DNA from: Escherichia phage AV123
Sequence record: OR352953.1
Strand: one strand, 5' to 3'
Length of the DNA: 64,000 nt
Positions 1 through 64,000 of the stretch are shown one piece after another. Position numbers and translations under genes: made by a program. Under the pieces are notes generated by a model that saw only the letters and a list, made by a program, of their open reading frames with translations, was not told the origin of the DNA and did not search any database. Numbering within the stretch: position 1 is the stretch's first letter; every line of letters starts with the position of its first letter.

Positions 1-64
1 CAAGGTGCAATATAAACTGTCAAAAGATTATGATTTTACTTTGACATTTATTTCATAAAACCGC

Positions 65-125
65 TTGCAATACTGCAAAAATAAAGTAAACTGTATTCAT
101 CAAGGCGGTGGAATAGCCCACCGCC
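65..125 (+). promoter_or_regulatory. putative early promoter followed by 5' GC hairpin (ggcggtgg-aatagc-ccaccgcc, ~104-125)
   Basis: TTGCAA/TAAACT-like hexamers; perfect 8-bp stem hairpin ~23 nt upstream of ATG 149; same architecture as downstream cassettes. Confidence 0.35.
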
Positions 126-148
126 TAACAAAGAGAAGAGGAAACATC

Positions 149-319
149 ATGATCACTTTCGCTACCCGTGAAGCCGCTCGCAACGTTGCACGTAAAGTTA
201 ACGCCGCCAACCTGGGCGCTACGCTTAAAGCCCCGGTAAAAGATGAATCAGGTAAATGGATCTTCCCTGGTCTGCGTCACGCTGATAAGCTGGGAACGTT
301 AACGCTAAAAAATAAATAA
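149..319 (+). CDS. hypothetical small early protein (56 aa)
   Basis: in-frame internal start of track ORF 65..319; AAGAG-type RBS after hairpin. Confidence 0.5.
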   Translation: MITFATREAARNVARKVNAANLGATLKAPVKDESGKWIFPGLRHADKLGTLTLKNK

Positions 320-326
320 AATCCGC

Positions 327-385
327 TTGACAGTAGCATCATTTATAAGTAAAGTAACAACAACGGCGGGAAATGGTTTCCCGCC
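327..385 (+). promoter_or_regulatory. early promoter-hairpin cassette (-35 TTGACA 327-332, -10 TAAAGT, hairpin GGCGGGAAA-TGG-TTTCCCGCC 365-385)
   Basis: sigma70-like hexamers with 17-nt spacer; 9-bp perfect stem starting ~10 nt after -10; followed by AAAGAG RBS and ATG 406. Confidence 0.55.
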
Positions 386-405
386 ATCAATAAAGAGATA
401 AGATC

Positions 406-765
406 ATGAAATCAGTAAAAGCAATTAAAACTTACATTGTGTCGGCTATTTCTTTTGATGGTACTACAACCGAAAAAGAAAAGATCACCGAACTGATGCG
501 CCGTTTTAACTCTGAATACTGGTATCCCGATAATCAAAAACGTTACAATTATAACGTGATCAAGGCGATAGCCTCATGGTTACAAGGTTTACCGTCAGAC
601 ATTAACATCGCCTTTGATTATAACGAGATTGATCATTTATTAATTGAATGGAAGTACATAAAAGAAACAAGCAAAGAAACAACCGTTACCCGTGAGCGGG
701 AAAATTATTGGTTATATATTGCAAGCATGATCGTAATCCTGGCAAAACAGCATAACGTGGCGTAA
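406..765 (+). CDS. hypothetical protein (119 aa)
   Basis: track ORF; preceded by promoter-hairpin-RBS cassette. Confidence 0.6.
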   Translation: MKSVKAIKTYIVSAISFDGTTTEKEKITELMRRFNSEYWYPDNQKRYNYNVIKAIASWLQGLPSDINIAFDYNEIDHLLIEWKYIKETSKETTVTRERENYWLYIASMIVILAKQHNVA

Positions 766-780
766 TTAAGAGGAAGAAAC

Positions 781-918
781 ATGAACGCATCACAGCAGAT
801 CGAAAAATTCAACCGCAGCAAGGCGCGTAAAGATTGGAACGAAGAGATCACCAAAAAAGGCGACAAGCGGAACAAAACAAAGAGAGATCGCAGCACAAAA
901 AGATACTGGAACGAATAA
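781..918 (+). CDS. hypothetical small basic protein (45 aa)
   Basis: ATG 781 with AAGAGGAAG RBS; K/R-rich; immediately followed by terminator. Confidence 0.4.
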   Translation: MNASQQIEKFNRSKARKDWNEEITKKGDKRNKTKRDRSTKRYWNE

Positions 919-923
919 CAAAA

Positions 924-947
924 AAGGGCGCAATAAGCGCCCTTTTA
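924..947 (+). terminator. rho-independent terminator (GGGCGC-AATAA-GCGCCC + TTTT)
   Basis: GC stem and T-tract directly after stop at 918. Confidence 0.6.
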
Positions 948-1037
948 GCTTATATAGAGGCTTGTTACCCATAGGCAATGGTAACGCCAGGATAAGCCTA
1001 TAAATCAACGTTAGACGGCTTTACAGGAGCTTTAAAA

Positions 1038-1220
1038 ATGAAATTAGACGAAATAAGCAAGGCACTAGCCCAGGGGCAAAGGTTATGCGCCCGATATCGT
1101 GATCAATATGGCTTCATAACTAGCGGCGTGATCCTGGGGATTGAAGGCAATAAGATTTTTATTGACACGTTGAAAAACGTTGTATATAGTGACAATATAA
1201 TCTCAATAAAACATATATGA
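1038..1220 (+). CDS. hypothetical protein (60 aa)
   Basis: track ORF; CAGGAG RBS upstream. Confidence 0.5.
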   Translation: MKLDEISKALAQGQRLCARYRDQYGFITSGVILGIEGNKIFIDTLKNVVYSDNIISIKHI

Positions 1221-1228
1221 GGCAAGAA

Positions 1229-1630
1229 ATGAAAAAATTATTGATCGCTGGTTTAATCTCTTTTGGCATGGTTGGAACATCTAGCGCGGCGATATCCTCC
1301 ACAGTAGCAGAATTAAGCGCCGTTGATGCAATGGAAAACGTCATGCTTATTAATAATGCGATCCCCGATGAAATCATGGAGGATTCACACATGATCGCTT
1401 ATGGTGCTGTTACACAACTAACGGCAAAAATAGATAAATCTATTGTTAACGGCTTAAATGAAGATGTGCCATGTGAAATTATTACCAGTGTGCTGACTAC
1501 TCAAAATTTTACGCCGTGGTTAAAAAGTATTCAAAAAGTACACAGTACAGCCGCAGATCGTAGCAATGAAAAACTAGTGTCAGCACTTGCAACGTATACC
1601 CTAGCAAAATGCACCGAGATAAAAGATTGA
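1229..1630 (+). CDS. hypothetical secreted/periplasmic protein with N-terminal signal peptide (133 aa)
   Basis: MKKLLIAGLISFGMVGTSSAA signal-like N-terminus; in-frame start inside track ORF 1217..1630. Confidence 0.55.
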   Translation: MKKLLIAGLISFGMVGTSSAAISSTVAELSAVDAMENVMLINNAIPDEIMEDSHMIAYGAVTQLTAKIDKSIVNGLNEDVPCEIITSVLTTQNFTPWLKSIQKVHSTAADRSNEKLVSALATYTLAKCTEIKD

Positions 1631-1677
1631 CAACATAGAAAGCACGTTATAAGATACACACAACAAAGGAGAACTAC

Positions 1678-1980
1678 ATGAACGGCATAGCTAAAACGTT
1701 TTTTCTTTTTTCTGGTGTAAATGATCCATCAATAAAAGTCGATAGTGTAAAAGAAAACAATACTATCACCGCTAAATTGTTTCAAGATGAAACAAATAAC
1801 GTGCTAATCATTAATCTTAAAGAAATAACGAAAGGTTATTATACTATTGCTTACCATGCAATCTATCGTGCTGGTACTAGTGAGGAAGTGCAAACAAGCA
1901 ACAACGAAAGCGCGGCACTACCTGGTGATCTGGTGCTGGGCGTTATCAGTTTAATTGTCAATGATTTTTTTAAGGAGTAA
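1678..1980 (+). CDS. hypothetical protein (100 aa)
   Basis: track ORF; AAGGAG RBS. Confidence 0.55.
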   Translation: MNGIAKTFFLFSGVNDPSIKVDSVKENNTITAKLFQDETNNVLIINLKEITKGYYTIAYHAIYRAGTSEEVQTSNNESAALPGDLVLGVISLIVNDFFKE

Positions 1981-1984
1981 AACC

Positions 1985-2080
1985 ATGCCCTATTTACATT
2001 TATTTTTCGGTATCTTATTGACAGGATCTTTTTTCTTCTGTATGCTTGTTTCTATTGTAAACCACGTTTTAAGACATTAA
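1985..2080 (+). CDS. small hydrophobic membrane peptide (31 aa)
   Basis: ATG 1985 with AAGGAG 8 nt upstream; MPYLHLFFGILLTGSFFFCMLVSIV is a single TM-like segment. Confidence 0.35.
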   Translation: MPYLHLFFGILLTGSFFFCMLVSIVNHVLRH

Positions 2081-2089
2081 GGAAACAGC

Positions 2090-2209
2090 ATGAAAATTAT
2101 TCCCGTACAATATAGCGTAATAAATCCAGCATACGAGGAAGGAAGGAAAACAAGCATGGCTTTATGTTGTATTGCTACTATAGCCATGTTGTTATACATT
2201 GTGTTTTAA
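2090..2209 (+). CDS. small membrane peptide (39 aa)
   Basis: ATG 2090 with AAGGAAACAG RBS-like; hydrophobic C-terminus. Confidence 0.35.
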   Translation: MKIIPVQYSVINPAYEEGRKTSMALCCIATIAMLLYIVF

Positions 2210-2309
2210 TAGGTTTTATAGTTGTACGCTTTAAAGGCTTGACAATTTTTTGTTATGCTTTAAACTATATCTTGAAAACGGCAAAGGCCGCAAACAAAAG
2301 GGTAAAATT

Positions 2310-2633
2310 ATGAAATCTGTGATCGGTGTTTATTTGGATAACTCTGATTTTTTCTATCATCGCGCGCGTTTACTTGATGCTATTGAAATGATAGAATCAG
2401 GCTTTAAAGAGTATCGCCTTGCACATGATGACCTGGAAGCATTACAGGGCAATAGTGTTTTTACATTGCAAGCGAAAGCACTATGCAAAAGCCGGATCGA
2501 GATTGCAAGTAAAAAGATACAACGCGGCATGTCCTGGTTGCGCACCGCAGAAATCAACATGGGGCAATGGTACGGCGAAAACTTAGAAAATAAACGCACT
2601 TTTGTAAATGTAGAAAATCTTAAAGATTATTGA
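2310..2633 (+). CDS. hypothetical protein (107 aa)
   Basis: in-frame internal ATG of track ORF 2250..2633; TTGACA promoter-like hexamer upstream. Confidence 0.5.
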   Translation: MKSVIGVYLDNSDFFYHRARLLDAIEMIESGFKEYRLAHDDLEALQGNSVFTLQAKALCKSRIEIASKKIQRGMSWLRTAEINMGQWYGENLENKRTFVNVENLKDY

Positions 2634-2695
2634 TTGACAGCACACCTAACAGATAGTATATTGTATCTCATAGAGCGGGGAAATGGTTTCCCCGC
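2634..2695 (+). promoter_or_regulatory. early promoter-hairpin cassette (-35 TTGACA 2634-2639, -10 TATATT, hairpin GCGGGGAAA-TGG-TTTCCCCGC 2675-2695)
   Basis: 17-nt spacer; hairpin nearly identical to 365-385. Confidence 0.55.
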
Positions 2696-2715
2696 CTTAA
2701 CAGAAGAGATAAGCT

Positions 2716-3000
2716 ATGAAGATCACAAAAGCACTTTCCAACTATGCAGCACGTCGCGGATTATGTTTAACCGTTGAAAATTTAGGGAAAGAAGATTTTT
2801 TGTGCTTTTGGGAGCTTGAGAATGATAATGAGTGGATCTTCTCTTATTCTATCTGCGAAGATCAAAACGGTTGTTTATTAACCTGGCGCGGTAATATCTA
2901 TCTACCGGAAGAAATCAAAGAAGAATTACCAGGCACGATCATGACTGAGAAACAGCTTAAGGAAGTGATCAATTTTGTAGGGCAAAACATTAAAAAATAA
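2716..3000 (+). CDS. hypothetical protein (94 aa)
   Basis: track ORF; cassette upstream. Confidence 0.6.
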   Translation: MKITKALSNYAARRGLCLTVENLGKEDFLCFWELENDNEWIFSYSICEDQNGCLLTWRGNIYLPEEIKEELPGTIMTEKQLKEVINFVGQNIKK

Positions 3001-3001
3001 T

Positions 3002-3061
3002 TTGACACTAGGCAAACAACGTAGTAAAGTTTATCACATAGGGCGGGAAATGGTTTCCCGC
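3002..3061 (+). promoter_or_regulatory. early promoter-hairpin cassette (-35 TTGACA 3002-3007, -10 TAAAGT, hairpin GGCGGGAAA-TGG-TTTCCCGC 3042-3061)
   Basis: same hexamers, spacing and hairpin as other cassettes. Confidence 0.55.
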
Positions 3062-3084
3062 TCACAACAGAAGAGAAACAAATC

Positions 3085-3255
3085 ATGATCCCAACTATGT
3101 TTTATGTATCGCGCAAAGGTCACAATATTTTTTGGTCTGAAGATTTAAATGAAGCCATGACGTTTGCCCGTGATCGTGTTGCTATCGGTGGCGTTAACAT
3201 TACTGTAACCGATGAAAACGGCATTGAATACTATAACGGCGACGATGAAGAGTAA
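3085..3255 (+). CDS. hypothetical protein (56 aa)
   Basis: ATG 3085 after cassette and AGAAGAG RBS-like; below the 60-aa cut-off of the ORF track. Confidence 0.5.
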   Translation: MIPTMFYVSRKGHNIFWSEDLNEAMTFARDRVAIGGVNITVTDENGIEYYNGDDEE

Positions 3256-3262
3256 TTAATAA

Positions 3263-3283
3263 GGCGGGGGAGTATTCCCCGCC
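3263..3283 (+). promoter_or_regulatory. intercistronic GC hairpin (GGCGGGGGA-GTA-TTCCCCGCC) without recognisable promoter
   Basis: perfect inverted repeat between stop 3255 and ATG 3303. Confidence 0.45.
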
Positions 3284-3302
3284 GTCAATAAAGAGGTAAA
3301 TC

Positions 3303-3572
3303 ATGAAAATATCTTTGGACGTTGCAATCAAGGCCATTGAATCCGGTTACACCCTGGTAAAAGATGATAAGGCTAAAACCGTGCACCACGTTAACAAGGA
3401 AACAGGCGAAAGCATGATCACATATAAAACCGCCTATTTTCTCCAATCAGTAGCAGATCCGCGCGTACAACGCCAGGTTACGGCGGCTATTGCTAAAAAA
3501 TTATGTGCTTTACAGGGTACAAGTTTTAACGAGATCGCCCCGTGTTTTGACTGGTCGAGCTTGAAAAAATAG
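3303..3572 (+). CDS. hypothetical protein (89 aa)
   Basis: track ORF; AAAGAGG RBS. Confidence 0.6.
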   Translation: MKISLDVAIKAIESGYTLVKDDKAKTVHHVNKETGESMITYKTAYFLQSVADPRVQRQVTAAIAKKLCALQGTSFNEIAPCFDWSSLKK

Positions 3573-3573
3573 T

Positions 3574-3629
3574 TTGACAACAATTATAAATCGGGTAGAA
3601 TGTATTTCGTAGGGCGGCAATAGTGCCGC
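3574..3629 (+). promoter_or_regulatory. early promoter-hairpin cassette (-35 TTGACA 3574-3579, -10 TAGAAT, hairpin GCGGCA-ATAG-TGCCGC 3614-3629)
   Basis: sigma70-like hexamers; hairpin variant. Confidence 0.5.
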
Positions 3630-3652
3630 TCACAACTAAAAGAGAAATCAGC

Positions 3653-3847
3653 ATGGCGCTTAAAAAACTAACAAGCAATACTCGTTGGGATGAAATCGAC
3701 GGAGAAGTTTACATTTTCGCCCGTAAACCAGGTGATCAAAAATGGTCTAAGGCTTTTACTTGCCACCCTGCAACAATAGACCTGATAAAAAGGGAAGGTT
3801 TACGTGAAGCGGTAGCAAGAAGTTTACTGATCCCTTATAAAAAATAG
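3653..3847 (+). CDS. hypothetical protein (64 aa)
   Basis: in-frame ATG inside track ORF 3623..3847, placed after the hairpin and AAAAGAG RBS. Confidence 0.55.
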   Translation: MALKKLTSNTRWDEIDGEVYIFARKPGDQKWSKAFTCHPATIDLIKREGLREAVARSLLIPYKK

Positions 3848-3910
3848 TTTGACAATACGCGGTTATCTGGTAAAGTGTACGACATAGGGCGGGGCAATAA
3901 GGCAACGCCC
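3848..3910 (+). promoter_or_regulatory. early promoter-hairpin cassette (-35 TTGACA 3848-3853, -10 TAAAGT, imperfect GC hairpin 3887-3910)
   Basis: hexamers with 17-nt spacer; GGGCG...CGCCC stem. Confidence 0.45.
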
Positions 3911-3928
3911 ATTAATGAGGGTAGAATC

Positions 3929-4033
3929 ATGTTAGAGAAAATTTTCACGGTTGTAATAGTTGGCCTGGCGTTATCGGTTGGATTGGTTGCAACTATGGCT
4001 AACATGATCCTATCTTCCCACGGTATTGGATAA
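3929..4033 (+). CDS. small membrane peptide (34 aa)
   Basis: ATG 3929 after GAGGG RBS-like; MLEKIFTVVIVGLALSVGLVATMANMIL is hydrophobic. Confidence 0.4.
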   Translation: MLEKIFTVVIVGLALSVGLVATMANMILSSHGIG

Positions 4034-4043
4034 GGTGAATCAA

Positions 4044-4259
4044 ATGATCACGAATAAGACAGGTAAAACAGAATTTTTACGCGGCTTGCAAATAGGTAAA
4101 CCTGAGATCTGGCATTGCACTAAATCCGCGCATAATGAAATGAAAGATTTTACCGCTACTTTACAACGTGTTAAAATATCTATCACGCAGAAAAAAGCCT
4201 TGTTAGTAGTAGAAAACGAGATACCGCAAACCATTATTATTGTCGAGCGTACAGCATGA
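4044..4259 (+). CDS. hypothetical protein (71 aa)
   Basis: in-frame ATG of track ORF 4026..4259 with AAGGTGA RBS. Confidence 0.5.
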   Translation: MITNKTGKTEFLRGLQIGKPEIWHCTKSAHNEMKDFTATLQRVKISITQKKALLVVENEIPQTIIIVERTA

Positions 4260-4642
4260 AAACTGAAATCATTATTGAAATCATCAACGGTTATAAAGAA
4301 GCCTTTATTTTTGCTGAATCAGCCAGGGATCATGAAGGCTATTTTATTGATAACTTAGACGATTATGATTTTTCAGATCAAGCCCATCAGCGGATCATTC
4401 ATGACGTAGCGGCTTATTGTGATGCCAATGATGCTGCTATCTCTGAGGCAATGAGCGACGGCGCTACAGCAAACCAGATCGGGAATGATTTACATTTTAC
4501 CCGTAACGGTCACGGCGTAGGCTTTTGGGATCGCCCTGAAATATACACTACTAACACCGCCAACCGCCTAACAAATGCAGCTAAATTAATGCCATCGGTG
4601 CATGCTTACATTGGTGAAGATAATTTGATTTATATTGAATAA
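4256..4642 (+). CDS. hypothetical acidic protein (128 aa)
   Basis: track ORF; ATGA start/stop overlap with upstream gene. Confidence 0.55.
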   Translation: MKTEIIIEIINGYKEAFIFAESARDHEGYFIDNLDDYDFSDQAHQRIIHDVAAYCDANDAAISEAMSDGATANQIGNDLHFTRNGHGVGFWDRPEIYTTNTANRLTNAAKLMPSVHAYIGEDNLIYIE

Positions 4643-4648
4643 AAAGTA

Positions 4649-4707
4649 TTGACACCGATCCCCAATATGTTATTATTTACCACGTAGGCGGGAAATGGTT
4701 TCCCGCC
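4649..4707 (+). promoter_or_regulatory. early promoter-hairpin cassette (-35 TTGACA 4649-4654, -10 TATTAT, hairpin GGCGGGAAA-TGG-TTTCCCGCC 4687-4707)
   Basis: hairpin identical to 365-385. Confidence 0.55.
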
Positions 4708-4730
4708 AGGTAATCAAAAAGGTAAATACT

Positions 4731-5120
4731 ATGCGCAACCTGGTTTCTGTTTCTAACGTTGAAAAATTCCAATCTTTACAGGGTATCGTTAACAACGTAG
4801 CGCCTTTTTTAGTCAATGGCTTGATTGCAAAGATGAAAAATAAACATCATGCGGCATGGTCTGCTTACTGCTTTGATAATGATGAAAAAGCGGCTGAAAT
4901 GATGTTAAATATGCTGTTAGACAGTGTAGAATCATCTTTACCGGAAAACATCGCAGAAGAGATCACCTATCGTTATAATATGGCGATCACTTACCAGGAG
5001 GTTGCGCAATTTAATATGATGGATGATGACGAACAACAGGATCAGGAAATGTTCTGGGAGTATGCAGATCGTCAATCGGCTTTTGATGAAAAGTTAGCGA
5101 TGTATTATAACGAATATTAA
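4731..5120 (+). CDS. hypothetical protein (129 aa)
   Basis: in-frame ATG of track ORF 4695..5120 located after the hairpin. Confidence 0.55.
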   Translation: MRNLVSVSNVEKFQSLQGIVNNVAPFLVNGLIAKMKNKHHAAWSAYCFDNDEKAAEMMLNMLLDSVESSLPENIAEEITYRYNMAITYQEVAQFNMMDDDEQQDQEMFWEYADRQSAFDEKLAMYYNEY

Positions 5121-5133
5121 TACACGGTAAAAG

Positions 5134-5162
5134 AAAGGGGCGCACTAAGCGCCCTTTTTTGT
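5134..5162 (+). terminator. rho-independent terminator (GGGCGC-ACTAA-GCGCCC + TTTTTT)
   Basis: GC stem plus T-run after stop 5120; same family as 924-947. Confidence 0.65.
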
Positions 5163-5504
5163 ATTCTTTTTCACAATGGAAGCGACACGTAAAGAATAGG
5201 CGTAAAGGTGGCGTAAAACCATCTAAAACCGACTGTAACCGCTTAAACAAGGTAGGAATGATTAATCACCTTACCAGGATGAAAAAGCTGTTATAAAGCT
5301 ATCTAGAGCGTTTAAAGCACATAGGAAATAATTTGCTTTTTATCTTGCCTTTTATCCTGCTTTTGATTATTATTATGGAACGGGCGGCACCTGGGGACAG
5401 GGGAAGATAATCACCGGAAGATCCCGCTATATATTAATAGCTAATACCTATCAAACAACAAAACATCAAAGGAATAAACTATCAAATCTTTACAATCCTA
5501 CCTA

Positions 5505-5564
5505 TTGACACCGGATCGCCCTTATACTAAGATGTATCACGTAAGGCGGGAAGTGGTTTCCCGC
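5505..5564 (+). promoter_or_regulatory. early promoter-hairpin cassette (-35 TTGACA 5505-5510, -10 TAAGAT, hairpin GGCGGGAAG-TGG-TTTCCCGC 5545-5564)
   Basis: same architecture as other cassettes. Confidence 0.55.
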
Positions 5565-5583
5565 TCAATATAGGAATCATATC

Positions 5584-5814
5584 ATGATCGAACAAATTAA
5601 ACGCGCTGAAGCTATTAACGGCAATGTGATCTATTCTGTCAGCAATAACGAAAAAGGCGTACCCTATGCAGCGGTGATAGTACAGCCTGACGGTGATTAT
5701 TGGTTTACTGTATACGGATCTTATTCTTTTGGGCGTCCAGTACATGATAAAATTTTGAAAGTAGCTAATCCCACTGGGAAGAATATCACAGTAGAAAAAT
5801 TTTTTGAAAAATAA
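5584..5814 (+). CDS. hypothetical protein (76 aa)
   Basis: track ORF after cassette. Confidence 0.6.
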   Translation: MIEQIKRAEAINGNVIYSVSNNEKGVPYAAVIVQPDGDYWFTVYGSYSFGRPVHDKILKVANPTGKNITVEKFFEK

Positions 5815-5889
5815 CTTGCTTTATAGCCTCTGTTAACTTATAGTTATCGTGTAGGGCAAACAATTTTAAACGGTAAACGAGGAATCACC

Positions 5890-6273
5890 ATGAGCAATAT
5901 CATCAACCTGGCGGCTACTGTAAACGGTAAAGACTTTAACGGCGCTGTAGACCGTGATCCTATGTGGTGCTTGTCAGTGTTTAAAGGTGACTTGGTTGAA
6001 GTTAGAACAACCGAAGGGTATAGCGATGATTATAAATGCGAGATCCATTTACACAACTGGTACACGGGTAAAACTTATGCACTGAATCATGCGTTTATCG
6101 GCAAGGTTGAATATAGAGAAATGATCGACGAAGAAACGGGGCAAGATTTTAGCGAGCATGTTTATATTCGTTCAGAAACATTAGCCGAACGTTTGATCGA
6201 GAAAATGAAAGCAAAAAATAAAATTAATTTATCTCATTGGATTGATATAACAAACGATCCAGCTTATCAGTAA
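5890..6273 (+). CDS. hypothetical protein (127 aa)
   Basis: track ORF; GAGGAA RBS. Confidence 0.6.
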   Translation: MSNIINLAATVNGKDFNGAVDRDPMWCLSVFKGDLVEVRTTEGYSDDYKCEIHLHNWYTGKTYALNHAFIGKVEYREMIDEETGQDFSEHVYIRSETLAERLIEKMKAKNKINLSHWIDITNDPAYQ

Positions 6274-6287
6274 ATAACATTTCAAAC

Positions 6288-6316
6288 AAGGGCGCTTATT
6301 GCGCCCTTTCTTTTTA
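6288..6316 (+). terminator. rho-independent terminator (AGGGCGC-TTATT-GCGCCCT + TTTCTTTTT)
   Basis: GC stem plus T-run; third member of the GGGCGC terminator family. Confidence 0.65.
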
Positions 6317-6520
6317 CCTAAATAAAGATGATAGCTTTTACCTATCAAAAACGTTCACCGAAAAAAGTGAATAGATCGCGGTATCGAGCTAATCAAGGAG
6401 CAGATGAACAACCATACCATGAAGATCATAAGGCGCTTACAACGTGTTTTAGACCGCTTATTTTTAATTTCTTCATGTAATTACCTGGCAAAAACAGCCT
6501 TTTTCTTGTCTTTCCTCTTA

Positions 6521-6600
6521 AATGATAATCATTCTTATTTATAGCTGATTATTTATGCAATAAATTGCATAATGCAATAATGAGAATCATTCTTAACTTA
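6521..6600. repeat. direct repeats AATGA(T/G)AATCATTCTTA (x2, ~57 bp apart) flanking palindrome ATGCAAT-AA-ATTGCAT
   Basis: seen directly in sequence; motif resembles Fur-box hexamer arrays. Confidence 0.5.
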
Positions 6601-6974
6601 AGACCATCTAACCTATAAAATAATAAGTTATCTAACTAAATTAAAACTAATTATCTCACCTTTATTTATAACTTACTGTTACTATCTCATTGATAACATT
6701 GTATTAAACAATAATAACTAATATAAATCATTACTAAGCTAAATATAATCTATCTAACCCTTAAAACTACAATTATAATCTATCGAATTGTTGCACAAAG
6801 TAACTATTAAATTGTTAGTAACATTACTAAATAATTCACATCCTATCTATTTATGATCTAATCTTTACCTTCCTATCTATTACTTAGATAATCATTTCAT
6901 ACAGTAACCATTTCATGTAGTAATCATTCCATACAATAACTATAACAAGAAATATAATTCGCAAGCGTATCATT

Positions 6975-7147
6975 AGCAGCCTATGCCGGACACATAGGCG
7001 GCTAATAATAACGCAACTACACACCCCACATAATAACCATCACCGATAGTTATTATTTGTGCTTATGTAGCTTGCAACAATTGCAAGCGCAACAATATAC
7101 TAGGGTATATTGTATCCCTTACATTGTTGCGGTGCGTTATTATTAGC
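6975..7147. other. nested multi-hairpin element (candidate structured ncRNA or replication/packaging element)
   Basis: outer 12-bp pairing TAATAATAACGC (7003-7014) with GCGTTATTATTA (7134-7145) enclosing perfect hairpins ATAATAAC/GTTATTAT, GCTTGCAA/TTGCAAGC and ACAATATAC/GTATATTGT; GCCTATG/CATAGGC hairpin just upstream (6979-6999). Confidence 0.4.
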
Positions 7148-7436
7148 TAATGTTTAGAACATTGGCTATAATATAAGCTATCCAATAATAAACATGGTGA
7201 ATAATGACACTGATGATCATAATGCGCCACCCTCCAGGGGGCGCTATGTGAACACAAAGAAATCTTTCTTGTCAAGAAAAATATCACCATTATTGCGCAA
7301 AATTATTTATATCTGAATAGATGATTTTTCATACTATTGCCCCCTTGATTATTACCATTTGTTGAGCCTACTTTCTTAAAAGCGCAATAAAATAGAATTA
7401 TATTGATTTTTAGTCGGTTTTATAGTACAGAAAGTA

Positions 7437-7458
7437 TGCAAATGATAATCATTATCAG
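7437..7458. promoter_or_regulatory. Fur-box-like operator (AATGATAATCATTATC)
   Basis: 16 contiguous nt identical to the 3' part of the enterobacterial Fur consensus GATAATGATAATCATTATC; related copies at 6521, 6578 and 7624-7654. Confidence 0.3.
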
Positions 7459-7773
7459 CTATCTTCCACGGGTGGCACTATTTCACACCAGATCATTTCA
7501 TTTGGCAAGGTGTATATAGATGTTTAGACTTGCCAAGCCATTGATTTCCTTAGAATTTATCTGTTTTGTTGTGAGTAGTACCTTTCTTGCTTAGAAAATA
7601 ATCAAAAGTCTTATAAGTCATTGAATGATAATACAAATGATAATTATTCTCATTGATATTTGAGGGGGACGGTCGGCAGAAATCGGGGGGTGCTGAAAAT
7701 CGCGTTAAGCACCTCTCGCAAGCGAGCAGTATTTTGCGGCAAGTTATTGATATTATTGACTTTACGCTTATGA

Positions 7774-7881
7774 AAAGGGGGTGTGTCGAAATAAATCGGG
7801 TATACCGGAAAATTTTTGTGGCATAGATATTTATTTGTCTATATTATGTACAAAGGGGTGTGTTAAAAATAATAGGTATAT
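7774..7881. repeat. two ~30-bp direct repeats AAGGGG(G)TGTGT-N-AAATAA-N-GGTATA
   Basis: copies at ~7774-7804 and ~7852-7881 upstream of first gene of next block. Confidence 0.45.
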
Positions 7882-8013
7882 ATAGAATAATTGATAGGGA
7901 ATATCTATACTAATTCCTCCATTAATGATATTCCTATGCTACTGCTCTTGTAATAGATGAAAAGACGCTGTATGATGTGTGGCATGAAACGTAAACTTAT
8001 AAAGGAGTCTGAT

Positions 8014-8379
8014 ATGTGTGTTCCTCTTAGCAGTCCACTGCTGTTAGAATTTTACAAAGCATGGATGCAAGATCATTCCTCAATGCATCGTGAGAATGTT
8101 GGTTTGTGTATTTGCCTTATGGATTATCTGGCAACCACTATGTCAAAGAAAAAACCTACGCGAGAAGATATAGAACATTTCAAAATGGTTCGCAGTAAAA
8201 CGCTGGAAGAGATGAAATTGCAATTCACGTGTGCTGGGCTATCCTCCTTCCTGCCCTTTAATGATGATCTTCTGTGTTATGAAGATGAAGGTAAGAAACA
8301 TTCTTGCCATACTAACCCAGGGAGATTGCAGTGGGTGAAAGACAGACTCGAAGATGCAAATAATGCTTGCATTGAATAG
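8014..8379 (+). CDS. hypothetical protein, paralogue family A (LLxFY ... GLCxCLxDxL ... HPFN ... RxQWVxDR)
   Basis: in-frame ATG of track ORF 7957..8379 with AAGGAG RBS; shares motifs with 10160..10528 and 11152..11736. Confidence 0.55.
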   Translation: MCVPLSSPLLLEFYKAWMQDHSSMHRENVGLCICLMDYLATTMSKKKPTREDIEHFKMVRSKTLEEMKLQFTCAGLSSFLPFNDDLLCYEDEGKKHSCHTNPGRLQWVKDRLEDANNACIE

Positions 8380-8449
8380 AAATGCCTGTACACTGTGTTC
8401 CATAAGATATGCAATATCGCGCATAACAAACTACTAATGAGAGGTGTAA

Positions 8450-8767
8450 ATGAGAACCTTAGCTTTGTATATTGATCCTCACTCCATTCGAGAAATGCGA
8501 GATGTACAACAGGATTATGAATTCTACCCAGAAATTTGTGAACGCTATGAAACTATTCTTAGTTCTGTAGAAGATCCAGATACTAGTGAAACAGGTGTTT
8601 CCCACTTACTGTGGATGTTGAATGAAATTCAGGATGGGTGTAATGATATGTCTGAAACCAAACGCCATCGTTGGCTAGGCTATATTCAGGGTGTTATGGT
8701 TATGAAAAACCTTATTACAGTGAATGATGAACGTAATGCTACACGCCCCGTCTTTAATGGAGCATAA
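8450..8767 (+). CDS. hypothetical protein (105 aa)
   Basis: track ORF; GAGAGG RBS. Confidence 0.55.
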   Translation: MRTLALYIDPHSIREMRDVQQDYEFYPEICERYETILSSVEDPDTSETGVSHLLWMLNEIQDGCNDMSETKRHRWLGYIQGVMVMKNLITVNDERNATRPVFNGA

Positions 8768-8768
8768 C

Positions 8769-8984
8769 ATGAAAAGCATTCAGGTGTGTATTGAAAATAA
8801 TTGTGGTTATCTGGGATTGACACATGTTGCTTTCCCTCTTATGTTAGATGCCGATATCGCTTACAGCGGAGTTGCTTATGTGTCATTCAAGACAATGAGC
8901 CAAGTACCTGGCTGGAAGTGGGAAGTAGTTGATGTTGTTGAAGGAGAAGACTATGTTTTCCTTCCACACGAATATACTGTTTAA
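8769..8984 (+). CDS. hypothetical protein (71 aa)
   Basis: in-frame ATG of track ORF 8724..8984 directly after upstream stop. Confidence 0.5.
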   Translation: MKSIQVCIENNCGYLGLTHVAFPLMLDADIAYSGVAYVSFKTMSQVPGWKWEVVDVVEGEDYVFLPHEYTV

Positions 8985-8998
8985 AAGAGGAAAAGAAG

Positions 8999-9175
8999 AT
9001 GGATAAAGAGACTACTGTGTACTTAGTAACAAAGAATACCCCAGGCTGGAGCCAATGCAGCACTGTACCTTACAAAATCTGTGCAACACTAGAACTAGCA
9101 CAACGTGCAGAAGCAGAAGTGAATGCCATGCAATACAGCTATGGTGAAATCATTCCTTTTACTCTTGAACAATAA
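8999..9175 (+). CDS. hypothetical protein (58 aa)
   Basis: ATG 8999 with AAGAGGAAAAG RBS; not in track (<60 aa). Confidence 0.45.
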   Translation: MDKETTVYLVTKNTPGWSQCSTVPYKICATLELAQRAEAEVNAMQYSYGEIIPFTLEQ

Positions 9176-9186
9176 GGAGTTGTGTA

Positions 9187-9639
9187 ATGTTTGAAATTGG
9201 TAAAGTGTATCGTTTTAAAAACCCATCTTATATCCGTAAGTTTGCTAACGTGTCTGAGTGCAATAGCAGGATTGCTTCTTTTTTAGGTGATTCCTATTTT
9301 CGTGTATTAGATGTGGATGATTGGTATGGTGTCACTGCTTTGCAATCCTTAGCAGGAGAACAAGAAATTATCGCTCAAAATGAAGGAGACTTTCTTCAGT
9401 GTTACACGTTGCTTGCAAAAAGTGAGTTTGAGTATTTTGTAGAAGTTTTAGAGGAAGCACCAAAAAGTAAACACGAAGAGAAATACCTGCTTGTAGTGGA
9501 TGGAGTTCCGATCATGGAAACCATCTCCCGTGAGGAAGTTGAAAAAGAGGCGAAACGTTACAAGCTGAATCGTACACAGAGTGTAGTTGAAGTCTATTCT
9601 CTTGTTGGTGTTGCAGATATTAGTGTGAACATTGTATAA
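9187..9639 (+). CDS. hypothetical protein (150 aa)
   Basis: track ORF; AAGGAG RBS. Confidence 0.6.
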   Translation: MFEIGKVYRFKNPSYIRKFANVSECNSRIASFLGDSYFRVLDVDDWYGVTALQSLAGEQEIIAQNEGDFLQCYTLLAKSEFEYFVEVLEEAPKSKHEEKYLLVVDGVPIMETISREEVEKEAKRYKLNRTQSVVEVYSLVGVADISVNIV

Positions 9640-9850
9640 TATATGTGTAATGACAGATACATTCTTCGTGTATCTGATAAGTCCCCTATGTTTGACTGGC
9701 GGGCTGGTGGCTACTAGCTCCGATGCAAGGTCTGACAGACGTGGAAAAGGAGGCTTATGTGTATACAAAAGAAGAGATAGAAAGTAGCCTTTATTTGACA
9801 GATAACATTAAGAATGGTATCTTTGAGTGTAAATTGAAAGGAGAGGAAGA

Positions 9851-10150
9851 ATGACTATTACAGAAAAACTGCGCTGTATTGCAAAGCAAAGTGGAGAAGG
9901 CTTATGGTTTCCTATTGAGGAAATTATTCAGGACTGTTATGATCAGGCTAAGACTGGCAAATACTCCAAAGCATTTAAACCATCTGTTTTCGGTTTGGAT
10001 GATTATCCAAAAAATGAACAAGCAAAGAAACGACAAGTTGATTTGATTGATCTGGCTATGGAAGCACTACGAGAGCATGGACTTAGTAAGGTGTATGCTT
10101 TAAACACCAAAGAGGGCTTTGTAGATTCAGTGATCGTAGACTGGTATTAA
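9851..10150 (+). CDS. hypothetical protein (99 aa)
   Basis: track ORF; AGGAGAGG RBS; TTGACA promoter-like hexamer at ~9797. Confidence 0.6.
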
Positions 10151-10159
10151 GGAGAAGTC

Positions 10160-10528
10160 ATGCAAGAGAATAGTAAAGTGTGTAGCATGAAAAGCAGCCC
10201 CTATTTGCTACAATTTTATGAGTGGTGGTTAGAACAAGAAGATACAAACTTTAGCAAAAAGCATTATGGTCTTTGCACGTGTCTTGTAGACTTCTTATAC
10301 AATATTGCTTGGATAAAAGATGTTGAGAATGTAGCAAACCTCCAGTCCTCTGTACGAGAGGAAATGAAGGAACAGTTTAAGAAAGCGGGTTTGAACCATT
10401 TACACCCATTTAATACAGATTTCTCACATTACTTTACGGAAACAGAGTTAGGCATTGCACACCTTAACAAAGAACGTGTACAATGGGTGATTGATCGTAT
10501 TCGTGATATGGAGGAATACAATGGTTAA
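10160..10528 (+). CDS. hypothetical protein, paralogue family A
   Basis: track ORF; AAGGAG RBS; motifs LLQFY, GLCTCLVDFL, HPFN, RVQWVIDR shared with 8014 and 11152 genes. Confidence 0.6.
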   Translation: MQENSKVCSMKSSPYLLQFYEWWLEQEDTNFSKKHYGLCTCLVDFLYNIAWIKDVENVANLQSSVREEMKEQFKKAGLNHLHPFNTDFSHYFTETELGIAHLNKERVQWVIDRIRDMEEYNG

Positions 10529-10739
10529 GTTTAAAACTTTCTGTGCGATTACTGTTTGCCTTATTCTTGCATACGTGTTATTCTCTGGTATCGTTCGTTT
10601 AGGCGAGTATATGGCAAGAGAAGCTCGTGAAAGTGCAGCTAAAAAAGAACAGTGTATTGTGTTCAAGCATCAAAGAGATGCTGAAAAGTTTCTCGCACTT
10701 GATTGTAATCGCTATGTATCTTATCAAATGTATGAGTAA
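10521..10739 (+). CDS. small single-pass membrane protein, paralogue family B
   Basis: in-frame ATG with GGAGGA RBS; TM segment then EQCIVFKHQRDAEKFL, similar to 15233..15457. Confidence 0.55.
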   Translation: MVKFKTFCAITVCLILAYVLFSGIVRLGEYMAREARESAAKKEQCIVFKHQRDAEKFLALDCNRYVSYQMYE

Positions 10740-10748
10740 GGAGGATTT

Positions 10749-10973
10749 ATGGTAAAACGTCTGGAATGGGATGCGTGTACTGCTCACGCTTGTCACTGTG
10801 ATATTGTTGAAGACCCTAATGGAGAAATGGTGTATTATGAGGATTACGAAGCATTGCATAATGCTGTGATCGCTTTACTGGATGATATTAGCTCACGCTA
10901 TCCAGGACAACAGTTTACGTGTCCACATATCCAACTGTTAGCCAAACTTACGGAGTATCCAAGTGTTCCATAG
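10749..10973 (+). CDS. hypothetical protein, paralogue family C (CDIV-DP-G ... DY)
   Basis: track ORF; AAGGAGG RBS; N-terminal region similar to 16109..16381. Confidence 0.55.
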   Translation: MVKRLEWDACTAHACHCDIVEDPNGEMVYYEDYEALHNAVIALLDDISSRYPGQQFTCPHIQLLAKLTEYPSVP

Positions 10974-11151
10974 TATGGGTATCCCTGAACAACTGCTATT
11001 TATTGTAGGATTAGTAGGTTTATTGGCGGCTGGCGCTAAAGCCGCTTCTCACACGCATCACATAATGTTAAGATTTCTATTCCTACTCCCTTCTATCCTT
11101 GTATTATTAGTCATACTGATTGATAACATTTTTCACAATTAAGGAGAGGCT

Positions 11152-11736
11152 ATGAGTAAAGTTATACCAAGCAGTTATGAATTATTACAGTTTTATGTGT
11201 ATTATATAGACTGGGTTAGTAGATCGAATGTTAAAGACAATGCGATGTTTAGTAAAAACATCTGTTTAACAGAAAGTATCTTCCGTTACTGGCACACAGG
11301 TAGAAAGTGTACACACAGTGAAGCTATGCGCATTGTAGGAGAATATCTGGAGCAATTGCAAAAAGCAGAGCTACCTGTCCTTCACCCATTCAATGAATCT
11401 AAAGAAGAATTAGAACAAGAATGTAGGGAAGGTAAGTGCCATTTGAATGAAAAACGTATCGAATGGGTGAGGCAACGTTTAGCCGATGCAGGGAATCCTC
11501 CTAGTGACTCTGACTATACGTGGTATGATGTAGAGGGTTTAGTTCAAGGTTTTGAGGCTTGTGCTATAGGTAATACCAACTTTGCCAAAGTTTTATGCGA
11601 GGTTTATGATCTGGCAGATAAAATCCGAAATCACGGATGGAAACAAGAGCATAAAGAATCATATGAACGCCTTGACAAGATTTTCAAACAGATCTATTCT
11701 AACCACAAAGAGATGTTCCAAATGGAGGATGTGTAA
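11152..11736 (+). CDS. hypothetical protein, paralogue family A (longer, 194 aa)
   Basis: track ORF; AAGGAGAGG RBS; LLQFY, HPFN, RIEWVRQR motifs. Confidence 0.6.
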   Translation: MSKVIPSSYELLQFYVYYIDWVSRSNVKDNAMFSKNICLTESIFRYWHTGRKCTHSEAMRIVGEYLEQLQKAELPVLHPFNESKEELEQECREGKCHLNEKRIEWVRQRLADAGNPPSDSDYTWYDVEGLVQGFEACAIGNTNFAKVLCEVYDLADKIRNHGWKQEHKESYERLDKIFKQIYSNHKEMFQMEDV

Positions 11737-12422
11737 TGAAAGAGATTATGTTTGAAGGGCATCGTTACGAAGTTCCAGACAATGCAAATTTCATGGCTCG
11801 TGATATCACTGGAGATGTGTTCTGGTTTGAAGATGAACCTGTGTTTTCTTCGAACAAACACTGGTTTTCACAACAATCTTCTTCGGAAAATATGACTTTT
11901 GGCTACGTAGAGCCTAAAGTGCGCTGCAAAGCAGCTTCTTCTTTGGTAAAAATTTCCCAAGATGATCAAGAAAATACTCCAGATGTTGTTAGTGCACTAC
12001 TGAAATACATTGCAGAACTTGAGAATAAAATTAAAGAAGCAGAAACTAAGGTGAAAGCACGATCAGCCATCATTGAAGCTATGTCTGAACGTATCTTAGA
12101 GCTAGAAGATTTGTGTGGAGAGGCTTATCAAGTGGTCGGTGCACTGGCTTATGAAGCACAAATGTTTGAAACTTCAGAACAAGTTTCACATATGTTAGAT
12201 AATTTAAGTGAATGTAAAATGATTCATGATGATGTATTGCCATTTTGTTGCAATGTTAACAAAACAGAGCAAACAGAAGATTCAGAAACAGTTTATGTTC
12301 CGCTGATGTGTGTTCCAGATCATTTAAAAGGTGTATTCTCTTGTAAATGGTCACTGTTGAGCGTTACTAATTGTGGTGAAAACTATTCTGCCAACATTGA
12401 ATTGCTAAAACACGTTAAATAA
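11736..12422 (+). CDS. hypothetical protein (228 aa) with central coiled-coil-like segment
   Basis: track ORF; ATGA overlap with upstream gene. Confidence 0.6.
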   Translation: MKEIMFEGHRYEVPDNANFMARDITGDVFWFEDEPVFSSNKHWFSQQSSSENMTFGYVEPKVRCKAASSLVKISQDDQENTPDVVSALLKYIAELENKIKEAETKVKARSAIIEAMSERILELEDLCGEAYQVVGALAYEAQMFETSEQVSHMLDNLSECKMIHDDVLPFCCNVNKTEQTEDSETVYVPLMCVPDHLKGVFSCKWSLLSVTNCGENYSANIELLKHVK

Positions 12423-12432
12423 GGAGAGTAAT

Positions 12433-12837
12433 ATGTGGTCTGTTAAAATCAAATATAATGCGCAGTATTATGGTGGAAAGCCTTACGAAGTTGTTATTTG
12501 TGACTGTATCTCTAAAGAAGTTGCACAGCTTTGTGGCACTGGTGTTAGTGAAGCTATGAACAAAATGCATAACTCGACTGTGCGTTACCTGGATCAAGAT
12601 ATTCCAGAAGATGTAAATGACTATGCTTACGAAGTTATTTACAGTGAAGGTAAGAAGCTCTCTATTGAAGATGCACTTAAAGCACTACCTGCTATGTGCA
12701 GCCCAACACCAGAAGCAGTTAAAGAGATTTTACCAGAATCCAACCCCGATGAATATGCCTCTATGGTTGCTTCAGACATGTGGAATCTCTGTCGAGAAAC
12801 TATGATTAAAAATCTTGTGGAAATGGCGCATGAGTAA
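12433..12837 (+). CDS. hypothetical protein (134 aa)
   Basis: track ORF; AAGGAGAG RBS. Confidence 0.6.
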   Translation: MWSVKIKYNAQYYGGKPYEVVICDCISKEVAQLCGTGVSEAMNKMHNSTVRYLDQDIPEDVNDYAYEVIYSEGKKLSIEDALKALPAMCSPTPEAVKEILPESNPDEYASMVASDMWNLCRETMIKNLVEMAHE

Positions 12838-13048
12838 AACACACTTTATACATCCGTTTGATCCAAAGAACAAGGCGGTTATACACCGCCGTTGGACTGA
12901 AACGCGCATTACAAAATGTCCTGTGCCAGCAGCACAGGAATATAACAAAACATATAAAGCAGAATTTGTGGAGTACACCTTTGTAAATAACAAAGGGAAG
13001 GAGGTTTATGTTCCAGAATACTGCCTTTGGATAAAATGGGAGGAATAA
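12830..13048 (+). CDS. hypothetical protein (72 aa)
   Basis: in-frame ATG of track ORF 12815..13048. Confidence 0.45.
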   Translation: MSKTHFIHPFDPKNKAVIHRRWTETRITKCPVPAAQEYNKTYKAEFVEYTFVNNKGKEVYVPEYCLWIKWEE

Positions 13049-13215
13049 TGCAAACATTTTTTATCGACAAGTTCAATAAAAGTATGAATACGTGGATGGC
13101 AACATTCACTATGCAATTTGCGTCATTTAAAGAAGCTCAAGAATGGTGCGATCAACACAAGGATTTTGATTTTTACTATCAAGTTAATGCAAACCTTTCT
13201 CCAGAGGAGAAATAA
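13048..13215 (+). CDS. hypothetical protein (55 aa)
   Basis: in-frame ATG of track ORF 13027..13215 with GGGAGG RBS. Confidence 0.45.
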   Translation: MQTFFIDKFNKSMNTWMATFTMQFASFKEAQEWCDQHKDFDFYYQVNANLSPEEK

Positions 13216-13216
13216 T

Positions 13217-13561
13217 ATGTTGGCTGATATTGAAATCCTTATGTACCGACAAGGTATGATCAAAATGTGGCTAGATTCTTTTAGCAACATATACTGCACA
13301 GTACGATCAGCAGACGAGCGTAAAACGCTTATTTTATCTGCTATTGTTGACAAACAACGTTTCTTCAAAGAAGTTTTGCAAACAGGCTTCTCCGATGCAG
13401 GAGTAGAGATTGCAACGCTTAGTCTTGGAGTGCTGTCTTACTTGGAATCCGTTGTTTTATATGTCTTCTCTTTAGAAGAACACTTGCAATTCAAAGCATT
13501 AAAACTTATCTTAGATGCTGCAATTGACATAGAACAAAATCGAATTGATTCTTTTGAATAA
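13217..13561 (+). CDS. hypothetical protein (114 aa)
   Basis: in-frame ATG of track ORF 13118..13561 with GAGGAG RBS. Confidence 0.5.
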   Translation: MLADIEILMYRQGMIKMWLDSFSNIYCTVRSADERKTLILSAIVDKQRFFKEVLQTGFSDAGVEIATLSLGVLSYLESVVLYVFSLEEHLQFKALKLILDAAIDIEQNRIDSFE

Positions 13562-13577
13562 AAATAAGGAGGAAACT

Positions 13578-14036
13578 ATGCAAGAGGTTAAACATTATCC
13601 ACATGGTCGTAGTTTTGTAGCTGTATGGCATGTTCCTGCTCGTAATGAACTATTTTGTGCATCTTTTCATTACAAAGATGGACAATATTTCACCTATGAC
13701 GAAACGATGGATGATTTTATCCCAGAGTGCGATCATGGGTATACACCAATGTTCTTTAAACGTATGAAAGCTCGTTTCTTCGTTACAGATGTTGATGGTG
13801 AACCTACTTGGCACATCGAAGAAGATTGGCAAGATTCTGTAGATATTAAAGAAGCCCCAGAATGGGCTACATTACTGGTACACGTCAAAACCCCTACTCT
13901 TGACGTTATGGCGTGGGTTAATCATGATGATACCCATTACCAATACATAAATGGTAGCACAGAGATTTCTGGTGAGATTATTGGTCGTTGGAAGCCTACG
14001 AATCAGGTTGCTATTGTCGGGTATAAGACAGTATAA
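13578..14036 (+). CDS. hypothetical protein (152 aa)
   Basis: in-frame ATG of track ORF 13545..14036 with AAGGAGG RBS. Confidence 0.6.
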   Translation: MQEVKHYPHGRSFVAVWHVPARNELFCASFHYKDGQYFTYDETMDDFIPECDHGYTPMFFKRMKARFFVTDVDGEPTWHIEEDWQDSVDIKEAPEWATLLVHVKTPTLDVMAWVNHDDTHYQYINGSTEISGEIIGRWKPTNQVAIVGYKTV

Positions 14037-14037
14037 T

Positions 14038-14232
14038 ATGAAAAATAGTGTAGATTGGGATGATTTATCCGATTTTGAAAAATGGTTCTTAGGTAGTGGT
14101 TGTTATGCAGATGGGGATCTCGAAAGAGATCCTTCTGGAAATTACATTATGCCATTAACCCAAGGTTTTTATGAGTGCTGGTGCGCAGCACAAAACAACG
14201 TACTGAATAAGGAGACAACACAATGCAATTAA
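14038..14232 (+). CDS. hypothetical protein (64 aa)
   Basis: in-frame ATG of track ORF 13951..14232 immediately after upstream stop. Confidence 0.45.
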   Translation: MKNSVDWDDLSDFEKWFLGSGCYADGDLERDPSGNYIMPLTQGFYECWCAAQNNVLNKETTQCN

Positions 14233-14462
14233 ACATCGGACAACCAATTTTTGATGCAGATACTGGTCAATATGCAGTGATTGTTGCTCGTATGAGCGGT
14301 GATGACCTTATTGTTTCAGAACTACTCGGATCAGATCCGCAACTGCGCGTAGTATGTGATCTATATCTTCGAGACGAAAGTGATCGCATTGCACTGAAAG
14401 AAGATGGTATGCTCTACTATACCTGGACTAGAGATCCTGGGGTAACGGAGGTAGAGGTATAA
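14223..14462 (+). CDS. hypothetical protein (79 aa)
   Basis: track ORF; AAGGAG RBS. Confidence 0.55.
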   Translation: MQLNIGQPIFDADTGQYAVIVARMSGDDLIVSELLGSDPQLRVVCDLYLRDESDRIALKEDGMLYYTWTRDPGVTEVEV

Positions 14463-14761
14463 TGGTAAGGAATAGGGGTTTACATAAAAGAAGACACCTT
14501 ACTTACTGGCATCGTAAAGTACATGAACCTGTATCAAAGAAAGAATGGCAATATCTGCCTTATGGGAAGGAGCGAAGAAAGTATCTGTTAGCTCACTTAA
14601 GGGTACATGGTTCTCTTCCTGTTAACAGTAAGTGGCAATTGCAAACAGCTTATGACGAAGATATGAAATATCTGTTAAAGAGAGGCATTATTTGCCTTGT
14701 TAAGATCGGACGATGGAAATCTCGTCAATCTTATATCGTACTTAAACAGGAGAAACGATGA
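14462..14761 (+). CDS. hypothetical highly basic protein (99 aa), possible nucleic-acid binding
   Basis: track ORF; K/R/H-rich composition. Confidence 0.5.
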   Translation: MVRNRGLHKRRHLTYWHRKVHEPVSKKEWQYLPYGKERRKYLLAHLRVHGSLPVNSKWQLQTAYDEDMKYLLKRGIICLVKIGRWKSRQSYIVLKQEKR

Positions 14762-15009
14762 ATATCAAAGATGTTGTAGCATACGTAGAAGATGAAGTTA
14801 AAAACCATACAAGTTTACTGAAAGTAATGGTTGTGGTTAAAGATGGTATTGGACAAGTAAACGTACAACATGTCTTATCTGACACTGTATACAATGTGTT
14901 TGAATGTAAAGAAACACCTCATGGAGTACGTGTGGTTTATATTGATAACAATTTCAAAGAATGTGTGAGACATACCTTAGAAAATGAACTAAGGATCACA
15001 ATCTTATGA
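14758..15009 (+). CDS. hypothetical protein (83 aa)
   Basis: track ORF; ATGA overlap. Confidence 0.5.
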   Translation: MNIKDVVAYVEDEVKNHTSLLKVMVVVKDGIGQVNVQHVLSDTVYNVFECKETPHGVRVVYIDNNFKECVRHTLENELRITIL

Positions 15010-15179
15010 GTTATTATGTTGTACCTTATGCCAATAAGTGGAGAGTAAGAGAAACTTGTTTTCTATTCTCCTGGTGGGCTACGTTCGGAGATGGTTGTGG
15101 AAATGATACAGGAAAGCCTGTAGAGTACGACACAAAAGAAGAATGTGAACAATGGATAAAATTAACACAAAGATGTTGA
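15006..15179 (+). CDS. hypothetical protein (57 aa)
   Basis: ATG 15006 overlapping upstream stop (ATGA); not in track (<60 aa). Confidence 0.4.
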   Translation: MSYYVVPYANKWRVRETCFLFSWWATFGDGCGNDTGKPVEYDTKEECEQWIKLTQRC

Positions 15180-15232
15180 CACGATCTTAACTTCTTGTTA
15201 GTATCAATGTGTACTAACGATAAGGAGGGTTT

Positions 15233-15457
15233 ATGAAGTCTGTAAACAAGTTGCAACAATTTTTGTTATCAACAGCAATCTTTTTGCTTTTGTTAATTGG
15301 TATTCTGTATGGTGCATCTAACTTATACAATCTACATAGTGATGTAGAACAGAATAAAGAGAAGTGCATCATTCTAAAACACAAGAAACAAGCAGAAGAT
15401 TTCTTAAAGAATAAGTGTTACAACTACATTGATTATGAGGAGACAAACAATGATTAA
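15233..15457 (+). CDS. small single-pass membrane protein, paralogue family B
   Basis: track ORF; AAGGAGGG RBS; TTGACA promoter ~15176; EKCIILKHKKQAEDFL motif shared with 10521 gene. Confidence 0.6.
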   Translation: MKSVNKLQQFLLSTAIFLLLLIGILYGASNLYNLHSDVEQNKEKCIILKHKKQAEDFLKNKCYNYIDYEETNND

Positions 15458-15692
15458 AGAATTAGGTATGCGAGTATACAGTGAGTGGACTCCAAGCAAT
15501 GGCCCAGGAGTTGTTGCAGCTAAATGTATCAATGGTCGTATTGAGTACCTGGAAGGGTATGAAGATAATGAAGAGTTAGTAGATTATGCTAAATCTTTTA
15601 TTGAAGATGATACAGACTTTATTGTATTATATGATACAGGAGAGTTAGAGTATGGATATGATGGAGATGGGGATATCTTTGAACTTCAATAA
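15450..15692 (+). CDS. hypothetical acidic protein (80 aa)
   Basis: in-frame ATG of track ORF 15429..15692 with GAGGAG RBS. Confidence 0.5.
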   Translation: MIKELGMRVYSEWTPSNGPGVVAAKCINGRIEYLEGYEDNEELVDYAKSFIEDDTDFIVLYDTGELEYGYDGDGDIFELQ

Positions 15693-15899
15693 GAGTAGTA
15701 AGTAAGGTATAAAGAGTATATAGTTAGTTATAGAGTTAGTAACATTACATATACTCTTTCCATGTATAACATGGAATATTCTCTACCTCGCTATCGCTCG
15801 GTATATAAGATTAGGGTAGCATGTTTTTTACGAAAAGTAAAACTGTTTATACCGATTGATAGCAGGTTTTTAATAGATTCTATCTATGAGGAGTAGAAA

Positions 15900-16118
15900 G
15901 TGTACAAATTATATAAAGGAAAAGATAAGTTTACGGGTAATACATCTGGTTTCTATGTAACACCACGTGGCGTTGCCGTATTTGATTGGATTCCTGGTAC
16001 TCCAGATCGTGAAATGATCTCTCTTGTAAAACTGTCGGAACAAGAGTACACTTACGGTGACATTACAACATTCTATTCTCGTGCAGAAAATCCAAAACTG
16101 ATTGCGGAGTGGGAATAA
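15900..16118 (+). CDS. hypothetical protein (72 aa), GTG start
   Basis: track ORF; GAGGAG RBS; long inverted repeat AAAGAGTATAT/ATATACTCTTT in upstream spacer. Confidence 0.5.
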   Translation: MYKLYKGKDKFTGNTSGFYVTPRGVAVFDWIPGTPDREMISLVKLSEQEYTYGDITTFYSRAENPKLIAEWE

Positions 16119-16381
16119 TGGTTACACGATATGATTTAGAGGTGTACAGCCAAGGTGCTGCTGGTCAATGTGATATTGTACCAGATCCAGAAGGAGACTA
16201 TGTTCTTCTTGCTGATTACAACAAGCTAGAAGAAAGACTTCTGGCTGTGTATGCTAAAGAGAACAAAACAATCTGTCCTTATTGCAATGGAATGGGTTGG
16301 GTTGTTGCAGATGTTGGACAAATGTATGAATGTGTGCCTTGTAAAACCACAGGATTTATTGAAAAGGATACTGACAAATGA
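16109..16381 (+). CDS. hypothetical protein, paralogue family C, C-terminal CxxC...CxxC zinc-ribbon
   Basis: track ORF; CDIVPDPEGDY motif shared with 10749 gene; CPYC and CVPC pairs. Confidence 0.55.
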   Translation: MGIMVTRYDLEVYSQGAAGQCDIVPDPEGDYVLLADYNKLEERLLAVYAKENKTICPYCNGMGWVVADVGQMYECVPCKTTGFIEKDTDK

Positions 16382-16626
16382 CTGTAGCAGATAAAATGAG
16401 AGAACTGGCAGAAAACGCAGAACTTAACAAAGCAAAGGAGAGTTTACAAAATATCTACGCGTATATTGAGAGAGCAGCTAAAGATGGAGACAGAGAAGTT
16501 GCTATATACACGCTTTATCCAACTTTCGCAAAAGTTAGCTTGGATGCTGAAGGTTTTTCAACTTTTATTGATACAGAAACATCTCATTACGATGAAAACT
16601 TTACTCGAATAGTTATTCGATGGTAA
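16378..16626 (+). CDS. hypothetical protein (82 aa)
   Basis: track ORF; ATGA overlap. Confidence 0.5.
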   Translation: MTVADKMRELAENAELNKAKESLQNIYAYIERAAKDGDREVAIYTLYPTFAKVSLDAEGFSTFIDTETSHYDENFTRIVIRW

Positions 16627-16731
16627 ATTTCTGATATTTATGCGCCCTGGCTACCTGGGCGTAATAAATTCAGCTTATATTTGATCCGCGCCTTCGGCGC
16701 TTAGGCAAAGCCACGCCACACAGGAGAGTTT

Positions 16732-17142
16732 ATGTTCAAATGGTTAAAAGAGTTTCTAACATCTTTGGCAGAACCTAAGCAAGATGTTATTAAAAGCTCT
16801 ATCACAGGAAAACCGCTTGTTATAGTTACAGGCGGTTTTGGTCATGGGTTTTCTCTTAAACAAACAGATATAGGTTTACAGGGATCTTTGATTAGTTTTA
16901 GAATCACCCAACTAGGAGATAATAGACAAACAATCTTAGACCTTTTCAATGGGGAATTTGATGACTATTTATCCAAGAGTGGTAAAGAACGTCTGATCGA
17001 GCATATAAAACACCGCTATGAGCATGGTGGTTACTACTTAGATACAAAACGTAATGCACAAGGTGATCTTGACATAGTTCGTATAGCGTGGGATAATGAA
17101 TTTAAAACTAAACTTGGTAAACTTCTGGAGGAGTTATGGTAA
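16732..17142 (+). CDS. hypothetical protein (136 aa)
   Basis: track ORF; CAGGAG RBS; GC hairpins in upstream spacer. Confidence 0.6.
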   Translation: MFKWLKEFLTSLAEPKQDVIKSSITGKPLVIVTGGFGHGFSLKQTDIGLQGSLISFRITQLGDNRQTILDLFNGEFDDYLSKSGKERLIEHIKHRYEHGGYYLDTKRNAQGDLDIVRIAWDNEFKTKLGKLLEELW

Positions 17143-17318
17143 ATATTAAAACAGGTGATATTGTACGTCTTGCCAGTGAAGAAATGTTAATGACTGTAAT
17201 GGTATCTACCTATGATACTTGCGAAGTGGTATGGTTTGATGTTAATGAACAACTACAGAAAGCTACATTTGATAAACGTATGCTTCGTAAAGTTGAAGAA
17301 GTGAAGGAGGAAGAATAA
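17136..17318 (+). CDS. hypothetical protein (60 aa)
   Basis: track ORF. Confidence 0.45.
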   Translation: MVNIKTGDIVRLASEEMLMTVMVSTYDTCEVVWFDVNEQLQKATFDKRMLRKVEEVKEEE

Positions 17319-17319
17319 T

Positions 17320-17532
17320 ATGACAATGTTGCTTCGTATGTTTGTGTTTCTTATGTTCTGGATTATCGTTGGTAACGGTATTGTGTTTTTGATTTTTCCT
17401 GAAGTAATGACAGGTAATGAAAATAAGGCAGTGCCTTACATTATGCTTATCGGTTACGGTATTGGTACACTTGGATTACTGTTTGCTGACTGGTTAGTCA
17501 ATACTTTGTTCTCTAAGTACAGGAACAACTAA
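17320..17532 (+). CDS. small membrane protein with two TM-like segments (70 aa)
   Basis: track ORF; AAGGAGG RBS; hydrophobic. Confidence 0.55.
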   Translation: MTMLLRMFVFLMFWIIVGNGIVFLIFPEVMTGNENKAVPYIMLIGYGIGTLGLLFADWLVNTLFSKYRNN

Positions 17533-17533
17533 T

Positions 17534-17806
17534 ATGTCGGAAAAATTACCTAATGTTTTCTTTTGTTTTGTAGATTGTGTTACACAAGAAATTATAGTTG
17601 ACGAAGAAGGTATGTTTACTTATTTTGCATCTGAAGAAGAGGCAAAACTATCAGCTATGAAATGTATAAGCCAATTGTCAGTACCTGCTGTCAACAGGTT
17701 CGGTATTGCACAGGTGTATAAAACAGTAACAGAGTTTACACCAGATCGAAAACTAACTTTTCTTAACGTTCACTTTGTTTGTAAGTTTAGTGAACTACGA
17801 CATTAA
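17534..17806 (+). CDS. hypothetical protein (90 aa)
   Basis: track ORF. Confidence 0.5.
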   Translation: MSEKLPNVFFCFVDCVTQEIIVDEEGMFTYFASEEEAKLSAMKCISQLSVPAVNRFGIAQVYKTVTEFTPDRKLTFLNVHFVCKFSELRH

Positions 17807-17819
17807 ATCAGGAGTAAAA

Positions 17820-18419
17820 ATGAAAGAATATTGGAGTGGTGAGAAGGGCTTACTAAAGCCAGGAATGCTTTTGCGAGTGAAGAACATGTTGATCACACAA
17901 GATTACATAATGCCTAATCCTGGAGCATTAGTAGAATTCCTTACTGCGCGAGATCAACCTGGGGTTGGTGAAATGTGGATAGTAACGTGGATATCTCTCG
18001 ATGGTAAATTGCGCGTTGCTCCTATTGACCCAAAACACCTAGAATCTCCTTACGCCAGTATTGATCCTCGGATCATAGATTTGGCTAGAGTTTATAAAGC
18101 TCGTACTGGTGTAGAATTAAATGTGGAAATTTTAAATCAATGTATTGACTTCTTACCGGAAAAAGTGCATAATGCACAACAAGAAGGTAACGGTTTAGAA
18201 GTTGTTCTTCTTAATGATGGGATGTTCTCTGGTTTGGCATCCGTAGATTTTCCAATAACATTAAGATTGTTACCTGGAGAATATGTACTGGATGAAGATA
18301 CTATTGCTATATCCTCTAAAATTTTAGAACTCATTCCAGGTGCAAGGTGTGTTGGTGATACATCTTCCTTGCTGTTTACTCTGAATGAAGAAGCCATTAT
18401 AGTTAAAAAGGAGAAGTAA
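17820..18419 (+). CDS. hypothetical protein (199 aa)
   Basis: in-frame ATG of track ORF 17775..18419 with AGGAG RBS. Confidence 0.6.
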   Translation: MKEYWSGEKGLLKPGMLLRVKNMLITQDYIMPNPGALVEFLTARDQPGVGEMWIVTWISLDGKLRVAPIDPKHLESPYASIDPRIIDLARVYKARTGVELNVEILNQCIDFLPEKVHNAQQEGNGLEVVLLNDGMFSGLASVDFPITLRLLPGEYVLDEDTIAISSKILELIPGARCVGDTSSLLFTLNEEAIIVKKEK

Positions 18420-18524
18420 ATGATGACGTTTATTGTTGGTGTTGTTGTTGGTTATTTTGGTCACAAGTACCAGGATGTTATCATCGCTAAAGTTGACGAA
18501 GTAATCGAAAAATTTAAACACTAA
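18420..18524 (+). CDS. small membrane peptide (34 aa)
   Basis: ATG 18420 with AAGGAGAAG RBS; hydrophobic N-terminus. Confidence 0.4.
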   Translation: MMTFIVGVVVGYFGHKYQDVIIAKVDEVIEKFKH

Positions 18525-18575
18525 TTTTTTAAAAGGCTGTACTGCTGTGCAGCCTATCTTTCAAAGGAGAGTAAA

Positions 18576-18749
18576 ATGTTCAAAGATACCAATTATAAAT
18601 GTGTACATTGTGGTAAATCTTTTGGTGATCACAAAGCTAAAACATTCAATTGTCCACGAAAAGGGCGGGGTAGCTTTAAAGGTTTTAATCCATCCCACGT
18701 TTATTCTCCCAACTACGAGAAACCAGAAGAAGAAAAATTTGTAATCTGA
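18576..18749 (+). CDS. small zinc-finger-like protein (57 aa)
   Basis: ATG 18576 with AAAGGAGAG RBS; CVHCGK...CPRK motif; preferred over overlapping track ORF 18547..18744. Confidence 0.5.
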   Translation: MFKDTNYKCVHCGKSFGDHKAKTFNCPRKGRGSFKGFNPSHVYSPNYEKPEEEKFVI

Positions 18750-18758
18750 GGAGGCAAT

Positions 18759-19046
18759 ATGGAACTAGTGCAAGAAGTTTATGAAAAACTGAAAGAAGAG
18801 AATCTTGATTGGCCTGAACATGCTCTTATTGTCGTCAAAGATACTAATGGTGAAATAAAATTCTCAAGTGTAAGTGAAGATGATGTTGTTTTAAGTCCTA
18901 CAGGATATTATATGAGAGGTGTTACGTGTCTATTCAACACCAAAGTGTATCCTGAAATTAAACTTAGTTACGGTGAACCTGATCATCCAGAAATCGTTAC
19001 ACGTAATGAATATGAAAATTATTATTTTGCTCGTGAAAGCAAATAA
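18759..19046 (+). CDS. hypothetical protein (95 aa)
   Basis: track ORF; GAGGAGG RBS. Confidence 0.6.
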   Translation: MELVQEVYEKLKEENLDWPEHALIVVKDTNGEIKFSSVSEDDVVLSPTGYYMRGVTCLFNTKVYPEIKLSYGEPDHPEIVTRNEYENYYFARESK

Positions 19047-19054
19047 GGAAAACT

Positions 19055-19378
19055 ATGCAAAAAATAAACACTGGTTCTCGTCATAAACAGAAGCAAACAA
19101 AAGCAAGGGTATCTTATGTTGACAACTCTTGTTATAATTTCAAAAATGTTAAAGAAGTTATCATTGATGAAAAAGAAGGTTTGATTCACATTTCATCTGA
19201 ACGTTTGAAAGGTAGTGTTACTCTTCGTGAGAATGTATCTATACCTATGAAAGTTGTGGCTACACTCTGTGTTGATAAACCAGATGTTGTTAACTACTAT
19301 GTGTTCCGTGATAGTTGTATTTCATTACATAATAAGATTTTTAAATCTTCGCACGTTAAAACAAAACACATTGTATAA
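19055..19378 (+). CDS. hypothetical protein (107 aa)
   Basis: track ORF. Confidence 0.55.
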   Translation: MQKINTGSRHKQKQTKARVSYVDNSCYNFKNVKEVIIDEKEGLIHISSERLKGSVTLRENVSIPMKVVATLCVDKPDVVNYYVFRDSCISLHNKIFKSSHVKTKHIV

Positions 19379-19384
19379 CACATA

Positions 19385-19408
19385 AACCCGCTTCGGCGGG
19401 TTTTCTTG
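19385..19408 (+). terminator. rho-independent terminator (CCCGC-TTCG-GCGGG + TTTT)
   Basis: tetraloop hairpin and T-tract after stop 19378. Confidence 0.65.
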
Positions 19409-19452
19409 TATGTGTGTTTTTATTTGTCTTAGCATAAACAATAGGAGGTATT

Positions 19453-19674
19453 ATGTCTGTAGTTGTAGAAGGTAGTATTGGTTTCTTAGTAGATAACCCT
19501 CACCCTTTCGTGGTTAAGGTTCATATTCAAGAAAAGGTAAGCAACAATACGTGGTTGTGCTTGTTAGATAGTAAGATACACTCTTATACAGAGGTTTATC
19601 TTCATACTTGGCAAATTGGTACGATAACAGCAGAGGATGAATTGATAATTGAATTATATGAACGAGATCTATAG
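19453..19674 (+). CDS. hypothetical protein (73 aa)
   Basis: track ORF; TAGGAGG RBS. Confidence 0.55.
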   Translation: MSVVVEGSIGFLVDNPHPFVVKVHIQEKVSNNTWLCLLDSKIHSYTEVYLHTWQIGTITAEDELIIELYERDL

Positions 19675-19754
19675 ATGACTTTACTAGAGAGTATCGTAGT
19701 GTTAATCATCTTTATCATTGTTGTCATAGGATATTTTACAGAGGACTAAAATAA

Positions 19755-19788
19755 AGCCCCTAGAATCACTTCTAGGGGCTTTTGTTTG
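19755..19788. terminator. bidirectional terminator hairpin (AGCCCCTAGAA-TCAC-TTCTAGGGGCT + TTTGTTTG) at convergence of + and - gene blocks
   Basis: 11-bp perfect stem with T-run; lies between last + gene and first - gene. Confidence 0.6.
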
Positions 19789-19849
19789 CATTAGATAGGG
19801 AAACGTATTACTAAAATAAAAAGTGCGTTAGAATGCGTTACAGGAGGTT

Positions 19850-20107
19850 TTAGGAATGCATAAAATCTTCTTCAGGGCAGGTTGAGAGATAAGAGATGCA
19901 CGTTGGGACAACAACAACATTATCTTTAAGGTTTGCAACCAAGCCTTTTGTAATTCCAGCCACTGCTCCGTTAATATCTGCTTGACGGATACCAAAACCT
20001 TGTTGTGCGGATAGATAACAAAATCCCTCACCTTTCTGTTGATTATTATTGAAGTAATAAACGTAGTGCATCATAAAATGGTCTTTAACGATTTGTTCTG
20101 TGGTCAT
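19850..20107 (-). CDS. hypothetical protein (85 aa)
   Basis: track ORF; AGGAG RBS on minus strand. Confidence 0.55.
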   Translation of the reverse strand: MTTEQIVKDHFMMHYVYYFNNNQQKGEGFCYLSAQQGFGIRQADINGAVAGITKGLVANLKDNVVVVPTCISYLSTCPEEDFMHS

Positions 20108-20125
20108 AATATTCTCCTATAAGAA

Positions 20126-20143
20126 AAGGGGCTTTCGCCCCTT
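20126..20143 (-). terminator. intergenic GC hairpin AAGGGGCTTTCGCCCCTT (terminator-like, TTCG tetraloop)
   Basis: same 18-mer recurs at 31411 and 44498. Confidence 0.5.
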
Positions 20144-20150
20144 GGTCAAG

Positions 20151-20963
20151 TTACTTAGTCAAATGATCTTCTATCATTTTTATGAAAGCAGGATTGCTAA
20201 AAGCATCTGCTGCCTTTTCTCTATAAACAAAGACTCCTCTATCTTCGTAAAGAAGAGTTTCTTCGTAATTAATTCCTGGGTTAACAACAATCATTTTTGT
20301 ACCCATAGTAAGTGCAGGGAATAATTCCCAATTAAAATTGATAACTTGGTTTGAACATCCTACTACAACAACCAAATCTTGCATGGTCAAAGTATCAAAC
20401 AAGTGAGCCATATCTGCATACAAAGGTGCAGCCTCACCAAAAAATACAACATTAGGCTTCACCCAGTTATAATCATCTATGTTTATACTATTGTAACCAA
20501 TGTCTACCAGTGTTTTGTAATCTCCAGGATGCATACGGTAAACTACTTCAGGGAGATACCCGTGCACGTGAATAACAGAATCCCTGTCCACACCTGCTCG
20601 CTCTAGTAGATCATCGACGTTTGTTGTCAAGTTTACTACTTGGTTAGGATATTCCTTAAACCACTTTGCTATTTGAATATGTGCAGCATTAGGTTGTACA
20701 TCTTTAAGCTCAACACGTCTTTTGTTATAAAATTCGTGTGTTTTGGCATATAAGTCCATACCGTTCTCGTCTACACCACCGACCACTGGAAGATCTGGAG
20801 ATGTTCTCACACGATAACCTGCTTGGAAAGCTCCAATATCGCAGACCTCTTCTAAGTCATATTCTTCCCATAAGGCACGACCACTATCTGTGTCTGTTCG
20901 GAACGTTCGAATCCCACTGTCTGCACTTAAACCTGCGCCACTAACAAAAATTACTCTTCGCAT
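20151..20963 (-). CDS. Sir2-family (sirtuin-like) NAD+-dependent protein (270 aa)
   Basis: GAGLSADSGIRTFR (cf. sirtuin GAGIS..SGIPDFR), TTNVDDL (cf. TQNIDGL), HVHG catalytic His, VVFFGE, VVVGCS; no CxxC zinc module seen. Confidence 0.7.
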   Translation of the reverse strand: MRRVIFVSGAGLSADSGIRTFRTDTDSGRALWEEYDLEEVCDIGAFQAGYRVRTSPDLPVVGGVDENGMDLYAKTHEFYNKRRVELKDVQPNAAHIQIAKWFKEYPNQVVNLTTNVDDLLERAGVDRDSVIHVHGYLPEVVYRMHPGDYKTLVDIGYNSINIDDYNWVKPNVVFFGEAAPLYADMAHLFDTLTMQDLVVVVGCSNQVINFNWELFPALTMGTKMIVVNPGINYEETLLYEDRGVFVYREKAADAFSNPAFIKMIEDHLTK

Positions 20964-20974
20964 TCAATATCCTC

Positions 20975-21520
20975 TTAGTAATCATCATCCCAAGAAGATG
21001 CGTCGTAACGCTCTTCCTCTTCGAAATCCCAATTAATTTCTACTCCAAAATCTAAAAACAATTTAACAATGTTTTCTGTAGAGTAGTATTTATCATAAGC
21101 ATTAGCTAGTTCCCAATACTTGTCACTCAATTTTTTATATTTAGGATCATTATAGTCATAATCTACTTTATAACCATAATCATACATCTCTTGTTCAGCT
21201 TTAAGCATAGCTTCTGGTGTAAGAAGATTAGGGAACGGACGATTTCTTTCTTTTAACTTAGAAGCAATCCAGTTTGCAACATTCGCCACTTCACCATCTC
21301 GATTATCACCTAAACAACTTGCATAATCTCCATCTTCGTAAGTGCCTAAATCCCCACTAACTTCATGTACAATAGACGAATACGATCCACACGTTTCACA
21401 ATCTGAAAAAGTGTCTACTGTTGTAATATCAATAGATAAAACTGGTAAAGCCATAGCTTCTTTCACACAAGCCTCCTCATATAATAACATGTCATCAAAA
21501 CCCATATATCCTCCAGACAA
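20975..21520 (-). CDS. hypothetical acidic protein (181 aa)
   Basis: track ORF; D/E/Y-rich. Confidence 0.5.
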   Translation of the reverse strand: MSGGYMGFDDMLLYEEACVKEAMALPVLSIDITTVDTFSDCETCGSYSSIVHEVSGDLGTYEDGDYASCLGDNRDGEVANVANWIASKLKERNRPFPNLLTPEAMLKAEQEMYDYGYKVDYDYNDPKYKKLSDKYWELANAYDKYYSTENIVKLFLDFGVEINWDFEEEERYDASSWDDDY

Positions 21521-21559
21521 ATAAAGCCCCTGCTTGGGGCTTTGGTTAAGTTTTACGGA

Positions 21560-22171
21560 TTATACCAGACTTTTAAGGTACTTGTCAAGGGCTTCTTGAT
21601 CACCTTGACAAACATAGCAACGGAAGTCTTGAGCAGAAGGTTCTTTGTCCTCGTCCCAATCCCAATAGACAGTACCTTTATAGCGTGAGCCTGGGAACTC
21701 GAAGTATGCCACATGAGTAATATGGTGTGGGCCACCCCAAAATTCTGTAAAAGTAAATTGAGGATACGCTGCTTTAACTGTATTCTCAAACCAAGTTTTA
21801 CGATCTAATGCTTCGTTTATAAAATAAGCATGGCGTTCCATTTCATCCCAATCTTTCCAAACGCATTTTTCATCCAGAGAAAAAACAAAATCTTCACTGT
21901 TAAAATCGTCTGTATCTGATTCCAAAATATCATAATCATGTGCACTAGGTATCCACCATCCAGCTTCTAATAGTGCTTTTGCAGGTACAAAACCTTTTTC
22001 AGCATATTGATCAAATTCTTTTACTCTACGTACAGTGCAGTATTCATCTTCACCACCAATGTCCAGTAGACAAGCACCTTTGCGTCTTGCTGCAAGACCA
22101 TGTGTATCAAAAACTACAACACTACCTTCACCGTCTTCACGATCTACTTGATATGCAACTTTTTGAGTCAT
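21560..22171 (-). CDS. hypothetical protein (203 aa)
   Basis: track ORF. Confidence 0.55.
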   Translation of the reverse strand: MTQKVAYQVDREDGEGSVVVFDTHGLAARRKGACLLDIGGEDEYCTVRRVKEFDQYAEKGFVPAKALLEAGWWIPSAHDYDILESDTDDFNSEDFVFSLDEKCVWKDWDEMERHAYFINEALDRKTWFENTVKAAYPQFTFTEFWGGPHHITHVAYFEFPGSRYKGTVYWDWDEDKEPSAQDFRCYVCQGDQEALDKYLKSLV

Positions 22172-22294
22172 ATTACCCCCAATGTATATGGGAAATTAAC
22201 CAAAAGATAAATTCCCAAAAACACCAACCAAGAAAAGTTAATGGAATTATAAAGGCTATCAGAGCAGTCTTCCAGCCTTTCCACAATGTTTCCA

Positions 22295-23284
22295 CTATTC
22301 CTCCATACATTTAAGAATATGTGCAATGACAGGTATAGTCCAACCGTTACCTAACATCTTATATGCTTGTGTGTTACTACTCACTTTAAAGTAGTCATCT
22401 GGCACACCTTGCAAACGGCAACACTCTTTAACGGTTAACTTTCTATAATGTACGCCTTCACTCAATTTTTCAAAAGCATCTAAATATCTTCCAGGTGGAA
22501 TGTAAGCTAATAGTACGTCTTTCGGCACAGTCGTGAGGCAACGAGTTTTTTCACTGTCCTGAACTTCCAAACAATGTACCAAACGATCAGTTTTAGATGT
22601 ACTACGTTTGCCATTTTCATTAATTCTACGCCCATATATTGCTGCTGGATAAAAAACCAGTTGTCTGCGACTCTTTTCAAAATACTGTTCTATATTGCCA
22701 CCTTTGGCATAATTTGCATCTATGCAATAAGCCTTATCTCTGTCTACAATACTATCATCTTCAATGATATCTTGCAATACTTCATTGGTAATCTCCCAGG
22801 GTTTTATTTCCCAGTTGCACCAGTATAAACGTTGTCTATTCTGTGCCGTGAAATCTGCGGAGTTAATGAATACGGGATCAACACCTAAGTAACTTGTGAT
22901 CACGTTTTCCCACTCCACTTTCATCTTAACGTTTTCAAGCATGAACTTAACATTAGGGTTAAACTTTTTAATATGTTCAAGAATTTCAACATATTCGAAG
23001 AATAGCTTAGATCGCGGATCTTGAAAGTTCAAACCCTTACCAGAAGAAGAGAAGCCTTGACACGGACTACCACCTAACAAAAGATCAATTTCTCCCCACG
23101 GGATATCCCATTCTCTCCATTTTGTAACATCACCTAACTGAATAATATCTGGAAAATTTGCTTGGCTTTCAGCTATGGCAAATTTGTCTAATTCTGAAGC
23201 ATAATATGTATCTACTTCAATACCTGCACTTTTTAGCGCAAGCATTCCTCCTGACATACCATCAAAAAGACTTAAAACTTTCAT
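22295..23284 (-). CDS. DNA (cytosine-5)-methyltransferase (329 aa)
   Basis: FDGMSGG (AdoMet motif I), GGSPCQGFS (PCQ catalytic motif IV), ENV motif. Confidence 0.8.
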   Translation of the reverse strand: MKVLSLFDGMSGGMLALKSAGIEVDTYYASELDKFAIAESQANFPDIIQLGDVTKWREWDIPWGEIDLLLGGSPCQGFSSSGKGLNFQDPRSKLFFEYVEILEHIKKFNPNVKFMLENVKMKVEWENVITSYLGVDPVFINSADFTAQNRQRLYWCNWEIKPWEITNEVLQDIIEDDSIVDRDKAYCIDANYAKGGNIEQYFEKSRRQLVFYPAAIYGRRINENGKRSTSKTDRLVHCLEVQDSEKTRCLTTVPKDVLLAYIPPGRYLDAFEKLSEGVHYRKLTVKECCRLQGVPDDYFKVSSNTQAYKMLGNGWTIPVIAHILKCMEE

Positions 23285-23286
23285 TA

Positions 23287-23697
23287 TTACTTCTTCTCCT
23301 TAACACTAGCTGGTAATTCTGCCTTGAGGCAGAAGTTTAAACGGTAAGCCTCATTCTCATTTAAAAGTACAGATTCACACGATAACCAGAACAAGAGATC
23401 CTCAATACTAGGACTGTTAAGCCAACAGTGCAGAAGAGAATGTTGTTCTATATCAATGTAATTTAGTAACAAGGCTTGTAAGGCGTAACTAGTTCCTGTC
23501 GTTTTTGCTTTTTCAAGGATGATATTGTGTTTATTAACAACTTTCTTCCTAAGACCAAACCATTTATTAACAACAACAGTCTCTTCTTGTAGTTGTTTTC
23601 TTATTTTCTCACATTCTTTAACTACAATCTGCATCTTATCCACTGCTGATTGAAGTTGTTCTTTTGTTGGGTTTACAAAATAATCACTATAATACAT
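23287..23697 (-). CDS. hypothetical protein (136 aa)
   Basis: track ORF. Confidence 0.5.
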   Translation of the reverse strand: MYYSDYFVNPTKEQLQSAVDKMQIVVKECEKIRKQLQEETVVVNKWFGLRKKVVNKHNIILEKAKTTGTSYALQALLLNYIDIEQHSLLHCWLNSPSIEDLLFWLSCESVLLNENEAYRLNFCLKAELPASVKEKK

Positions 23698-23745
23698 GCT
23701 AATCTCCTCTTCTGTTTTTCTGTAGTTTATTCGAAAAAACTGGTG

Positions 23746-23768
23746 TTGTCAACAAAAAACCCGCCGAA
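23746..23768 (-). terminator. terminator hairpin (AACCCGC-TTCG-GCGGGTT + T-run on minus strand)
   Basis: GC tetraloop hairpin between 23780 gene and 23697 gene. Confidence 0.55.
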
Positions 23769-23779
23769 GCGGGTTTATA

Positions 23780-24037
23780 TTATTCTACAGGAACTTCTTC
23801 ACCAAAAGAAACTTCTAAACGGAATGCTTTACTTTCAATACACTCACTACCTTTTAGAAAATCAAATTGCACTATAGACTGACTTAATAGGATAGATAGA
23901 ATCACATCGCAATCTTCACTAGGAGCTAGATGTTTGTATTCTTCCTTCAAGGTAACATCATAAAAACATAAATCCCCTACTCCTAGTTCATCCCATCCTT
24001 CCCACGCATCTACAAAGTTAAACTCTAAACCTTTCAT
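23780..24037 (-). CDS. hypothetical protein (85 aa)
   Basis: track ORF. Confidence 0.5.
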   Translation of the reverse strand: MKGLEFNFVDAWEGWDELGVGDLCFYDVTLKEEYKHLAPSEDCDVILSILLSQSIVQFDFLKGSECIESKAFRLEVSFGEEVPVE

Positions 24038-24558
24038 ACAACCTCCTCGTAGTTGTTATTGTGTTTTACTGTCTCAACATACAATAAAGATTCCATCTGT
24101 AATACATTACCAGAAATAATAAACCCATAAGCCATTTCAGATGTGTCTATATCATATGCCCCGTCTTCCGGTTTAGCAAAGTGTAAAACTATTTCATCCG
24201 GGTTTTCTTCATCCCATAGTTTAGAAATTTTCCGAACCAGAATGTTAGCTAAAATAGTTGACATTCGGGATAAAGCTGTATCCTCATATCTTTTAAAACC
24301 TAGCCAATAGAGGTTAAGAATTTCTACTTCTTCTTGTGTTAAGTTTTTGTCTAAAGTAATCAGATCTGTAGAGCACGGCGTTTTTGTTGAACCTACTGTT
24401 ACAAAACCTGGAGTGTTATGAAAAACAATCTTAACTTTATCACGTATAAAGTTTAAACCTTGTGCCTCAACTATATATTGTATTGTAGGTACAATATCGT
24501 TTGTTACATCAATAAAACTATCTTTAATGACGCTTATATTATTTCTGGACAAGACCAT
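24034..24558 (-). CDS. hypothetical protein (174 aa)
   Basis: track ORF. Confidence 0.55.
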   Translation of the reverse strand: MVLSRNNISVIKDSFIDVTNDIVPTIQYIVEAQGLNFIRDKVKIVFHNTPGFVTVGSTKTPCSTDLITLDKNLTQEEVEILNLYWLGFKRYEDTALSRMSTILANILVRKISKLWDEENPDEIVLHFAKPEDGAYDIDTSEMAYGFIISGNVLQMESLLYVETVKHNNNYEEVV

Positions 24559-25117
24559 TCTCCTCTAAAATAGGCTTAATAAACTCGAAAATTTGTTTTT
24601 TACTTTTACCTCTAATATTAAAACAAGGAACATTAAACTTTTTAGCCAACATCCAAGCTGTTCTTGTACCACCTAAAGGATCTCCATTTTTATCTGTATT
24701 TGCACAAGCTAAAAGAAAACAAGATGGTTTTGGATTCTCAAGATCTCTGCCAAGAACTTGGTGGATATTCCTTTGATGTAATTTTTTAGCACCTTGAGAT
24801 AATCTGTCCCAAGCCGGATGCAATTCTTTTGCATATTGTAAGGTTAAAGCATAGTTTACACTATCTGGTCTGTCAAGAACAATAACCTCTCCCTCTATTT
24901 CATTACCTTTAAACGAGAGCCAAGGGATGTATATTTCTTTCTTTGTATTGTTCCCACTATCATATACCCCGCATTCAAATGCGGAATCTGCACCTTCTGC
25001 TTTACCAGATCGCAAAATGAACCATGTAGATAACCATTTTGCAACAGATACCATAGTATCCCATTCTTCGTCTGTAATATCTCTGCTACCAACACCTGTG
25101 TAGAATAAATCGCTCAT
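24539..25117 (-). CDS. SLOG-superfamily (DprA/LOG-like) Rossmann-fold protein, tentative (192 aa)
   Basis: internal ATG with AAGGAG RBS; YTGVGSR ... SGKAEGADSAFE ... GDPLGGTRTAWM resemble DprA/LOG glycine-rich motifs; assignment by eye only. Confidence 0.35.
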   Translation of the reverse strand: MSDLFYTGVGSRDITDEEWDTMVSVAKWLSTWFILRSGKAEGADSAFECGVYDSGNNTKKEIYIPWLSFKGNEIEGEVIVLDRPDSVNYALTLQYAKELHPAWDRLSQGAKKLHQRNIHQVLGRDLENPKPSCFLLACANTDKNGDPLGGTRTAWMLAKKFNVPCFNIRGKSKKQIFEFIKPILEENGLVQK

Positions 25118-25127
25118 GGTTTTCTCC

Positions 25128-25448
25128 TTAACAAGTAATATTGGGAGTAACAATTGGATTAACAATTGGAGTAATAGGGTACGTAAACCAAGGGCTTCCA
25201 ATTTCCCAAGGATTATAAGGTCTACGAGGATCAAATGGGGGAGTTACTTCAGGCTTTTTCCAAATCTCCGCTAGTTGTTTCTTCCATTTATCCCTTGCTG
25301 TCTCATTATCTTCATCCAACTGTTCATCATTATCTTTTATTTCTGGTTTTGGAAATAAAAGCTCTTTGACTAACTCAACATCTTCCGTCTCAATAGTAGT
25401 TTCTTTCGTAAGTTCTCCTACTGTTTCTTTAATTGTGATTTTATACAT
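25128..25448 (-). CDS. hypothetical protein (106 aa)
   Basis: track ORF. Confidence 0.5.
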   Translation of the reverse strand: MYKITIKETVGELTKETTIETEDVELVKELLFPKPEIKDNDEQLDEDNETARDKWKKQLAEIWKKPEVTPPFDPRRPYNPWEIGSPWFTYPITPIVNPIVTPNITC

Positions 25449-26194
25449 TAGTCCTCCTCTAAAGTAGAATAAAATTGTAACGTATTTGAATCATCAAAAT
25501 ATGCAAAGGTTAAATTACCATTGAAGCAAGATCCTGTGTCCATATATACCCTATTACTGCTAATCACAGGTTTAGGAACATAAGAATGCCCGTGAAATAC
25601 ATAATCTACTCCTGAAACCCTAGGAAGAAGAATTCCTTCAAGTGCGCAATCTATCATATCACGATCCCACATTAAAGATTCTGTGAATCGAGAAACTTGC
25701 TCTTTATTCATATTCAAACAAAATGGCAAAACTTCTGTCACTGGTAAATGTTCCAAAACTGAAGGATACCCACCGTGAATAAAGCCTAGTTTCATATTAC
25801 GATAATTGACAACAAGTACAACAGGTAAATCTTCTAGCATCAAAGCAAGAGCAGTTGCACCCTCTTCTCCACACTCGTCTAGAACTGTATGGCCTCCGTT
25901 CTGAAACCAACATTCGTAATATCGTCTATCACCTTCTAGCAACCCTTTAATCATCATATCTTCATGATTTCCACGAATACCATAACGATTTAGCTTTCTG
26001 GTGAATTCAACAACACAACGAAAATTCTGCTTGCCGCGATCTGTAAGATCTCCTAAAGATACAACAACATCTTGATCTCGGATACCTAAAGTATTAACAC
26101 CTTTCTGGTACAAATCAAAGCAACCATGTAAATCACCAATAATAAACAGGTCTTGATCATCTTTTACACTAATTTCTTGATATACTAGCATCAA
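25448..26194 (-). CDS. PPP-family Ser/Thr protein phosphatase (lambda-phosphatase-like metallophosphoesterase)
   Basis: GDLHGCFD, GDLTDRG, GNHED signature motifs. Confidence 0.75.
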   Translation of the reverse strand: MMLVYQEISVKDDQDLFIIGDLHGCFDLYQKGVNTLGIRDQDVVVSLGDLTDRGKQNFRCVVEFTRKLNRYGIRGNHEDMMIKGLLEGDRRYYECWFQNGGHTVLDECGEEGATALALMLEDLPVVLVVNYRNMKLGFIHGGYPSVLEHLPVTEVLPFCLNMNKEQVSRFTESLMWDRDMIDCALEGILLPRVSGVDYVFHGHSYVPKPVISSNRVYMDTGSCFNGNLTFAYFDDSNTLQFYSTLEED

Positions 26195-26517
26195 CTCTCC
26201 TCAAAATCCATAAGTATAAAGATATTAACTTTACCTTCTATATTATGTTCTACAACAAGATCTGCAAATTCTTTGTAGGCTTTTTCTTCTATTTGTTCAA
26301 TGTGAGACGCTACATCTTTGTATATAGCGTCACCATCTACTTTAACAAGGAGGAATAGAGATCTTACTTCAATCTCTTTATTTTTGCGGGGTAGAAAATC
26401 GACGGCTTCTTGTATACGCCAGCCGAGATACCCTGGAGTCCTTTGAATATCCTCCAAATGACTTTCTAAGATTTCCCTTCCTTTGTCTATTAAAGCCTGT
26501 TCTGTCGTTATTTTCAT
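26191..26517 (-). CDS. hypothetical protein (108 aa)
   Basis: track ORF. Confidence 0.5.
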   Translation of the reverse strand: MKITTEQALIDKGREILESHLEDIQRTPGYLGWRIQEAVDFLPRKNKEIEVRSLFLLVKVDGDAIYKDVASHIEQIEEKAYKEFADLVVEHNIEGKVNIFILMDFEES

Positions 26518-26527
26518 CCCCTTCTCC

Positions 26528-27100
26528 TTAATGTGTTAATGAAACTGCGTAGCTAAACACAGGTTCAGATATTACATCGGCTACAGTAATAAAAACGTCT
26601 TCGTCTTGAGTTGTTTCTACACGACATACAGTTACACCATTCACCACAAATTCAACGCAATGTGGAATATCTTCACAAACGAAGGTAGTGTAAGTAACAC
26701 CCAAAGCATCATACAAAGATTTAACAGTGTTTGCAAGTGCCGCAGTTTCTTCTTTTTCTGAGACAATGAATGCTGTAACAATAAGATTGTTTGCATAGTT
26801 TAAACTGTCCTCTATAGCCAATGATTTACAAGGTAGTAATGCAAAATATTTACCTGGTTTAATCAGACCTGCTTCCCATTGATTCAAAATTGCCTGGGAT
26901 GGTTTAGTAATATAAAACAGATTTTCACTTGGGTTATCAATATTACTTCTGGCGATACAACGTGAAGGATTATTAATATCAAATACATGATCAAAATCTA
27001 CACAAACAGGTAAACTGAAAGGTGTGAATTTTTTACCTAATAATCCTATGGCTGATAATATGTTTGCTGTGCTTATCTTCCCGTTAAAAGCTAAACGCAT
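26528..27100 (-). CDS. hypothetical protein (190 aa)
   Basis: track ORF. Confidence 0.55.
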   Translation of the reverse strand: MRLAFNGKISTANILSAIGLLGKKFTPFSLPVCVDFDHVFDINNPSRCIARSNIDNPSENLFYITKPSQAILNQWEAGLIKPGKYFALLPCKSLAIEDSLNYANNLIVTAFIVSEKEETAALANTVKSLYDALGVTYTTFVCEDIPHCVEFVVNGVTVCRVETTQDEDVFITVADVISEPVFSYAVSLTH

Positions 27101-27111
27101 ACTTAACTCCT

Positions 27112-27315
27112 TTAACTAGCAACCGTAACTTCCGAACTTTCTTCTTTCGTACTGTCTACGATATGCCTGGTGGCAATATACGAGACTTGCCAGTTACCAT
27201 CTGGTGTAGTCTCAATAAGTACCCTATCTACTTCGAGAAAATGCAAAAATTCAACCATCGCTCGCTTCGATAGGAATTGTTTTTTAACAGTCTCCTCAAA
27301 AGATTGAACTGCCAT
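27112..27315 (-). CDS. hypothetical protein (67 aa)
   Basis: track ORF. Confidence 0.45.
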   Translation of the reverse strand: MAVQSFEETVKKQFLSKRAMVEFLHFLEVDRVLIETTPDGNWQVSYIATRHIVDSTKEESSEVTVAS

Positions 27316-27324
27316 GTTTCCTCC

Positions 27325-27987
27325 TTATTTAATATTCAATTTTGCACAAAGACGTTGTACCGCTTTGGCATCGAACAAACTCCCACGAATAGTTCTCTTT
27401 CCTGATTCATTCAGATGCTTTGCAATCGTCATATATGGCGTTTTACAAGCTCTGTATGCAACTAAAGAATCTTTTAAAGAAAGCGCAAACTCTCTTGAGC
27501 GTTTTGCTTCTTCCGTTTTCGTATAATCTGTTCTTTTGTATTTAGGGTTTGCTGCACCAAGAAGCGTTCCCTTCGCTTTTGCTACCTTAAGGCTCTTCTT
27601 AACACGATCAGATATTGCACGAGCCTCTTCTTCTGCCAGAACTGCTAAAATATTTATTATCATATTTTCAGCGGAGGGCATAGTTGCTATTCGTACATTA
27701 ATCATCTCTAATAAGGTTGCAACAGAGGCTGTGTTACGTCCAAGACGGTCAACCTTAGCAACAACAAGTGTAGCACCTGTTTCTTTGCAAAGATTAACAG
27801 CTTTTACAAGCTCTCTACGTTGCTTCCAATCGCCTTTACCCGAATAAAACTCTGCAAAGCTACCTACAATAGTATAATTTTCTTGTGAATCCAGGAAGCG
27901 TTGAATATCTGCTTCCTGTGATTCTATACCATACTGGTTGCCTTGTTGTTTCTTCTTAGAAAGTCGATGATATAGTACAAACTTCAT
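27325..27987 (-). CDS. small serine recombinase (resolvase/invertase family, 220 aa)
   Basis: N-terminal YHRLSK with catalytic Ser, VAKVDRLGRN motif, C-terminal HTH-like segment. Confidence 0.75.
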   Translation of the reverse strand: MKFVLYHRLSKKKQQGNQYGIESQEADIQRFLDSQENYTIVGSFAEFYSGKGDWKQRRELVKAVNLCKETGATLVVAKVDRLGRNTASVATLLEMINVRIATMPSAENMIINILAVLAEEEARAISDRVKKSLKVAKAKGTLLGAANPKYKRTDYTKTEEAKRSREFALSLKDSLVAYRACKTPYMTIAKHLNESGKRTIRGSLFDAKAVQRLCAKLNIK

Positions 27988-28044
27988 AATACCCTCCTGT
28001 TCTGTTACAGGAAGTATGCACTACCTTAATGTTAAAGTCAACAG

Positions 28045-28248
28045 TTAAGTAGTGGTAATATCATCCTCTTGAATACTAGGGTCAACTTCTGCAAAGATAG
28101 CCTCTACAGGAATTTCTTCACCTGCTATTCTAGAAAGAAGCACTGAACCAATAGCTTTTGCGTGTTCTTCGGATTCCGCATAAACATTAGTTCCTGTGTC
28201 TTTTTTCTTAGTTTCGTTAAAATATACCAGATAGTAATTGTATGCCAT
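28045..28248 (-). CDS. hypothetical protein (67 aa)
   Basis: track ORF. Confidence 0.45.
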   Translation of the reverse strand: MAYNYYLVYFNETKKKDTGTNVYAESEEHAKAIGSVLLSRIAGEEIPVEAIFAEVDPSIQEDDITTT

Positions 28249-28499
28249 TATTCATCCCAATCGCCGTTACGAGCACTTTCAAGAACCTTGACAACTTCTG
28301 CATACTCTACAGCTAAACCAGCACATACTTCAGCTTGTTTTGCAATTGCTTGTTTAAAGAACATAGCGATTGCAACACTCTGTGTTGTGTGAATGTTATC
28401 TGCTTTAGTTGATACATGAAGATCAAAATCTTCTTCATCAAAGGTGAGTTCCATAGTAACAATAAATTTCTCGGTCATAAAAATGCTCCTCTTAAACAA
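28248..28499 (-). CDS. hypothetical protein (83 aa)
   Basis: track ORF. Confidence 0.45.
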   Translation of the reverse strand: MFKRSIFMTEKFIVTMELTFDEEDFDLHVSTKADNIHTTQSVAIAMFFKQAIAKQAEVCAGLAVEYAEVVKVLESARNGDWDE

Positions 28500-29001
28500 A
28501 ATAGAAAGGTTGAGTTAAACCCAGCCTGTTTTTTGGGTCGTAGACGTACCAAGCATATGCTGTCTTATCAGTACCACCTGCAACAAAAGATGGTCGTTCA
28601 GAAAGAACAATTAAATTTGTTGGTGGATTCTGTTTATGGAATTCCCTTCGTTTAATAGACTCTAGGAACCCAAGACGCAACAAGTATATGCAAACGTCTG
28701 CTTCTTTTAAGCTCTTTTGCAAGAACTCAAGTGCAAGTTTGAATGGGGGATTTGTGATTATAATATCCGGCTTAGTATGCCATTCGTGGTTAAAATAATC
28801 TTTCCCTTCTTCTAACTCACAATATTCTGATCCTTCTGGAAAATGTTGATAAATTGCAGCAGCAGCGCCTTTACACGGTTCTGCAAAAATAAAACCTTCT
28901 TCTTTAAGGTTATTAAAATCTATTACACTAAATAATGCATTTATACATTTTTGTGGAGTAGGATAGTAATCAGTTGGTGGACGATCATACTTATTTGCCA
29001 C
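28492..29001 (-). CDS. phage N6-adenine (or N4-cytosine) DNA methyltransferase (169 aa)
   Basis: DYYPTP N-terminal motif and NPPF catalytic motif IV. Confidence 0.7.
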   Translation of the reverse strand: MANKYDRPPTDYYPTPQKCINALFSVIDFNNLKEEGFIFAEPCKGAAAAIYQHFPEGSEYCELEEGKDYFNHEWHTKPDIIITNPPFKLALEFLQKSLKEADVCIYLLRLGFLESIKRREFHKQNPPTNLIVLSERPSFVAGGTDKTAYAWYVYDPKNRLGLTQPFYFV

Positions 29002-29419
29002 TACTTAAAATCTCCTCTTTTGTGATTTCAGGGTCTTCTTCAAAAACCATAATATCTCTTAAGAACGTTAATTCTTCCATAGATACTGGTATTGTATCTT
29101 CTTCTGTTTTTCGTTTACATAAATCGTCAAGAAAGTTTTTAAAGTTTTCTGACAAATCGTAAAATTTTAACAGTTGATAATCACAGGAGGAGATCCTATC
29201 TAGTTCTAACATTCTTTCTAAGATATTTTCTGTGTTGCCGTACAACACACGAACTTCTCCGAAAGGGTTAACTGAATATTGTGAAGTTCTGAACCATCCC
29301 TTTTTAGATACAGTGTAACGCTGTTCTGCTAAACTTTCAATAAAATTTTTAGCTCTTTTACAGTTTTGTTCTAAAGAGTAGTAGGCTTTTTCTACAAAGG
29401 TTACAGGTACTGGTAACAT
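28991..29419 (-). CDS. hypothetical protein (142 aa)
   Basis: track ORF. Confidence 0.5.
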   Translation of the reverse strand: MLPVPVTFVEKAYYSLEQNCKRAKNFIESLAEQRYTVSKKGWFRTSQYSVNPFGEVRVLYGNTENILERMLELDRISSCDYQLLKFYDLSENFKNFLDDLCKRKTEEDTIPVSMEELTFLRDIMVFEEDPEITKEEILSSGK

Positions 29420-29459
29420 ATCTCCTCCTAATAACCCCCTTGCGGGGGTTTATACTAGA

Positions 29460-30113
29460 TTAATTATCAGAGGACACTTTATCAAGTTTTTCAGAGACTG
29501 TCAATACTTTTTCTTGTGATTCTTTCATTTCTGCTAAAATACTTTCAGCTTCATCACTATCAGGATCACCAGTCAACAGCATACTAATTAGTTGCTCCTT
29601 GCTGAAGTTCAGAATATCTTCCGCTGTTAACTCCAGTTGTTCTTCGATCTCTTCGATAAAAGTTTCACCGCCTGAAAAAGCATCTCGCAGTTTTGCAACT
29701 TCCATCGCTTCTTCTGGGGTTGCCCCAGCGTCTAAAGCTGCTAAAGCAAAATCTGCCCCACTACCAACAGCATAATAATCTTCAGTTAAAGGATATGCTC
29801 GCGTTGGATTGTTACCCTCGTGCATATAAATTTTACCGTCTGGGTGAACAACTAATGCCACAAACTCTTCATCTTCTTTATCAGGATCTGACTGGATCAC
29901 CAAACCTGGGATTGTCTCTTGTGCTGCTTGGCATTGTAAGTTTTGTTCGAACCAAGAAAAGAAAGTCAGGATAGAAGACAGACGTCCTGCACCACCAACA
30001 AGGTAATCCCCAATTTTACGCACTTTCTTGAAATTTAAAGTGTCTACACGACTACCTACTGTTACTTTACCATCAGATAGAATTTTGTTATGTGTTGCAA
30101 TAATTGTTGTCAT
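29460..30113 (-). CDS. HslV-like Ntn-hydrolase peptidase with acidic C-terminal extension (217 aa)
   Basis: MTTIIA N-terminus (Thr nucleophile after Met), NFKKVRKI, VGGAG, AVGSGADFALAA align with E. coli HslV motifs; AGGAGG RBS. Confidence 0.65.
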   Translation of the reverse strand: MTTIIATHNKILSDGKVTVGSRVDTLNFKKVRKIGDYLVGGAGRLSSILTFFSWFEQNLQCQAAQETIPGLVIQSDPDKEDEEFVALVVHPDGKIYMHEGNNPTRAYPLTEDYYAVGSGADFALAALDAGATPEEAMEVAKLRDAFSGGETFIEEIEEQLELTAEDILNFSKEQLISMLLTGDPDSDEAESILAEMKESQEKVLTVSEKLDKVSSDN

Positions 30114-30604
30114 TGTACTTCCTCCTGTAGTGTTTTAAGGACTGCTTTACCACCGCTTACATATTTACGGAGGTAATCAATAGCTCTTAGTGTTTCTTTA
30201 TCCACAAGAATTTTATTAGTTCTTGTCAATGGATGATTCAGTAAGTCACTGCAATTTCTTACTAACATAGATTTCTTGTGAAAGATACTGCTAAGAAAAA
30301 GAAGTTTAGAATCTTCTTCATCAATCAGGAGTAATTCTGAATTAGACCCAGCTACATTTATTATACACTCAAACAAGCCTTCTTGACTATCAGATAATTC
30401 CTGGTAATATTTAGTTAGCCAATCCTCTCCTTTTAACCAACTAAAAAACATCTGAACTTTTTGCAAAGTTGTCATGTTCTCTAAACGAAGAGATATTTCT
30501 TTTTCAATCTTGTCAATATAAATCTGTCTAAACTCATTCGGCTTAACTAAGCCAGCTTGATAGCATTCATCAATACCATTGCGATCAATCTCAATTAGCG
30601 TCAT
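30110..30604 (-). CDS. hypothetical protein (164 aa)
   Basis: track ORF. Confidence 0.55.
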   Translation of the reverse strand: MTLIEIDRNGIDECYQAGLVKPNEFRQIYIDKIEKEISLRLENMTTLQKVQMFFSWLKGEDWLTKYYQELSDSQEGLFECIINVAGSNSELLLIDEEDSKLLFLSSIFHKKSMLVRNCSDLLNHPLTRTNKILVDKETLRAIDYLRKYVSGGKAVLKTLQEEVQ

Positions 30605-30640
30605 TTAACCTCCATAATAGGCATCCTTGCCTTGTAATTA

Positions 30641-31393
30641 TTAATATACTTCCGTGATGAACTGAGACAAACGGGAACGTTGGTTATCAGCAGTTGTCAT
30701 TTCAACATAACCAATAAAATCTACAATAGCTTCCCTTTCTCCTTCTTCGTTAATAGGAACAACACGATCTAACAAATCACCTAACCCGTTAGCTCTTCGT
30801 TTAATTGCATATGTTTGATTAACATCGCCCATAATGACAATACGTGTATTAAGACCTGCTCGCTCAAGGAGAAGTTTTACTGTGTTTGGTGACATAAGTT
30901 GAACTTCATCAATAAGAATAATGCTGTTATCCCACGTAGCACCTAGTGCATAGTTCGGAATATTAAGTTCAATTTTGCCACTTGCAATATCGTTTTCCAA
31001 TTTATTTGCAGTCATAAACTGTTGGAAAATTCTTTTAGTTGACTCGTAGTGTGCTGCTAGTTTATCAGTCTTATCTCCAGATAAGAAACCGATTTGGTCA
31101 TCACCTACTTCTGTCGGGTTTTTAAGGAAAATCAACTTTCTGAAGTCACCAGCTTTAAGCATTTGCAATGCTTTCCATAGTGCTGTTGTCGTTTTTCCTG
31201 TTCCTGCTGGGGCATTAACAATGGTTAAATCATTCCAAACCATGCTTCTTACAATAGCTTCTTGATTCCCAACAGGGGTAAATTCATCAAGACGGTAATC
31301 ATCATTTCCTACTGCTTTAGCCGCATAACGACTGGCACGTTTGTCATCATTGGCTGTTGATTGACGACGAGCCTTTGCGGTTTTATTTCCCAT
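30641..31393 (-). CDS. phoH: PhoH-like P-loop ATPase
   Basis: APAGTGKTT Walker A and PhoH-like overall layout. Confidence 0.8.
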   Translation of the reverse strand: MGNKTAKARRQSTANDDKRASRYAAKAVGNDDYRLDEFTPVGNQEAIVRSMVWNDLTIVNAPAGTGKTTTALWKALQMLKAGDFRKLIFLKNPTEVGDDQIGFLSGDKTDKLAAHYESTKRIFQQFMTANKLENDIASGKIELNIPNYALGATWDNSIILIDEVQLMSPNTVKLLLERAGLNTRIVIMGDVNQTYAIKRRANGLGDLLDRVVPINEEGEREAIVDFIGYVEMTTADNQRSRLSQFITEVY

Positions 31394-31410
31394 GTTTGCA
31401 CTCCTTATAA

Positions 31411-31429
31411 AAGGGGCTTTCGCCCCTTT
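31411..31429 (-). terminator. intergenic GC hairpin AAGGGGCTTTCGCCCCTT (terminator-like)
   Basis: identical to hairpin at 20126 and 44498; T-runs on both sides. Confidence 0.5.
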
Positions 31430-31431
31430 GT

Positions 31432-31932
31432 TTAGTTATAAGCGTCTAATGTTCCAGTTTTAAGCACCTGAATTACACGCTCTGCGCGATTAGGCGTTTG
31501 GCGATACCATTTACTTTTACGTAAATTTATAGAGGCTTGAGTATAATATGAATTACTCACTAAAGTCAAGCTATTTTTGAAAGATTCTGCACCTTTCAAT
31601 CCCATTTGAAATACCATATTAATAATAGCCATTTTACGATTAGGACTTACTTTATCGTAAATAGGAGATAATATGGTGCTTGAATGGATTTGTTGTATCG
31701 CTTTCTTTACGTCACTCTCAAAGATTCTTCTAGCTTCCGCTTCAGTAATAACTCCATTGGTTTTTCTACCTACTAAGTTATCAAGAATGCGTATAGCTTC
31801 TGCTTTATCTTTGAGTTTTGTCAGAAGGTGTCCAATACCAACTGTCCAATACCCTTCGGTATCAGGATATACAGTTAGCTTTAGTCCTTCATCAAAACGT
31901 AACATATCAAACACATCAACTACTTTAGCCAT
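31432..31932 (-). CDS. e: T4-type lysozyme (endolysin, glycoside hydrolase family 24)
   Basis: MLRFDEGLKLTVYPDTEGYWTVGIGHLL, INMVFQMG and SKWYRQTPNRA closely match T4 lysozyme. Confidence 0.9.
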   Translation of the reverse strand: MAKVVDVFDMLRFDEGLKLTVYPDTEGYWTVGIGHLLTKLKDKAEAIRILDNLVGRKTNGVITEAEARRIFESDVKKAIQQIHSSTILSPIYDKVSPNRKMAIINMVFQMGLKGAESFKNSLTLVSNSYYTQASINLRKSKWYRQTPNRAERVIQVLKTGTLDAYN

Positions 31933-31944
31933 GTTTTCCTTATA

Positions 31945-32088
31945 TTAGTCGCCCTCCCCATGATCTAGCTCTTGAAACAGTAGGTGTTCAGGAGACATTT
32001 CACGTTTAGGCTTCGTCTTTTTAGTTTGGGACTTAAGCTCTGTTGCCAAAGCACGAGAAAAGATCTTACGTTTCTGTTTACCTTTCAT
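31945..32088 (-). CDS. hypothetical small basic protein (47 aa)
   Basis: ATG with GGAG RBS on minus strand; not in track (<60 aa). Confidence 0.4.
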   Translation of the reverse strand: MKGKQKRKIFSRALATELKSQTKKTKPKREMSPEHLLFQELDHGEGD

Positions 32089-32092
32089 ATTG

Positions 32093-32359
32093 TTACTCCG
32101 CAATCTGAGCCATGAATTCACGTAGTTCAGAAAAACCTCCTACGTGGGTTAGCTGTTCACCATCTTCCACAAAAATCTGAGGAAATGTGCGTGGTAGAAC
32201 ACCTGTTTTCTCTACAACCAGATTCTGAATCTGATCTAAAGAATAGTCTTCATCTAAGGTAAGATATTTAAAATCCTGTTCACGCTGTTCTAGTAGAATC
32301 TTAGCGTTAGTGCAGAAAGGACAATTTGGTTTACCGTAGATAATAAAATTCATTTTCAC
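32093..32359 (-). CDS. glutaredoxin-like protein (NrdC/NrdH-type redoxin)
   Basis: CPFC active-site motif near N-terminus; 88 aa; adjacent to nucleotide-metabolism genes. Confidence 0.7.
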   Translation of the reverse strand: MKMNFIIYGKPNCPFCTNAKILLEQREQDFKYLTLDEDYSLDQIQNLVVEKTGVLPRTFPQIFVEDGEQLTHVGGFSELREFMAQIAE

Positions 32360-33186
32360 TCCTTGTTTAAAAGTATAGTTAAAGTTCTTACAATACCGCT
32401 ATCAACACTTCGCGGATTTAAAGTAGGATCTGTTTTTAAATAAGATGTTGCTGGTCTGACTGCTTTGGAATTATAGGTTGAAGCAGATACAGGATTAACT
32501 GTAACAGACAAATCTACAACAAGAAATATCTTTCGTGCAAAATCATACCAAGAAATATAATCTGCACCTGCATAGTGTACAATTTTACTATTTACACCAT
32601 CTTTTACAAGTTTAAAAATTGTTTCTGCAAGATCAGGTGCATAAGTAGGACATGATAAATGATCACATACTACATTAAATTCTTTTTGACCACCGTTGTA
32701 GCGTTCCAACATAGTTTTCAAAAAGTTATGTCCAAATTCACTATAAACAGAAGCTGTTCTGATAATAAGTGCTGTAGGACAAACTGTTTGTACTAAAGTT
32801 TCACCTAATTGTTTACTGTAACCGTAGGTGTTCAAGGGGTTTGTTTTACTATCTTCTGTGCCAGCAACATGCCCATCAAAAACATAGTCTGTTGAAATAT
32901 GTACAAACTGTATCAGTAAATCATTACATGCTTTGGCAATGTTTGTTGCACCGTATGCATTAACATTTATACAGGTGTTAACATCTTCTTCAGCTTTATC
33001 TACTGCCGTGTAAGCCGCACAATTCACAACAACATCAGGCACATGCTGTACAAGACTATTCATAACATCTTTAAAGTTGGTAATGTCTACATCACTTGCT
33101 TCAATCAAAATAACATCTTCGGGCGCAACTTTTGCCAAAGACTGTCCTAATTGACCTTTTGAACCAAAGATTAAAAATTTTGTCAA
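32356..33186 (-). CDS. rmlD: dTDP-4-dehydrorhamnose reductase
   Basis: N-terminal FGSKGQLG Rossmann motif; operon context with rmlC/A/B. Confidence 0.75.
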   Translation of the reverse strand: MTKFLIFGSKGQLGQSLAKVAPEDVILIEASDVDITNFKDVMNSLVQHVPDVVVNCAAYTAVDKAEEDVNTCINVNAYGATNIAKACNDLLIQFVHISTDYVFDGHVAGTEDSKTNPLNTYGYSKQLGETLVQTVCPTALIIRTASVYSEFGHNFLKTMLERYNGGQKEFNVVCDHLSCPTYAPDLAETIFKLVKDGVNSKIVHYAGADYISWYDFARKIFLVVDLSVTVNPVSASTYNSKAVRPATSYLKTDPTLNPRSVDSGIVRTLTILLNKE

Positions 33187-33737
33187 AATATGATCTCCTT
33201 TAGTGTTTTGGCTTGCTGATCTTTTTGTGACAAGATAGGTTTAAAATTAATATCATTAAAGATTAAATCAAAACCCCAATCAATATTGATATCTGGATCA
33301 TTCCACGCAAGACTACACTCTGAAGTCGGATCGTAATACTCTGTACATTTATATTCAAAATCAGCAATGTCACTAATCACAACAAAGCCATGAGCGAAAC
33401 CAGGAGGAATCCAAAATTGTGTTTTATTCTTTTCAGATAAGAGAACACCTACCCATTCTCCAAATGTTGGACTACCAACCCTAATATCTACAGCAACATC
33501 ATAAACTTCACCACGAACACAACGTACTAACTTCCCTTGTGGGTTTTTCTTTTGAAAATGAAGCCCACGTAGAACTCCTCGAATAGAACGTGAATGGTTG
33601 TCTTGGACAAAGTTTTGTTTACCTATGTATTGATCATATAAAGCCTGATTAAAACTTTCTAAGAAAAAACCACGTTCATCTCCGTAAACGTCAGGTTGAA
33701 TGATCAACAAATCTTCGATTTTTGTTGCTTGAATCAT
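33183..33737 (-). CDS. rmlC: dTDP-4-dehydrorhamnose 3,5-epimerase
   Basis: 184-aa cupin-size protein between rmlD and rmlA; RGLHFQ-like motif. Confidence 0.7.
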   Translation of the reverse strand: MIQATKIEDLLIIQPDVYGDERGFFLESFNQALYDQYIGKQNFVQDNHSRSIRGVLRGLHFQKKNPQGKLVRCVRGEVYDVAVDIRVGSPTFGEWVGVLLSEKNKTQFWIPPGFAHGFVVISDIADFEYKCTEYYDPTSECSLAWNDPDINIDWGFDLIFNDINFKPILSQKDQQAKTLKEIIF

Positions 33738-33749
33738 TTAATTCCCCCT

Positions 33750-34619
33750 TTATTTTAATTTAAGTAAATACTTACCGTAGTCTGTTTTACTTAAAACCTC
33801 TCCAGAACTTTTTACAGAGTCTAAAGTAATCCATTCATTTTTAAAAGCAATCTCTTCCAGGCATGCAACCTTCATACCTTGTTGCTTTTCTATTGCATGA
33901 ACAAATTGAGATGCTTCCATAAGACTTTCATGTGTTCCTGTATCCAGCCAAGTGAAACCTCTTCCTAGTTTACAGACACGTAAAGCCTTTTCTTTCCAGT
34001 ACATATCATTTATATCTGTAATCTCTAACTCCCCTCTAGCAGAAGGTTTAACGCTTTTAGCTTTCTGTATAACAGAATTATCGTAAAAGTACAAGCCTGT
34101 GATTGCATAGTTGCTTTTTGGTGCTTTTGGTTTTTCTTCAATACTCACCACTGTACCTTCAGAATCAAACTCAACAACACCAAATCTTTCAGGATCATTT
34201 ACGTGATACCCAAAAATATTAGCTCCACCATTCTTCTCAATATGTTCTTTAGCAGAATCTAAAATGCTACCAAAACTCTGACCAAAGAATAAATTATCAC
34301 CTAGCACAAGTGCTACAGAATCTTCACCAATAAAGTTCTCACCAATAATAAACGCTTCTGCTAAACCTCTTGGGCTATCCTGTATTGCATACTGTAGGGA
34401 AATACCAAAAGAGGAACCATCACCTAGAAGATTTACAAAATTAATTTGATCTTCTGGTGTTGTAATTATTAGTATTTCCCTAATTCCAGAAAGCATTAGG
34501 ACAGAGAGTGGATAATAAATCATAGGCTTATCATAAATTGGTAATAGTTGTTTACTAACCCCTTTAGTAACTGGGTAAAGTCTTGTTCCACTACCACCTG
34601 CTAAGATAATACCTTTCAT
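33750..34619 (-). CDS. rmlA: glucose-1-phosphate thymidylyltransferase
   Basis: [19 protein letters not shown]-terminal signature. Confidence 0.85.
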
Positions 34620-34627
34620 ACTCCTCC

Positions 34628-35617
34628 TTAAACTTTATTTTCCCACCACTCTTTGTTATCTACATACCAATCAATGGTTGAATAAAGTTTTTCTTCAAAT
34701 GTGCCTTTAGCTTTCCACCCTAATTCCTTTTCAATCTTATAAGGATTCACTTCATATCTTAGATCATGTCCAGGTCTATCTGTAACCATCTCAATTAGGC
34801 TACAAGCATCTGTTTCAGATGGATACACCGCATCCATATAATCACAAATCATATAGATTACATCAATATTAGTTCTAGGGTTTCTGCTCCCAATATTATA
34901 TGTTTCTCCAGATTTGCCTTTAGTTACTACTAGGTGTAATGCTTCTGCGTGATCGTCAACGTATAACCAGTCTCTTACTTGAAGACCATTGCCATAAACA
35001 GGGATTGGTTTATTCATCAAGATATTTGTTATCGTTTTAGGTATTAGTTTTTCTGGATGATGATATGCTCCAAAATTATTTGAACAATTTGTTATAACTG
35101 TCGGAATACCATAAGTACGATGCCACGCTCTTACCAAATGATCGCTTGCTGCCTTAGATGCAGCATATGGACTACTTGGCTTATAAGGATTCTGTTCTGT
35201 AAACGGATAATCCCCTTCTTCCATATCACCATATACTTCATCTGTTGAAATATGATGGAACATTTTAAGATTTGATTTATCTCCCATTAAACGAACAGCT
35301 TCTAGGAGATTAAATGTCCCAACAATATTTGAATTTATAAAAACACTCGGTGATGCTATTGAATTATCTACGTGACTTTCTGCTGCAAGATGCATTATAT
35401 AATCTGGATTAACATCTGCCACAATCTTAGCAGTTAACTGCGCATTTGTCAAGTCAACACGACAAAACTTTACATTGGGTGTTTCTGATAAATTTCTAGG
35501 GTCTGAAGCGTAACCCCATTTATCTATAACGTAAATATCATTTTTAGTATTTTTAGCCAGGAAACGAACTACCGCACTTCCAATAAAGCCTAAACCACCT
35601 GTTACTAAGTATTTCAT
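34628..35617 (-). CDS. rmlB: dTDP-glucose 4,6-dehydratase
   Basis: [20 protein letters not shown]-binding motif; SDR-type layout. Confidence 0.85.
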
Positions 35618-35811
35618 TTAGTCTCCTTCCAATTATTCCCTTCAGTAAAAATAATACCTTCATAAAACAACCATCTGGAACCTTTTTCAACAGGAACAGG
35701 AAGCTCTTCTTCAGTAAAGTTATAAACCTCTCTAGCATCTTCTAAAAGTGATGCAAATGTTTTTGGACTTACTGTTACGCGAGGAGCATTGATCAGTTGA
35801 TCTAGCATCAT
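35614..35811 (-). CDS. hypothetical protein (65 aa)
   Basis: internal ATG of track ORF with AAGGAGG RBS. Confidence 0.45.
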   Translation of the reverse strand: MMLDQLINAPRVTVSPKTFASLLEDAREVYNFTEEELPVPVEKGSRWLFYEGIIFTEGNNWKETK

Positions 35812-35824
35812 TCTACTATCCTCC

Positions 35825-36151
35825 TTACCAAACGTGTTGAGAAATAATAGTTTCCGTTTCAATGTTATATTTTTCAAGAAGTTGTGCATAGGCTTCTTTT
35901 GCATTCTTATTTAGTTGCTCAAGATCTACAGCTACACTTCCTTCGCCACCTTCTAAATAAATGCCATATATGCAATAAGATTCATCAGCGTCATAGAAAG
36001 GAGAGATACGACTTAAATCAAGACCTTCTTGTAAGAACCAGTTAAAATCTCCATCAAATTCTTCTTCAATTCTAGGATCTTCTCCTACAGCCTCTTCCCA
36101 TTTATTAAAAGGCGCACCCTGTAACATACGCCATTCAATATTAGTTCCCAT
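35825..36151 (-). CDS. hypothetical protein (108 aa)
   Basis: internal ATG of track ORF 35825..36259 with GAGGAGG RBS. Confidence 0.5.
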   Translation of the reverse strand: MGTNIEWRMLQGAPFNKWEEAVGEDPRIEEEFDGDFNWFLQEGLDLSRISPFYDADESYCIYGIYLEGGEGSVAVDLEQLNKNAKEAYAQLLEKYNIETETIISQHVW

Positions 36152-36289
36152 TATCTTCCTCCTCTTCTTTTTCTTCCGTATGAACGAAACATAAACCGTT
36201 ACAATTCCAACAAGGAATAAATTGTTCCATACTAACAATAAAATTCCCAGTGCCACCACAGACAGGACAAATACTTACATCATCCATTA

Positions 36290-36496
36290 TTAAAGCTCCT
36301 CAATCTTTTCTAACATCTGTTTTAACTCGTTCTCTGTTAACAGAATTTCTGTGATACCATCATAAGTTTCTACCATCAGAGTAAAACATTTTTCCCCATC
36401 TGAACACACAAAAGCGCCACCTTCATCTTCTGTTAAGTCAGAATTAATATCTACATCAACAAAATCAATCATCTTTTTCTCCTTTGATAATTTCAA
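36290..36496 (-). CDS. hypothetical protein (68 aa)
   Basis: track ORF. Confidence 0.45.
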   Translation of the reverse strand: MKLSKEKKMIDFVDVDINSDLTEDEGGAFVCSDGEKCFTLMVETYDGITEILLTENELKQMLEKIEEL

Positions 36497-36683
36497 ACTT
36501 GGCTACACCATTAACTATGATATGACCGCAAGACATAACTCCTAGCCAATGATCACCATTCTTTTTTAAACGTTTGCCGTAAACATCACAGAAACCATTC
36601 TGTAATTCGGAAGCCTCGTAAGAGGCTCCCTTTTCGAAAACGTCTTTGAAGTCAGAAATTAATCCAACACAAAGTAGTTTCAT
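36465..36683 (-). CDS. hypothetical protein (72 aa)
   Basis: track ORF. Confidence 0.45.
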   Translation of the reverse strand: MKLLCVGLISDFKDVFEKGASYEASELQNGFCDVYGKRLKKNGDHWLGVMSCGHIIVNGVAKFEIIKGEKDD

Positions 36684-37768
36684 TAAAAGTCTAACTCCTC
36701 GTCATCACTTACATCTTTATTTGCTGAATTCAGTTTGTAAGCTGTAATTTGGATCTCCTGTGCTGCTGCTTGAATTTGATCTGGGTTTAACCAAACATCC
36801 ATCCAAGGCAGTGGACTTTTCTTCGGTGCACGGAATTTGTGTTTCATTTTCAGTCTGCGATAGATAGGTGCAGCATTGAAGTAAACCCAAAGTTTGAACA
36901 ACTCTGCGTTACCACCAACGATAACCCTTCCTTCACTAAACAGATAGTCACACCAATCTTCCTCTTGTCCAACTACCGTGTCAAGAATTTCTGTCAGAAC
37001 GTCGATATTATCTTCGTATACTTTTCTCCAAACAGGATCTTTCAGCAGTGCATCAATAATAGCATAATCCATTTTAACGTGCAATAGTTCATCCAACATA
37101 ATTTTTTGAATGAGTTTAGCTGCACCTACAAACAATTGCTGCTCTGCTAAGGCAAATGTTGCAGCAAAAGAGGAGATGAACTGAATACCTTCCAGACCGA
37201 TAAGTGCAATCATTCCTTTCAGGATCAGTAGACGAAGGTTATCATCCTTCTCAATCAGACCTAGAGCATATTTATGTCCTGCCTCTGCCAGATCACTCAT
37301 TATCTCTTCAACTATACCCATCCTCTGGAAGATTCTTTCATTCTCCATGATCTGATCGATAACTTCATTTGGATTAGGGATACACTGACGAATAATTTCA
37401 GAATATGTTAAAGCGTGTAAAACTTCCATTTCTGATTGCTTCATCATCATTGCACATGCTTCGTTGTTGCTTAAAAATGGTGCAAACAAAGTGATGATTG
37501 ATTTAGCAAGTGAATCATTTTCCCATTGGAAAGATAGGTTTTTGATCATAACATCATAGTTGCTTTTAGAACAAGCTACGAAATCTTTTCGTGTCTGATC
37601 TAAGTTTACTTCGTTTTCATCCCAATCTTGCTGTTTTTGTAGTTTGTACAGACGATGCATTTCTGGGTATGTTACGTTAATAGAATCAAAAATACCTAAC
37701 TGTTCGCCCAAAAATACAGGGTAGAAACCTTCTTTGTAAGTGTCGTTGTATAAATTAATTGCTGCCAT
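36683..37768 (-). CDS. nrdB: ribonucleotide reductase class Ia beta subunit
   Basis: 361-aa ORF immediately downstream of nrdA in the same orientation; call rests on size and gene order, no motif checked by eye; no intron interruption. Confidence 0.8.
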   Translation of the reverse strand: MAAINLYNDTYKEGFYPVFLGEQLGIFDSINVTYPEMHRLYKLQKQQDWDENEVNLDQTRKDFVACSKSNYDVMIKNLSFQWENDSLAKSIITLFAPFLSNNEACAMMMKQSEMEVLHALTYSEIIRQCIPNPNEVIDQIMENERIFQRMGIVEEIMSDLAEAGHKYALGLIEKDDNLRLLILKGMIALIGLEGIQFISSFAATFALAEQQLFVGAAKLIQKIMLDELLHVKMDYAIIDALLKDPVWRKVYEDNIDVLTEILDTVVGQEEDWCDYLFSEGRVIVGGNAELFKLWVYFNAAPIYRRLKMKHKFRAPKKSPLPWMDVWLNPDQIQAAAQEIQITAYKLNSANKDVSDDEELDF

Positions 37769-38090
37769 TTAAATCCTCCACAATATCACACATTGCTTTT
37801 ATTGTATCAATGTGTTCTCTCTCCATACCATTCTCTATGTAAGCCTTCTCTAATGCGTTCCATACACTCTTTGTGAGTAGTACAGTAACCTCTCCCTCAT
37901 ATCTTGCCCTGGTTAAAGCATACCAGGTAGCTTCGGGATCATTGGAAGCCCATATTTCAACACTGGAAAATTGAAAACCTGCAATATGATGACAACACCA
38001 ATCGAATGTAAAATCTTTACTATCTACCAGTGTATAATTGCCCCAACGCCTTTGTGGTGTTGCCCCAGGTAATACAACTAATGTAGGCAT
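37755..38090 (-). CDS. hypothetical protein between nrdA and nrdB (111 aa)
   Basis: internal ATG of track ORF with AAGGAGG RBS. Confidence 0.5.
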   Translation of the reverse strand: MPTLVVLPGATPQRRWGNYTLVDSKDFTFDWCCHHIAGFQFSSVEIWASNDPEATWYALTRARYEGEVTVLLTKSVWNALEKAYIENGMEREHIDTIKAMCDIVEDLNGSN

Positions 38091-38131
38091 ATTCCTCCTT
38101 AAGAAATGGGGGACAAAGCCCCCTAGCTTCA

Positions 38132-40393
38132 TTACATCTTACAAGCCTCACAACCGGATTCTTCATCCTCTTGAGCGAGTGAGGTTGCTGATTTTGTTCG
38201 ACTATTTAGATAGTACAAAGATTTACCACCAAGTTTTGCAAACTGAAGGATATATTGCATTTCTGATTTAATGGATAAACGACCACCTTCCATCTTAGAA
38301 TAGTCAATCCACTTGTCACATGATGCACCTTGATCTAAGAATTTAGTCAACAGTCCATATGCTTCAGCCATATCTTTATCTGGCGTATCCCAAGCCGATT
38401 GGTAAATATCTTTTAGTTTATCGTAATCTGGCACAATAAACAAGACATTACCTTTTTGGCTTTGTTTATAAACTATAGTATCACGTACAGGATACACAGA
38501 GTTAGTCGTATTACTTACAAGACTACTGGACTCATTCGGAGCAATAGCTGCTAATACACTATTTCGGATACCACCTTGTGCAATTATATCTTGTCGTAAA
38601 CCTTCCCAATCCATTTTAAGTTTAAAATTGCCAATATCGTCTACAGCTTTAGCGTAGGTATCAATAGGCAACCATCCTTCAGGCCATTTGGTTTTATGCA
38701 TCCATTCTGCATTACCTTTCTCTTTTGCCAAACGAAGAGAAGCTCTTGCTAACCAGTAATAATGTCTTTCTGCTAATTCGTGAATTAGTTTTTTGCCGTA
38801 AGGATCTGAATAAGTAACAAAATTACTTGCCAGATAATGTGCCAGGTTTGTAATACCTACACCGATAGACCTACGTGCTTTAGCAGTGATTTCGTTATGT
38901 TTAAACGGATACTGCATTGTTTCAATAACATTATCAATAGTTAGAACGGTATAATATGCAACATCTTCATATTCTTCTGGTGTAACACGACCAGCTACAA
39001 TAGAAGACAGGAAACATAATGCCAATTCTTGATCTTCTGTATTCTCACCTGTGAAAAGATCAGTCATACTGTGAAATGCTTTCGTAGGCAAGAAAATTTC
39101 TTGGCACAAGTTTGACTGATAAATAACATCCTTAAACGGAGTATGCTTATTAGCATTATCCGCAAAGAACATATAAATACGTCCTGTCTCTGCTCTTTGT
39201 GTAATAATTTCTGCCAGAAGATCTCGTGCTTTTACAAACTTCTTCTTAATTCGTTTGCGACTAACTTTTTCATATACTTCTTCAAACTCTTCCTCGCTTT
39301 TATAAAGCGCCTCATAGAGTTCTGGTGCTTCGTCATAACTAACTAGCATCCAATCTTTACCTTTTGCTGCACGGCGCAGGAAAGCATTGTTTACTACGAT
39401 AGAGTAATCAAGTTTATCTACTCGTTTTTCACTAACAGTAGTTGGGTTTTTCAAACGTACCAGATCTTCAAAATCAGGTTCTAATATTGTAAACGTTACT
39501 GTTGCACTTCCACCACGACTTGCTTGTTTTGATGCTCCAACACTTGTCTCCATCCATTTCAGATATGGTAAAAGACCACCGTGAACAATACGGTTGTTCT
39601 TAACACCTTGTCCTGTAGCACGGGTTTGGAGGTTAACACCAATACCTGCATTATTCAATGTATATTCATGAGCAAGATAGTTAGCAATTGCTAAAGATTC
39701 TGCTGTATCATCTGCTCTAAACAGACAACAAGAAGCACTACCTTTAATCTTAGTACGCAACGTTGTTAAATAAGGTGATGGTAAATTAATCTTAAGATCA
39801 CTTACGTAGGTATATAGACGTTTAATGTCTTCTACTCTGCGATCTTTTGGTTGGATTTCCATTACCTTCATTGCTACACCAATGAATAAAAATTGTGGTG
39901 ATTCAAAAACCACATCATTGATCGCATCTTTCACAAGATACTTATCAACCATCTGGCGCAGTACGGAATAACCATAAGTTAGGTTTTTATCATGATTGAT
40001 AATTTTACCAATCTCAATAATTTCTTCTTCTGTATAATTCATTTTCCCCCAATAGCCTTTACTTACAGACATATTGTAGAAATCCAGGAGGGAGGGGATA
40101 TTGTGATATCCCCCATGAGCCTGTTTATAGATCATACCAAGAAGTAACCGACCTGCCATATCACTATATGCCTGATCTTTCTTATCAATACATGCTGCTA
40201 TCATAGCTTTATGTAAATCACGAGTAGGCACACCGTCGTAACAACGTTTAACAGCTTCGAGTTCGATTTCAGACCAATTTAATTTACCAGCAGCAAACTC
40301 TGACCATTTACGAAGTTTTTCTGGATTAAATTCTTCTTTCTTGCCGTTTGTTTTTGTTACATAACGGATAGATTTGCTTAGATACTGAGTCAC
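38132..40393 (-). CDS. nrdA: ribonucleotide reductase class Ia alpha subunit (GTG start)
   Basis: 753-aa ORF upstream of nrdB, size typical of class Ia alpha subunit; call rests on size and gene order, no motif checked by eye. Confidence 0.85.
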   Translation of the reverse strand: MTQYLSKSIRYVTKTNGKKEEFNPEKLRKWSEFAAGKLNWSEIELEAVKRCYDGVPTRDLHKAMIAACIDKKDQAYSDMAGRLLLGMIYKQAHGGYHNIPSLLDFYNMSVSKGYWGKMNYTEEEIIEIGKIINHDKNLTYGYSVLRQMVDKYLVKDAINDVVFESPQFLFIGVAMKVMEIQPKDRRVEDIKRLYTYVSDLKINLPSPYLTTLRTKIKGSASCCLFRADDTAESLAIANYLAHEYTLNNAGIGVNLQTRATGQGVKNNRIVHGGLLPYLKWMETSVGASKQASRGGSATVTFTILEPDFEDLVRLKNPTTVSEKRVDKLDYSIVVNNAFLRRAAKGKDWMLVSYDEAPELYEALYKSEEEFEEVYEKVSRKRIKKKFVKARDLLAEIITQRAETGRIYMFFADNANKHTPFKDVIYQSNLCQEIFLPTKAFHSMTDLFTGENTEDQELALCFLSSIVAGRVTPEEYEDVAYYTVLTIDNVIETMQYPFKHNEITAKARRSIGVGITNLAHYLASNFVTYSDPYGKKLIHELAERHYYWLARASLRLAKEKGNAEWMHKTKWPEGWLPIDTYAKAVDDIGNFKLKMDWEGLRQDIIAQGGIRNSVLAAIAPNESSSLVSNTTNSVYPVRDTIVYKQSQKGNVLFIVPDYDKLKDIYQSAWDTPDKDMAEAYGLLTKFLDQGASCDKWIDYSKMEGGRLSIKSEMQYILQFAKLGGKSLYYLNSRTKSATSLAQEDEESGCEACKM

Positions 40394-40404
40394 TTCCTCT
40401 CCTA

Positions 40405-40653
40405 TTAATTGTGCATGTTTAGAACATCTACATCATAACCGCCACGCATCTCATTATATAAGCCATTTGCGTATAGAAAACCTTCAAAATGATCTATACC
40501 TTCAAAACCTTTTGCCTTTGCTTTGCGGTCTGCTTCTTGTCTTTTTGGGGATAATCTTTTAGATGTATCAAGGATAACTGTTACATTGCAACCTAATGTT
40601 TCATCAAAATAGACTTCAATTTCACAGCCTTCATATTTATTACTTTCTGTCAT
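40405..40653 (-). CDS. hypothetical protein (82 aa)
   Basis: ATG (MTESNKYEG) with GAGAGG RBS; track ORF begins at upstream TTG. Confidence 0.45.
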   Translation of the reverse strand: MTESNKYEGCEIEVYFDETLGCNVTVILDTSKRLSPKRQEADRKAKAKGFEGIDHFEGFLYANGLYNEMRGGYDVDVLNMHN

Positions 40654-40665
40654 TTGGCCTCTCAA

Positions 40666-41076
40666 TTAGAATTCAGAATCATCATCTCGTGATGGATCAT
40701 GTTCATTTCCGAAGTCTTCCATTTTGATATGAGAGCTACCCCAACCTGTAAAATCTTCTTCTCCAAAGTGCAAAATATCTACACCTTGATAGATTCGCTT
40801 ATATTTATAGTCTTGTCGAACTGGGAAAGTATACAATGTAGTATTTGCAAACACCACACGTCGATTGTTGTTACTACGAATATTAACACCACGTTCTACT
40901 GTATAATGTCCATCGGTAGACATACCAAGCATTACTAATGCTGCTCTCAATGTAGTGTTATGATACTCGTGAGGAATTTTTCCTCCGTGCTTTTTAGCCA
41001 TTTCTTTCCAGATCGGTGTAGCCTTAATGGTAGACATACTTACGGTCGCCCAAATGGTTGTATTAATTAGTGACAT
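40666..41076 (-). CDS. hypothetical protein (136 aa)
   Basis: track ORF. Confidence 0.5.
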   Translation of the reverse strand: MSLINTTIWATVSMSTIKATPIWKEMAKKHGGKIPHEYHNTTLRAALVMLGMSTDGHYTVERGVNIRSNNNRRVVFANTTLYTFPVRQDYKYKRIYQGVDILHFGEEDFTGWGSSHIKMEDFGNEHDPSRDDDSEF

Positions 41077-41173
41077 AAATTCTCCTTCTCTCTTTTAAGG
41101 AGAGCATAGCTCTCCTAACGTTAGCCTATACTACACGAATCTCAATTAAAAGTCAACTATAATTTTAAGTTGA

Positions 41174-42145
41174 TCACCATTTTGTATGGTTAGTCAAAAG
41201 TTGACGATGTTGAATCCAACCACAGAAGTTTCCACTCCACAAACGATGTTTACGATCCATATGTGTAATACCTTCTTCCCAAGAAGTAGGGAACGGAGGA
41301 ATATTAATACCACCTTTCTGTTGTTTTAATCCTGACAAATCCATTTCTTTCATTGGTGTTGCCTGGTGTTCAAACGGAGATGCATGTACCTTCTGTCCAG
41401 ACAGCAAACGAGAATAGATATCCAATGCTTTATCTTTAGTATCATTCAATTTACGATAACTTACCTGAGCGCAACAAGAAGCTGAGATAGCTTTTGCTTC
41501 ATCTTCTGTCAACATTTTCTCGTTGGAGAAGGTTTCACCCAAGAAATAACGGATCATACCAGTTTCTGGATCTCGATCACGATTAACGTAAGGTGTATGC
41601 CATTCCCCTGGGAAAAGAAGATATGGTTCAGAAGATTCATACAATTTTTTAATTTCTTTAGCAAGAGCCTCAATAGTAGGATCTGCATCAGCATCTACGC
41701 GCAACCACAAGAAGTTTTCTAGCTCTGTAGTGGTTACTACAGTCTTCATACGCTGGAATGGTTCTAGTAGGCGGTTTGCAACCTGTTTATGATAACCAGC
41801 AAGGGCAAACTCTTCTGCAAAACGTGCAGCACTTAGCGCAGCCAAGTCCCACCATTCTTTTGCAGTGTAACCTGCATCAATCAGGGCATCGTGATCTGTG
41901 CCTTTATCTTGCATACCTGGTTGGTTAGCACCAAAACGATAAGGACGTGCTGGAGATTGCCGTACCATTTCAATTAGAGTTTTAACAGGGATAGCTCGAC
42001 TTGATGCGGCATTACGAGAAAACAAACGATGCGTCATCAATTCAGAGTGAATGATTCGAGGATATTCAAGTTCAAAGGTAACAATATCCTTACCTTCAGA
42101 TGTTTGAGAGTGTGCAATAATTTTTGCTGAAATAGAATTTGTCAT
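41174..42145 (-). CDS. thyX: flavin-dependent thymidylate synthase
   Basis: THRLFSRNAASSRA matches ThyX RHRxxxxxxxS signature region. Confidence 0.65.
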   Translation of the reverse strand: MTNSISAKIIAHSQTSEGKDIVTFELEYPRIIHSELMTHRLFSRNAASSRAIPVKTLIEMVRQSPARPYRFGANQPGMQDKGTDHDALIDAGYTAKEWWDLAALSAARFAEEFALAGYHKQVANRLLEPFQRMKTVVTTTELENFLWLRVDADADPTIEALAKEIKKLYESSEPYLLFPGEWHTPYVNRDRDPETGMIRYFLGETFSNEKMLTEDEAKAISASCCAQVSYRKLNDTKDKALDIYSRLLSGQKVHASPFEHQATPMKEMDLSGLKQQKGGINIPPFPTSWEEGITHMDRKHRLWSGNFCGWIQHRQLLTNHTKW

Positions 42146-42154
42146 TATTTCTCC

Positions 42155-42745
42155 TTAAGGTAGTAAAATACTTTCAATTTCTTCCCACTGATTATCTAAA
42201 CCAGTGATAATTACATTAGGAAGTTTCTTTAACTCTTCCAAGTATGGATCTTCGTAAATAGTGTTGAAATATATTTTCAACGTTTCATCTGGAAATAGGA
42301 CAAGATTTTCAGCCCTATCGTCAATAGTTACGTCGCAAGGTAATAAGTATTTTTCTTTTGTTGCGAAAAAGCCATTACCAGATGTTCTACTAAAGTCCAC
42401 TTTATCTAAAGATCGTGTTACGTGTCTATATTTAGAACTAAGGTGTCCACCCTTAGTGTGGCTTGCTATAGATATATTAGCTCCATTTGCAATTATACGA
42501 TGAACAACATCTGTACTATTAGGTACTACTCCCATAGTATCATATAGATGTTGGTTATCCCAAAAAGAGTAAGGATCTACACCAAATTGCTTTTTAAAAT
42601 CAGGAAAATATTTCGTAATATCATAATGCACAGTCTTTTGTGTCTTATCAAACTTGATATTAGATCTACTTACCGCATTTAACCAACTCAACCATTCTAC
42701 ATCGGCAGGGGCTATTACTAAATCCCAATCACATACTAGACGCAT
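42155..42745 (-). CDS. HAD-superfamily 5'(3')-deoxyribonucleotidase-like protein, tentative
   Basis: internal ATG with CAGGAG RBS; N-terminal DxD (CDWDLV) and C-terminal TIDDR motifs. Confidence 0.35.
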   Translation of the reverse strand: MRLVCDWDLVIAPADVEWLSWLNAVSRSNIKFDKTQKTVHYDITKYFPDFKKQFGVDPYSFWDNQHLYDTMGVVPNSTDVVHRIIANGANISIASHTKGGHLSSKYRHVTRSLDKVDFSRTSGNGFFATKEKYLLPCDVTIDDRAENLVLFPDETLKIYFNTIYEDPYLEELKKLPNVIITGLDNQWEEIESILLP

Positions 42746-43292
42746 TATTTCTCCTGTTATAACATTTTCTACACATTGTTTCGTAAATGTCTTCTCCTCC
42801 AATAACAATCTGTTCTTTAGAGTCGATAAGTCTAGCATTGAAAATAGCTTTTCTTCCACATTTACAAATGCTTTTCAATTCTGTAATTGAATCTGCTATG
42901 GCTAATAACCGTTCAGAACCTTCAAACAATTCTGTAGCAAAATCTGTTTTAAGCCCATAACAGAATACAGGAATATCGTAATTATCTACCACATCTCCAA
43001 GAATGTCAACCATATCTTTAGTTAGGAATTGTGATTCGTCCACAAATACTGCATCTACTGGATTTTCTTTAAGTTGTGTATAAATTTCCAGCATATCTTC
43101 TTTTGTTTTAACTGGTTTTGCTTCCTCTTTAATACCTATCCTAGAAGCAATAGCACAACCAGATCTGGTATCTAAAGCTGAAGTTAAAAGAAGAACTTTC
43201 ATATTTCTTTCTTTATAGTTCCAAGCTGTTTGTAGCAGATGTGTGCTTTTACCACTGTTCATCGGACTATATCGGAAATAAAGTTTAGCCAT
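42729..43292 (-). CDS. tdk: thymidine kinase
   Basis: SPMNSGKST P-loop and C-terminal CxxC zinc motif. Confidence 0.85.
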   Translation of the reverse strand: MAKLYFRYSPMNSGKSTHLLQTAWNYKERNMKVLLLTSALDTRSGCAIASRIGIKEEAKPVKTKEDMLEIYTQLKENPVDAVFVDESQFLTKDMVDILGDVVDNYDIPVFCYGLKTDFATELFEGSERLLAIADSITELKSICKCGRKAIFNARLIDSKEQIVIGGEDIYETMCRKCYNRRNNASSM

Positions 43293-43337
43293 ATTTTCTC
43301 CTCTAACGCTCCCATTTGTGGGAGCGATAATACTTTA

Positions 43338-43913
43338 TTATTTCTCTTCGTCAAGAAGAATTTTTACTATTTGTTTTCTTCGCTTACTTACTGTACTTTC
43401 TGGTGAAATTCCGCGCTTCGTTAGCCAATTTTTATCCTTTTTAGACTGGCATAAAGCTATCGCTTCCTTCTCCGCTTTTGCTTCCCTGAATGTCATATCG
43501 TGCTTGTCAGCATAAGCCAGGATAGCGTTACACTGCTTACAAACTACACGCAGGTCGTCTTCTGTTACGTACAATAAGCGTAAAACAAAACTTGGAATAT
43601 CTTCATAACAGGTTAATGTACCTGCTGCATTAATATGGTCTACTTGAAAGTCTTTCATACCTCCTGTATGTCCACACAATTCACATTTACAATTCCAAAC
43701 CTGTTTCGGTTTGCCTGTTTTCTTATCTAAGACTATATTTCCATCTTTATCCAACCTATCCGCTTTAAATCGTACAGATTGGATCTTTTTTATCTTATTC
43801 GGGTGTCTCACCCATGCTTTCCTTAAGCAACCCCTTAAATATGTATAAAAGGCTGCTTGAGTTTTCCAAGGTGTTCCATCTCCCCAAATAACTTTAGGTT
43901 CTTTATTTTCCAA
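43338..43913 (-). CDS. HNH-family endonuclease (possible free-standing homing endonuclease)
   Basis: CELCGH ... DHI ... CKQCN spacing typical of HNH nuclease. Confidence 0.5.
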   Translation of the reverse strand: MENKEPKVIWGDGTPWKTQAAFYTYLRGCLRKAWVRHPNKIKKIQSVRFKADRLDKDGNIVLDKKTGKPKQVWNCKCELCGHTGGMKDFQVDHINAAGTLTCYEDIPSFVLRLLYVTEDDLRVVCKQCNAILAYADKHDMTFREAKAEKEAIALCQSKKDKNWLTKRGISPESTVSKRRKQIVKILLDEEK

Positions 43914-44097
43914 TAGTGCTCACCTTTTTAGCTACATAATCTCCTGGTGGAATGTTATATTTAAAGAAAAGCATACGGTCTAAACCAGCCTTACACATGT
44001 TTTCTGGGATTGTGATTGTATATAAGAGTTTATCTCCACGTTTATTGTATATTTTATATACTTCACCCTCTCCGTATTGTTTACCGTGAGAAGCCAT
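43903..44097 (-). CDS. hypothetical protein (64 aa)
   Basis: track ORF. Confidence 0.4.
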   Translation of the reverse strand: MASHGKQYGEGEVYKIYNKRGDKLLYTITIPENMCKAGLDRMLFFKYNIPPGDYVAKKVSTIGK

Positions 44098-44482
44098 CTA
44101 CGCTCTCCTTCAATGTTTCAATAGCATCTGCTGCTTCAATATACTTACCTTTGTACATTGCTTTTAAAGCCTTACGAACAAGATCATCGTCTGTGTATAA
44201 ATCAATTAGCTGATTAGCTAACTCAATTTTTACAGGATTTTTTAAGTTAGGGTAGGCTTCATACAACATATTGTAATACTTATCACTTAATTCTTTTTCA
44301 ATATGAATAACGTGAATCGCTTTGTTTAGGTTGATCACACGATCACCTTTGTTTCGACAAGCATACTTAGCTAACTTAGTGAAACAAGGAGTTGCACCAA
44401 TTAGATATGCAAGTTCCAAAGGTTGCATACGCATACGTTTGTAGTGATCACCATCAATTTGAATATCCAGTGCTGTAGTCAT
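44081..44482 (-). CDS. hypothetical protein (133 aa)
   Basis: track ORF; GGAGG RBS. Confidence 0.55.
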   Translation of the reverse strand: MTTALDIQIDGDHYKRMRMQPLELAYLIGATPCFTKLAKYACRNKGDRVINLNKAIHVIHIEKELSDKYYNMLYEAYPNLKNPVKIELANQLIDLYTDDDLVRKALKAMYKGKYIEAADAIETLKESVDGFSR

Positions 44483-44497
44483 AAATCCTCCAAAAAT

Positions 44498-44520
44498 AAA
44501 GGGGCTTTCGCCCCTTTTTT
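44498..44520 (-). terminator. intergenic GC hairpin AAAGGGGCTTTCGCCCCTTTTTT (terminator-like)
   Basis: third copy of the same hairpin; T-runs on both sides. Confidence 0.55.
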
Positions 44521-44521
44521 A

Positions 44522-45484
44522 TTAAATTCCAATAACAGTGTTTACACGCTTCTCTTTGCTACGCAAATTAACACGTCCACGAGACAGGCTATTACATGAT
44601 GTGCATCTTAGCACTTGGAATGTACTAACCGCTGTTGTGTAAACCTTACCAGGAACAACTTCAAGGTGCTCTTTACCGCAACGAGGACAACGAAGTTTTT
44701 CATCGTCATAGAATGCAGATACGTTAGGATGTTGTGGAATCCATGCACGAAGTTTGATGTAAAGATCTCTAAGAGAAACAACATCACCATCATTGTATGT
44801 TTGCATACGGAAGAAGGCATGTCTATCTCCTTCACAACATGCTTTCCACAAAGGAAAACCTTCATTGTCAAGTTTAAAGTTTTCTGTATCAAAATACAAA
44901 CACATTTCTTTAAGCGCATTAGAAGGTAGTGCAAACTGCTTCTTAGCTGCCTTGAGTGTATCAATTACAACATAATGTGATGGTGGCTCCATACCGTGAA
45001 AAGCAAAACGTTGGTTAATATAAGCCTTATCAAACTTAATACCGTTGTGCGCGATCACAATATCTGCATCGTCAAGCAAGTGCCAGAGATCTTGACATAA
45101 TTCCCAATCATCTGTATGATCTATGTCAAACAAAGGGTAATTGCTAAGGTTCTTACCTTCTACTTCCCCTGTTTCTAAATCAGCAGATGAATAGGAAAGC
45201 AAGTAACCTCGACGAATAACTTGTTCAGGTGCAATAAAGGCTTTGAAACGTGAGAAGCTATACACAATCTCCGGTGCTGTCTCTACGTCAATAATTTTAA
45301 TTACTGGCCCACCTTTATCTTGCGGAGCACCACGATGTGGTGAATTTACACGAGCTAAGTAATCATTTACTGTGCTCTTCTTAGTAGAACTTCCCAACAC
45401 CTCTTGTGCAATCTTACGCGAAGAATAACCTTGTGCTTTCATAGATACAATCAAGGCTTTCTGTTCGTCTGTTAATTTACTCAA
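44522..45484 (-). CDS. DnaQ-like (DEDD) 3'-5' exonuclease with N-terminal HTH and C-terminal zinc ribbon
   Basis: IDVETAPE (Exo I), AHNGIKFD (Exo II), CPRCG/CTSCN. Confidence 0.55.
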   Translation of the reverse strand: MSKLTDEQKALIVSMKAQGYSSRKIAQEVLGSSTKKSTVNDYLARVNSPHRGAPQDKGGPVIKIIDVETAPEIVYSFSRFKAFIAPEQVIRRGYLLSYSSADLETGEVEGKNLSNYPLFDIDHTDDWELCQDLWHLLDDADIVIAHNGIKFDKAYINQRFAFHGMEPPSHYVVIDTLKAAKKQFALPSNALKEMCLYFDTENFKLDNEGFPLWKACCEGDRHAFFRMQTYNDGDVVSLRDLYIKLRAWIPQHPNVSAFYDDEKLRCPRCGKEHLEVVPGKVYTTAVSTFQVLRCTSCNSLSRGRVNLRSKEKRVNTVIGI

Positions 45485-46515
45485 TGTTCCTCCTGCTCTG
45501 AAATATATGCTTGTAGCATACTTTCAAAAGTTGTTTCATCATTCGCCCAACGTTTCATATATACCAACTGAAAAATTGTCTCTATCCATTCATCAGTTGT
45601 CATTTCTACTTCTTCACCATCCCAAGAAGTAAATTTAACGCCATCTGGGAACCATTCATAATACTGATCTTTAACTGTCTGAAAAAGTTCAGCTTGTGTT
45701 TTACATTTGGAAATAAGATTAAAGCAAGTAATATCTCCAAACTTAACATCGAAATCTTGGTAAGGTCGAATACTATCTGTCTTATCACCCATTAGCATTT
45801 GATAAGCTAACCAGTAACTACCCCAACCCTTAACTTCTTTTTTCTTACCTTTTTCTACGATCCAGATATCACCGATAGATTCATCAATCAGAATAACACA
45901 AGGATTTTTATAAACACCATCCTCTTTATAAAAGTTAAAGAGTAAACTTGGTGTATGTAAGCTATCTTTGTCGATAGATGCTACAATATGAGAAAACTTA
46001 CCAGTTTCCTTGTAGGCTTTATACCCTGCATATCCATAGATTTCTAAAGCATCATCTGCCTCAATACCAGTAACAACGTCACCGTTATGTTTTTCAACTA
46101 GATAATCTTTAGTATCTGATAATTGGATTGGTCTTAAATCTGATCGTTCTGATTTATATTCTTTTGGCATTTTGAAAGAATGCCGGAAGGTTTTTCCTAC
46201 CCCGATGACACCGCAATACTTTTGAAGTTTTAGGTGATCCACCATCTGGGTTATTTTTGTCTTTGCAGCTTGAAACGTAAAAGAAATATTCTCTGGGACT
46301 ATTTGAACATCTTTTATTTCAAAATCTTCCTTGGAGAACAACTTCTTACCAGCAGCTTCGCGTTGCGCGTTAAGTGCTCCTAACCATCCTCCAATATTTT
46401 TTGAAGATTTACCCCAAAAATCTGTTCTTGTTTCAAACTCTTTTACATTACCGGAAGCCTTGTGTACAGCGTGGATTTTTCTTTGTTCTAAAGCTGAAGA
46501 CGCTTGGAACGCCAC
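45481..46515 (-). CDS. rnh: RNase H / FEN-family 5'-3' exonuclease
   Basis: GIEADDALE and LMGDKTDSIRP resemble T4 RNase H EADD and GDKKDN motifs. Confidence 0.55.
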   Translation of the reverse strand: MAFQASSALEQRKIHAVHKASGNVKEFETRTDFWGKSSKNIGGWLGALNAQREAAGKKLFSKEDFEIKDVQIVPENISFTFQAAKTKITQMVDHLKLQKYCGVIGVGKTFRHSFKMPKEYKSERSDLRPIQLSDTKDYLVEKHNGDVVTGIEADDALEIYGYAGYKAYKETGKFSHIVASIDKDSLHTPSLLFNFYKEDGVYKNPCVILIDESIGDIWIVEKGKKKEVKGWGSYWLAYQMLMGDKTDSIRPYQDFDVKFGDITCFNLISKCKTQAELFQTVKDQYYEWFPDGVKFTSWDGEEVEMTTDEWIETIFQLVYMKRWANDETTFESMLQAYISEQEEH

Positions 46516-46607
46516 TTGATCGTAGTCTATTGCAAGAATTGTGTTCTCGTCAACATATTTGTGCAGGTCTTCCGGTTGGATTAAAATGTAACCGCTAATA
46601 TTACCTC

Positions 46608-46820
46608 CTATTCATCATCTGAACTCTCTGTTGAGAATGTTCGTGTGTAGGGACACTGACGACTTGCAGAAACCTCTATAACCTTGTCGTACATACCGTT
46701 AGAGTAAAAACAGTATTTTGTACTTCCAGAAACTTGTTCTCCAGAATTAATTAAAGTTATTTGACCAGCATAAGAATAAGAACTTATTACTAAAAGTAAA
46801 CCGACAAGAAGTTTTTTCAT
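46608..46820 (-). CDS. small secreted protein with signal peptide (70 aa)
   Basis: MKKLLVGLLLVISSYSYA signal-like N-terminus; AAGGAG RBS. Confidence 0.55.
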   Translation of the reverse strand: MKKLLVGLLLVISSYSYAGQITLINSGEQVSGSTKYCFYSNGMYDKVIEVSASRQCPYTRTFSTESSDDE

Positions 46821-46895
46821 TGGTGTGTCTCCTTAAAAGCCCACCTAACTAAGTAGGTAGGCATATTAACACATATTAAATTAGTAAGTCAAGTA

Positions 46896-47780
46896 TTATT
46901 TTTGAATAGTTGACTTGATAAGGTCTTGCATAATACCACGGATTTCATTAAAGCACAGAAGGACAGATGCTTCAAAAGATCCTTCTTCGTCGTTAAAGTA
47001 TTTAGGGAATTTAATACCACTCAACTTAAATTCTTTATCAACAATAAAGTTAACGAAACCGTCATATTCCAGGCCAATGGCAACAACGTGCTTACCATCT
47101 TCCATAAGTTCTACTGCACGAGATTCGTAAAGGGATTCTTTACTCCATACAACCACACCTTCAGAATCTTCAAGTTTAATATAATTACCAAGGGTCAGTC
47201 GTTCAGCCTCATGTTCTTCTAAGATGGTATCGAAACCTTTAATAATGGCTTCTTCGTGTACACTAAACGGCAGAACTGGGAAAGTACCCAACACCTCACG
47301 AAGAAACACAGCAATATCTTCACTAATTTTCTTAGTACCATTAAGAACGTAGGTAATACTGTTTTCAGTGTCTACAACAACATAGTTATAGAAATCATCT
47401 GCCTCTGTTTCTGGGAGCAGAGAAAACACGATATCAGCCTCAATTGCTTTTTTACTTTCTTTGTCCAAGAAGAATTCTTTAGTAGGGTTTGCAGCAATAA
47501 ACTCTTGTTCCATCTCTTGAAGTTTTTCATTAAGAATGCGTTTAACTTTTTTCTTGTTAACTTTCTTAACAGATTGCCCTACTTTAATAACCTCTAAACC
47601 AGAGAACACTTTTACATAGGAACCATCATCTTCAAAACGAACAAGACCAATGGTATGTGCTTGTTGACCCTGTGCCACAACAAAATCCAGCGGTTTGTCT
47701 GTTACTGTGTTCAGTGCGGAAATAGACAGACCATCACCAGAAATCAGGGTTACGCAAGATTTGAAATTTTTAGCAAACAT
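46896..47780 (-). CDS. rdgC: RdgC-like recombination-associated protein
   Basis: MFAKNFK start and LREVLGTFPVLPFS align with E. coli RdgC (MLWFKNL ... LRKSLGSLPVVPLS); GAGGAG RBS. Confidence 0.55.
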   Translation of the reverse strand: MFAKNFKSCVTLISGDGLSISALNTVTDKPLDFVVAQGQQAHTIGLVRFEDDGSYVKVFSGLEVIKVGQSVKKVNKKKVKRILNEKLQEMEQEFIAANPTKEFFLDKESKKAIEADIVFSLLPETEADDFYNYVVVDTENSITYVLNGTKKISEDIAVFLREVLGTFPVLPFSVHEEAIIKGFDTILEEHEAERLTLGNYIKLEDSEGVVVWSKESLYESRAVELMEDGKHVVAIGLEYDGFVNFIVDKEFKLSGIKFPKYFNDEEGSFEASVLLCFNEIRGIMQDLIKSTIQK

Positions 47781-47790
47781 AGTTTTCTCC

Positions 47791-48069
47791 TCAAATAACA
47801 ACTACAAAATATTTTACACCATCATATTCGACAATATGATCAGGATATTTAAATCCTTTATAAGATTTACCAAACAGACTAACAGCCTCATTAGCTTTGT
47901 TTTGCGGATTACTCAGCCACTGTTCTTCTGTGTAAAACTTAAACTCTGTTCTCTTACCTTCTTTTTCTAAACCAACAATTTCCTGTGTGATATCTTCAAT
48001 ACCTGCATTCTTCAAGGATTTGATTACCTGACGCAAACCGTGTTTAAAGATATCTTCTGCTGTTAACAT
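47791..48069 (-). CDS. hypothetical protein (92 aa)
   Basis: track ORF. Confidence 0.5.
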   Translation of the reverse strand: MLTAEDIFKHGLRQVIKSLKNAGIEDITQEIVGLEKEGKRTEFKFYTEEQWLSNPQNKANEAVSLFGKSYKGFKYPDHIVEYDGVKYFVVVI

Positions 48070-48082
48070 AATACCTCCAATA

Positions 48083-48098
48083 AGCCCCCGAAGGGGCT
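48083..48098 (-). terminator. intergenic GC hairpin AGCCCC-CGAA-GGGGCT
   Basis: hairpin between two minus-strand genes. Confidence 0.4.
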
Positions 48099-48105
48099 TT
48101 ATTTC

Positions 48106-48828
48106 TTAAGCAATGATTGCTGCGATATTAGGTTTAACAAAGGTAGATGGTTTCATAATTTTACCTTTATCATCAAAGAATACGTACACCTTTTGAACTT
48201 CGTTATATACAGCATGTACCCCAGTATAAGAACCTTCTGCACGATCTTTGCTTCGCATCTCGATAGCATCGCACTCTTTTTCAAGAGCTTCAATAATATC
48301 CTTAGTTTCCCAAATAGCCAGGAGTTGCTTCTTGGTAGGATACTTGGACTCATTGCTATTCAACACTTCACGCATAACCTTCTTCTCGTTATAAACAGAA
48401 CGCACCAAAGTATCTCGTGCCATACGGGTAAGTGTAAGAGACATTAAGGCAAATTGCAAGTCATTTTCTACCATTTTATCAAATTCAATGATAACATCGT
48501 AAATGTTTTCTGCCAGAACATCCCCTGTCGGCATTTCCAGAGCTTTATCAACACCTTCTTTACCAAAGAACATAAATGCCAGGTAGGAGGCTACCACAAA
48601 AATATCTGCTGCTGCATCAAGTAATTCAACGTGATCATTTTCCTGTGCTGCTGCTTGGAACTCTTTAAGTTCTTCTCGTACAAAAGAAAGTTGAGCTTCA
48701 AACATCTCTTGAGTAAATTCTGGAGTTACTCCACCACGTGCCTTAGCATTCCAAGCAACAATTTGATCGGCAGCTTTGATAAAGAAGCTATTGTCCACTT
48801 TTACTTGTTTGAAAAAATTCTCGATCAT
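48106..48828 (-). CDS. MazG-like nucleotide pyrophosphohydrolase, tentative
   Basis: REELKEF ... DHVELLDAAADIFVV resembles the MazG acidic EExxE...D metal-binding motif. Confidence 0.35.
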   Translation of the reverse strand: MIENFFKQVKVDNSFFIKAADQIVAWNAKARGGVTPEFTQEMFEAQLSFVREELKEFQAAAQENDHVELLDAAADIFVVASYLAFMFFGKEGVDKALEMPTGDVLAENIYDVIIEFDKMVENDLQFALMSLTLTRMARDTLVRSVYNEKKVMREVLNSNESKYPTKKQLLAIWETKDIIEALEKECDAIEMRSKDRAEGSYTGVHAVYNEVQKVYVFFDDKGKIMKPSTFVKPNIAAIIA

Positions 48829-48837
48829 TGTTTCTCC

Positions 48838-49017
48838 TTATTTAAAATATTGTTCTAACAAAACACTAATGCGAACTACCGATTCGCCCATATACGCCCC
48901 AGCACAGAGGAAAACAACAAATCTACAAAAATTGCAGTACCATTTGTCCACTGGAAACGAGGCTAACATTATAATTGCAATAGCAATTAACATCATAAGA
49001 ACTGTTACTAATACCAT
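48838..49017 (-). CDS. small membrane protein (59 aa)
   Basis: internal ATG with AAGAGG RBS; hydrophobic N-terminus. Confidence 0.4.
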   Translation of the reverse strand: MVLVTVLMMLIAIAIIMLASFPVDKWYCNFCRFVVFLCAGAYMGESVVRISVLLEQYFK

Positions 49018-49025
49018 ATTACCTC

Positions 49026-50141
49026 TTACTCTGCTGGTTCCCAAGTACCTGGAATCATCTTACGTACACGTACCCCAACAGGCTTAGTAGGAATACCTTC
49101 GTCTGAAAATTCTTCGTACTCAATTTCAACAAATTGACCAATAAGTGTCAAAGCATTTTCTTCTTTACGATAGTTAATGGTTTCATCTGAATCCTTACGC
49201 ATCAGGAATTCGACTACTTTACCATTTTCCATCTCTCCTGTCAATACCCCGTCACCATTTTTATCACGCTTTGCACTTACCACTTTAACTTCAAGCGTCT
49301 GCCGTGGTTTACGTTTAATAACATCATAAGAACGTTTATCAAACTCGTAAACACCTTGTGCGTTACGATACACCACACCTTCCGCTTTCTCACGTAGAGC
49401 TTTTGCATAGAAAGCATCAAACTGCTCTTGGTTTTCAATGTACTCTGTATGTACTACACAAATGAGTTCATCTAAACCCTTATCTTCAACAACTTCTTTT
49501 AGAGCAGCCAAAACTTGAACCCTCTTCTCAAATGGTACAGATGGCACGGGAACATCATATACATAGTATTTAAGAAGCGGAGTGTTAGCATTATGCTTTT
49601 TCCACGCACTATTAATTTGTTGAAGGCTAAGGATACCCAAACCAGCAAAAACTTCACCGTCAAGAGGATGACCAACCACTTCTTTAATGAAGGTTGGAAT
49701 TTCTTCCCAGTGAGGTGGGAGTTTATATACCTCTCCAGCTTTAGATAAACATTCACCTTGCATGTTAATCATTGAACGTAGACCATTCAATTTATATTGT
49801 GCATAACCTGGGAACAAAACACGATCAGCATAATCTTTATAATCCTGACATTTCATGGGTGTAGAAGGAACATGGTTTTCAGCTTCCTCTTTTGTTTTAT
49901 AATACCCATTCTTAAGTTGCTTTGTCCATTTGGCAAGAGCTTCTATTTCAGCTTGTTCTTCTGCTGTTGTTTCATTTGAGCGACCAATATTTTTAGGTTC
50001 TGCCGTATAAGATTTGCTAGTGATCTTTCCACCTAATTGACCATGAGCAACAGTTACAACACTACCTTCGGTATAGACTGACCACTGTCTAATTTTACCT
50101 GTAGAAGTTTTACCATATAATGTAGGATTAGTTTGTTTCAT
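49026..50141 (-). CDS. ATP-dependent DNA ligase (covalent nucleotidyltransferase)
   Basis: motif I KLNGLR (KxNG variant), motif IV EGVVYR, motif V KRK; internal ATG with GGAGG RBS. Confidence 0.6.
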   Translation of the reverse strand: MKQTNPTLYGKTSTGKIRQWSVYTEGSVVTVAHGQLGGKITSKSYTAEPKNIGRSNETTAEEQAEIEALAKWTKQLKNGYYKTKEEAENHVPSTPMKCQDYKDYADRVLFPGYAQYKLNGLRSMINMQGECLSKAGEVYKLPPHWEEIPTFIKEVVGHPLDGEVFAGLGILSLQQINSAWKKHNANTPLLKYYVYDVPVPSVPFEKRVQVLAALKEVVEDKGLDELICVVHTEYIENQEQFDAFYAKALREKAEGVVYRNAQGVYEFDKRSYDVIKRKPRQTLEVKVVSAKRDKNGDGVLTGEMENGKVVEFLMRKDSDETINYRKEENALTLIGQFVEIEYEEFSDEGIPTKPVGVRVRKMIPGTWEPAE

Positions 50142-50331
50142 CTTTAACCTCCAGTTGCGAAAGAACCCATTTAGCCATTTCAATTTCACCGTGTAGTCTG
50201 CCTAGTTCATAGGCATCATCAATATTACCACCAGTGTAATCATCCACCATAAAGTAAGGATCTTCACTACTGTTAGGCGCGTTTGCAATTCTCGTTAGTT
50301 CTTCAATAAATGTCATAGTTAACCTTACCAA
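50128..50331 (-). CDS. hypothetical protein (67 aa)
   Basis: track ORF. Confidence 0.45.
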   Translation of the reverse strand: MVRLTMTFIEELTRIANAPNSSEDPYFMVDDYTGGNIDDAYELGRLHGEIEMAKWVLSQLEVKDETN

Positions 50332-50549
50332 TTATACACAAGAGTTTGAATTTCTTCCATCAAATCTTCAAGATCTGTATCAACATATTCAGAAGATGTT
50401 GCCATAAAGTATGTAATCATTGTGAACCCTTCCGAAGAAAGGGCATCAAGGATATCATTAAACATATCTTCCATTTCAGTATTCTCACCAAATGAAAATA
50501 ACATTTGTTGATCTTCGCTTACACCTTTAACATAGATAGCTGTGCTCAT
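50325..50549 (-). CDS. hypothetical acidic protein (74 aa)
   Basis: track ORF. Confidence 0.45.
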   Translation of the reverse strand: MSTAIYVKGVSEDQQMLFSFGENTEMEDMFNDILDALSSEGFTMITYFMATSSEYVDTDLEDLMEEIQTLVYNW

Positions 50550-50552
50550 ATA

Positions 50553-50852
50553 TTAATCCTTAAGACGTTCATTTAAATCTTCACATTCCAGTGTTAACTC
50601 TGAAACTTGTTCATTCAAACAAGAAACTTCTTCATTTAGATCTGAAATAATGTTTTCTAATGAATCTACTTGATCATCATATGAACGTTTTGTTTCTTCA
50701 AGGTCTTCCATAAGACTATCAATCAAATGCAGCAAAGATAAGATATAGCCGTCTCCTGTTGCGTTCCTCCACTCACTTCCGTAGCGATAAATAATAATTT
50801 CACCATCATCGACTACTGTAAAATACTTACCTTTACCAGAATAAATTTCCAT
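50553..50852 (-). CDS. hypothetical protein with coiled-coil-like C-terminus (99 aa)
   Basis: track ORF. Confidence 0.5.
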   Translation of the reverse strand: MEIYSGKGKYFTVVDDGEIIIYRYGSEWRNATGDGYILSLLHLIDSLMEDLEETKRSYDDQVDSLENIISDLNEEVSCLNEQVSELTLECEDLNERLKD

Positions 50853-50861
50853 AAACTCTCC

Positions 50862-51266
50862 TTATTGTAGCTTAAGTGAACTGCGAAGACGTTCCTCTTG
50901 CTGATCACGAATATGTTGTGGAACCTCATGAATTGAATCGTTACCGTGCCTATTCTCCACAACTAAAGAAATAACTTGATAACCAAACTCTTCAGCAAGA
51001 GTTAAATAAGGTTTAAGTTCTTTTTCTGTAGTAGAGGTATTAGAAACAATAATCTTTTCAACACCATACTGCATATATTTTTGTACTTTGACACGACACC
51101 ATTGGTGTGCTTTATGGATATTCTCTTGTTTCCACTCATACACACCATCTTCAGTGTAGTGGTATTGATCTGCCTCACAAATAGGCCAATGATTTTCAGA
51201 GATAATTTCTGCTACTGTAGATTTACCTGCACCTGAAACACCACGTAAAATGATAAGTTGTTTCAT
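50862..51266 (-). CDS. P-loop kinase, polynucleotide 5'-kinase-like
   Basis: ILRGVSGAGKST Walker A resembles the T4 Pnk kinase-domain N-terminus; adjacent to ligase and phosphoesterase. Confidence 0.5.
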   Translation of the reverse strand: MKQLIILRGVSGAGKSTVAEIISENHWPICEADQYHYTEDGVYEWKQENIHKAHQWCRVKVQKYMQYGVEKIIVSNTSTTEKELKPYLTLAEEFGYQVISLVVENRHGNDSIHEVPQHIRDQQEERLRSSLKLQ

Positions 51267-52199
51267 TTAGCCTCCAAAGAAGTTTTCTATTTCTTTACGT
51301 CGCTCTTGTGGATCGAGAGCAGCCCATTGAGCCTTCGTAAATTTATTTCGAAGCCATTCTAGCAAAGTATAATATTCTTCGTCAACAATTTGTTTAGCAT
51401 TGTTTGGGTTGTCCCAAATCATATCCCACTTCTTATTGCCACCACGCATAAGGAATTTCTTAGCAAGATAGTATGGTGACTTAATCTTTAAGAGTAAGTT
51501 AAACGGATAGTTTGTTTCACGAACAACAAAGCCTTCGTGTCTACAATGTTTAGACATTTCAACAACATCTGAAAATTTAATCATTGGATAAACTTCAGGA
51601 CGTTTAAATTTTGTAATAGATGCAATCCCATCAAGAACACCTTCAGGTAACATGAAACTTGTCCCATCAAGATTTTGAATTCTTGCTCCAATTAAGTATG
51701 CGCCTGGTTCTTCTTCGACAATATGTGGATCAGAAGGATCACAGATTTCAAAAAGGAAAGTTGCTTTTGCACTTTCTGTCCACTTAATGAAATACTCTAT
51801 GTCATCACACTCGGAAACAATACGGTTCTTGGCAATAGTTGCAAAGTCTGATTCTAGGCTTCCTGTTGTTGATACAACAAGTTTCCCTTTGTACACACCT
51901 ACAGATGCCATAAAACCGTTTACTTTACGGACAGCATCTACAAATTCATCTCCTGGAAGATCTGTACCATTCTCAAAACGATTAAAGATTTTAGTAAAAG
52001 GCCAAATAACAACATTGTCTTCTGAGTCAACAACCAACCCACGACAATCTAAAAGTCGTTTGTCAACGTTCCACAAGTTATCCCAGAATACATTGTTTTT
52101 GTATTTAAGTACAGCAAGACCAGCATACTCTCCAGATTTAACTTCTTTTTTATGCACTAAACCTTTTGCAATCAGGTCATCACAATTGAACTTAGCCAC
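51267..52199 (-). CDS. RNA ligase-like nucleotidyltransferase
   Basis: motif I KVNGF (KxNG), motif IV EGFVVR, motif V KIKS. Confidence 0.55.
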   Translation of the reverse strand: MAKFNCDDLIAKGLVHKKEVKSGEYAGLAVLKYKNNVFWDNLWNVDKRLLDCRGLVVDSEDNVVIWPFTKIFNRFENGTDLPGDEFVDAVRKVNGFMASVGVYKGKLVVSTTGSLESDFATIAKNRIVSECDDIEYFIKWTESAKATFLFEICDPSDPHIVEEEPGAYLIGARIQNLDGTSFMLPEGVLDGIASITKFKRPEVYPMIKFSDVVEMSKHCRHEGFVVRETNYPFNLLLKIKSPYYLAKKFLMRGGNKKWDMIWDNPNNAKQIVDEEYYTLLEWLRNKFTKAQWAALDPQERRKEIENFFGG

Positions 52200-52200
52200 C

Positions 52201-52752
52201 TTAATCTCCTTTGATTATCTTATGATGATCTACAACAATAATATCACGCTTACCCATAATAGAGATGATTTCGTCAAAATGCAAGATTTTCCCGTGTGCA
52301 TCCCAACCAACATCCAACATTTTCCCATACAAATGATCAGGGAATGATCCGTGAGAGTGTCCGTGTAGCATGATTGATCCATGCCCTTGTTTATTCCAGG
52401 CAGCCATAGGGTAATGACTTAAGACGAAGAACAGCTTCTGATATTTCACTTCGTCATAATACACAACTTCTCCATACTCTGCAAGCACTTTTCTGTGTTT
52501 ACTGTAATCATGGTTCCCAACACAGTAAGTAATATCCCCTTGGAGACGGGAAGCAATCTTACGGGTATCTTCTTCAGTCCCGAAACAGAAGTCCCCAAGA
52601 TGGTACATCTTTACTCCTGGTGTTGTGGCACATTTATTCCATGCTTCGATCAGTGCTTCTGTCATATGCTCCATATCTTCCCACGGGCGATATTCAGGAG
52701 CAAACTCTCGGATACGTTTGTGCATAAAATGCAAATCACTTGTAATAAACAT
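52201..52752 (-). CDS. calcineurin-like metallophosphoesterase (candidate 2',3'/3'-phosphatase)
   Basis: SDLHF, GDFCFG, GNHD motifs. Confidence 0.7.
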   Translation of the reverse strand: MFITSDLHFMHKRIREFAPEYRPWEDMEHMTEALIEAWNKCATTPGVKMYHLGDFCFGTEEDTRKIASRLQGDITYCVGNHDYSKHRKVLAEYGEVVYYDEVKYQKLFFVLSHYPMAAWNKQGHGSIMLHGHSHGSFPDHLYGKMLDVGWDAHGKILHFDEIISIMGKRDIIVVDHHKIIKGD

Positions 52753-53114
52753 TAGTATAATCCCTCGCTGAATAGTTCACTGTTGTGACCATTTCTTTCG
52801 TAGTTAATTTGTTTGGCGTTATCTGCAATGACATAAGCATCTTTGCGACTCCACCAGTTATAATACTGATCAATAAACCCTTGATTATCAGGTAAGCAAA
52901 ACAGTTTATCGATCAATCCTGCATCTTTTAAAACATTAAGTTGTGCAGATAGTACAGGATTTGCATGCCTAACACAAGGAATAATTAACTCTTCGCCATT
53001 GTTAAGAATATACTTGTTCGCAGCGCAGACTATAACACGTTGAGCATAGTGATCCTCACCAATCCAAGTAAGAGGTTGGTAACAAATATCATGTTGATTA
53101 GTAGCGCACATCAA
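52752..53114 (-). CDS. hypothetical protein (120 aa)
   Basis: track ORF. Confidence 0.5.
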   Translation of the reverse strand: MMCATNQHDICYQPLTWIGEDHYAQRVIVCAANKYILNNGEELIIPCVRHANPVLSAQLNVLKDAGLIDKLFCLPDNQGFIDQYYNWWSRKDAYVIADNAKQINYERNGHNSELFSEGLY

Positions 53115-53269
53115 TTTTCTCCATACTCTTTTAATCTATCAGCGAAAAAACTGTAATCAGGAAGTAAAAGATCATTACTCGTATCGCTACAGTTTTCTTC
53201 CTCTTTATAGATAAAATGCCCTTCATCCTCTTCTTGCTCTGACCAGACTGAGTAATGCATAATACCTAC

Positions 53270-53644
53270 TTAATAGTTAACACGTTTAATTTCAACACCA
53301 TAGGATGAAATAAAATTTTCCTTAGCTAACATATATTTACCAGCAGCAGAAGGATTTGATGTATGAACATAGATAGTTTTAAGAGCATCCCATTCACCAG
53401 CGTACAACATACATTCTACATCTAAGAACGCATGATAGCCTTCTTGATCTTCCCCAAGATCATTATCGAAGTGTATTTCTGAGATATTATTGAAATTATC
53501 TTCATCTGAAACAAAAGATGACCAATCCCCAAAAGATTTTAACCAAATGGCATCCTCATAACCATAATCTTTAGGATCTCTTAAATCGTCTAACCAAAGA
53601 ATTTTAGCCACTATCAACACCCTTCCTGTTTCTCTTCTTTCCAA
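53270..53644 (-). CDS. hypothetical protein (124 aa)
   Basis: track ORF; conserved-looking WLDDLRDP, HFDNDLG, VHTSNP segments of unknown family. Confidence 0.5.
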   Translation of the reverse strand: MERRETGRVLIVAKILWLDDLRDPKDYGYEDAIWLKSFGDWSSFVSDEDNFNNISEIHFDNDLGEDQEGYHAFLDVECMLYAGEWDALKTIYVHTSNPSAAGKYMLAKENFISSYGVEIKRVNY

Positions 53645-53805
53645 GTTTTACCTTTATCTACCAATTGCTTAGAAACAGCAAATCTTTCTCCATTGACATA
53701 AAACAGATAAAGAATAAAGGATTTTCCTATAGTTACAGTATCTACTACTTCTACACGCTTTACACCTTGCATGTATTTGGCTTTACCTGAATAAATAAGG
53801 AACAT
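53614..53805 (-). CDS. hypothetical protein (63 aa)
   Basis: track ORF. Confidence 0.4.
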   Translation of the reverse strand: MFLIYSGKAKYMQGVKRVEVVDTVTIGKSFILYLFYVNGERFAVSKQLVDKGKTWKEEKQEGC

Positions 53806-54083
53806 TATTTATTCCTTTTGTTGTTGATCACATCTAAAGCTGTGTAAGGTTTGTTTGTACCGCTGTATTCAAGAATAATTGGTGCATGTTCATAGACAAA
53901 CTCAAAAGTACCATACACAGAATCTGCAACTGAAATAAGCATTTCAGTGCCTTCATCGTTCTTAATTAATGAAAACATTGCCCCTGGTTTATTGAGCACT
54001 TCATATTTCTTACCTGCTGTCAGCAAACCTGAATACCATTCATTTTGCACAACAGACAAACACTTCAGGTAGGTTTTTCTCAT
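53805..54083 (-). CDS. hypothetical protein (92 aa)
   Basis: track ORF. Confidence 0.5.
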   Translation of the reverse strand: MRKTYLKCLSVVQNEWYSGLLTAGKKYEVLNKPGAMFSLIKNDEGTEMLISVADSVYGTFEFVYEHAPIILEYSGTNKPYTALDVINNKRNK

Positions 54084-54421
54084 TTCTTTTTGCTCCTTCT
54101 TTTAGGCTTCTCGTATAAACCTAACACAGCCGATTCTTTTGCACAAATAGGAACTGATTTCATTCCTCGTTTTTTAGCTTCTGGTAGATTCAAAACCCAC
54201 CAGCCAAACCAATACAATTCATCTTCTGTGAAAGGATCTGCCATAGGATCTGCTTCACGTTCTTCAAATTTAGCAAGAGCTTCTTCTATCTTTTCTATTG
54301 GAGTATCAAAGACAAAAGCCTCTGTGTCAAATTTTTGTTTCTTAGGAGCGGCCTTTGCCGCCCCATCTTTAGATGCGTGCTTTGTTACGGATCGCTTCTT
54401 CGGTGTTTTCGCCATCAACAA
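54080..54421 (-). CDS. hypothetical protein with lysine-rich termini (113 aa)
   Basis: track ORF; KKRS...KKQK and RRSKKK tails. Confidence 0.5.
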   Translation of the reverse strand: MLMAKTPKKRSVTKHASKDGAAKAAPKKQKFDTEAFVFDTPIEKIEEALAKFEEREADPMADPFTEDELYWFGWWVLNLPEAKKRGMKSVPICAKESAVLGLYEKPKRRSKKK

Positions 54422-54608
54422 CCTCCATACGGTGTAAGAAATCTTGCTGGAATCGCCAATACTGTTGACCAGTCCTTACATCTTCGTAGATCACAACAGG
54501 ATCAAATACTTTAGATACACCCGCTGGTTTAGGAAAGCCAACTACACGATATAAACCACCTTTGCTAATACAAGAATATGTTACATCAGTTAAAATTTCT
54601 TTTTTCAT
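54369..54608 (-). CDS. hypothetical protein (79 aa)
   Basis: track ORF. Confidence 0.45.
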   Translation of the reverse strand: MKKEILTDVTYSCISKGGLYRVVGFPKPAGVSKVFDPVVIYEDVRTGQQYWRFQQDFLHRMEVVDGENTEEAIRNKARI

Positions 54609-54802
54609 TTTTTAATAAACTCCAAAACAGGTACGTGATCAGCAGTCAAAGTTACACAATTGTAACTTACCTTTTCAACTTCAGAGAATGCTTCAACCCA
54701 AAGCAAGAAATTCTCTTTAGCTTCTTCATAATTCAATGTTGACTTAACAACATGGAACTCACCAAGAATTACTCTATAGATTGTTTGCATAGTTTGATTC
54801 AT
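54605..54802 (-). CDS. hypothetical protein (65 aa)
   Basis: track ORF. Confidence 0.45.
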   Translation of the reverse strand: MNQTMQTIYRVILGEFHVVKSTLNYEEAKENFLLWVEAFSEVEKVSYNCVTLTADHVPVLEFIKK

Positions 54803-54868
54803 TTATTTTTCCTTTGTTTAAAATGTGTTAAACAATCGCAAATGCTCGTGACGCACTTTGTGATCCCA

Positions 54869-55237
54869 CTAATTAACGTCAGCACTATGATTGTTGAGAG
54901 TATAGGATACTCCATCGCCCAAGTCAACATGAATCTCAACTCCTAACTGTCTTTCTAATGGTAAACGTTTTGAGAATTGATAATTACAAAGTTTGCAATC
55001 TAAGTCAAGCAACTCATGTTTGCTTAAACCTGGGATGATAACTTTGCTCCCCACTGTCCACTCAATACCTTCAAAGTTATCTCTTCTTTTCAAAATGTCA
55101 AGTAAGAAGATGATTTGTTGCCATTCCGTAGACAAGTCTTCTTCATAGAACGCAGAACAAAAAGTTTTATCATCGTAGAAAGCATACATTATGCCTCCAT
55201 CTACTGTTTCACTTCTAACGTAACGTGTGACCCTCAT
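54869..55237 (-). CDS. hypothetical protein (122 aa)
   Basis: track ORF; first gene of the minus-strand block. Confidence 0.55.
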   Translation of the reverse strand: MRVTRYVRSETVDGGIMYAFYDDKTFCSAFYEEDLSTEWQQIIFLLDILKRRDNFEGIEWTVGSKVIIPGLSKHELLDLDCKLCNYQFSKRLPLERQLGVEIHVDLGDGVSYTLNNHSADVN

Positions 55238-55368
55238 TATTCCCTCCTGTATAGCTCTGTAACGAGCTAATGGCCTTTAAGATATGCAATCACCTTACCT
55301 CACAGTAAAACTCGTTACAATCGTTTTTAGGAGGTTTAGGTTGTACTTAAAAATAATCTAAAAAGGTG

Positions 55369-55430
55369 TTGACAAACGCAAAAAAGTATGCTACCCTAAC
55401 CCCCGAAAAACGCCGAGCGCAGCGAGGGGG
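55369..55430 (+). promoter_or_regulatory. promoter (-35 TTGACA 55369-55374, -10 TACCCT) followed by CCCCC...GGGGG hairpin (55400-55430)
   Basis: 17-nt spacer; hairpin begins right after -10; no ORF follows for ~230 nt. Confidence 0.4.
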
Positions 55431-55560
55431 TGTTATCTAATCTTGTGATACATGATCTAACAGACAACTGAGTAGTCTACATATAGCACTATGTTATGTC
55501 TATAATACTAACATACATACTCTATACTAACAATAGATTCTTTATTAATTTTATTATTAA

Positions 55561-55584
55561 TTAAATAATAAATTAAATAATAAA
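55561..55584. repeat. perfect 12-bp tandem duplication TTAAATAATAAA x2 in AT-rich divergent intergenic region
   Basis: seen directly. Confidence 0.6.
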
Positions 55585-55590
55585 TATCTA

Positions 55591-55625
55591 TTGACTTTAG
55601 ATCTATCTGTATGTAGAGTAGAGAA
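55591..55625 (+). promoter_or_regulatory. promoter for Prs-like/NAMPT-like operon (-35 TTGACT, -10 TAGAGT)
   Basis: hexamers with 17-nt spacer ~35 nt upstream of RBS AAGGAG. Confidence 0.5.
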
Positions 55626-55658
55626 CATAAAGTCCTAACTCAACTAAGGAGATAAACA

Positions 55659-62311: not shown

Positions 62312-62581
62312 ATGTATACTTTAAAAGTAATTCGCAAGTTTCCTCAAGAAGAGGAAGTAAGAATTTATAACACCGTACCCTTCGTAGTAAATGAAGAAGA
62401 ATTCTTTTATTGCTTAGAAGATGAAGTAATTATTCAATATCATTGGGAAGGTTACGACAGACAAGATGGTGTTGTAGCTTCTGTGCTTGCTGGTGATAGA
62501 GTGTTATTCATTCACAAGACTGAATCAGCATATCTAATGAATGATAAAGGACAAACTGTTAAAGTAATTAACAGACCATAA
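62312..62581 (+). CDS. hypothetical protein (89 aa)
   Basis: in-frame ATG of track ORF 62258..62581 with CAGGAG RBS. Confidence 0.55.
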   Translation: MYTLKVIRKFPQEEEVRIYNTVPFVVNEEEFFYCLEDEVIIQYHWEGYDRQDGVVASVLAGDRVLFIHKTESAYLMNDKGQTVKVINRP

Positions 62582-62591
62582 AGAATTTTAT

Positions 62592-62620
62592 AAAAACCTC
62601 CTTTTTGGAGGTTTTTTATT
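62592..62620 (+). terminator. rho-independent terminator (AACCTCC-TTTT-GGAGGTT + TTTTTATT)
   Basis: stem-loop and T-run directly after stop 62581. Confidence 0.7.
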
Positions 62621-62687
62621 ATCTATAAAATAAAGATCTTTACAAAACGTATAAAATATGTTATCCTTAAGTAAGGAGGTGCATATT

Positions 62688-62978
62688 ATGCCTAAATTGA
62701 AAAGAGGTCGAGGTAGACCTACAGCCGAAATGCAACAGATTTATGCTATGGATGCTGCACAGGCGCAAGTAAAAGAAATTTTTGCTGGTCGTTATTTAGA
62801 TGCTATGCGTTACATTGCAGATCTTGTTGTAGATGAAAAGGCTTCTGCTAATATTAAGTTGACTGCTTCTAAGATCATCAAAGAACAAGTAGAAGAATGG
62901 CTGGAAGAACATTATGAATCTATGGAAGAAGAAGATATTCTTCCAGAAAATTCTCCCCCTCAAAAAATCGTTATCTAA
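62688..62978 (+). CDS. hypothetical protein with N-terminal KRGRGRP (AT-hook-like) motif (96 aa)
   Basis: in-frame ATG of track ORF 62658..62978 with AAGGAGG RBS. Confidence 0.55.
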   Translation: MPKLKRGRGRPTAEMQQIYAMDAAQAQVKEIFAGRYLDAMRYIADLVVDEKASANIKLTASKIIKEQVEEWLEEHYESMEEEDILPENSPPQKIVI

Positions 62979-63025
62979 TTCTCCTCTCTTGGGAACTTTG
63001 TTCCCCCTCTCCTTGTTAATTAACA

Positions 63026-63056
63026 CCCCTCTCCGAAAGGTTAGGGGGTTTTTTAT
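63026..63056 (+). terminator. rho-independent terminator (CCCCT...AGGGGG + TTTTTTATTTT)
   Basis: GC stem and long T-run after stop 62978. Confidence 0.6.
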
Positions 63057-63116
63057 TTTATACCTATTGCTTTTATATGTGTTTTTATGATATGATTAAT
63101 ACAGGAGGACTATAAA

Positions 63117-63290
63117 ATGAGAAACTATGTAGCTAAACACGATTTTAATAGGGCTTCTTATCACAGAGATAAGAAGAACAGTTATTCGCGTAAATGGGAT
63201 CTGGAGGAAGAGTTAGACTATGATTACAGAAGAACAATGGAAGGAGATTTTGGAGAATGCACAACCGATGGTAGTGAAGAAGATAGTTAA
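63117..63290 (+). CDS. hypothetical protein (57 aa)
   Basis: ATG with ACAGGAGGA RBS; not in track (<60 aa). Confidence 0.45.
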   Translation: MRNYVAKHDFNRASYHRDKKNSYSRKWDLEEELDYDYRRTMEGDFGECTTDGSEEDS

Positions 63291-63325
63291 TAATTCACCA
63301 AATCTGCCTAAAGTAAAATTTAAAG

Positions 63326-63757
63326 ATGATGATACTGACTATGTTAATAAACCTACTGAAGAATAAATGGGTTAGGTATTTTGTTCTTATTATAGCACTG
63401 TTTGGTGGTTTGTATGTTGGTTTAAACAAATTACACGATGATGTGTATGCACAAGGCTACAACGCAGGTGTTGCTAAACAAGAACAAATATTACAACAAA
63501 ACCAAATTAAAGCAAAACAGCAATTCGATATCTTACAAGCAAAAGCAGATTCAGAAAGATCTAAATTGAATGAAAAAATTCATTCATTAACGAAAGAAAG
63601 AAATGATCTTCTTACACAACTGGATAAGAAGAGCAATAACATAACACAAGAGAGAATAGATTATGCGAAAACATCTTCTGGCGCTATGTCTTGTTTTAGC
63701 CCTAATGATGACGGGTTGCGCATCATCAACAACAGCTTCCCAGCCTCTACTGATTGA
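63326..63757 (+). CDS. candidate i-spanin (Rz-like): N-terminal TM helix plus coiled-coil periplasmic domain
   Basis: track ORF; VRYFVLIIALFGGLYVGL TM segment then Q/K/E-rich heptad-like region; true start may be an internal ATG. Confidence 0.5.
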   Translation: MMILTMLINLLKNKWVRYFVLIIALFGGLYVGLNKLHDDVYAQGYNAGVAKQEQILQQNQIKAKQQFDILQAKADSERSKLNEKIHSLTKERNDLLTQLDKKSNNITQERIDYAKTSSGAMSCFSPNDDGLRIINNSFPASTD

Positions 63758-63992
63758 GCAGTGTAAAGCTGTAGCAACACAACAAATAAAAGCCCCTGAT
63801 TCTGTCAGTATGGAAAAACCCTCTACCCCTGTTTTATATACCCCTAATCAAATAAAGAAAGGAGTTACAAGATCAGAGGTAGTTGATAATCAAACTTTAA
63901 ACAACGCTTTGTGGGAAAAAGATAGGATAAAACTTATCAGTTTACAAAACTATATTAAAACATTACAAAGTGAAGGAATAATTTCTAATTAG
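63663..63992 (+). CDS. candidate o-spanin (Rz1-like lipoprotein) overlapping the i-spanin gene out of frame
   Basis: track ORF; signal plus lipobox-like LALMMTGC; starts ~95 nt before the stop of 63326..63757 in another frame. Confidence 0.5.
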   Translation: MRKHLLALCLVLALMMTGCASSTTASQPLLIEQCKAVATQQIKAPDSVSMEKPSTPVLYTPNQIKKGVTRSEVVDNQTLNNALWEKDRIKLISLQNYIKTLQSEGIISN

Positions 63993-64000
63993 GAGGAGAT

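Follow-up and report, generated by a model that had tools for sequence, protein, structure and literature searches.

The minus-strand gene at 20151..20963 of Escherichia phage AV123 (OR352953.1) is a real, intact and canonical Sir2-family gene, and we tentatively read its 270-aa product as an early-expressed, zinc-independent lysine deacylase, a reading to which we give somewhat less than an even chance. Judged by its sequence and by a predicted model, the protein would be a stand-alone sirtuin of the CobB/SIRT5 (class III) type. It has two acidic neighbours, here called acid1 and acid2, and co-expression is plausible for the first alone. The stretch of 64,000 nucleotides that was analysed, hereafter the window, comes from a Justusliebigvirus (phi92-like) coliphage with 99.5% identity to EmilieFrey/Bas61. 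Its Sir2 is a member of an already known family and adds neither a new gene nor a new idea; the value of the analysis lies in sharper predictions, namely that the class-III pocket is kept, that zinc-independence goes with a Gln-to-Thr change, that Sir2 is probably made early and together with acid1, and that a tie to NAD+ reconstitution is not obligatory.

On profile search the protein matched Pfam SIR2 (PF02146) at 81 bits (E 1.3e-22; gathering cut-off 24 bits) and PHROG 2162 'Sir2' over residues 1-269 (2.2e-105), both far beyond chance; the sirtuin identity proposed by the original prediction was right. The translation contains GAGLSADSGIRTFR, TTNVDDL, HVHG, VVFFGE and VVVGCS, as had been claimed, and the zinc-ribbon cysteines are indeed absent: the protein has just two cysteines (C41 and C203), both outside the zinc-module segment, and residues 136-168 hold none in the window protein and at most one in each of 33 diverse family members. 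Alignment leaves the catalytic His and all NAD-binding residues, on which the original prediction had staked its call, intact. Across the same 33 members, G9-A-G11, S13, S16, F21, R22, N115 and D117 of the NAD site are invariant, as are Y79, R82, H134-G135, F174-F175, E177, G202, S204 and N228-P229; CobB aligns at the whole NAD-site group and at H134-G135. All 151 of 151 aligned sequences keep the catalytic His, with the class-III Tyr present in 144/151 and the Arg in 119/151. Structure prediction and catalytic-site inspection, both proposed as checks, gave a sirtuin fold that retains His134 and the NAD-binding motif. The AF2 model (pLDDT 90, pTM 0.87) has a predicted Rossmann domain and small domain, with a confident three-stranded sheet (residues 135-172, pLDDT ∼95) in the place of the zinc ribbon. 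CobB is both the top relative in sequence (1s5p, E 1.3e-18) and the best Foldseek match of the model in the PDB (TM 0.84), followed by Sir2Af1, Sir2Af2 and SIRT5.

These closest relatives in sequence and structure (CobB, Sir2Af1, Sir2Af2 and SIRT5) are all proven deacylases, which speaks for the same activity here. The CobB acyl-pocket residues A76, Y92, I131 and V187, whose positions were taken from PDB titles and mapped by counting along sequence alignments, correspond to C41, Y79, V116 and V172 of the phage protein, all of them invariant in the family, and CobB F190 corresponds to F175; the Y79/R82 pair (FYNKRR) aligns with Y92/R95 of CobB (FYNARR). Conservation of the pocket may be due in part to NAD+ binding and core packing and not to acyl-lysine binding. 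As a deacylase, the enzyme would bind NAD+ in the canonical Rossmann pocket, cleave off nicotinamide and move ADP-ribose onto the carbonyl oxygen of an acyl-lysine in the hydrophobic tunnel, after which His134 would activate the ribose 2'-OH and the intermediate would be resolved into free lysine and O-acyl-ADP-ribose. Because the Tyr79-x-x-Arg82 pair is retained, acidic acyl groups are predicted to be accepted, so that succinyl and malonyl would be substrates besides acetyl. Acidity is uniform across the family (pI 4.65-5.78, net charge -6 to -19), which, by a sequence-level proxy, has gained zero conserved basic residues relative to its zinc-containing nearest relatives, so that basic proteins fit better as substrates than RNA. 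We infer that its targets would be acylated lysines of host proteins, or of phage proteins that acquire the acylation inside the host; host acetylation of lysines in phage proteins is reported to occur during infection (bioRxiv 10.64898/2026.04.27.721073).

Against this reading, the clade departs from the proven deacylases: it lacks the four zinc cysteines, Thr114 stands in place of the TQNID Gln in the window protein, and all NCBIfam CobB models score below cut-off, the best being NF001753 (106 bits where 243 are required) and NF040867 (prot_deacyl_CobB) reaching 86 bits against 320. The Gln-to-Thr switch tracks zinc loss and is a new detail. In the literature searched, nothing was found on a SIRT5 Gln mutant (Q140L) by which Thr114 might be read, and a cluster look-up of more distant zinc-less relatives returned almost only metagenomic sequences.

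The original prediction treated a phage sirtuin as unusual, Sir2 being better known in host defence, a view that does not survive a tblastn search in which the family was found in 983/50,697 phage records, including T5, rV5 and phi92, with at least 80% of the query covered in 915 of the 983. Equivalents of the window gene are phi92 gp038, T5.102 and bas61_0186, and annotations of it already exist in phi92, T5, rV5 and KVP40-like phages. The window protein has an identical counterpart in phage Nernie (100%), and identity falls to 52% in T5, 48% in rV5-like phages and 38% in Vibrio schizoT4-like phages; identities of 48-60% across unrelated phage families amount to strong conservation, and a variable insertion of ∼27 residues at positions 46-72 differs between the phage lineages. 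Loss of the zinc ligands and co-occurrence with NAD+ salvage genes were described for Vibrio phage sirtuins in 2016 (PMC5107563). The viral sirtuin clade named with phages V5, Mydo, SP15 and Serratia BF, for which Iyer, Burroughs, Anantharaman and Aravind predicted an RNA-repair role in 2022 (PMC9503650, section 3.7.3), is the family of the window gene. No biochemical study or published assay of any phage-family member was found in the literature searched. A host origin was also looked for, and the acid1-Sir2 unit had zero DNA-level matches in 5,426 complete E. coli genomes.

All three minus-strand ORFs of the original prediction are present at the coordinates it gave, with one correction. The acid1 ORF does reach 21520, and its start is more likely the ATG at 21505 than the TTG at 21520: the ATG has a GGAGGA ribosome-binding site, gives a protein of 176 aa and is the start in the EmilieFrey annotation, and the TTG is probably not used because it sits inside a hairpin. 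We therefore place acid1 at 20975..21505 and acid2 (203 aa) at 21560..22171. Both are acidic and of no known family, as had been noted: acid1 (pI 4.05, net charge -25) matches only PHROG 9509 (no assigned function) and is the equivalent of phi92 gp039, acid2 (pI 4.58, net charge -19) matches only PHROG 8514 (likewise without assigned function) and is the equivalent of phi92 gp041, and nothing significant was found for either in Pfam, NCBIfam, PADLOC or PDB sequences. The predicted fold of acid1 matched no known structure. EmilieFrey labels acid1 a 'putative aminoacyl-tRNA synthetase', a label that finds no support here: only a sub-threshold match to PhetRS_B1 was seen (E 0.03, 14.9 vs 26.8 bits). 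A second gene with that label, at 26528..27100, was suspected of being an acid1 paralogue; it has no Pfam match, and comparison by eye showed no obvious similarity, so that this candidate was dropped.

A perfect sigma-70 consensus promoter-like site lies on the minus strand at 21559..21588 (TTGACA, 18 nt, TGgTATAAT; 12/12 matches with an extended -10), within the last codons of acid2 and directed into acid1-Sir2. It is the sole exact match in the 64-kb window, where 0.12 would be expected and where 11/100 shuffles gave at least one, and it is retained in Phapecoctavirus vB_EcoM_01 as TTGACA-18-TATAGT; such a site just upstream of the acid1-Sir2 pair is, on consensus grounds, a new detail. Between it and the acid1 ribosome-binding site stands a G+C-rich hairpin followed by a T-run (21523..21543, minus strand), which has a Phapecoctavirus equivalent and could either terminate the upstream unit or form a stem-loop in the 5'-UTR; its fold as a 5'-UTR element was not significant (z-score -1.64), and an Rfam scan of 19-24 kb gave nothing near gathering scores. 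Immediately 3' of the Sir2 stop comes a terminator-like hairpin (20126..20143, minus strand) with a 7-bp stem, 5 GC pairs and a T-rich tail. These promoter and terminator calls are candidate sites defined by consensus match; the upstream site and the hairpin directly after the Sir2 gene count in favour of the deacylase reading, and from a host-type promoter common to acid1 Sir2 would probably be made early. The final gene of the minus-strand block is an 85-aa ORF (19850..20107, PHROG 15991, no assigned function) that follows Sir2 in synteny in Stephanstirmvirinae, and a bidirectional terminator-like hairpin with a 13-bp stem (19753..19782) marks the point where plus- and minus-strand blocks converge. 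The sign of the GC skew flips at ∼20 kb, near this convergence.

The original prediction suggested a co-occurrence check of the three genes, and as a conserved unit they did not hold together. Sir2 is found in 983 records, acid1 in 136 and acid2 in 151, the latter two being restricted to Stephanstirmvirinae plus a few other phages. acid2 stands ahead of the promoter-like site and shows no specific link to Sir2; in the Pseudomonas siphophage Ab19 its homologue is surrounded by genes for primase, MazG and ligase, and the 6.3 kb examined there contain no Sir2. With acid2 found away from Sir2 and acid1-Sir2 split in two phages, a three-gene module was rejected.

It is improbable, in our estimate, that acid1 and Sir2 form a two-protein unit in which acid1 would, as a partner of the sirtuin, target, regulate or inhibit it, or else that acid1 is an anti-defence protein in its own right, such as a nucleic-acid mimic, with only the promoter in common. 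The pair does share the promoter-like site and has hairpins on both sides, and its spacing is tight: 11 nt separate the end of acid1 from the Sir2 ATG in the window phage, and the ORFs overlap by 13 nt in phi92 and by 16 nt in vB_EcoM_01. The strong negative charge of acid1 would also suit such roles, as would its three invariant cysteines (Cys36, Cys39 and Cys64) and its much faster evolution between the two genera (34-38% identity, against 65-69% for Sir2). However, ∼850 Sir2 records are without an acid1 homologue, an HNH endonuclease gene separates the two in FKP3 and a 246-aa ORF of no assigned function in nepoznato, and in Serratia phage BF the acid1 relative lies away from any annotated Sir2. 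The window acid1 has also lost its conserved acidic Cys tail to a nonsense mutation, and its predicted fold resembles nothing known.

The main rival to the deacylase reading, which we consider unlikely but a serious contender, is that Sir2 is a Tpt1/KptA-like RNA-repair enzyme that clears the 2'-phosphate left by a host anticodon nuclease. The RNA 2'-phosphate would attack NAD+ at C1'', and the ribose 2''-OH, activated by His134, would release ADP-ribose 1'',2''-cyclic phosphate and leave a clean 2'-OH, with Sir2 acting alongside phage cREC, HAD, phosphoesterase, kinase and RNA ligase. Sirtuin chemistry, an attack at C1' followed by a His-assisted attack by the 2'-OH, parallels the two-step mechanism of Tpt1, itself a basic protein, and this parallel may be counted for an RNA substrate. 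Exactly such a role was predicted for the phage clade (PMC9503650, section 3.7.3), and we reproduced the neighbourhoods: in the rV5-like Bas53 and in Mydo, Sir2 adjoins RNA ligase, a cREC protein (1.3e-14), kinase, phosphoesterase and DNA ligase; the repair set directly flanks Sir2 in Vequintavirinae, and in T5 a HAD_SAK_2 RNA-repair phosphatase (4e-20) lies within the gene string of Sir2. RNA-end-processing neighbours in these other lineages, rather than protein-modification genes, point to a substrate other than acyl-lysine, and the clade-specific zinc loss with Gln-to-Thr hints at a shifted function. In DT57C both Sir2 and the HAD gene have been destroyed by two deletions, while its sister DT571/2 retains both, although this is one case and the genes lost adjoin each other; Sir2 is thus dispensable in at least one T5-like phage, so that any role it has must be conditional.

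The window genome does hold the full cREC/phosphoesterase/Rnl1/kinase set, identified by Pfam matches at 49026..53644 on the minus strand: cREC (53270..53644), a calcineurin-like phosphoesterase (52201..52752), a T4 Rnl1-like RNA ligase (51267..52199), a P-loop kinase (50862..51266) and an ATP-dependent DNA ligase (49026..50189). The set nevertheless lies ∼30 kb upstream of Sir2, whose direct neighbours have no RNA-repair domain, and cREC and HAD_SAK are domain names that themselves come from computational prediction. Neither the hydrophobic acyl-lysine pocket nor the YxxR pair has changed in the family, which in contrast to Tpt1 is strongly acidic without conserved basic gain; comparison of pI and residues, again a proxy, points to no basic RNA- or phosphate-binding surface. 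Jointly, the propositions that the Zn-less Thr114 clade is a non-deacylase that would consume NAD+ on a substrate not known for any sirtuin, likeliest RNA 2'-phosphate ends, as an analogue of Tpt1 directed against RNA-cleaving defences of the host, or that acid1 and Sir2 are a new early two-protein unit for host take-over or anti-defence, are unlikely to be true but carry a substantial chance.

The original prediction also remarked on NAD+ reconstitution genes in the same genome. The pair is there, on the plus strand at 55659..58357, as a PRPS-like (Adps-like) gene (55659..56552; TIGR01251, 2.2e-34) and a Nampt-like (Namat-like) gene (56624..58357; NF006629, 2.3e-138) that adjoin 71 nt apart; its link to Sir2 is not systematic, which is a new detail. 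The Namat-like protein is ∼39% identical to FelixO1-type Namat, and in the Adps-like gene the PRPS profile, in a profile alignment and not a structural comparison, aligns to positions 24-253 of 309 only, which is consistent with the hallmark of Adps, the missing C-terminal alpha11-alpha12 module of PRPS (PMC13586617). NARP1 has been demonstrated in Bas63, a Felixounavirus, and in SpbetaL1, not in Justusliebigvirus. Of the 983 Sir2-carrying records at least 347 have no homologue of Nampt/Namat, Sir2 is missing from at least 1,060 records with Namat, and these lower bounds rule out an obligatory Sir2-NARP link. They also weigh against Sir2 being an NAD+ glycohydrolase or NAD+-pool manipulator paired with the NARP1-type genes, a very improbable alternative in which Sir2 would control NAD+ and nicotinamide levels through a futile cycle or would destroy NAD+-derived immune signals. 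That alternative draws on the presence of the PRPS-like/Nampt-like pair, on Vequintavirinae and KVP40-like phages that hold both Sir2 and NAD+ salvage genes (PMC5107563), and on the NADase activity described in the literature for defence Sir2 proteins; the window protein is, however, not of that type, Felixounavirus (Bas63, the NARP1 model) was absent among 60 sampled Sir2 matches, and degrading NAD+ would bring the phage no obvious gain.

In all, ∼2% of the phage genomes sequenced carry the family, among them those of the model phage T5 and of several engineerable BASEL coliphages. Should Sir2 prove to be a deacylase, it would offer a clear example of phage-driven removal of lysine acylation in the host, whether to reprogram the cell or to shield the phage's own proteins; activity on RNA would mean new sirtuin chemistry and a new counter-defence.

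Among known systems, the defence Sir2 NADases (ThsA, DSR1/2, Sir2-HerA and pAgo-associated) share with the window protein the Rossmann fold, the active-site Asn and His, and a setting in phage-host conflict. Unlike them, it is a single-domain protein of 270 aa without a sensor domain that keeps the FGE loop and acyl-lysine pocket, and no HerA, partner ATPase, TIR, SLOG or pAgo is encoded by the adjoining genes. Pfam, PADLOC and Foldseek place it with the CobB/SIRT5-like deacylases and not with the defence effectors: PF02146 was the only match at E up to 1, with no match to SIR2_2 (PF13289), the best PADLOC match (E 0.0066 over 36 residues) was not significant, and no defence-type Sir2 appeared in the Foldseek top 50. 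With all structural neighbours being deacylases, a defence-type NADase was rejected.

SIRT4, SIRT6 and SirTM transfer ADP-ribose, and in SirTM the catalytic His is replaced and a macrodomain gene is adjacent. SirTM proteins too are sirtuins of bacteria or phages, with a part in conflict that is not deacetylation, and a sirtuin-macro pair is found in actinophages (PMC9503650). The window protein keeps His134, and no macrodomain or other ADP-ribose eraser was found in the adjoining ORFs, so that SirTM identity was rejected. The same observations, and the efficient deacylase activity of its nearest relatives, make it quite improbable that Sir2 is a mono-ADP-ribosyltransferase which, like T4 Alt/Mod or SirTM, would redirect host machinery by modifying a host or phage protein or nucleic acid, even though some sirtuins do act in this way (PMC9503650), the NAD+ site is intact and the promoter-like site would suit host take-over.

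For the deacylase reading the nearer comparisons are with SIRT5 and CobB. Human and zebrafish SIRT5 have the same fold (Foldseek E ∼1e-13 to 1e-14) and the same Tyr-x-x-Arg pair (alignment region 74-137), through which SIRT5 binds the distal carboxylate of succinyl- or malonyl-lysine; identity is 18-20%, and SIRT5 differs in having a Cys4 zinc ribbon and the TQNID Gln. E. coli CobB (PDB 1S5P, 6RXJ), the top match by sequence and by structure, has GAGxSAxSGIRTFR, LWEE, FYNxRR, PNxAH, N-x-D, HxHG and (V)VxFGE in common with the phage protein. At ∼26% identity to CobB, the latter is acidic, lacks the zinc cysteines, has Thr for the TQNID Gln, and carries a cofactor loop 4 residues longer (FRTDTxSG) and the insertion at 46-72. 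For the viral clade described in PMC9503650, RNA-repair neighbourhoods were reproduced in rV5-like, Mydo and T5 genomes, whereas in the window there is no such adjacency and analysis of charge and pocket does not favour RNA. The phage proteins of PHROG 2162, namely T5.102, phi92 gp038, the rV5/Mydo Sir2-like proteins and KVP40-type Sir2/CobB, are of the same family, differing in no essential way from the window Sir2 and varying in the 46-72 insertion and in gene neighbourhood.

The sirtuin gene at 20151..20963 (−), referred to here as Sir2, is a real member of a phage gene family that is already known, annotated and discussed, and that is biochemically uncharacterised. All three minus-strand ORFs of the original prediction were found at their predicted positions, and the 270-aa translation of the first contains the sirtuin motifs claimed for it (GAGLSADSGIRTFR, LTTNVDDL, IHVHG, VVFFGE and VVVGCS). 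The claimed absence of zinc cysteines was also borne out, as the only two cysteines of Sir2, C41 and C203, both lie outside the zinc-binding region. In Pfam the protein matched PF02146 (SIR2) alone, with 81 bits (cut-off 24; E = 1.3e-22) and no match to SIR2_2, and PHROG 2162, “Sir2 (NAD-dependent deacetylase)”, covered its entire length (2.2e-105). PADLOC defence models gave nothing significant against Sir2.

Escherichia phage EmilieFrey (Bas61), a Justusliebigvirus (phi92-like, Stephanstirmvirinae), matches the region at 99.5% identity, and dozens of further records do so at 97–99%; the gene is labelled sirtuin, Sir2-like protein or CobB in related records. The protein of phage Nernie is 100% identical to Sir2, and the phi92 equivalents are gp038 for Sir2 and gp039 and gp041 for its two acidic neighbours. 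Within a minus-strand block of ∼36 kb that contains nucleotide-metabolism, replication and accessory genes, Sir2 is close to the distal end, just beyond which the plus- and minus-strand gene blocks converge. Four records named “Campylobacter phage” with C. jejuni given as host (MG065639, MG065645, MG065656 and MG065661) share 97–99% identity over the Sir2 region with Justusliebigvirus and rV5-like phages of E. coli, and their host label looks doubtful.

The best solved relative of Sir2 is E. coli CobB (1s5p; E = 1.3e-18). Phage GAGLSADSGIRTFR aligns opposite CobB GAGISAESGIRTFR and phage TTNVDDLLERAG opposite CobB TQNIDNLHERAG, followed by the phage/CobB pairs FYNKRR/FYNARR, PNAAH/PNAAH, VIHVHG/VIHMHG and KPNVVFFGE/RPHVVWFGE. 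Using mutants named in PDB titles (A76G, Y92A, I131C and V187Y) as anchors and counting positions along the sequence alignments, we mapped CobB A76, Y92, R95, I131, H147, V187 and F190 to phage C41, Y79, R82, V116, H134, V172 and F175, respectively, none of which varies across 33 aligned, diverse members of the family (56–91% identity to the query). The Tyr-x-x-Arg pair marks class III sirtuins, and in SIRT5 and CobB it binds the carboxylate of succinyl- or malonyl-lysine. The phage family departs from CobB in a cofactor-binding loop longer by 4 residues (FRTDTxSG), and a variable insertion at residues 46–72 distinguishes Stephanstirmvirinae and some T5-like phages from Mydo-like ones, which lack it. 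Every family member aligned has at most one Cys in the zinc-module segment. The small domain nevertheless appears to be retained without metal in the AlphaFold2 model (pLDDT 90, pTM 0.87), since its three-stranded sheet (residues 135–172) is still confidently predicted, with pLDDT ∼95. A Foldseek search of the PDB with this model ranked CobB first (TM 0.84 on target), followed by Sir2Af1, Sir2Af2, SIRT5, Sir2Tm and SIRT2, with no defence-type Sir2 among the top 50.

Because every NCBIfam CobB/deacylase score fell far under its cut-off (the best being 106 bits vs 243), Sir2 is, on these profile scores, a divergent branch and no CobB orthologue. Scanning all 1.84 billion cluster representatives with HMMER yielded 2,157 relatives. 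The alignment combined the best 150 of them (≥180 aa) with the query and seven close members of the family, and had 151 sequences; all 151 have the catalytic His, 144 have Tyr79 and 119 have Arg82. Among these nearest relatives, a Thr, Ser or Ala in place of the TQNID Gln (Thr114 in the window, codon ∼20622..20624) tracks the loss of zinc cysteines. Gln occupies position 114 in 76 sequences with at least three zinc-segment Cys and in 13 with at most two, compared with 12 and 47, respectively, for Thr/Ser/Ala, so that 47 + 76 sequences are concordant and 12 + 13 discordant. This switch is the sole robust residue difference between the zinc-containing and zinc-less groups; the latter has gained no conserved basic residue relative to the former and is the more acidic of the two, with a median net charge of −12 vs −4, the phage Sir2 family itself having a pI of 4.65–5.78. 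The distant zinc-less relatives are mostly metagenomic sequences, and the DNA of Sir2 and its first acidic neighbour has no match among 5,426 complete E. coli genomes.

Our best explanation, offered tentatively, is that Sir2 is a zinc-independent lysine deacylase of class III type. This reading rests on the proven deacylase activity of its nearest relatives, on the invariance of the acyl-lysine pocket, the FGE loop, the YxxR pair and the catalytic His, and on the acidic character of a family that has gained no basic residues. Protein ADP-ribosylation and NAD+ hydrolysis are possible activities of lower probability.

The main rival explanation draws on gene neighbourhoods in other phages. Sir2 was detected by tblastn in 983/50,697 phage records, with carriers that include Stephanstirmvirinae, Demerecviridae (T5-like), Vequintavirinae, KVP40-like Vibrio phages and jumbo phages; identity to the window protein is 52% for T5.102, 48% for rV5-like phages, 56% for Mydo and 38% for KVP40-like Vibrio phages. 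A Vibrio phage Sir2/CobB without a zinc site, but with the acetyl-lysine tunnel retained, has been described as co-occurring with phage NAD+ salvage genes, in a study that also named T5 and others as sirtuin carriers (Skliros et al. 2016, PMC5107563). The sirtuins of V5, Mydo, SP15 and Serratia BF have been called “a distinct clade”, for which a KptA-like role in RNA repair was predicted from gene neighbourhoods (Iyer et al. 2022, PMC9503650). In the literature we found neither an enzymatic activity nor a phenotype reported for phage sirtuins belonging to this family.

The RNA-repair neighbourhoods reported by Iyer et al. were reproduced in rV5-like Bas53, Mydo and T5. In Bas53 an RNA ligase and a cREC-domain gene (1.3e-14) precede Sir2 and a DNA ligase follows it, with a kinase and a phosphoesterase in the same neighbourhood; Mydo has an RNA ligase and a phosphoesterase upstream and a DNA ligase directly downstream; and the same gene string in T5 includes, three genes downstream of Sir2, a HAD_SAK_2 “RNA repair” phosphatase (4e-20). 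In T5-like phage DT57C two deletions have inactivated both Sir2 and the HAD gene, and the “defective sir2” (local coordinates 3468..3740) is a chimera in which a short remnant of Sir2 is fused to the C-terminal end of the homologue of T5.105, the HAD_SAK_2 phosphatase. The sister phage DT571/2 retains both genes (local coordinates 3001..4491). The Sir2-HAD module is therefore dispensable, and DT57C, the one case of joint decay, is a natural double knock-out.

These neighbourhoods in T5-like phages and Vequintavirinae, the joint decay in DT57C and the formal similarity of the sirtuin and Tpt1 reaction mechanisms all favour the proposal of Iyer et al. that Sir2 removes 2′-phosphates from RNA in the manner of Tpt1. 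Against it stand the acidic surface that the sequence of Sir2 predicts, its unaltered acyl-lysine pocket and the arrangement of the window itself. Here a complete RNA-end-repair set (49026..53644 (−): cREC, calcineurin-like phosphoesterase, T4 Rnl1-like RNA ligase, P-loop kinase and ATP-dependent DNA ligase) is encoded on the same strand as Sir2 but ∼30 kb upstream and non-adjacent, whereas in Vequintavirinae the same set lies directly beside the sirtuin. We consider a Tpt1-like activity rather unlikely, and retain lysine deacylation as the preferred reading.

Closer to Sir2, 3.5–5 kb upstream (24539..26194), are genes for a PrpA/PrpB-like Ser/Thr protein phosphatase (25448..26194 (−); NF008516, 4.9e-27) and a PHROG 768 “DprA-like” protein (24539..25234 (−)). 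Vibrio phage R11Z also encodes a Ser/Thr phosphatase ∼4 kb from Sir2; the phosphatase and Sir2 may be a recurring pair of protein-modification removers, or a coincidence.

The two neighbours of Sir2 are acidic, as claimed: the first (acid1) has a pI of 4.05 (net charge −25) and the second (acid2; 21560..22171 (−), 203 aa) a pI of 4.58 (net −19). Their assignment to no known family also held, the sole PHROG matches being 9509 for acid1 and 8514 for acid2, both of unknown function. The acid1 ORF is present, but the start first proposed for it, at 21520, is a TTG that falls within a hairpin; the start is probably the ATG at 21505, which has a GGAGGA ribosome-binding site and gives a protein of 176 aa (20975..21505 (−)), as in the EmilieFrey annotation. 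EmilieFrey carries the label “putative aminoacyl-tRNA synthetase” on both acid1 and the gene at 26528..27100 (−). No significant match to either came from Pfam, NCBIfam or PDB sequences, inspection revealed no obvious resemblance between the two, and both labels appear unsupported. Beyond acid2, a small hydrophobic ORF (22173..22310 (−)) lies between it and a Dcm-like methyltransferase, whose 3′ end it overlaps by a few codons; it has 45 aa here and is annotated with 40 aa in EmilieFrey and phi92 (gp042).

A perfect sigma-70 consensus site (TTGACA, 18 nt, TGgTATAAT) at 21559..21588 (−) lies inside the last acid2 codons and faces acid1, its TATAAT including the acid2 stop codon. It is the sole exact TTGACA-N16-18-TATAAT match in the 64-kb window, where 0.12 would be expected by chance and 11/100 shuffles contained at least one. 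From this site the order is hairpin 21543..21523, acid1 ribosome-binding site, acid1, Sir2 and hairpin 20143..20126, both hairpins being terminator-like and on the minus strand. It is odd for a promoter-like site to precede a terminator-like hairpin. The site and hairpin 21523..21543 are both conserved in a Phapecoctavirus, to which acid2 coding constraint may contribute. From these signals we infer that acid1 and Sir2 would form a small unit, probably early and transcribed by host RNA polymerase; that they are a two-protein unit is possible, at lower probability.

The gene order acid2, acid1, Sir2, 85-aa ORF is conserved in Justusliebigvirus and Phapecoctavirus. The genes inserted exactly at the acid1/Sir2 junction in FKP3 (an HNH endonuclease, local coordinates 4061..4711) and nepoznato (a 246-aa ORF of unknown function, 3477..4217) may be mobile elements. 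Between the two genera, identity is 65–69% for Sir2 and ∼69–71% for acid2, but just 34–38% for acid1. Cys36, Cys39 and Cys64 of acid1 are invariant among homologues, and in most of these the acidic C-terminal tail contributes one more Cys. This 8-residue tail (EEDIECEE), with the Cys conserved in most homologues, has been lost from the window phage and EmilieFrey through a single G-to-T change that turns GAA into TAA (window 20975..20999 vs phi92 local coordinates 2653..2680); the intact acid1 ORF of phi92 and the Sir2 ORF overlap by 13 nt at the Sir2 start codon. Co-occurrence of the three genes, put forward as a check, failed across phages at large, with 983 records for Sir2 vs 136 for acid1 and 151 for acid2. 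Both acid1 and acid2 are essentially confined to Stephanstirmvirinae, with distant relatives in a few jumbo phages for acid1 and in Pseudomonas and Xanthomonas phages for acid2. In Pseudomonas phage Ab19 the acid2 relative lies among primase, MazG and ligase genes, and Sir2 is absent from the 6.3-kb stretch examined.

The original prediction also pointed to NAD+ reconstitution genes in the same genome. An adjacent PRPS-like and Nampt-like pair with the architecture of the NARP1 pathway (Adps + Namat) is indeed present at 55659..58357 (+), but carrier counts do not support an obligatory link with Sir2. The PRPS profile aligns to the window gene at positions 24–253 of 309 only, which is consistent with the C-terminal truncation reported as a signature of Adps (PMC13586617). 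NARP1 has been demonstrated in Bas63 and SpbetaL1. Because Bas63 is a Felixounavirus unrelated to the window phage, and the Namat-like protein is just ∼39% identical to the FelixO1-type, we can only infer NARP1 function in this genus from the sequence. Namat/Nampt homologues are found in 2,043 phage records, which belong mainly to lineages without a Sir2 of this family. Taking lower bounds on non-overlap from record totals and host-name counts, at least 347 Sir2 carriers lack Namat, since Sir2 exceeds Namat among Salmonella (289 vs 129) and Escherichia (375 vs 188) phage records, and at least 1,060 Namat carriers lack Sir2, since there are 2,043 Namat vs 983 Sir2 carriers. The co-occurrence of Sir2 with NAD+ salvage is thus real in several large-phage lineages, yet not obligatory.

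To this known family our analysis adds the mapping of a class III pocket, a Gln-to-Thr switch coupled to zinc loss, a predicted promoter-bounded acid1-Sir2 unit with a lineage-specific nonsense mutation, a modelled acid1 fold that appears to have no known counterpart, the natural knock-out in DT57C, and bounds showing the independence of Sir2 from NAD+ reconstitution genes. The role of so widespread a phage sirtuin is a genuine question, and one for which T5 and the BASEL phages are at least as tractable as the AV123 locus.

Follow-up and report, generated by a model that had tools for sequence, protein, structure and literature searches.

A probably vertically inherited gene block at the end of the leftward arm of a phi92-like Escherichia phage

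The interval 23287-30604 of Escherichia phage AV123 (record OR352953.1), analysed within a window of 64,000 nucleotides, appears to be the vertically inherited end of a leftward gene arm within the Stephanstirmvirinae, carrying enzymes for which roles can be proposed, and not an acquired island. The probability assigned to this reading is about 0.8, vertical inheritance meaning here synteny over three to four lineages. By its sequence, the phage is a phi92-like myovirus (Justusliebigvirus, Stephanstirmvirinae) with E. coli as host and is not T4-like; the 12 kb around the feature are 98.9-99.1% identical to phi92, vB-Eco-KMB37 and EmilieFrey. A sequence-only reading had measured these genes against a T4-like genome, a mistaken baseline, as they are normal in phages of the phi92/rV5 type, and had built on its gene calls an accessory island for anti-restriction and host manipulation. 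The gene identities were correct, as was the placement of the run between PhoH and Sir2 genes (Table 1), but the interpretation found no support, and synteny, composition and boundaries all argue for a conserved backbone segment common to the phage subfamily.

How far does this conservation extend? Of the 55 close public genomes (those at least 95% identical), 54 carry the whole interval at 97-99% identity. The gene order from PhoH to gp045 is the same, with one-to-one correspondence of the genes at 24034-31393, in the Klebsiella Justusliebigvirus FKP3 and in ZCKP1, a member of the sister genus Phapecoctavirus, with protein identities of about 31-86% for syntenic genes, and of 22 window proteins, 16-17 have a collinear tblastn homologue in these two phages. 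The block is thus largely conserved core in the relatives compared by synteny. GC content (0.34-0.39) and negative GC skew equal those of the whole leftward arm at 20-55 kb. No compositional shift, flanking repeats or integration signature was detected at the region, where the sole repeats are terminator hairpins, nor were tRNA or Rfam elements. All confirmed genes are on the minus strand, and the arm runs from ligase by way of RNR, the dTDP-rhamnose genes and endolysin to PhoH and the genes of the interval; exonucleases and a recombination protein are also carried in this DNA-metabolism arm. The interval would represent the distal end of a leftward-transcribed arm for replication, nucleotide metabolism and host takeover in a virulent phi92-like myovirus.

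Table 1. Features of the interval and its neighbours (positions in the window)
Feature	Position	Strand	Basis
PhoH-like ATPase, gp060	30641-31393	-	PF02562 E 1.4e-35; 76-78% identity in ZCKP1, FKP3
gp059, 164 aa	30110-30604	-	phrog_14834 only; 67-73% identity in sister lineages
HslV-like N-terminal-threonine peptidase, gp058	29460-30113	-	Pfam Proteasome E 1.7e-5; phrog_1040 E 9e-62
gp057, 142 aa	28991-29419	-	phrog_15078 only; 46-47% identity in sister lineages
Small stand-alone amino-methyltransferase, gp056, 169 aa	28492-29001	-	phrog_799 E 8e-57
gp055	28248-28478	-	phrog_14731
gp054	28045-28248	-	phrog_15892
Single-gene insertion relative to Phapecoctavirus	27316-28044	-	recombinase and 57-nt upstream spacer
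Small serine recombinase, gp053 (CDS)	27325-27987	-	PF00239 E 8e-22
gp052, 67 aa	27112-27315	-	52% identity in FKP3; ZCKP1 gp028 resemblance at DNA level only
gp051, 190 aa	26528-27100	-	phrog_4806 E 1.4e-59
gp050, 108 aa	26191-26517	-	phrog_15398; 74% identity in ZCKP1
Lambda-phosphatase/NinI-type PPP Ser/Thr phosphatase, gp049	25448-26191	-	Metallophos E 2.9e-13; phrog_246 E 1e-75
gp048, 106 aa	25128-25448	-	phrog_15301; 36-46% identity in sister lineages
Single-domain SLOG-superfamily protein, DprA-like clade, gp047	24539-25117	-	alignment, AF2, Foldseek
gp046	24034-24558	-	phrog_8569
gp045	23780-24037	-	phrog_4991
Transcription-unit boundary	23724-23776	-	intrinsic terminator overlapping promoter-like site; consensus matches
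gp044, 136 aa	23287-23697	-	phrog_16551; 24% identity with ZCKP1 gp015
C5-cytosine DNA methyltransferase, gp043	22295-23284	-	PF00145 E 1.1e-43, full length
gp042-to-Sir2 stretch	20151-22310	-	gp042, gp041, terminator and promoter, gp039, Sir2, terminator
gp041	21560-22171	-	public annotation
gp039	20975-21520	-	public annotation
Sir2	20151-20963	-	SIR2 PF02146 E 1.3e-22

Transcription units can be sketched from promoter and terminator calls, all of which are consensus matches only. PhoH, the upstream neighbour of the interval, is the first gene past a hairpin that trails the endolysin gene (31410-31429), but the tail of this hairpin has just four T and does not define where the first unit starts. 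That unit is collinear on one strand and consists of PhoH, gp059, the HslV-like gene, gp057, the small methyltransferase, gp055, gp054, the recombinase, gp052, gp051, gp050, the phosphatase, gp048, the DprA-like gene, gp046 and gp045. It is closed by a strong predicted terminator at 23757-23776, with the hairpin AAACCCGC-TTCG-GCGGGTTT and a run of six T; an identical 23-nt hairpin terminates the rightward arm at 19382-19404. Right at the terminator is a promoter-like sequence, TTGACA-17-TAAACT (23752-23724), the predicted start of a second, lineage-variable unit of gp044, the C5 methyltransferase, gp042 and gp041. The third unit comprises gp039 and Sir2; a predicted terminator and consensus promoter are found at 21523-21588 and a further predicted terminator at 20126-20143.

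Only two parts vary between genera: the recombinase insertion and the C5-methyltransferase unit, which lies mostly beyond the interval and has its first gene, gp044, as sole member inside. These probably reflect two local events on a conserved backbone, whereby the recombinase gene was relocated or inserted and the methyltransferase-containing unit was exchanged downstream of the terminator. The recombinase gene is not in the corresponding slot of ZCKP1, and ESCO13 carries an orthologue of 57% identity in its early arm, on the opposite strand. The C5 methyltransferase does not occur in the syntenic stretches examined of ZCKP1 and FKP3; the slot there, between or beside gp044-like and gp041-like genes, is filled by a protein labelled a DNA methyltransferase in the records (227 aa in ZCKP1) that has no Pfam match.

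The C5 methyltransferase, reported earlier from its PCQ motif (23057-23065), is a real gene, but it had been placed inside the interval and lies 3 bp outside, as do three further genes between it and Sir2. Judged from its profile matches (also TIGR00675, E 6e-41, and the PADLOC type II methyltransferase, E 7.5e-46), it is a type-II-like enzyme for m5C in DNA and is complete; its closest PDB sequences are DNMT3A/B (1e-23), then M.HaeIII/M.HhaI (1e-22). Most likely the enzyme methylates phage DNA during replication, at a single short motif, and so would protect against cognate restriction enzymes only. The NPPF methyltransferase, gp056, is borne out by predicted structure and PHROG. Its motifs DYYPTP (X), FAEPCKG (I) and IITNPPF (IV; NPPF at 28741-28752) are invariant over 42 homologues, there is no target-recognition domain, and no match was obtained in Pfam, NCBIfam or PDB sequences. 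The AF2 model (pLDDT 90.9) has a class-I methyltransferase fold, nearest to M.TaqI, CamA, METTL5 and MmeI. We infer a minimal N6-amino methyltransferase core that most likely acts on adenine in DNA, because of the motif order, the sub-threshold Pfam matches of relatives to DNA adenine methyltransferases and the phage early-operon context. Pfam and PADLOC revealed no restriction endonuclease among the unknown neighbours, which fits the earlier description of both enzymes as orphans, as weak negative evidence.

Other enzyme calls were upheld. The HslV-like peptidase (phmmer E 8.9e-8 against T. maritima HslV, 1m4y) retains Thr2, the SDGK Asp, the KKVRK Lys, GGAG and GSG, has at its C terminus an acidic extension some 60 aa long, and scores under the NCBIfam HslV equivalog cut-off (33 vs 137 bits). 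The phosphatase has the motifs GDLHG, GDLTDRG and GNHE, and its likeness to PrpA/PrpB (E 5e-27) is under the cut-off. The recombinase has its catalytic Ser10 codon at 27958-27960; R8, S10 and DRLGR show little or no variation over 28 family members, similarity to the Sin, Tn3 and gamma-delta resolvases is E 1e-5 to 4e-4, and the upstream spacer holds a predicted promoter-like TTGACT-17-CATACT. It seems catalytically intact and is probably active in infection, as probably are the other enzymes of the interval and the C5 methyltransferase, since catalytic residues are kept. The tentative SLOG call, gp047, gained from structure prediction (pLDDT 96.4): the best Foldseek match is DprA (5mll, E 3e-6), followed by MCP, the ThsA SLOG domain, ShosA, LOG and YpsA. 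GVGSR, LRSGxAxGAD, HxRNxxQ and GGTRTA are invariant, and PF02481 is matched by 30 of 41 family members, gp047 itself not among them.

Ten of the 16 genes of the interval lack an assignable function. The stop codon of gp059, which has no match in Pfam, NCBIfam or PADLOC, overlaps the start of the HslV-like gene. Homologues of gp055 and gp054 occupy the equivalent position in ZCKP1 and FKP3; gp046 and gp045, with 31-44% identity there, close the conserved block. No gp050 match was obtained in FKP3 by tblastn. Public labels call gp051 a 'histidyl-tRNA synthetase' or 'putative aminoacyl-tRNA synthetase', but it matched nothing in Pfam, NCBIfam or PDB sequences, so the label is without confirmation; no relationship was found to gp039, the other 'aaRS-like' protein.

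Could the interval be a horizontally acquired accessory island with a joint role in anti-restriction and host manipulation? It does contain a recombinase, many small unknown genes and one of the two methyltransferases, neither of which has a detectable cognate endonuclease, and it is close to a junction of convergent transcription (about 19.4-19.8 kb), a kind of place where variable genes often gather. This origin is very improbable, however, and the gene-for-gene synteny over two genera and, in part, over subfamilies already largely refutes it. Carriage by nearly all close genomes, a composition like that of the flanks and boundaries free of repeats and tRNA also count against it, and the recombinase is of the small resolvase type, and no paired sites flank the block. 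As to the joint role, phi92-like phages are exceptionally sensitive to six restriction-modification systems in BASEL phenotyping (EcoKI, EcoCFT_I, EcoRI, EcoRV, EcoP1_I and EcoCFT_II; PMC8594841), which disfavours broad anti-restriction and counts against the island; the panel is these six systems, and protection against other specificities may exist. The chief type II restriction defence is genome-wide avoidance of palindromic sites, encoded by no gene here: of the 64 palindromic hexamers, 21 occur no more than once in a complete relative of 148,885 bp, and 11 do so in the window, a strong avoidance; AAGCTT is seen 0 times vs 46.6 expected, and GATC, CCWGG and GCGC are not avoided. Is the recombinase, then, a working DNA invertase, as its public-record name has it, flipping, e.g. 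tail-fibre genes like Gin, Cin and Hin? The family-wide catalytic residues, a match to PHROG 125 'DNA invertase' (E 1.5e-31) and the several alternative fibre sets of phi92-type phages (PMC8594841) would suit this, but the phi92 fibres are co-expressed, not switched (PMC8594841), and neither self-comparison of the 148,885-bp relative nor the window gave an inverted-repeat pair save GC-rich terminator hairpins, although inversion sites may have escaped the search because hix-type sites are short and degenerate. Large serine recombinases (CcrB, XisF, integrase) are also among the best NCBIfam/PHROG similarities, and theirs is the type to which the C-terminal IAxxLNxxGxxTxxG motif belongs; one homologue has PF07508. 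Overall, an invertase is extremely improbable.

Two enzymes of the conserved block might act on other substrates. It is unlikely that gp056 serves not DNA protection but methylation of RNA (rRNA/tRNA adenine N6) or another amino-group substrate in host takeover; METTL5/PH1948 and Erm/KsgA-type enzymes are the models for such a role. Like METTL5, gp056 consists of the catalytic core alone, about 170-200 aa, without a target-recognition domain, and in fold comparison METTL5 and PH1948, both rRNA m6A methyltransferases, rank level with DNA enzymes. The phages stay EcoRI- and EcoRV-sensitive, so their DNA is not broadly adenine-methylated, and gp056 is the most conserved gene of the block (86% identity between genera), which suits a housekeeping more than an arms-race role. 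Yet the top Foldseek matches, M.TaqI and CamA, are DNA enzymes, the top PDB sequence match of the profile is a type I HsdM subunit, gp056 has a weak PADLOC type II methyltransferase match, and the sub-threshold Pfam matches of the family are all to DNA adenine methylases (phage Dam, EcoRI methylase, Eco57I). Distant homologues end early/replication operons of temperate phages, the usual place of orphan DNA methylases, and a family of similarly small phage Dam-type enzymes exists (PF05869). For gp047 it is rather unlikely that a putative binder or degrader of nucleotide signals directed against defence systems, and not a DprA-like mediator of recombination binding ssDNA, is encoded; sequestering Thoeris-type cyclic ADP-ribose signals would be one example. 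Its structural neighbours include the 3'cADPR-bound ThsA SLOG domain, the ShosA antitoxin and LOG nucleotide hydrolases, it is without the accessory domains of bacterial DprA, and a Sir2 gene and a phosphatase share the arm. DprA itself, however, tops the fold and profile matches (5mll, 4ljk, 3uqz; PF02481 in most relatives), and the gene sits with the exonucleases and recombination protein of the DNA-metabolism arm.

The interval is an ordinary, previously annotated genome part and the feature is already known: the named genes are in the public annotation as phi92 gp043-gp060, with labels that agree gene by gene with those of the sequence-only reading. The phi92 record links PhoH, the DprA-like protein and the methyltransferase to PVP-SE1 gp147, gp148 and gp152 as homologues, and even in the rV5 subfamily, PhoH and the small methyltransferase are neighbours.

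The phage is phi92-like. When window 21000-33000 was compared by megablast with 50,697 phage records, at least 80% of the query was covered in 54 records, and the best matches, from vB-Eco-KMB37 (99.1%) through inny and EmilieFrey (BASEL phage Bas61) to phi92 (98.9%), each aligned without interruption across all 12 kb. These relatives are members of Justusliebigvirus, Stephanstirmvirinae, i.e. phi92-like myoviruses related to rV5. The sequence-only reading had regarded the run of genes as atypical for core T4-like genomes; with identities of 98.9-99.1% to phi92-like phages the genome is not T4-like, and the baseline of that comparison was therefore wrong from the outset. The phi92 RefSeq record and the EmilieFrey BASEL annotation carry essentially the same gene names as were proposed from the sequence (see the table). 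Public annotation has listed these genes, with their probable identities, from the phi92 genome record onwards; for this subfamily the segment is ordinary backbone. The 2025 paper on Stephanstirmvirinae genera makes no mention of these genes. Several records, among them MG065639, MG065645 and MG065656, are named 'Campylobacter phage' with Campylobacter jejuni as host, yet are 97.9% identical over 12 kb to this E. coli phi92-like sequence, which suggests mislabelled hosts or coliphage contamination of that data set.

Features of the window, with phi92 gene numbers, coordinates (strand in brackets) and public label or description
Feature	phi92 gene	Coordinates	Public label or description
Sir2 gene	gp038		Sir2
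Second gene labelled as a synthetase	gp039	20975-21520	putative aminoacyl-tRNA synthetase
C5 methyltransferase	gp043	22295-23284 (-)	DNA methyltransferase; 'Dcm-like C5 cytosine methyltransferase'
PCQ motif of the C5 methyltransferase	gp043	23057-23065 (-)	
SLOG protein	gp047		DprA-like protein
Phosphatase	gp049		NinI-like phosphatase
Gene labelled as a synthetase	gp051	26528-27100 (-)	'histidyl tRNA synthetase'; putative aminoacyl-tRNA synthetase
Serine recombinase	gp053		DNA invertase / site-specific recombinase
Small NPPF methyltransferase	gp056		DNA methyltransferase; 'putative N6 adenine methyltransferase'
HslV-like peptidase	gp058		HslV-family peptidase
PhoH gene	gp060		PhoH
Interval proposed as an island		23287-30604	
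Conserved block		24034-30604	
23-nt hairpin directly 3' of gp045		23756-23778 (-)	
Identical 23-nt hairpin		19382-19404	
Second terminator with perfect consensus promoter		21523-21588	
Third terminator, after Sir2		20126-20143	
20-nt hairpin element, three copies		20124-20153; 31409-31438; 44497-44526	
dTDP-rhamnose pathway genes		32356-35618 (-)	
GGCGGGAAATGGTTTCCCGCC hairpin family		350-5600 (+)	
Three paralogous small early genes		8029-8361; 10187-10516; 11164-11487 (+)	
tRNA array		59145-62200 (+)	

Is the interval an island? An accessory anti-restriction island is not supported: the block is syntenic, its composition is flat and boundary features are absent. The synteny check that accompanied the sequence-only reading went against accessory status, as the exact interval was found by blastn to be complete at 97-99% identity in 54 of 55 close (at least 95% identical) genomes, and the block is collinear in two other lineages. 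About 80 further genomes, mostly Phapecoctavirus, carry 53-67% of the interval at about 71% identity. Collinearity was assessed by tblastn of 22 window proteins against the fetched genomes of two Klebsiella phages, ZCKP1 (a Phapecoctavirus) and FKP3 (a divergent Justusliebigvirus). The order shared by all three is PhoH, gp059, the HslV-like peptidase, gp057, the small methyltransferase, gp055, gp054, gp051, (gp050), the phosphatase, gp048, the DprA-like protein, gp046 and gp045, at protein identities of 32% (gp046) up to 86% (small methyltransferase). In FKP3, gp050 has no match, and the NinI-type phosphatase (4991-5727), matched in two fragments, is annotated as two CDS pieces and appears disrupted. 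The sole indel-like gene within the conserved block is the recombinase.

Elements of this arrangement extend further afield. PhoH and the small methyltransferase (47% identical) stay adjacent, downstream of ribonucleotide reductase genes, even in a phage of rV5 type from a different subfamily, and the phi92 record lists the PhoH, DprA-like and methyltransferase homologues as PVP-SE1 gp147, gp148 and gp152. In the EmilieFrey annotation, the block ends an arm of genes for DNA ligase, exonucleases, thymidylate synthase, ribonucleotide reductase, dTDP-rhamnose synthesis, glutaredoxin and endolysin. PhoH and Sir2 are recovered by Pfam at E 1.4e-35 and 1.3e-22. Every gene of the run is encoded on the minus strand; GC content is 0.34-0.39, the interval equals its flanks, and GC skew is negative throughout 20-55 kb, as is expected for a single long leftward gene arm. 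Scans for tRNA genes and Rfam elements found none within the interval. A search of the window and of a complete 148.9-kb relative for inverted or direct repeats that might bound an island or an invertible segment found only terminator and early-region hairpins.

What, then, are the natural units? The 23-nt hairpin 3' of gp045 (AAACCCGCTTCGGCGGGTTT followed by T6 on the minus strand) closes the conserved leftward block, and its identical copy closes the rightward early arm. A promoter-like TTGACA-17-TAAACT lies 5' of gp044, its -35 element overlapped by the hairpin (23757-23776). With this terminator and promoter-like site after gp045, the proposed island thus fuses the conserved block with the first gene of another unit. 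A second terminator, combined with a perfect consensus promoter, and a third one after Sir2 follow, and a different hairpin element, of 20 nt, is reused three times. Read-through is likely between endolysin and PhoH, where the hairpin is followed by four T only. By its natural units the region divides into the conserved block, the variable unit with the methyltransferase, and a recombinase gene that looks mobile. The genes named in the sequence-only reading are real, and their location was partly off: the C5 methyltransferase, placed inside the interval, lies just outside its start, with three further genes between it and Sir2.

The enzyme itself is as proposed, a C5-cytosine methyltransferase with a PCQ motif (PF00145, E 1.1e-43, residues 1-327 of 329; TIGR00675, 141 bits against a cut-off of 100.65), and GGSPCQ, LENV, QNRQR and GNGW are present in its translation. 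Among PDB sequences it matches best mammalian DNMT3A/3B in their catalytic domains (E 1.2e-23), with M.HaeIII and M.HhaI scoring slightly lower; with DNMT3A/3B it shares a motif-I stretch of the type VLSLFDG...G...VD.Y.ASE. Could the target be read from these solved enzymes? Only the catalytic motifs align with DNMT3, HaeIII and HhaI, so the specificity is not readable from them. Orthology to E. coli Dcm (CCWGG), as the public label implies, was rejected, since with 29.9 bits the Dcm subfamily model PRK10458 stays far below its cut-off of 710 and aligns over residues 280-328 only. That GCGC, GATC and CCWGG are not avoided, whereas GGCC, CATG and many hexamers are, is suggestive at most as a hint to the target.

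The unit that contains this gene is variable. In ZCKP1 and FKP3, gp045 is followed by a number of small additional genes, by one for a DUF7277/DUF7275 protein, and by one of about 227 aa that lacks a Pfam match and is labelled a DNA methyltransferase in public records. In ZCKP1 this gene stands between the gp044 and gp041 homologues, the slot of the C5 enzyme in phi92-like coliphages. As the gp041 homologue thus keeps company with a different gene in the methyltransferase slot, gp041 is unlikely to be a cognate nuclease. Pfam and PADLOC gave no match for gp044, gp041, gp039, gp057 or gp059, endonucleases being too divergent for a firm negative.

A broad anti-restriction role, the function suggested for the island, is contradicted by published phenotypes of phi92-like phages; three phi92-like isolates were among the phages phenotyped against six restriction-modification systems in the BASEL study (PMC8594841). 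The genome has 31 GAATTC and 55 GATATC sites, and sensitivity to EcoRI and EcoRV would mean that the DNA is not generally adenine-methylated. Other palindromes are nearly missing: AAGCTT occurs 0 times against 46.6 expected, CTGCAG once against 33, GGTACC 0 times against 22.5 and GGATCC 0 times against 18.7. Of the 64 palindromic hexamers, 21 occur at most once in the complete relative, OZ035773.1, against 4-47 expected copies; in the window the number is 11. GGCC and CATG are depleted; GATC, CCWGG and GCGC occur at the expected frequency. Given such strong palindrome avoidance, the dominant counter-restriction strategy is therefore genome-wide site avoidance, and the methyltransferases at most cover particular motifs. 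Upstream of the block is a full dTDP-rhamnose pathway (glucose-1-phosphate thymidylyltransferase, 4,6-dehydratase, 3,5-epimerase and reductase), which the BASEL authors regard as putative dTDP glycosylation machinery, yet one that gives no restriction protection (PMC8594841).

The small NPPF protein, gp056, is encoded by the most conserved gene of the block. It has no sequence match in Pfam, NCBIfam or the PDB; nor has the SLOG protein, so both were modelled structurally. Its assignment as an amino-methyltransferase is confirmed by the motifs of 42 homologues and by an AlphaFold/Foldseek match to M.TaqI and CamA. In the alignment of these homologues, motifs X, I and IV (DYYPTP, FAEPCKG and IITNPPF) are invariant or nearly so, the family-wide invariant motifs being DxYxTP, EPCxG, TNPPF and RPSF. 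The AF2 model has a pLDDT of 90.9, and MmeI and HsdM are also among the best structural matches, which cover only the catalytic domains of these much longer DNA enzymes (TMt 0.2-0.26). The model, of 169 aa, is a catalytic core alone, with no target-recognition domain. Motifs, model and Foldseek matches together therefore make gp056 a minimal N6-amino methyltransferase core. In some family members (P0056 and P0094), RPSF and GTD are separated by about 35 inserted residues that are rich in Cys and zinc-ribbon-like, at the place where a DNA-contacting loop would be expected. An exhaustive profile search brought up 13,941 cluster representatives with E<=0.001, of which 7,046 reach E<=1e-10; stand-alone proteins of 130-260 aa make up nearly all of them, and no Pfam or NCBIfam model exists for this family of at least 7,000 sequence clusters.

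On what does gp056 act? Rather than protecting DNA from restriction, it could place m6A on RNA (rRNA or tRNA) as an enzyme of the METTL5/PH1948 type, and in fold comparison the rRNA m6A enzymes stand at equal Z with DNA enzymes, a comparison that gives no separation. The sub-threshold Pfam matches of its relatives are to DNA adenine methylases in every case, and a distant homologue ends the early operon of a temperate phage, where it adjoins an RNase T-like exonuclease; these matches and this operon context favour DNA as the substrate. Another possibility is that gp056 methylates DNA adenine in a regulatory or packaging capacity, for use by rV5/phi92-type phages in takeover. Domain fusions give no hint as to substrate, since almost all of the 150 best relatives are stand-alone and the sole 560-aa protein has no informative extra domain. 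A separate reading concerns the recombinase. Its clade is catalytically intact, occurs exclusively in virulent phages with genomes of about 135-157 kb and takes different positions in sister genera; it could represent a self-mobilising single-gene element, or the enzyme could act on replicating phage DNA. These readings, of gp056 as an RNA m6A or a regulatory/packaging enzyme and, separately, of a recombinase that mobilises itself or acts on replicating DNA, are improbable, with roughly one chance in eight.

The proposed small serine recombinase is recognized by the resolvase domain PF00239 (E 8.4e-22); among 28 sequences D80, R81 and R84 never vary, and Y6, R8 and S10 are close to invariant. 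The family comprises 85 clusters, of 217-243 aa, on phage-sized contigs of up to about 135-157 kb. In ZCKP1 the gp054 homologue directly adjoins a gp052-like gene and the recombinase is absent from the slot; in the alignments the indel consists of the recombinase gene and a 57-nt upstream spacer, which holds a promoter-like site that is kept in FKP3. The Phapecoctavirus orthologue, 57% identical, is found about 13 kb away on the opposite strand, in the early arm, among early genes that have homologues at window 10.5-17 kb. A repeat search of the window and the complete relative found no res-, hix- or gix-like site pair, and the public name 'DNA invertase' is thus unsupported, although short degenerate sites would escape such a search. 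Self-comparison of the complete 148,885-bp relative gave inverted repeats of the terminator-hairpin type only. Nothing functional on this recombinase was found in the literature.

The remaining named proteins are largely as first read. The tentative SLOG (DprA/LOG-like) call is correct on the evidence of the model, of Foldseek and of PF02481 in relatives. The 192-aa protein forms a single compact domain (AF2 pLDDT 96.4) for which Foldseek places DprA of H. pylori and S. pneumoniae first (3e-6), followed by Moco carrier protein (MCP), the ThsA SLOG domain, ShosA, LOG and YpsA. GVGSR, SGxAxGAD and GGTRTA are invariant; PF02481 matches 30 of 41 aligned relatives (best E 3.6e-6) and not the window protein itself, and the profile reaches DprA in the PDB at E 0.1 only. 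The HslV-like call is upheld by Pfam Proteasome (E 1.7e-5) and by phmmer to the solved HslV 1m4y (E 8.9e-8); the start MTTIIA and the stretches SDGK, KKVRK, GGAG and GSG align with the HslV motifs (N-terminal Thr, Asp17, Lys33 and Gly-Ser-Gly). It falls far short of equivalog level, with 33 and 31 bits for NCBIfam HslV models whose cut-offs are 137 and 158, and by its sequence the peptidase is a divergent relative of HslV and not an orthologue. No HslU-like partner was found in the block or among the annotations of the 50 kb examined, and the literature held nothing functional on phage HslV. The PPP phosphatase is likewise secure (PF00149, Metallophos, E 2.9e-13; phrog_246, E 1e-75), with GDLHG, GDLTDRG and GNHE at residues 19, 47 and 74.

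HMM annotation of the unknown proteins, suggested as a check, was carried out on ten of them with Pfam, NCBIfam, PHROG and PADLOC; it placed them in PHROG families, all of unknown function, and no nuclease or defence/anti-defence model matched. The synthetase label of gp051 is unsupported, there being no Pfam, NCBIfam or PDB sequence match to a histidyl-tRNA or other aminoacyl-tRNA synthetase. gp039 and gp051 share their synthetase label and are mutually dissimilar, and gp039 also lacks support in these databases. Elsewhere in the window, a family of GGCGGGAAATGGTTTCCCGCC hairpins lies between small early genes, several with a conserved GTAAAGTnTAnCACATAGGGCGGG-like stretch 5'; the hairpins (families D2, D5 and D7) recur genome-wide when the complete relative is examined, and probably serve as regulatory repeats of the early region. 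The three paralogous early genes encode proteins of about 108 aa, each matched by ESCO13 gp026, gp033 and gp037, which indicates that both genera carry several copies of this family in their early arm. The tRNA array has 15 members (two each for Met, Leu and Ser, and one each for Lys, Tyr, Asn, Thr, Gly, Gln, Pro, Phe and Ile).

As a discovery the segment is of small value; the useful yield consists of corrections to the phage type, the coordinates, the natural units and the anti-restriction role. Phi92-like phages are used in therapy cocktails, and two topics may therefore merit specialist attention. The first is the family of tiny NPPF methyltransferases, very large and not covered by any model. 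The second is the still unexplained fact that strictly virulent phages conserve an HslV-like peptidase, a serine recombinase and a DprA-like domain that stands alone. What gp056 methylates, and what the recombinase, HslV-like and DprA-like proteins do in such a phage, are genuine but modest questions, and the sequence alone opens no new test of them.

How do these proteins compare with known systems? The recombinase shares with gamma-delta/Tn3 resolvase, Sin and Hin/Gin the N-terminal catalytic domain, R8, S10, DRLGR and a length of about 220 aa. It differs from small serine recombinases in an insertion after the catalytic Ser and in a C-terminal DNA-binding region that resembles the 'recombinase domain' of large serine integrases. 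The SLOG protein has the Rossmann-like SLOG fold and the GSR and SGxAxGxD motifs of the DprA (Smf)/SLOG superfamily; unlike bacterial DprA it has no further domains (192 aa, compared with 218-382 residues in the matched DprA chains). The peptidase keeps the catalytic Thr, Asp, Lys and Gly-Ser-Gly of HslV (ClpQ), with significant sequence similarity to HslV structures, and differs in an acidic C-terminal extension of about 60 aa. gp056 departs from the gamma-class M.TaqI, HsdM, MmeI and CamA, and from METTL5/PH1948, in being 169 aa long and without a target-recognition domain or a Pfam/NCBIfam model. At the level of the block, Phapecoctavirus (ZCKP1 gp013-gp035; ESCO13) has PhoH followed by the HslV-like peptidase, small methyltransferase, gp051-like protein, phosphatase, DprA-like protein, gp046 and gp045 in the order of the window, at 32-86% identity; downstream of gp045 it has four extra small genes, a DUF7277/DUF7275 protein and, replacing the C5 enzyme, a different 227-aa annotated methyltransferase. 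phi92 gp043-gp060 (NC_023693, 14463-23561) and EmilieFrey are identical to the window in gene content and order at 98.9% nucleotide identity. From phi92 there are point differences only, and the window represents a further isolate of the same genus.

What the first reader, a model, noticed from the sequence alone, without database searches (positions are those of the whole stretch)
27325..28044. Serine recombinase in a lytic-phage context with a small palindrome upstream
The 220-aa protein has the resolvase N-terminal catalytic domain (YHRLSK, VAKVDRLGRN) and a C-terminal HTH, a size typical of DNA invertases or resolvases rather than large serine integrases. No attachment site or integration module is visible. 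The sequence TCCTGT-TCTGTT-ACAGGA just upstream of the gene (~27990-28010) is a candidate operator or crossover half-site. Invertases in phages usually flip tail-fibre segments, so a matching inverted-repeat pair may lie outside this window.
Basis: partly seen in the sequence, partly recalled or inferred. Interest (0 to 1): 0.5.

Follow-up and report, generated by a model that had tools for sequence, protein, structure and literature searches.

The report
Orphan serine recombinase in lytic coliphage
This is the already-annotated small serine recombinase gene (gp053) of phi92-like lytic E. coli phages; the enzyme looks active but has no visible DNA target in the phage, and the palindrome upstream most likely forms an RNA hairpin that hides the gene's ribosome-binding site, not a recombination site.

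Summary
The ORF is real: 27325-27987 on the minus strand, 220 aa. It is the orthologue of phi92 gp053 and is at least 99% identical in about 55 Justusliebigvirus genomes. It has a resolvase catalytic domain (Pfam E 8e-22) with every catalytic residue conserved, a long αE helix and a C-terminal helix-turn-helix. dN/dS is at most 0.08. Sequence and fold place it closest to the N-terminal third of large serine recombinases, and far from Hin/Gin invertases.

The 18-bp palindrome exists (27995-28012), but such palindromes are common in the window. It has no second copy in a 149-kb relative. It is lost in relatives whose DNA-binding domain is nearly identical. Its spacer length varies and its mismatches are all G·U-compatible. 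It overlaps the Shine-Dalgarno sequence, and its left arm lies between a conserved σ70-like promoter and the predicted transcription start. I read it as an IS10-like fold-back hairpin that blocks translation from read-through transcripts; this is inferred, not shown.

Tiling a whole genome against about 55 assemblies gave no inversion isomers and no inverted-repeat pair. The one inverted 1.16-kb segment lies outside the window, lacks terminal repeats and is not a simple isomer. The enzyme's substrate remains unknown. The gene is already annotated, so interest is modest.

The parts
27325..27987 (-). CDS of the 220-aa small serine recombinase (orthologue of phi92 gp053)
   Evidence: ORF list and sequence. 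100% or 99.5% identical by tblastn to about 55 Justusliebigvirus records, annotated DNA invertase, serine recombinase or recombinase family protein. phi92 annotation.
27565..27978 (-). Catalytic (resolvase) domain plus αE helix, residues 4-141
   Evidence: Pfam PF00239, E 8.4e-22. Predicted fold of β-strands and helices with the long αE helix at 108-138. Foldseek matches Bxb1, gamma-delta, Sin, TP901-1 and phiC31.
27958..27960 (-). Codon of the predicted nucleophile Ser10 (TCT) within the YHRLS motif
   Evidence: Aligns with S10 of gamma-delta resolvase. Y6, R8 and S10 are conserved in at least 90% of homologues; D80, R81, R84, E121 and R128 are invariant.
27334..27510 (-). C-terminal four-helix DNA-binding domain (residues about 160-218), a helix-turn-helix with an inserted 'NESGKRTIRGS' loop as in the first part of the large-serine-recombinase recombinase domain
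   Evidence: AlphaFold helices. Alignment to the gamma-delta helix-turn-helix. The NCBIfam CcrB model aligns residues 4-212 to profile positions 10-225 of 542. Homologue P0077 carries PF07508. No Pfam hit for this protein itself.
27993..27998 (-). Shine-Dalgarno sequence AGGAGG, 5 nt upstream of the ATG
   Evidence: Read from the sequence. phi92 annotates the same ribosome-binding site.
27993..28014 (-). Hairpin CUUCCUGU-AACAGA-ACAGGAGG in the RNA sense. The left arm (anti-SD) is 28014-28007, the loop 28006-28001 and the right arm 28000-27993.
   Evidence: RNAfold gives -11.8 kcal/mol with SD paired probability 0.94-0.95. It is the strongest SD-occluding structure among 110 genes. Different stems do the same job in relatives (L004, L093, L095, L096, L097).
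28013..28041 (-). σ70-type promoter-like site: -35 TTGACT (28041-28036), 17-bp spacer, -10 CATACT (28018-28013). Predicted +1 at A28006.
   Evidence: Consensus scan, 9 of 12 matches. TTGAC[AT]-N17-hexamer is kept in 11 of 11 distinct upstream sequences from relatives although the spacer sequence varies freely, and A is at the predicted +1 in 10 of 11. The TSS is inferred, not mapped.

Best explanation
Shown: the ORF encodes a small serine recombinase that is conserved under purifying selection and has a complete catalytic constellation. It is phi92 gp053, a core gene of the virulent Stephanstirmvirinae myoviruses. The protein consists of a catalytic domain, an αE helix and one helix-turn-helix domain, and its closest relatives are the N-terminal portions of large serine recombinases. 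Inferred: the gene is its own small transcription unit inside a long co-directional operon. A conserved σ70-type promoter sits in the 57-bp gap upstream. Transcripts reading through from upstream genes contain both arms and so sequester the ribosome-binding site. Transcripts started at the gene's own promoter begin just after the left arm and remain translatable. This is the 'fold-back inhibition' logic of IS10 and IS50 transposase genes, and it would keep a DNA-breaking enzyme at a low, promoter-defined level. The palindrome is therefore not the recombination site. Speculative: the enzyme's DNA substrate is not an invertible phage segment. My leading guess, at roughly 25-30%, is resolution or cyclisation at a single-copy site per genome, acting on replicating multimeric or terminally repeated phage DNA in the way Cre/lox or plasmid multimer-resolution systems do. 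Action on host or competitor DNA comes next.
For: Identity and competence: Pfam PF00239, E 8e-22. PHROG 125 'DNA invertase', E 1.5e-31. Y6, R8, S10, D80, R81, R84, E121 and R128 are conserved in 22- and 48-sequence alignments that include gamma-delta resolvase. AlphaFold pLDDT 88.8, with Foldseek top hits all serine recombinases (Bxb1 E 7e-8, gamma-delta, Sin). dN 0.09-0.26 with saturated dS gives dN/dS of 0.05-0.08. Core gene: at least 99% identity in about 55 Justusliebigvirus records, 78% in Klebsiella phages, about 57% in some 80 Phapecoctavirus records, and syntenic in metagenomic relatives. Promoter: TTGAC[AT]-N17-hexamer in 11 of 11 distinct upstream sequences. Hairpin: it ranks third of 110 by energy and is the strongest SD-occluding fold. 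SD paired probability is at least 0.95 in read-through RNA in 7 of 11 distinct relatives, using different stems and registers, and at most 2% of shuffles reach the observed value. In RNA starting at the predicted +1 the probability is 0.17-0.65. No terminator is predicted between the upstream gene and the hairpin. Not a DNA site: unique in a 148.9-kb genome, lost in L003, L010 and L094 despite a near-identical helix-turn-helix, and variable spacer with only T:G mismatches. Not an invertase of phage DNA.
Against: No transcription start, RNA structure or protein activity has been measured; the promoter and +1 are predictions. RNAalifold finds no consensus structure because the anti-SD slides in register between relatives. 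Four of 11 relatives have weak or alternative folds: in L001 the anti-SD pairs upstream instead, L003 and L010 are weak, and L005 is marginal. In the Phapecoctavirus orthologue (L002) the arrangement is much less clear. For the enzyme's role there is no positive evidence at all. No candidate site was found next to the gene or in the terminal repeat. Resolving concatemers would seem counter-productive for a phage that packages from them.
Confidence: 0.5

Rival explanations
1. One reading: a Hin/Gin-type DNA invertase that flips a phage segment (for example tail-fibre genes) bounded by inverted repeats lying outside the window.
For: Public records call it 'DNA invertase' and the best PHROG is 'DNA invertase'. 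A weak NCBIfam hit to the Mpi master invertase, which acts on distant sites (E 6e-8, far below cut-off). One 1.16-kb segment outside the window does differ in orientation between genomes.
Against: The tail-fibre and structural 50 kb and the 12 kb either side of the gene are collinear in about 55 assemblies, as is the rest of the genome. No inverted-repeat pair other than terminators and Fur-like boxes exists in 148.9 kb or in the window. The 1.16-kb segment has the same breakpoints in all inverted genomes but form-specific junction DNA (23 vs 64 bp and 202 vs 425 bp), and end-to-end complementarity is at chance level, so it is not an interconvertible isomer. No HTH_7 domain, and only E about 1e-3 to Gin structures. 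76 relatives in viral contigs show no systematic inverted repeats near the gene.
Confidence: 0.06
2. The palindrome is a protein-binding DNA site: an operator for autorepression, or the crossover site of a resolvase-type system, as with res upstream of tnpR.
For: Resolvase genes commonly have their site immediately upstream (established knowledge of Tn3/gamma-delta). The palindrome overlaps the -10 to +1 region of the predicted promoter. L004 has a perfect 10-bp-arm palindrome of 26 bp at the same place, and L001 has a different palindrome over the -10 hexamer. A single site per genome is what a multimer-resolution system needs.
Against: The half-site sequence is not conserved between relatives with 85-88% identical proteins and an almost unchanged helix-turn-helix. 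The palindrome is absent in L003, L010 and L094. Spacer length runs from 6 to 10 nt. Mismatches are exclusively T opposite G, which pairs in RNA but breaks symmetry in DNA. The right arm is simply the Shine-Dalgarno sequence. No accessory subsites lie nearby.
Confidence: 0.08
3. The enzyme acts in trans on DNA that is not the phage's own, such as host chromosomal or prophage switches or a co-infecting competitor, as a takeover or anti-defence function.
For: No target is detectable in the phage genome. The gene is early-type, with a σ70 promoter among host-takeover-like small genes. It is retained with intact catalysis across a virulent subfamily. Host Pin-type recombinases are reported to switch phage-adsorption phenotypes (abstracts of PMC12529663 and 10.1101/2025.03.28.646004, listed).
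Against: Purely circumstantial: no host site was identified or tested here, and relatives occur in phages of many unrelated hosts.
Confidence: 0.15
4. It is a selfish or decaying passenger, a remnant of a small mobile element, with no role in the phage life cycle.
For: An own promoter plus a fold-back hairpin is the architecture of insertion-sequence transposase genes. Neighbouring genes are uninformative small ORFs.
Against: Strong purifying selection (dN/dS at most 0.08). Fixed syntenic position and presence in every Justusliebigvirus and Phapecoctavirus record retrieved. No flanking repeats.
Confidence: 0.07
5. It is a domesticated recombinase that now serves only as a DNA-binding regulator without catalysis.
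For: No recombination product is visible in genome comparisons.
Against: Every residue of the catalytic constellation, including the nucleophile, is conserved down to 31% identity. That conservation would not be maintained for binding alone.
Confidence: 0.04

Closest known systems
phi92 gp053 (YP_009012384.1) and its orthologues in Justusliebigvirus and Phapecoctavirus, annotated 'DNA invertase', 'recombinase family protein' or 'resolvase'
   Same: It is the same gene: 99-100% amino-acid identity and the same neighbours (methyltransferase gp056, gp055, gp054 upstream; gp052, gp051 and the NinI-like phosphatase downstream).
   Different: Nothing of substance differs. The public names are homology-based, and no paper in the searchable library reports a function. 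Several orthologues are left as 'hypothetical protein' or misnamed.
Large serine recombinases (Bxb1, phiC31, A118, TP901-1 integrases; CcrA/CcrB), N-terminal third only
   Same: The extended N-terminal motif YxRxSxxxQ...(about 10 aa)...SxxxQ. The αE helix is followed by a helix-turn-helix carrying the 'LNxxGxxTxxG' loop typical of the start of the LSR recombinase domain. The best NCBIfam hit is CcrB (residues 4-212 to profile 10-225) and the best Foldseek hit is Bxb1 over 247 columns.
   Different: Only 220 aa. It lacks the rest of the recombinase domain, the zinc-ribbon domain and the coiled coil that define LSRs and control att-site selection and directionality. No PF07508 hit, scores far below the family cut-offs (35.6 vs 900 bits), and no attP-like context.
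Small resolvases and invertases (gamma-delta/Tn3 resolvase, Sin, Hin, Gin)
   Same: Size class, domain order (catalytic domain, αE, C-terminal helix-turn-helix) and the catalytic residues.
   Different: Sequence relation is remote (E 1e-5 to 1e-3). The region between β4 and αE is shorter and there is a 10-residue insertion after the Ser motif. No HTH_7 domain, no res-like cluster of subsites, and no hix/gix-type inverted repeats or invertible segment.
Fold-back inhibition of IS10 and IS50 transposase translation (Davis, Simons & Kleckner 1985; from my own knowledge)
   Same: A sequence complementary to the ribosome-binding site lies just upstream of the gene's own transcription start. Only transcripts entering from outside can form the occluding stem.
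   Different: Here it is in a phage operon, for a serine recombinase rather than a DDE transposase. It is predicted only, with no TSS or translation data. It is strong in 7 of 11 relatives rather than universal, and there is no column-wise covariation.

Membership tests
Serine recombinase superfamily (resolvase/invertase catalytic domain, PF00239) | Significant match to the catalytic-domain profile above the curated threshold | tested here: met
   78.3 bits against a 23.3-bit gathering score, E 8.4e-22, residues 4-141.
Serine recombinase superfamily (resolvase/invertase catalytic domain, PF00239) | Nucleophilic Ser and the Arg/Asp constellation (gamma-delta R8, S10, D67, R68, R71, R125 equivalents) | tested here: met
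   R8, S10, D80, R81, R84 and R128 align with gamma-delta and are invariant or at least 90% conserved in 22- and 48-sequence alignments.
Serine recombinase superfamily (resolvase/invertase catalytic domain, PF00239) | Mixed α/β catalytic fold followed by the long αE helix | tested here: met
   AlphaFold pLDDT 88.8, helix 108-138. Foldseek probability 1.0 to Sin, gamma-delta, Bxb1 and TP901-1.
Serine recombinase superfamily (resolvase/invertase catalytic domain, PF00239) | Site-specific cleavage and strand exchange through a phosphoserine intermediate | not testable with these tools
   Needs biochemistry.
Hin/Gin/Cin/Pin DNA invertases | Invertible segment adjacent to the gene, bounded by ~26-bp inverted crossover sites | tested here: not met
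   No inverted-repeat pair in the window or in a 148.9-kb relative. The 25 kb centred on the gene is a single collinear piece in about 55 genomes.
Hin/Gin/Cin/Pin DNA invertases | Close sequence kinship with Hin/Gin and a C-terminal HTH_7-type domain | tested here: not met
   Only E 8e-4 and 9e-4 to Gin structures. No HTH_7 or other Pfam hit in the C-terminus at E up to 1.
Hin/Gin/Cin/Pin DNA invertases | Fis-dependent recombinational enhancer | not tested
   No method was applied, and the question is moot without crossover sites.
Tn3/gamma-delta/Sin-type resolvases | res site with a crossover subsite plus accessory subsites next to the gene | tested here: inconclusive
   No repeated dyad motifs beyond chance in 26900-28700, but the binding motif is unknown so a diverged site could be missed.
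Tn3/gamma-delta/Sin-type resolvases | Carried by a replicative transposon or plasmid whose cointegrates or multimers it resolves | tested here: not met
   The context is a virulent myovirus operon of early or metabolic genes. No transposase or plasmid genes.
Large serine recombinases (phage integrases, Ccr, TndX) | More than 400 aa with the full recombinase domain (PF07508), zinc-ribbon domain and coiled coil | tested here: not met
   220 aa with only PF00239 detected. The CcrB and XisF models match only their N-terminal ~225 positions, far below cut-off.
Large serine recombinases (phage integrases, Ccr, TndX) | attP/attB integration module in a temperate element | tested here: not met
   phi92-like phages are virulent, and no repressor or att context appears in the annotated region.
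IS10/IS50-type fold-back inhibition (regulatory architecture of the palindrome) | Anti-SD sequence upstream of the gene's own TSS, so that only read-through RNA occludes the ribosome-binding site | tested here: inconclusive
   Predicted geometry fits: the left arm is at -8..-1, and SD pairing is 0.95 in read-through RNA against 0.20 in own-start RNA. The same holds in 7 of 11 relatives. The TSS is unmapped and RNAalifold gives no consensus.

The most novel reading that the evidence does not exclude
A catalytically intact serine recombinase is kept as a core, tightly throttled early gene by a whole subfamily of strictly virulent phages that have no invertible segment, att site or res site of their own. 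It would then perform a job not yet described for site-specific recombinases in a lytic cycle. Two candidates are rearranging host or competitor DNA (for example resetting host phase-variable receptor or defence switches) and Cre-like cyclisation or resolution of the terminally repeated genome at a still-unrecognised single site.
Probability: 0.2. Interest if true: 0.65.

Novelty: already known. Interest (0 to 1): 0.3.

Why it matters
The gene itself adds nothing new: it has been annotated in phi92 and dozens of relatives for years. Three points have some value. First, phage-therapy screens flag 'recombinase' or 'invertase' genes as possible lysogeny markers. This analysis shows the gene is not an integrase module and that about 55 assemblies contain no recombinase-attributable inversion isomers, which supports treating these phages as virulent. 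Second, a conserved, apparently active serine recombinase without a substrate in a lytic phage is a small open question, and it can now be tested directly through S10A mutants, binding-site mapping and long reads. Third, the promoter and anti-SD arrangement is a simple, testable example of insulating a gene from operon read-through.

Tried and rejected
1. I searched for a second copy of the palindrome in the window and in a whole 148.9-kb relative. There is none within 3 mismatches.

2. I searched for inverted repeats in the window, in the whole VEcB genome and in 76 loci of family relatives from viral contigs. Only terminator hairpins, Fur-box-like palindromes, one diverged ATPase paralogue pair and chance-level hits turned up.

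3. I tiled the whole genome against the phage collection to find orientation isomers. The only orientation difference was a 1.16-kb early-gene segment. I followed it up and rejected it as a recombinase product. All inverted genomes share the same breakpoints, the junctions carry form-specific DNA, and there are no terminal inverted repeats. AMO3598 and pEC-M2929 and 92CQ each show one extra match place that I did not resolve.

4. I looked for res-like repeated subsites around the gene and found nothing beyond chance.

5. I looked for a dyad site in the phi92 terminal repeat as a possible cyclisation site. Only Fur-box-like sequences were found.

6. RNAalifold on 12 upstream sequences gave no consensus structure because of register shifts, so the hairpin argument rests on per-sequence folds and shuffles.

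7. Pfam and PHROG scans of six neighbouring genes, looking for a directionality factor or accessory protein, were uninformative.

8. Contexts of distant homologues were all phage-like and gave no functional clue.

9. Literature searches on phi92, Justusliebigvirus and recombinase or invertase found no functional study.

10. A phage-specific promoter motif around TAGTGCATACT was rejected: 24 matches against 22.4 expected.
Full report
**The object**

The window region holds a 663-nt ORF on the minus strand (27325-27987, 220 aa). It sits inside a long array of co-directional small genes. Megablast and tblastn show that the window is a phi92-like coliphage of the genus Justusliebigvirus, subfamily Stephanstirmvirinae. 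The ORF is phi92 gp053. It is 99.5-100% identical in about 55 deposited genomes, where it is variously called DNA invertase, serine recombinase, resolvase, recombinase family protein or hypothetical protein. Orthologues at 78% occur in Klebsiella phages, at about 57% in some 80 Phapecoctavirus records, at 50% in a Citrobacter phage, and at 33-49% in 130-140-kb Vibrio and Shewanella phages. Hundreds of more distant ~220-aa relatives occur in viral contigs.

**The protein**

- Pfam finds the resolvase catalytic domain at residues 4-141 (E 8.4e-22).
- In alignments with gamma-delta resolvase and 20-47 homologues down to 31% identity, the catalytic residues are invariant or nearly so. These are the nucleophile S10 (in YHRLS), R8, the D80-R81-x-x-R84 motif (VDRLGRN), E121 and R128.
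- dN/dS against relatives of 71-81% identity is 0.05-0.08, with synonymous sites saturated.
- AlphaFold with a 48-sequence alignment gives a confident model (pLDDT 88.8). It shows the α/β catalytic core, a long αE helix (108-138), a short linker and four C-terminal helices.
- Foldseek against the PDB returns only serine recombinases at E below 1e-3, headed by the Bxb1 large serine integrase over the whole length.
- By sequence the solved small recombinases are remote: Sin 1e-5, Tn3 2e-5, gamma-delta 7e-5, Gin about 1e-3.
- The best NCBIfam model is the large serine recombinase CcrB, matching only its first ~225 of 542 positions and far below its cut-off.
- Two further features resemble large serine recombinases: the extended motif after the serine (KKKQQGNQYGIESQ) and the 'IAKHLNESGKRTIRGS' loop between helices two and three of the helix-turn-helix.

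I therefore describe the protein as a small serine recombinase of a large-serine-recombinase-like lineage that ends after the first DNA-binding subdomain. It is not a Hin/Gin-type invertase, and it is too short to be an integrase of the large type.

**The palindrome**

TCCTGTTCTGTTACAGGA lies at 27995-28012 and is unique in the window. Palindromes of this size are frequent, though: there are 291 with 6-bp arms and 3-8-nt spacers in the window. Read on the coding strand it is CUUCCUGU-AACAGA-ACAGGAGG. Its right arm is the gene's Shine-Dalgarno sequence, 5 nt from the ATG.

Among 110 gene starts in the window, the -32..+15 stretch of gp053 ranks third by folding energy (-11.8 kcal/mol; mean -4.4, sd 3.0). 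The two stronger ones are terminator hairpins that leave the Shine-Dalgarno sequence largely free, with pairing probabilities of 0.50 and 0.11 against 0.94 for gp053.

Immediately upstream is a σ70-like site: TTGACT, a 17-bp spacer, then CATACT (28041-28013). I collected the same region from 11 distinct relatives.

- All 11 keep TTGAC[AT], an exactly 17-bp spacer of freely varying sequence, and a -10-like hexamer.
- Ten of the 11 have an A at the predicted +1.
- The predicted start in the window, A28006, falls directly after the left arm (28014-28007).

Folding the read-through form and the own-start form of each RNA gave the following.

- In 7 of 11 sequences the Shine-Dalgarno sequence is at least 95% paired in read-through RNA, and at most 2% of shuffles do as well.
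- In RNA starting at the predicted +1 it is only 17-65% paired.
- The stems differ between relatives. Examples are CTCCTCT/AGAGGAG in L004, CUCUCCU/AGGAGGG in L093 and UUUCCU/AGGAGG in L097.
- Loop length ranges from 6 to 10 nt, and every non-Watson-Crick position is a U opposite G.
- Four relatives are weak or fold differently. In L001 the anti-SD pairs with an upstream segment across the -10 hexamer.
- Because the pairing register slides, RNAalifold reports no consensus structure.

I conclude, as an inference, that the palindrome is the DNA image of an RNA hairpin that blocks translation of transcripts entering from the upstream genes. No terminator is predicted in between. Transcripts from the gene's own promoter would remain translatable, which is the logic known from IS10 and IS50 transposase genes.

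**Why the palindrome is not a recombinase site**

- No second copy exists within 3 mismatches in a complete 148.9-kb relative.
- The left arm is replaced by unrelated sequence in L003, L010, L094 and L100. Where the encoded protein was aligned (L003, P0012), the C-terminal helix-turn-helix is almost unchanged: MTIAKHLNESGKTTIRGSKFDAKAVQRLC against MTIAKHLNESGKRTIRGSLFDAKAVQRLC.
- Variable half-site spacing is incompatible with a dimer site that is cut with a fixed 2-bp stagger.
- No cluster of accessory motifs lies nearby.

**Is there an invertible segment?**

I assembled a complete unannotated relative (OZ035773, 148,885 bp). The window is collinear with it. I then tiled it in six 24-25-kb megablast queries against 50,697 phage records.

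- In the structural and tail-fibre 50 kb, every Justusliebigvirus record matched as one place on one strand. The only exceptions were records whose ends cut the match.
- The same held for the 25 kb centred on the recombinase gene (mostly a single piece) and for the remaining regions.
- The exception was in the mosaic early region. A targeted query showed that a 1.16-kb segment lies in the opposite orientation to its flanks in about 21 records and in Phapecoctavirus. The segment is phi92 131,090-132,246 and holds gp214-gp216, a divergent promoter region and the first 34 codons of gp217.
- This segment is outside the window, about 10 kb before position 1.

Direct comparison of six genomes gave three results.

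- All inverted genomes share identical breakpoints.
- The junctions contain form-specific DNA: 23 vs 64 bp on one side and 202 vs 425 bp on the other, including an extra gene and a truncated gp217.
- Complementarity between the two ends is at the level of shuffled controls.

The two forms therefore cannot be interconverted by a simple inversion. This is an old, inherited rearrangement, not a recombinase switch.

A whole-genome inverted-repeat search found only palindromic terminators, Fur-box-like palindromes and one 64%-identical ATPase paralogue pair. Seventy-six loci of family relatives showed no systematic repeats around the gene. Inversions smaller than about 80 bp would escape this test. 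So would heterogeneity within a single lysate.

**What the enzyme does**

This remains unknown, and nothing in the searchable literature addresses it. Several facts are established.

- The enzyme appears catalytically competent.
- It is under strong constraint.
- It is kept by an entire virulent subfamily.
- It is expressed from its own host-type promoter.
- It has no inverted or directly repeated target in the phage genome.

A single-copy site would suffice for Cre-like cyclisation of the terminally repeated genome (phi92 has a 343-bp direct terminal repeat) or for resolution of replicative multimers. That is my leading guess, held weakly at about 25-30%. Action on host or competitor DNA is the next option. 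A regulator-only role is unlikely given the conserved catalytic residues, and a passenger role is unlikely given purifying selection and fixed synteny.

**Verdict**

The gene is already annotated in public records. The promoter and anti-SD architecture and the documented absence of any target are modest additions. Interest is 0.3.

Noticed in passing
Outside the window: L104 (phi92 NC_023693) 1591-2747 = phi92 131,090-132,246; L090 25091-26247 (OZ035773 75,091-76,247); L105 (PD114) 1590-2745: A 1.16-kb early-gene segment lies in opposite orientation in about 21 of ~55 Justusliebigvirus genomes and in Phapecoctavirus. It holds gp214-gp216, a divergent promoter region and the first 34 codons of gp217. 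Breakpoints are identical in all inverted genomes, junction DNA is form-specific, there are no terminal inverted repeats, and gp217 is truncated to 59 aa in the inverted form. A ~289-bp indel (gp215 region) occurs in both orientation classes, which implies either exchange between the forms or recurrent deletion.
   Followed up: partly
window 6521-6539, 7441-7459, 7636-7654 (the last two lie within the stretch matching the phi92 343-bp terminal repeat, about 7365-7707): Three near-consensus E. coli Fur-box palindromes, for example AATGATAATCATTATC. There were 6 strand-matches against 0.5 expected, and no shuffle in 100 reached 6. They lie in or next to the genome's terminal-repeat and early-promoter region, which suggests iron/Fur-responsive control of early transcription or Fur titration. 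Similar boxes occur elsewhere in the VEcB genome.
   Followed up: partly
window 916-946, 5126-5174, 6270-6318, 19382-19404, 23756-23778: Families of G+C-rich palindromic terminator-like hairpins (AAAGGGCGC..GCGCCCTTT and AAACCCGC..GCGGGTTT) recur in both orientations. They account for all the strong 'inverted repeats' in the window.
   Followed up: no
Phage collection records MG065639, MG065645, MG065656, MG065689 ('Campylobacter phage A150/A145/C3/A110a'): Four 146.4-kb records labelled as Campylobacter jejuni phages are 98-99% identical to E. coli Justusliebigvirus genomes throughout. They differ from one another mainly in start point and strand. The likely causes are contamination or mislabelling of host.
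   Followed up: no
Orthologues in Phapecoctavirus records (H207, H209, H212); paper PMC10269720: The 57%-identical recombinase orthologue is annotated 'methionine ABC transporter ATP-binding protein' in several records and 'hypothetical protein' in most. One paper states that ESCO5 and ESCO37 encode no recombinase, although tblastn finds the gene in both.
   Followed up: partly
window 26528-27100 (-), orthologue of phi92 gp051: This 190-aa protein is named 'histidyl tRNA synthetase' in RefSeq and PHROG 4806, but it has no Pfam hit and is far too short for a HisRS. The name looks like a propagated annotation error.
   Followed up: no
L001 5951-5990 (metagenomic relative, 78% identical protein): In this relative the anti-SD stretch instead pairs with an upstream segment (ATGAAGAG...CTCTTCAT), forming a palindrome that spans the -10 hexamer. 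It could be an alternative regulatory fold or an operator. It is not explained by the fold-back model.
   Followed up: no
OZ035773 61,390-61,898 and 77,824-78,332 (outside the window): Two AAA-ATPase-like genes are 64.5% identical over 513 bp and lie in inverted orientation 16 kb apart. This is the only long inverted repeat in the genome, and no genome shows the intervening region inverted.
   Followed up: no
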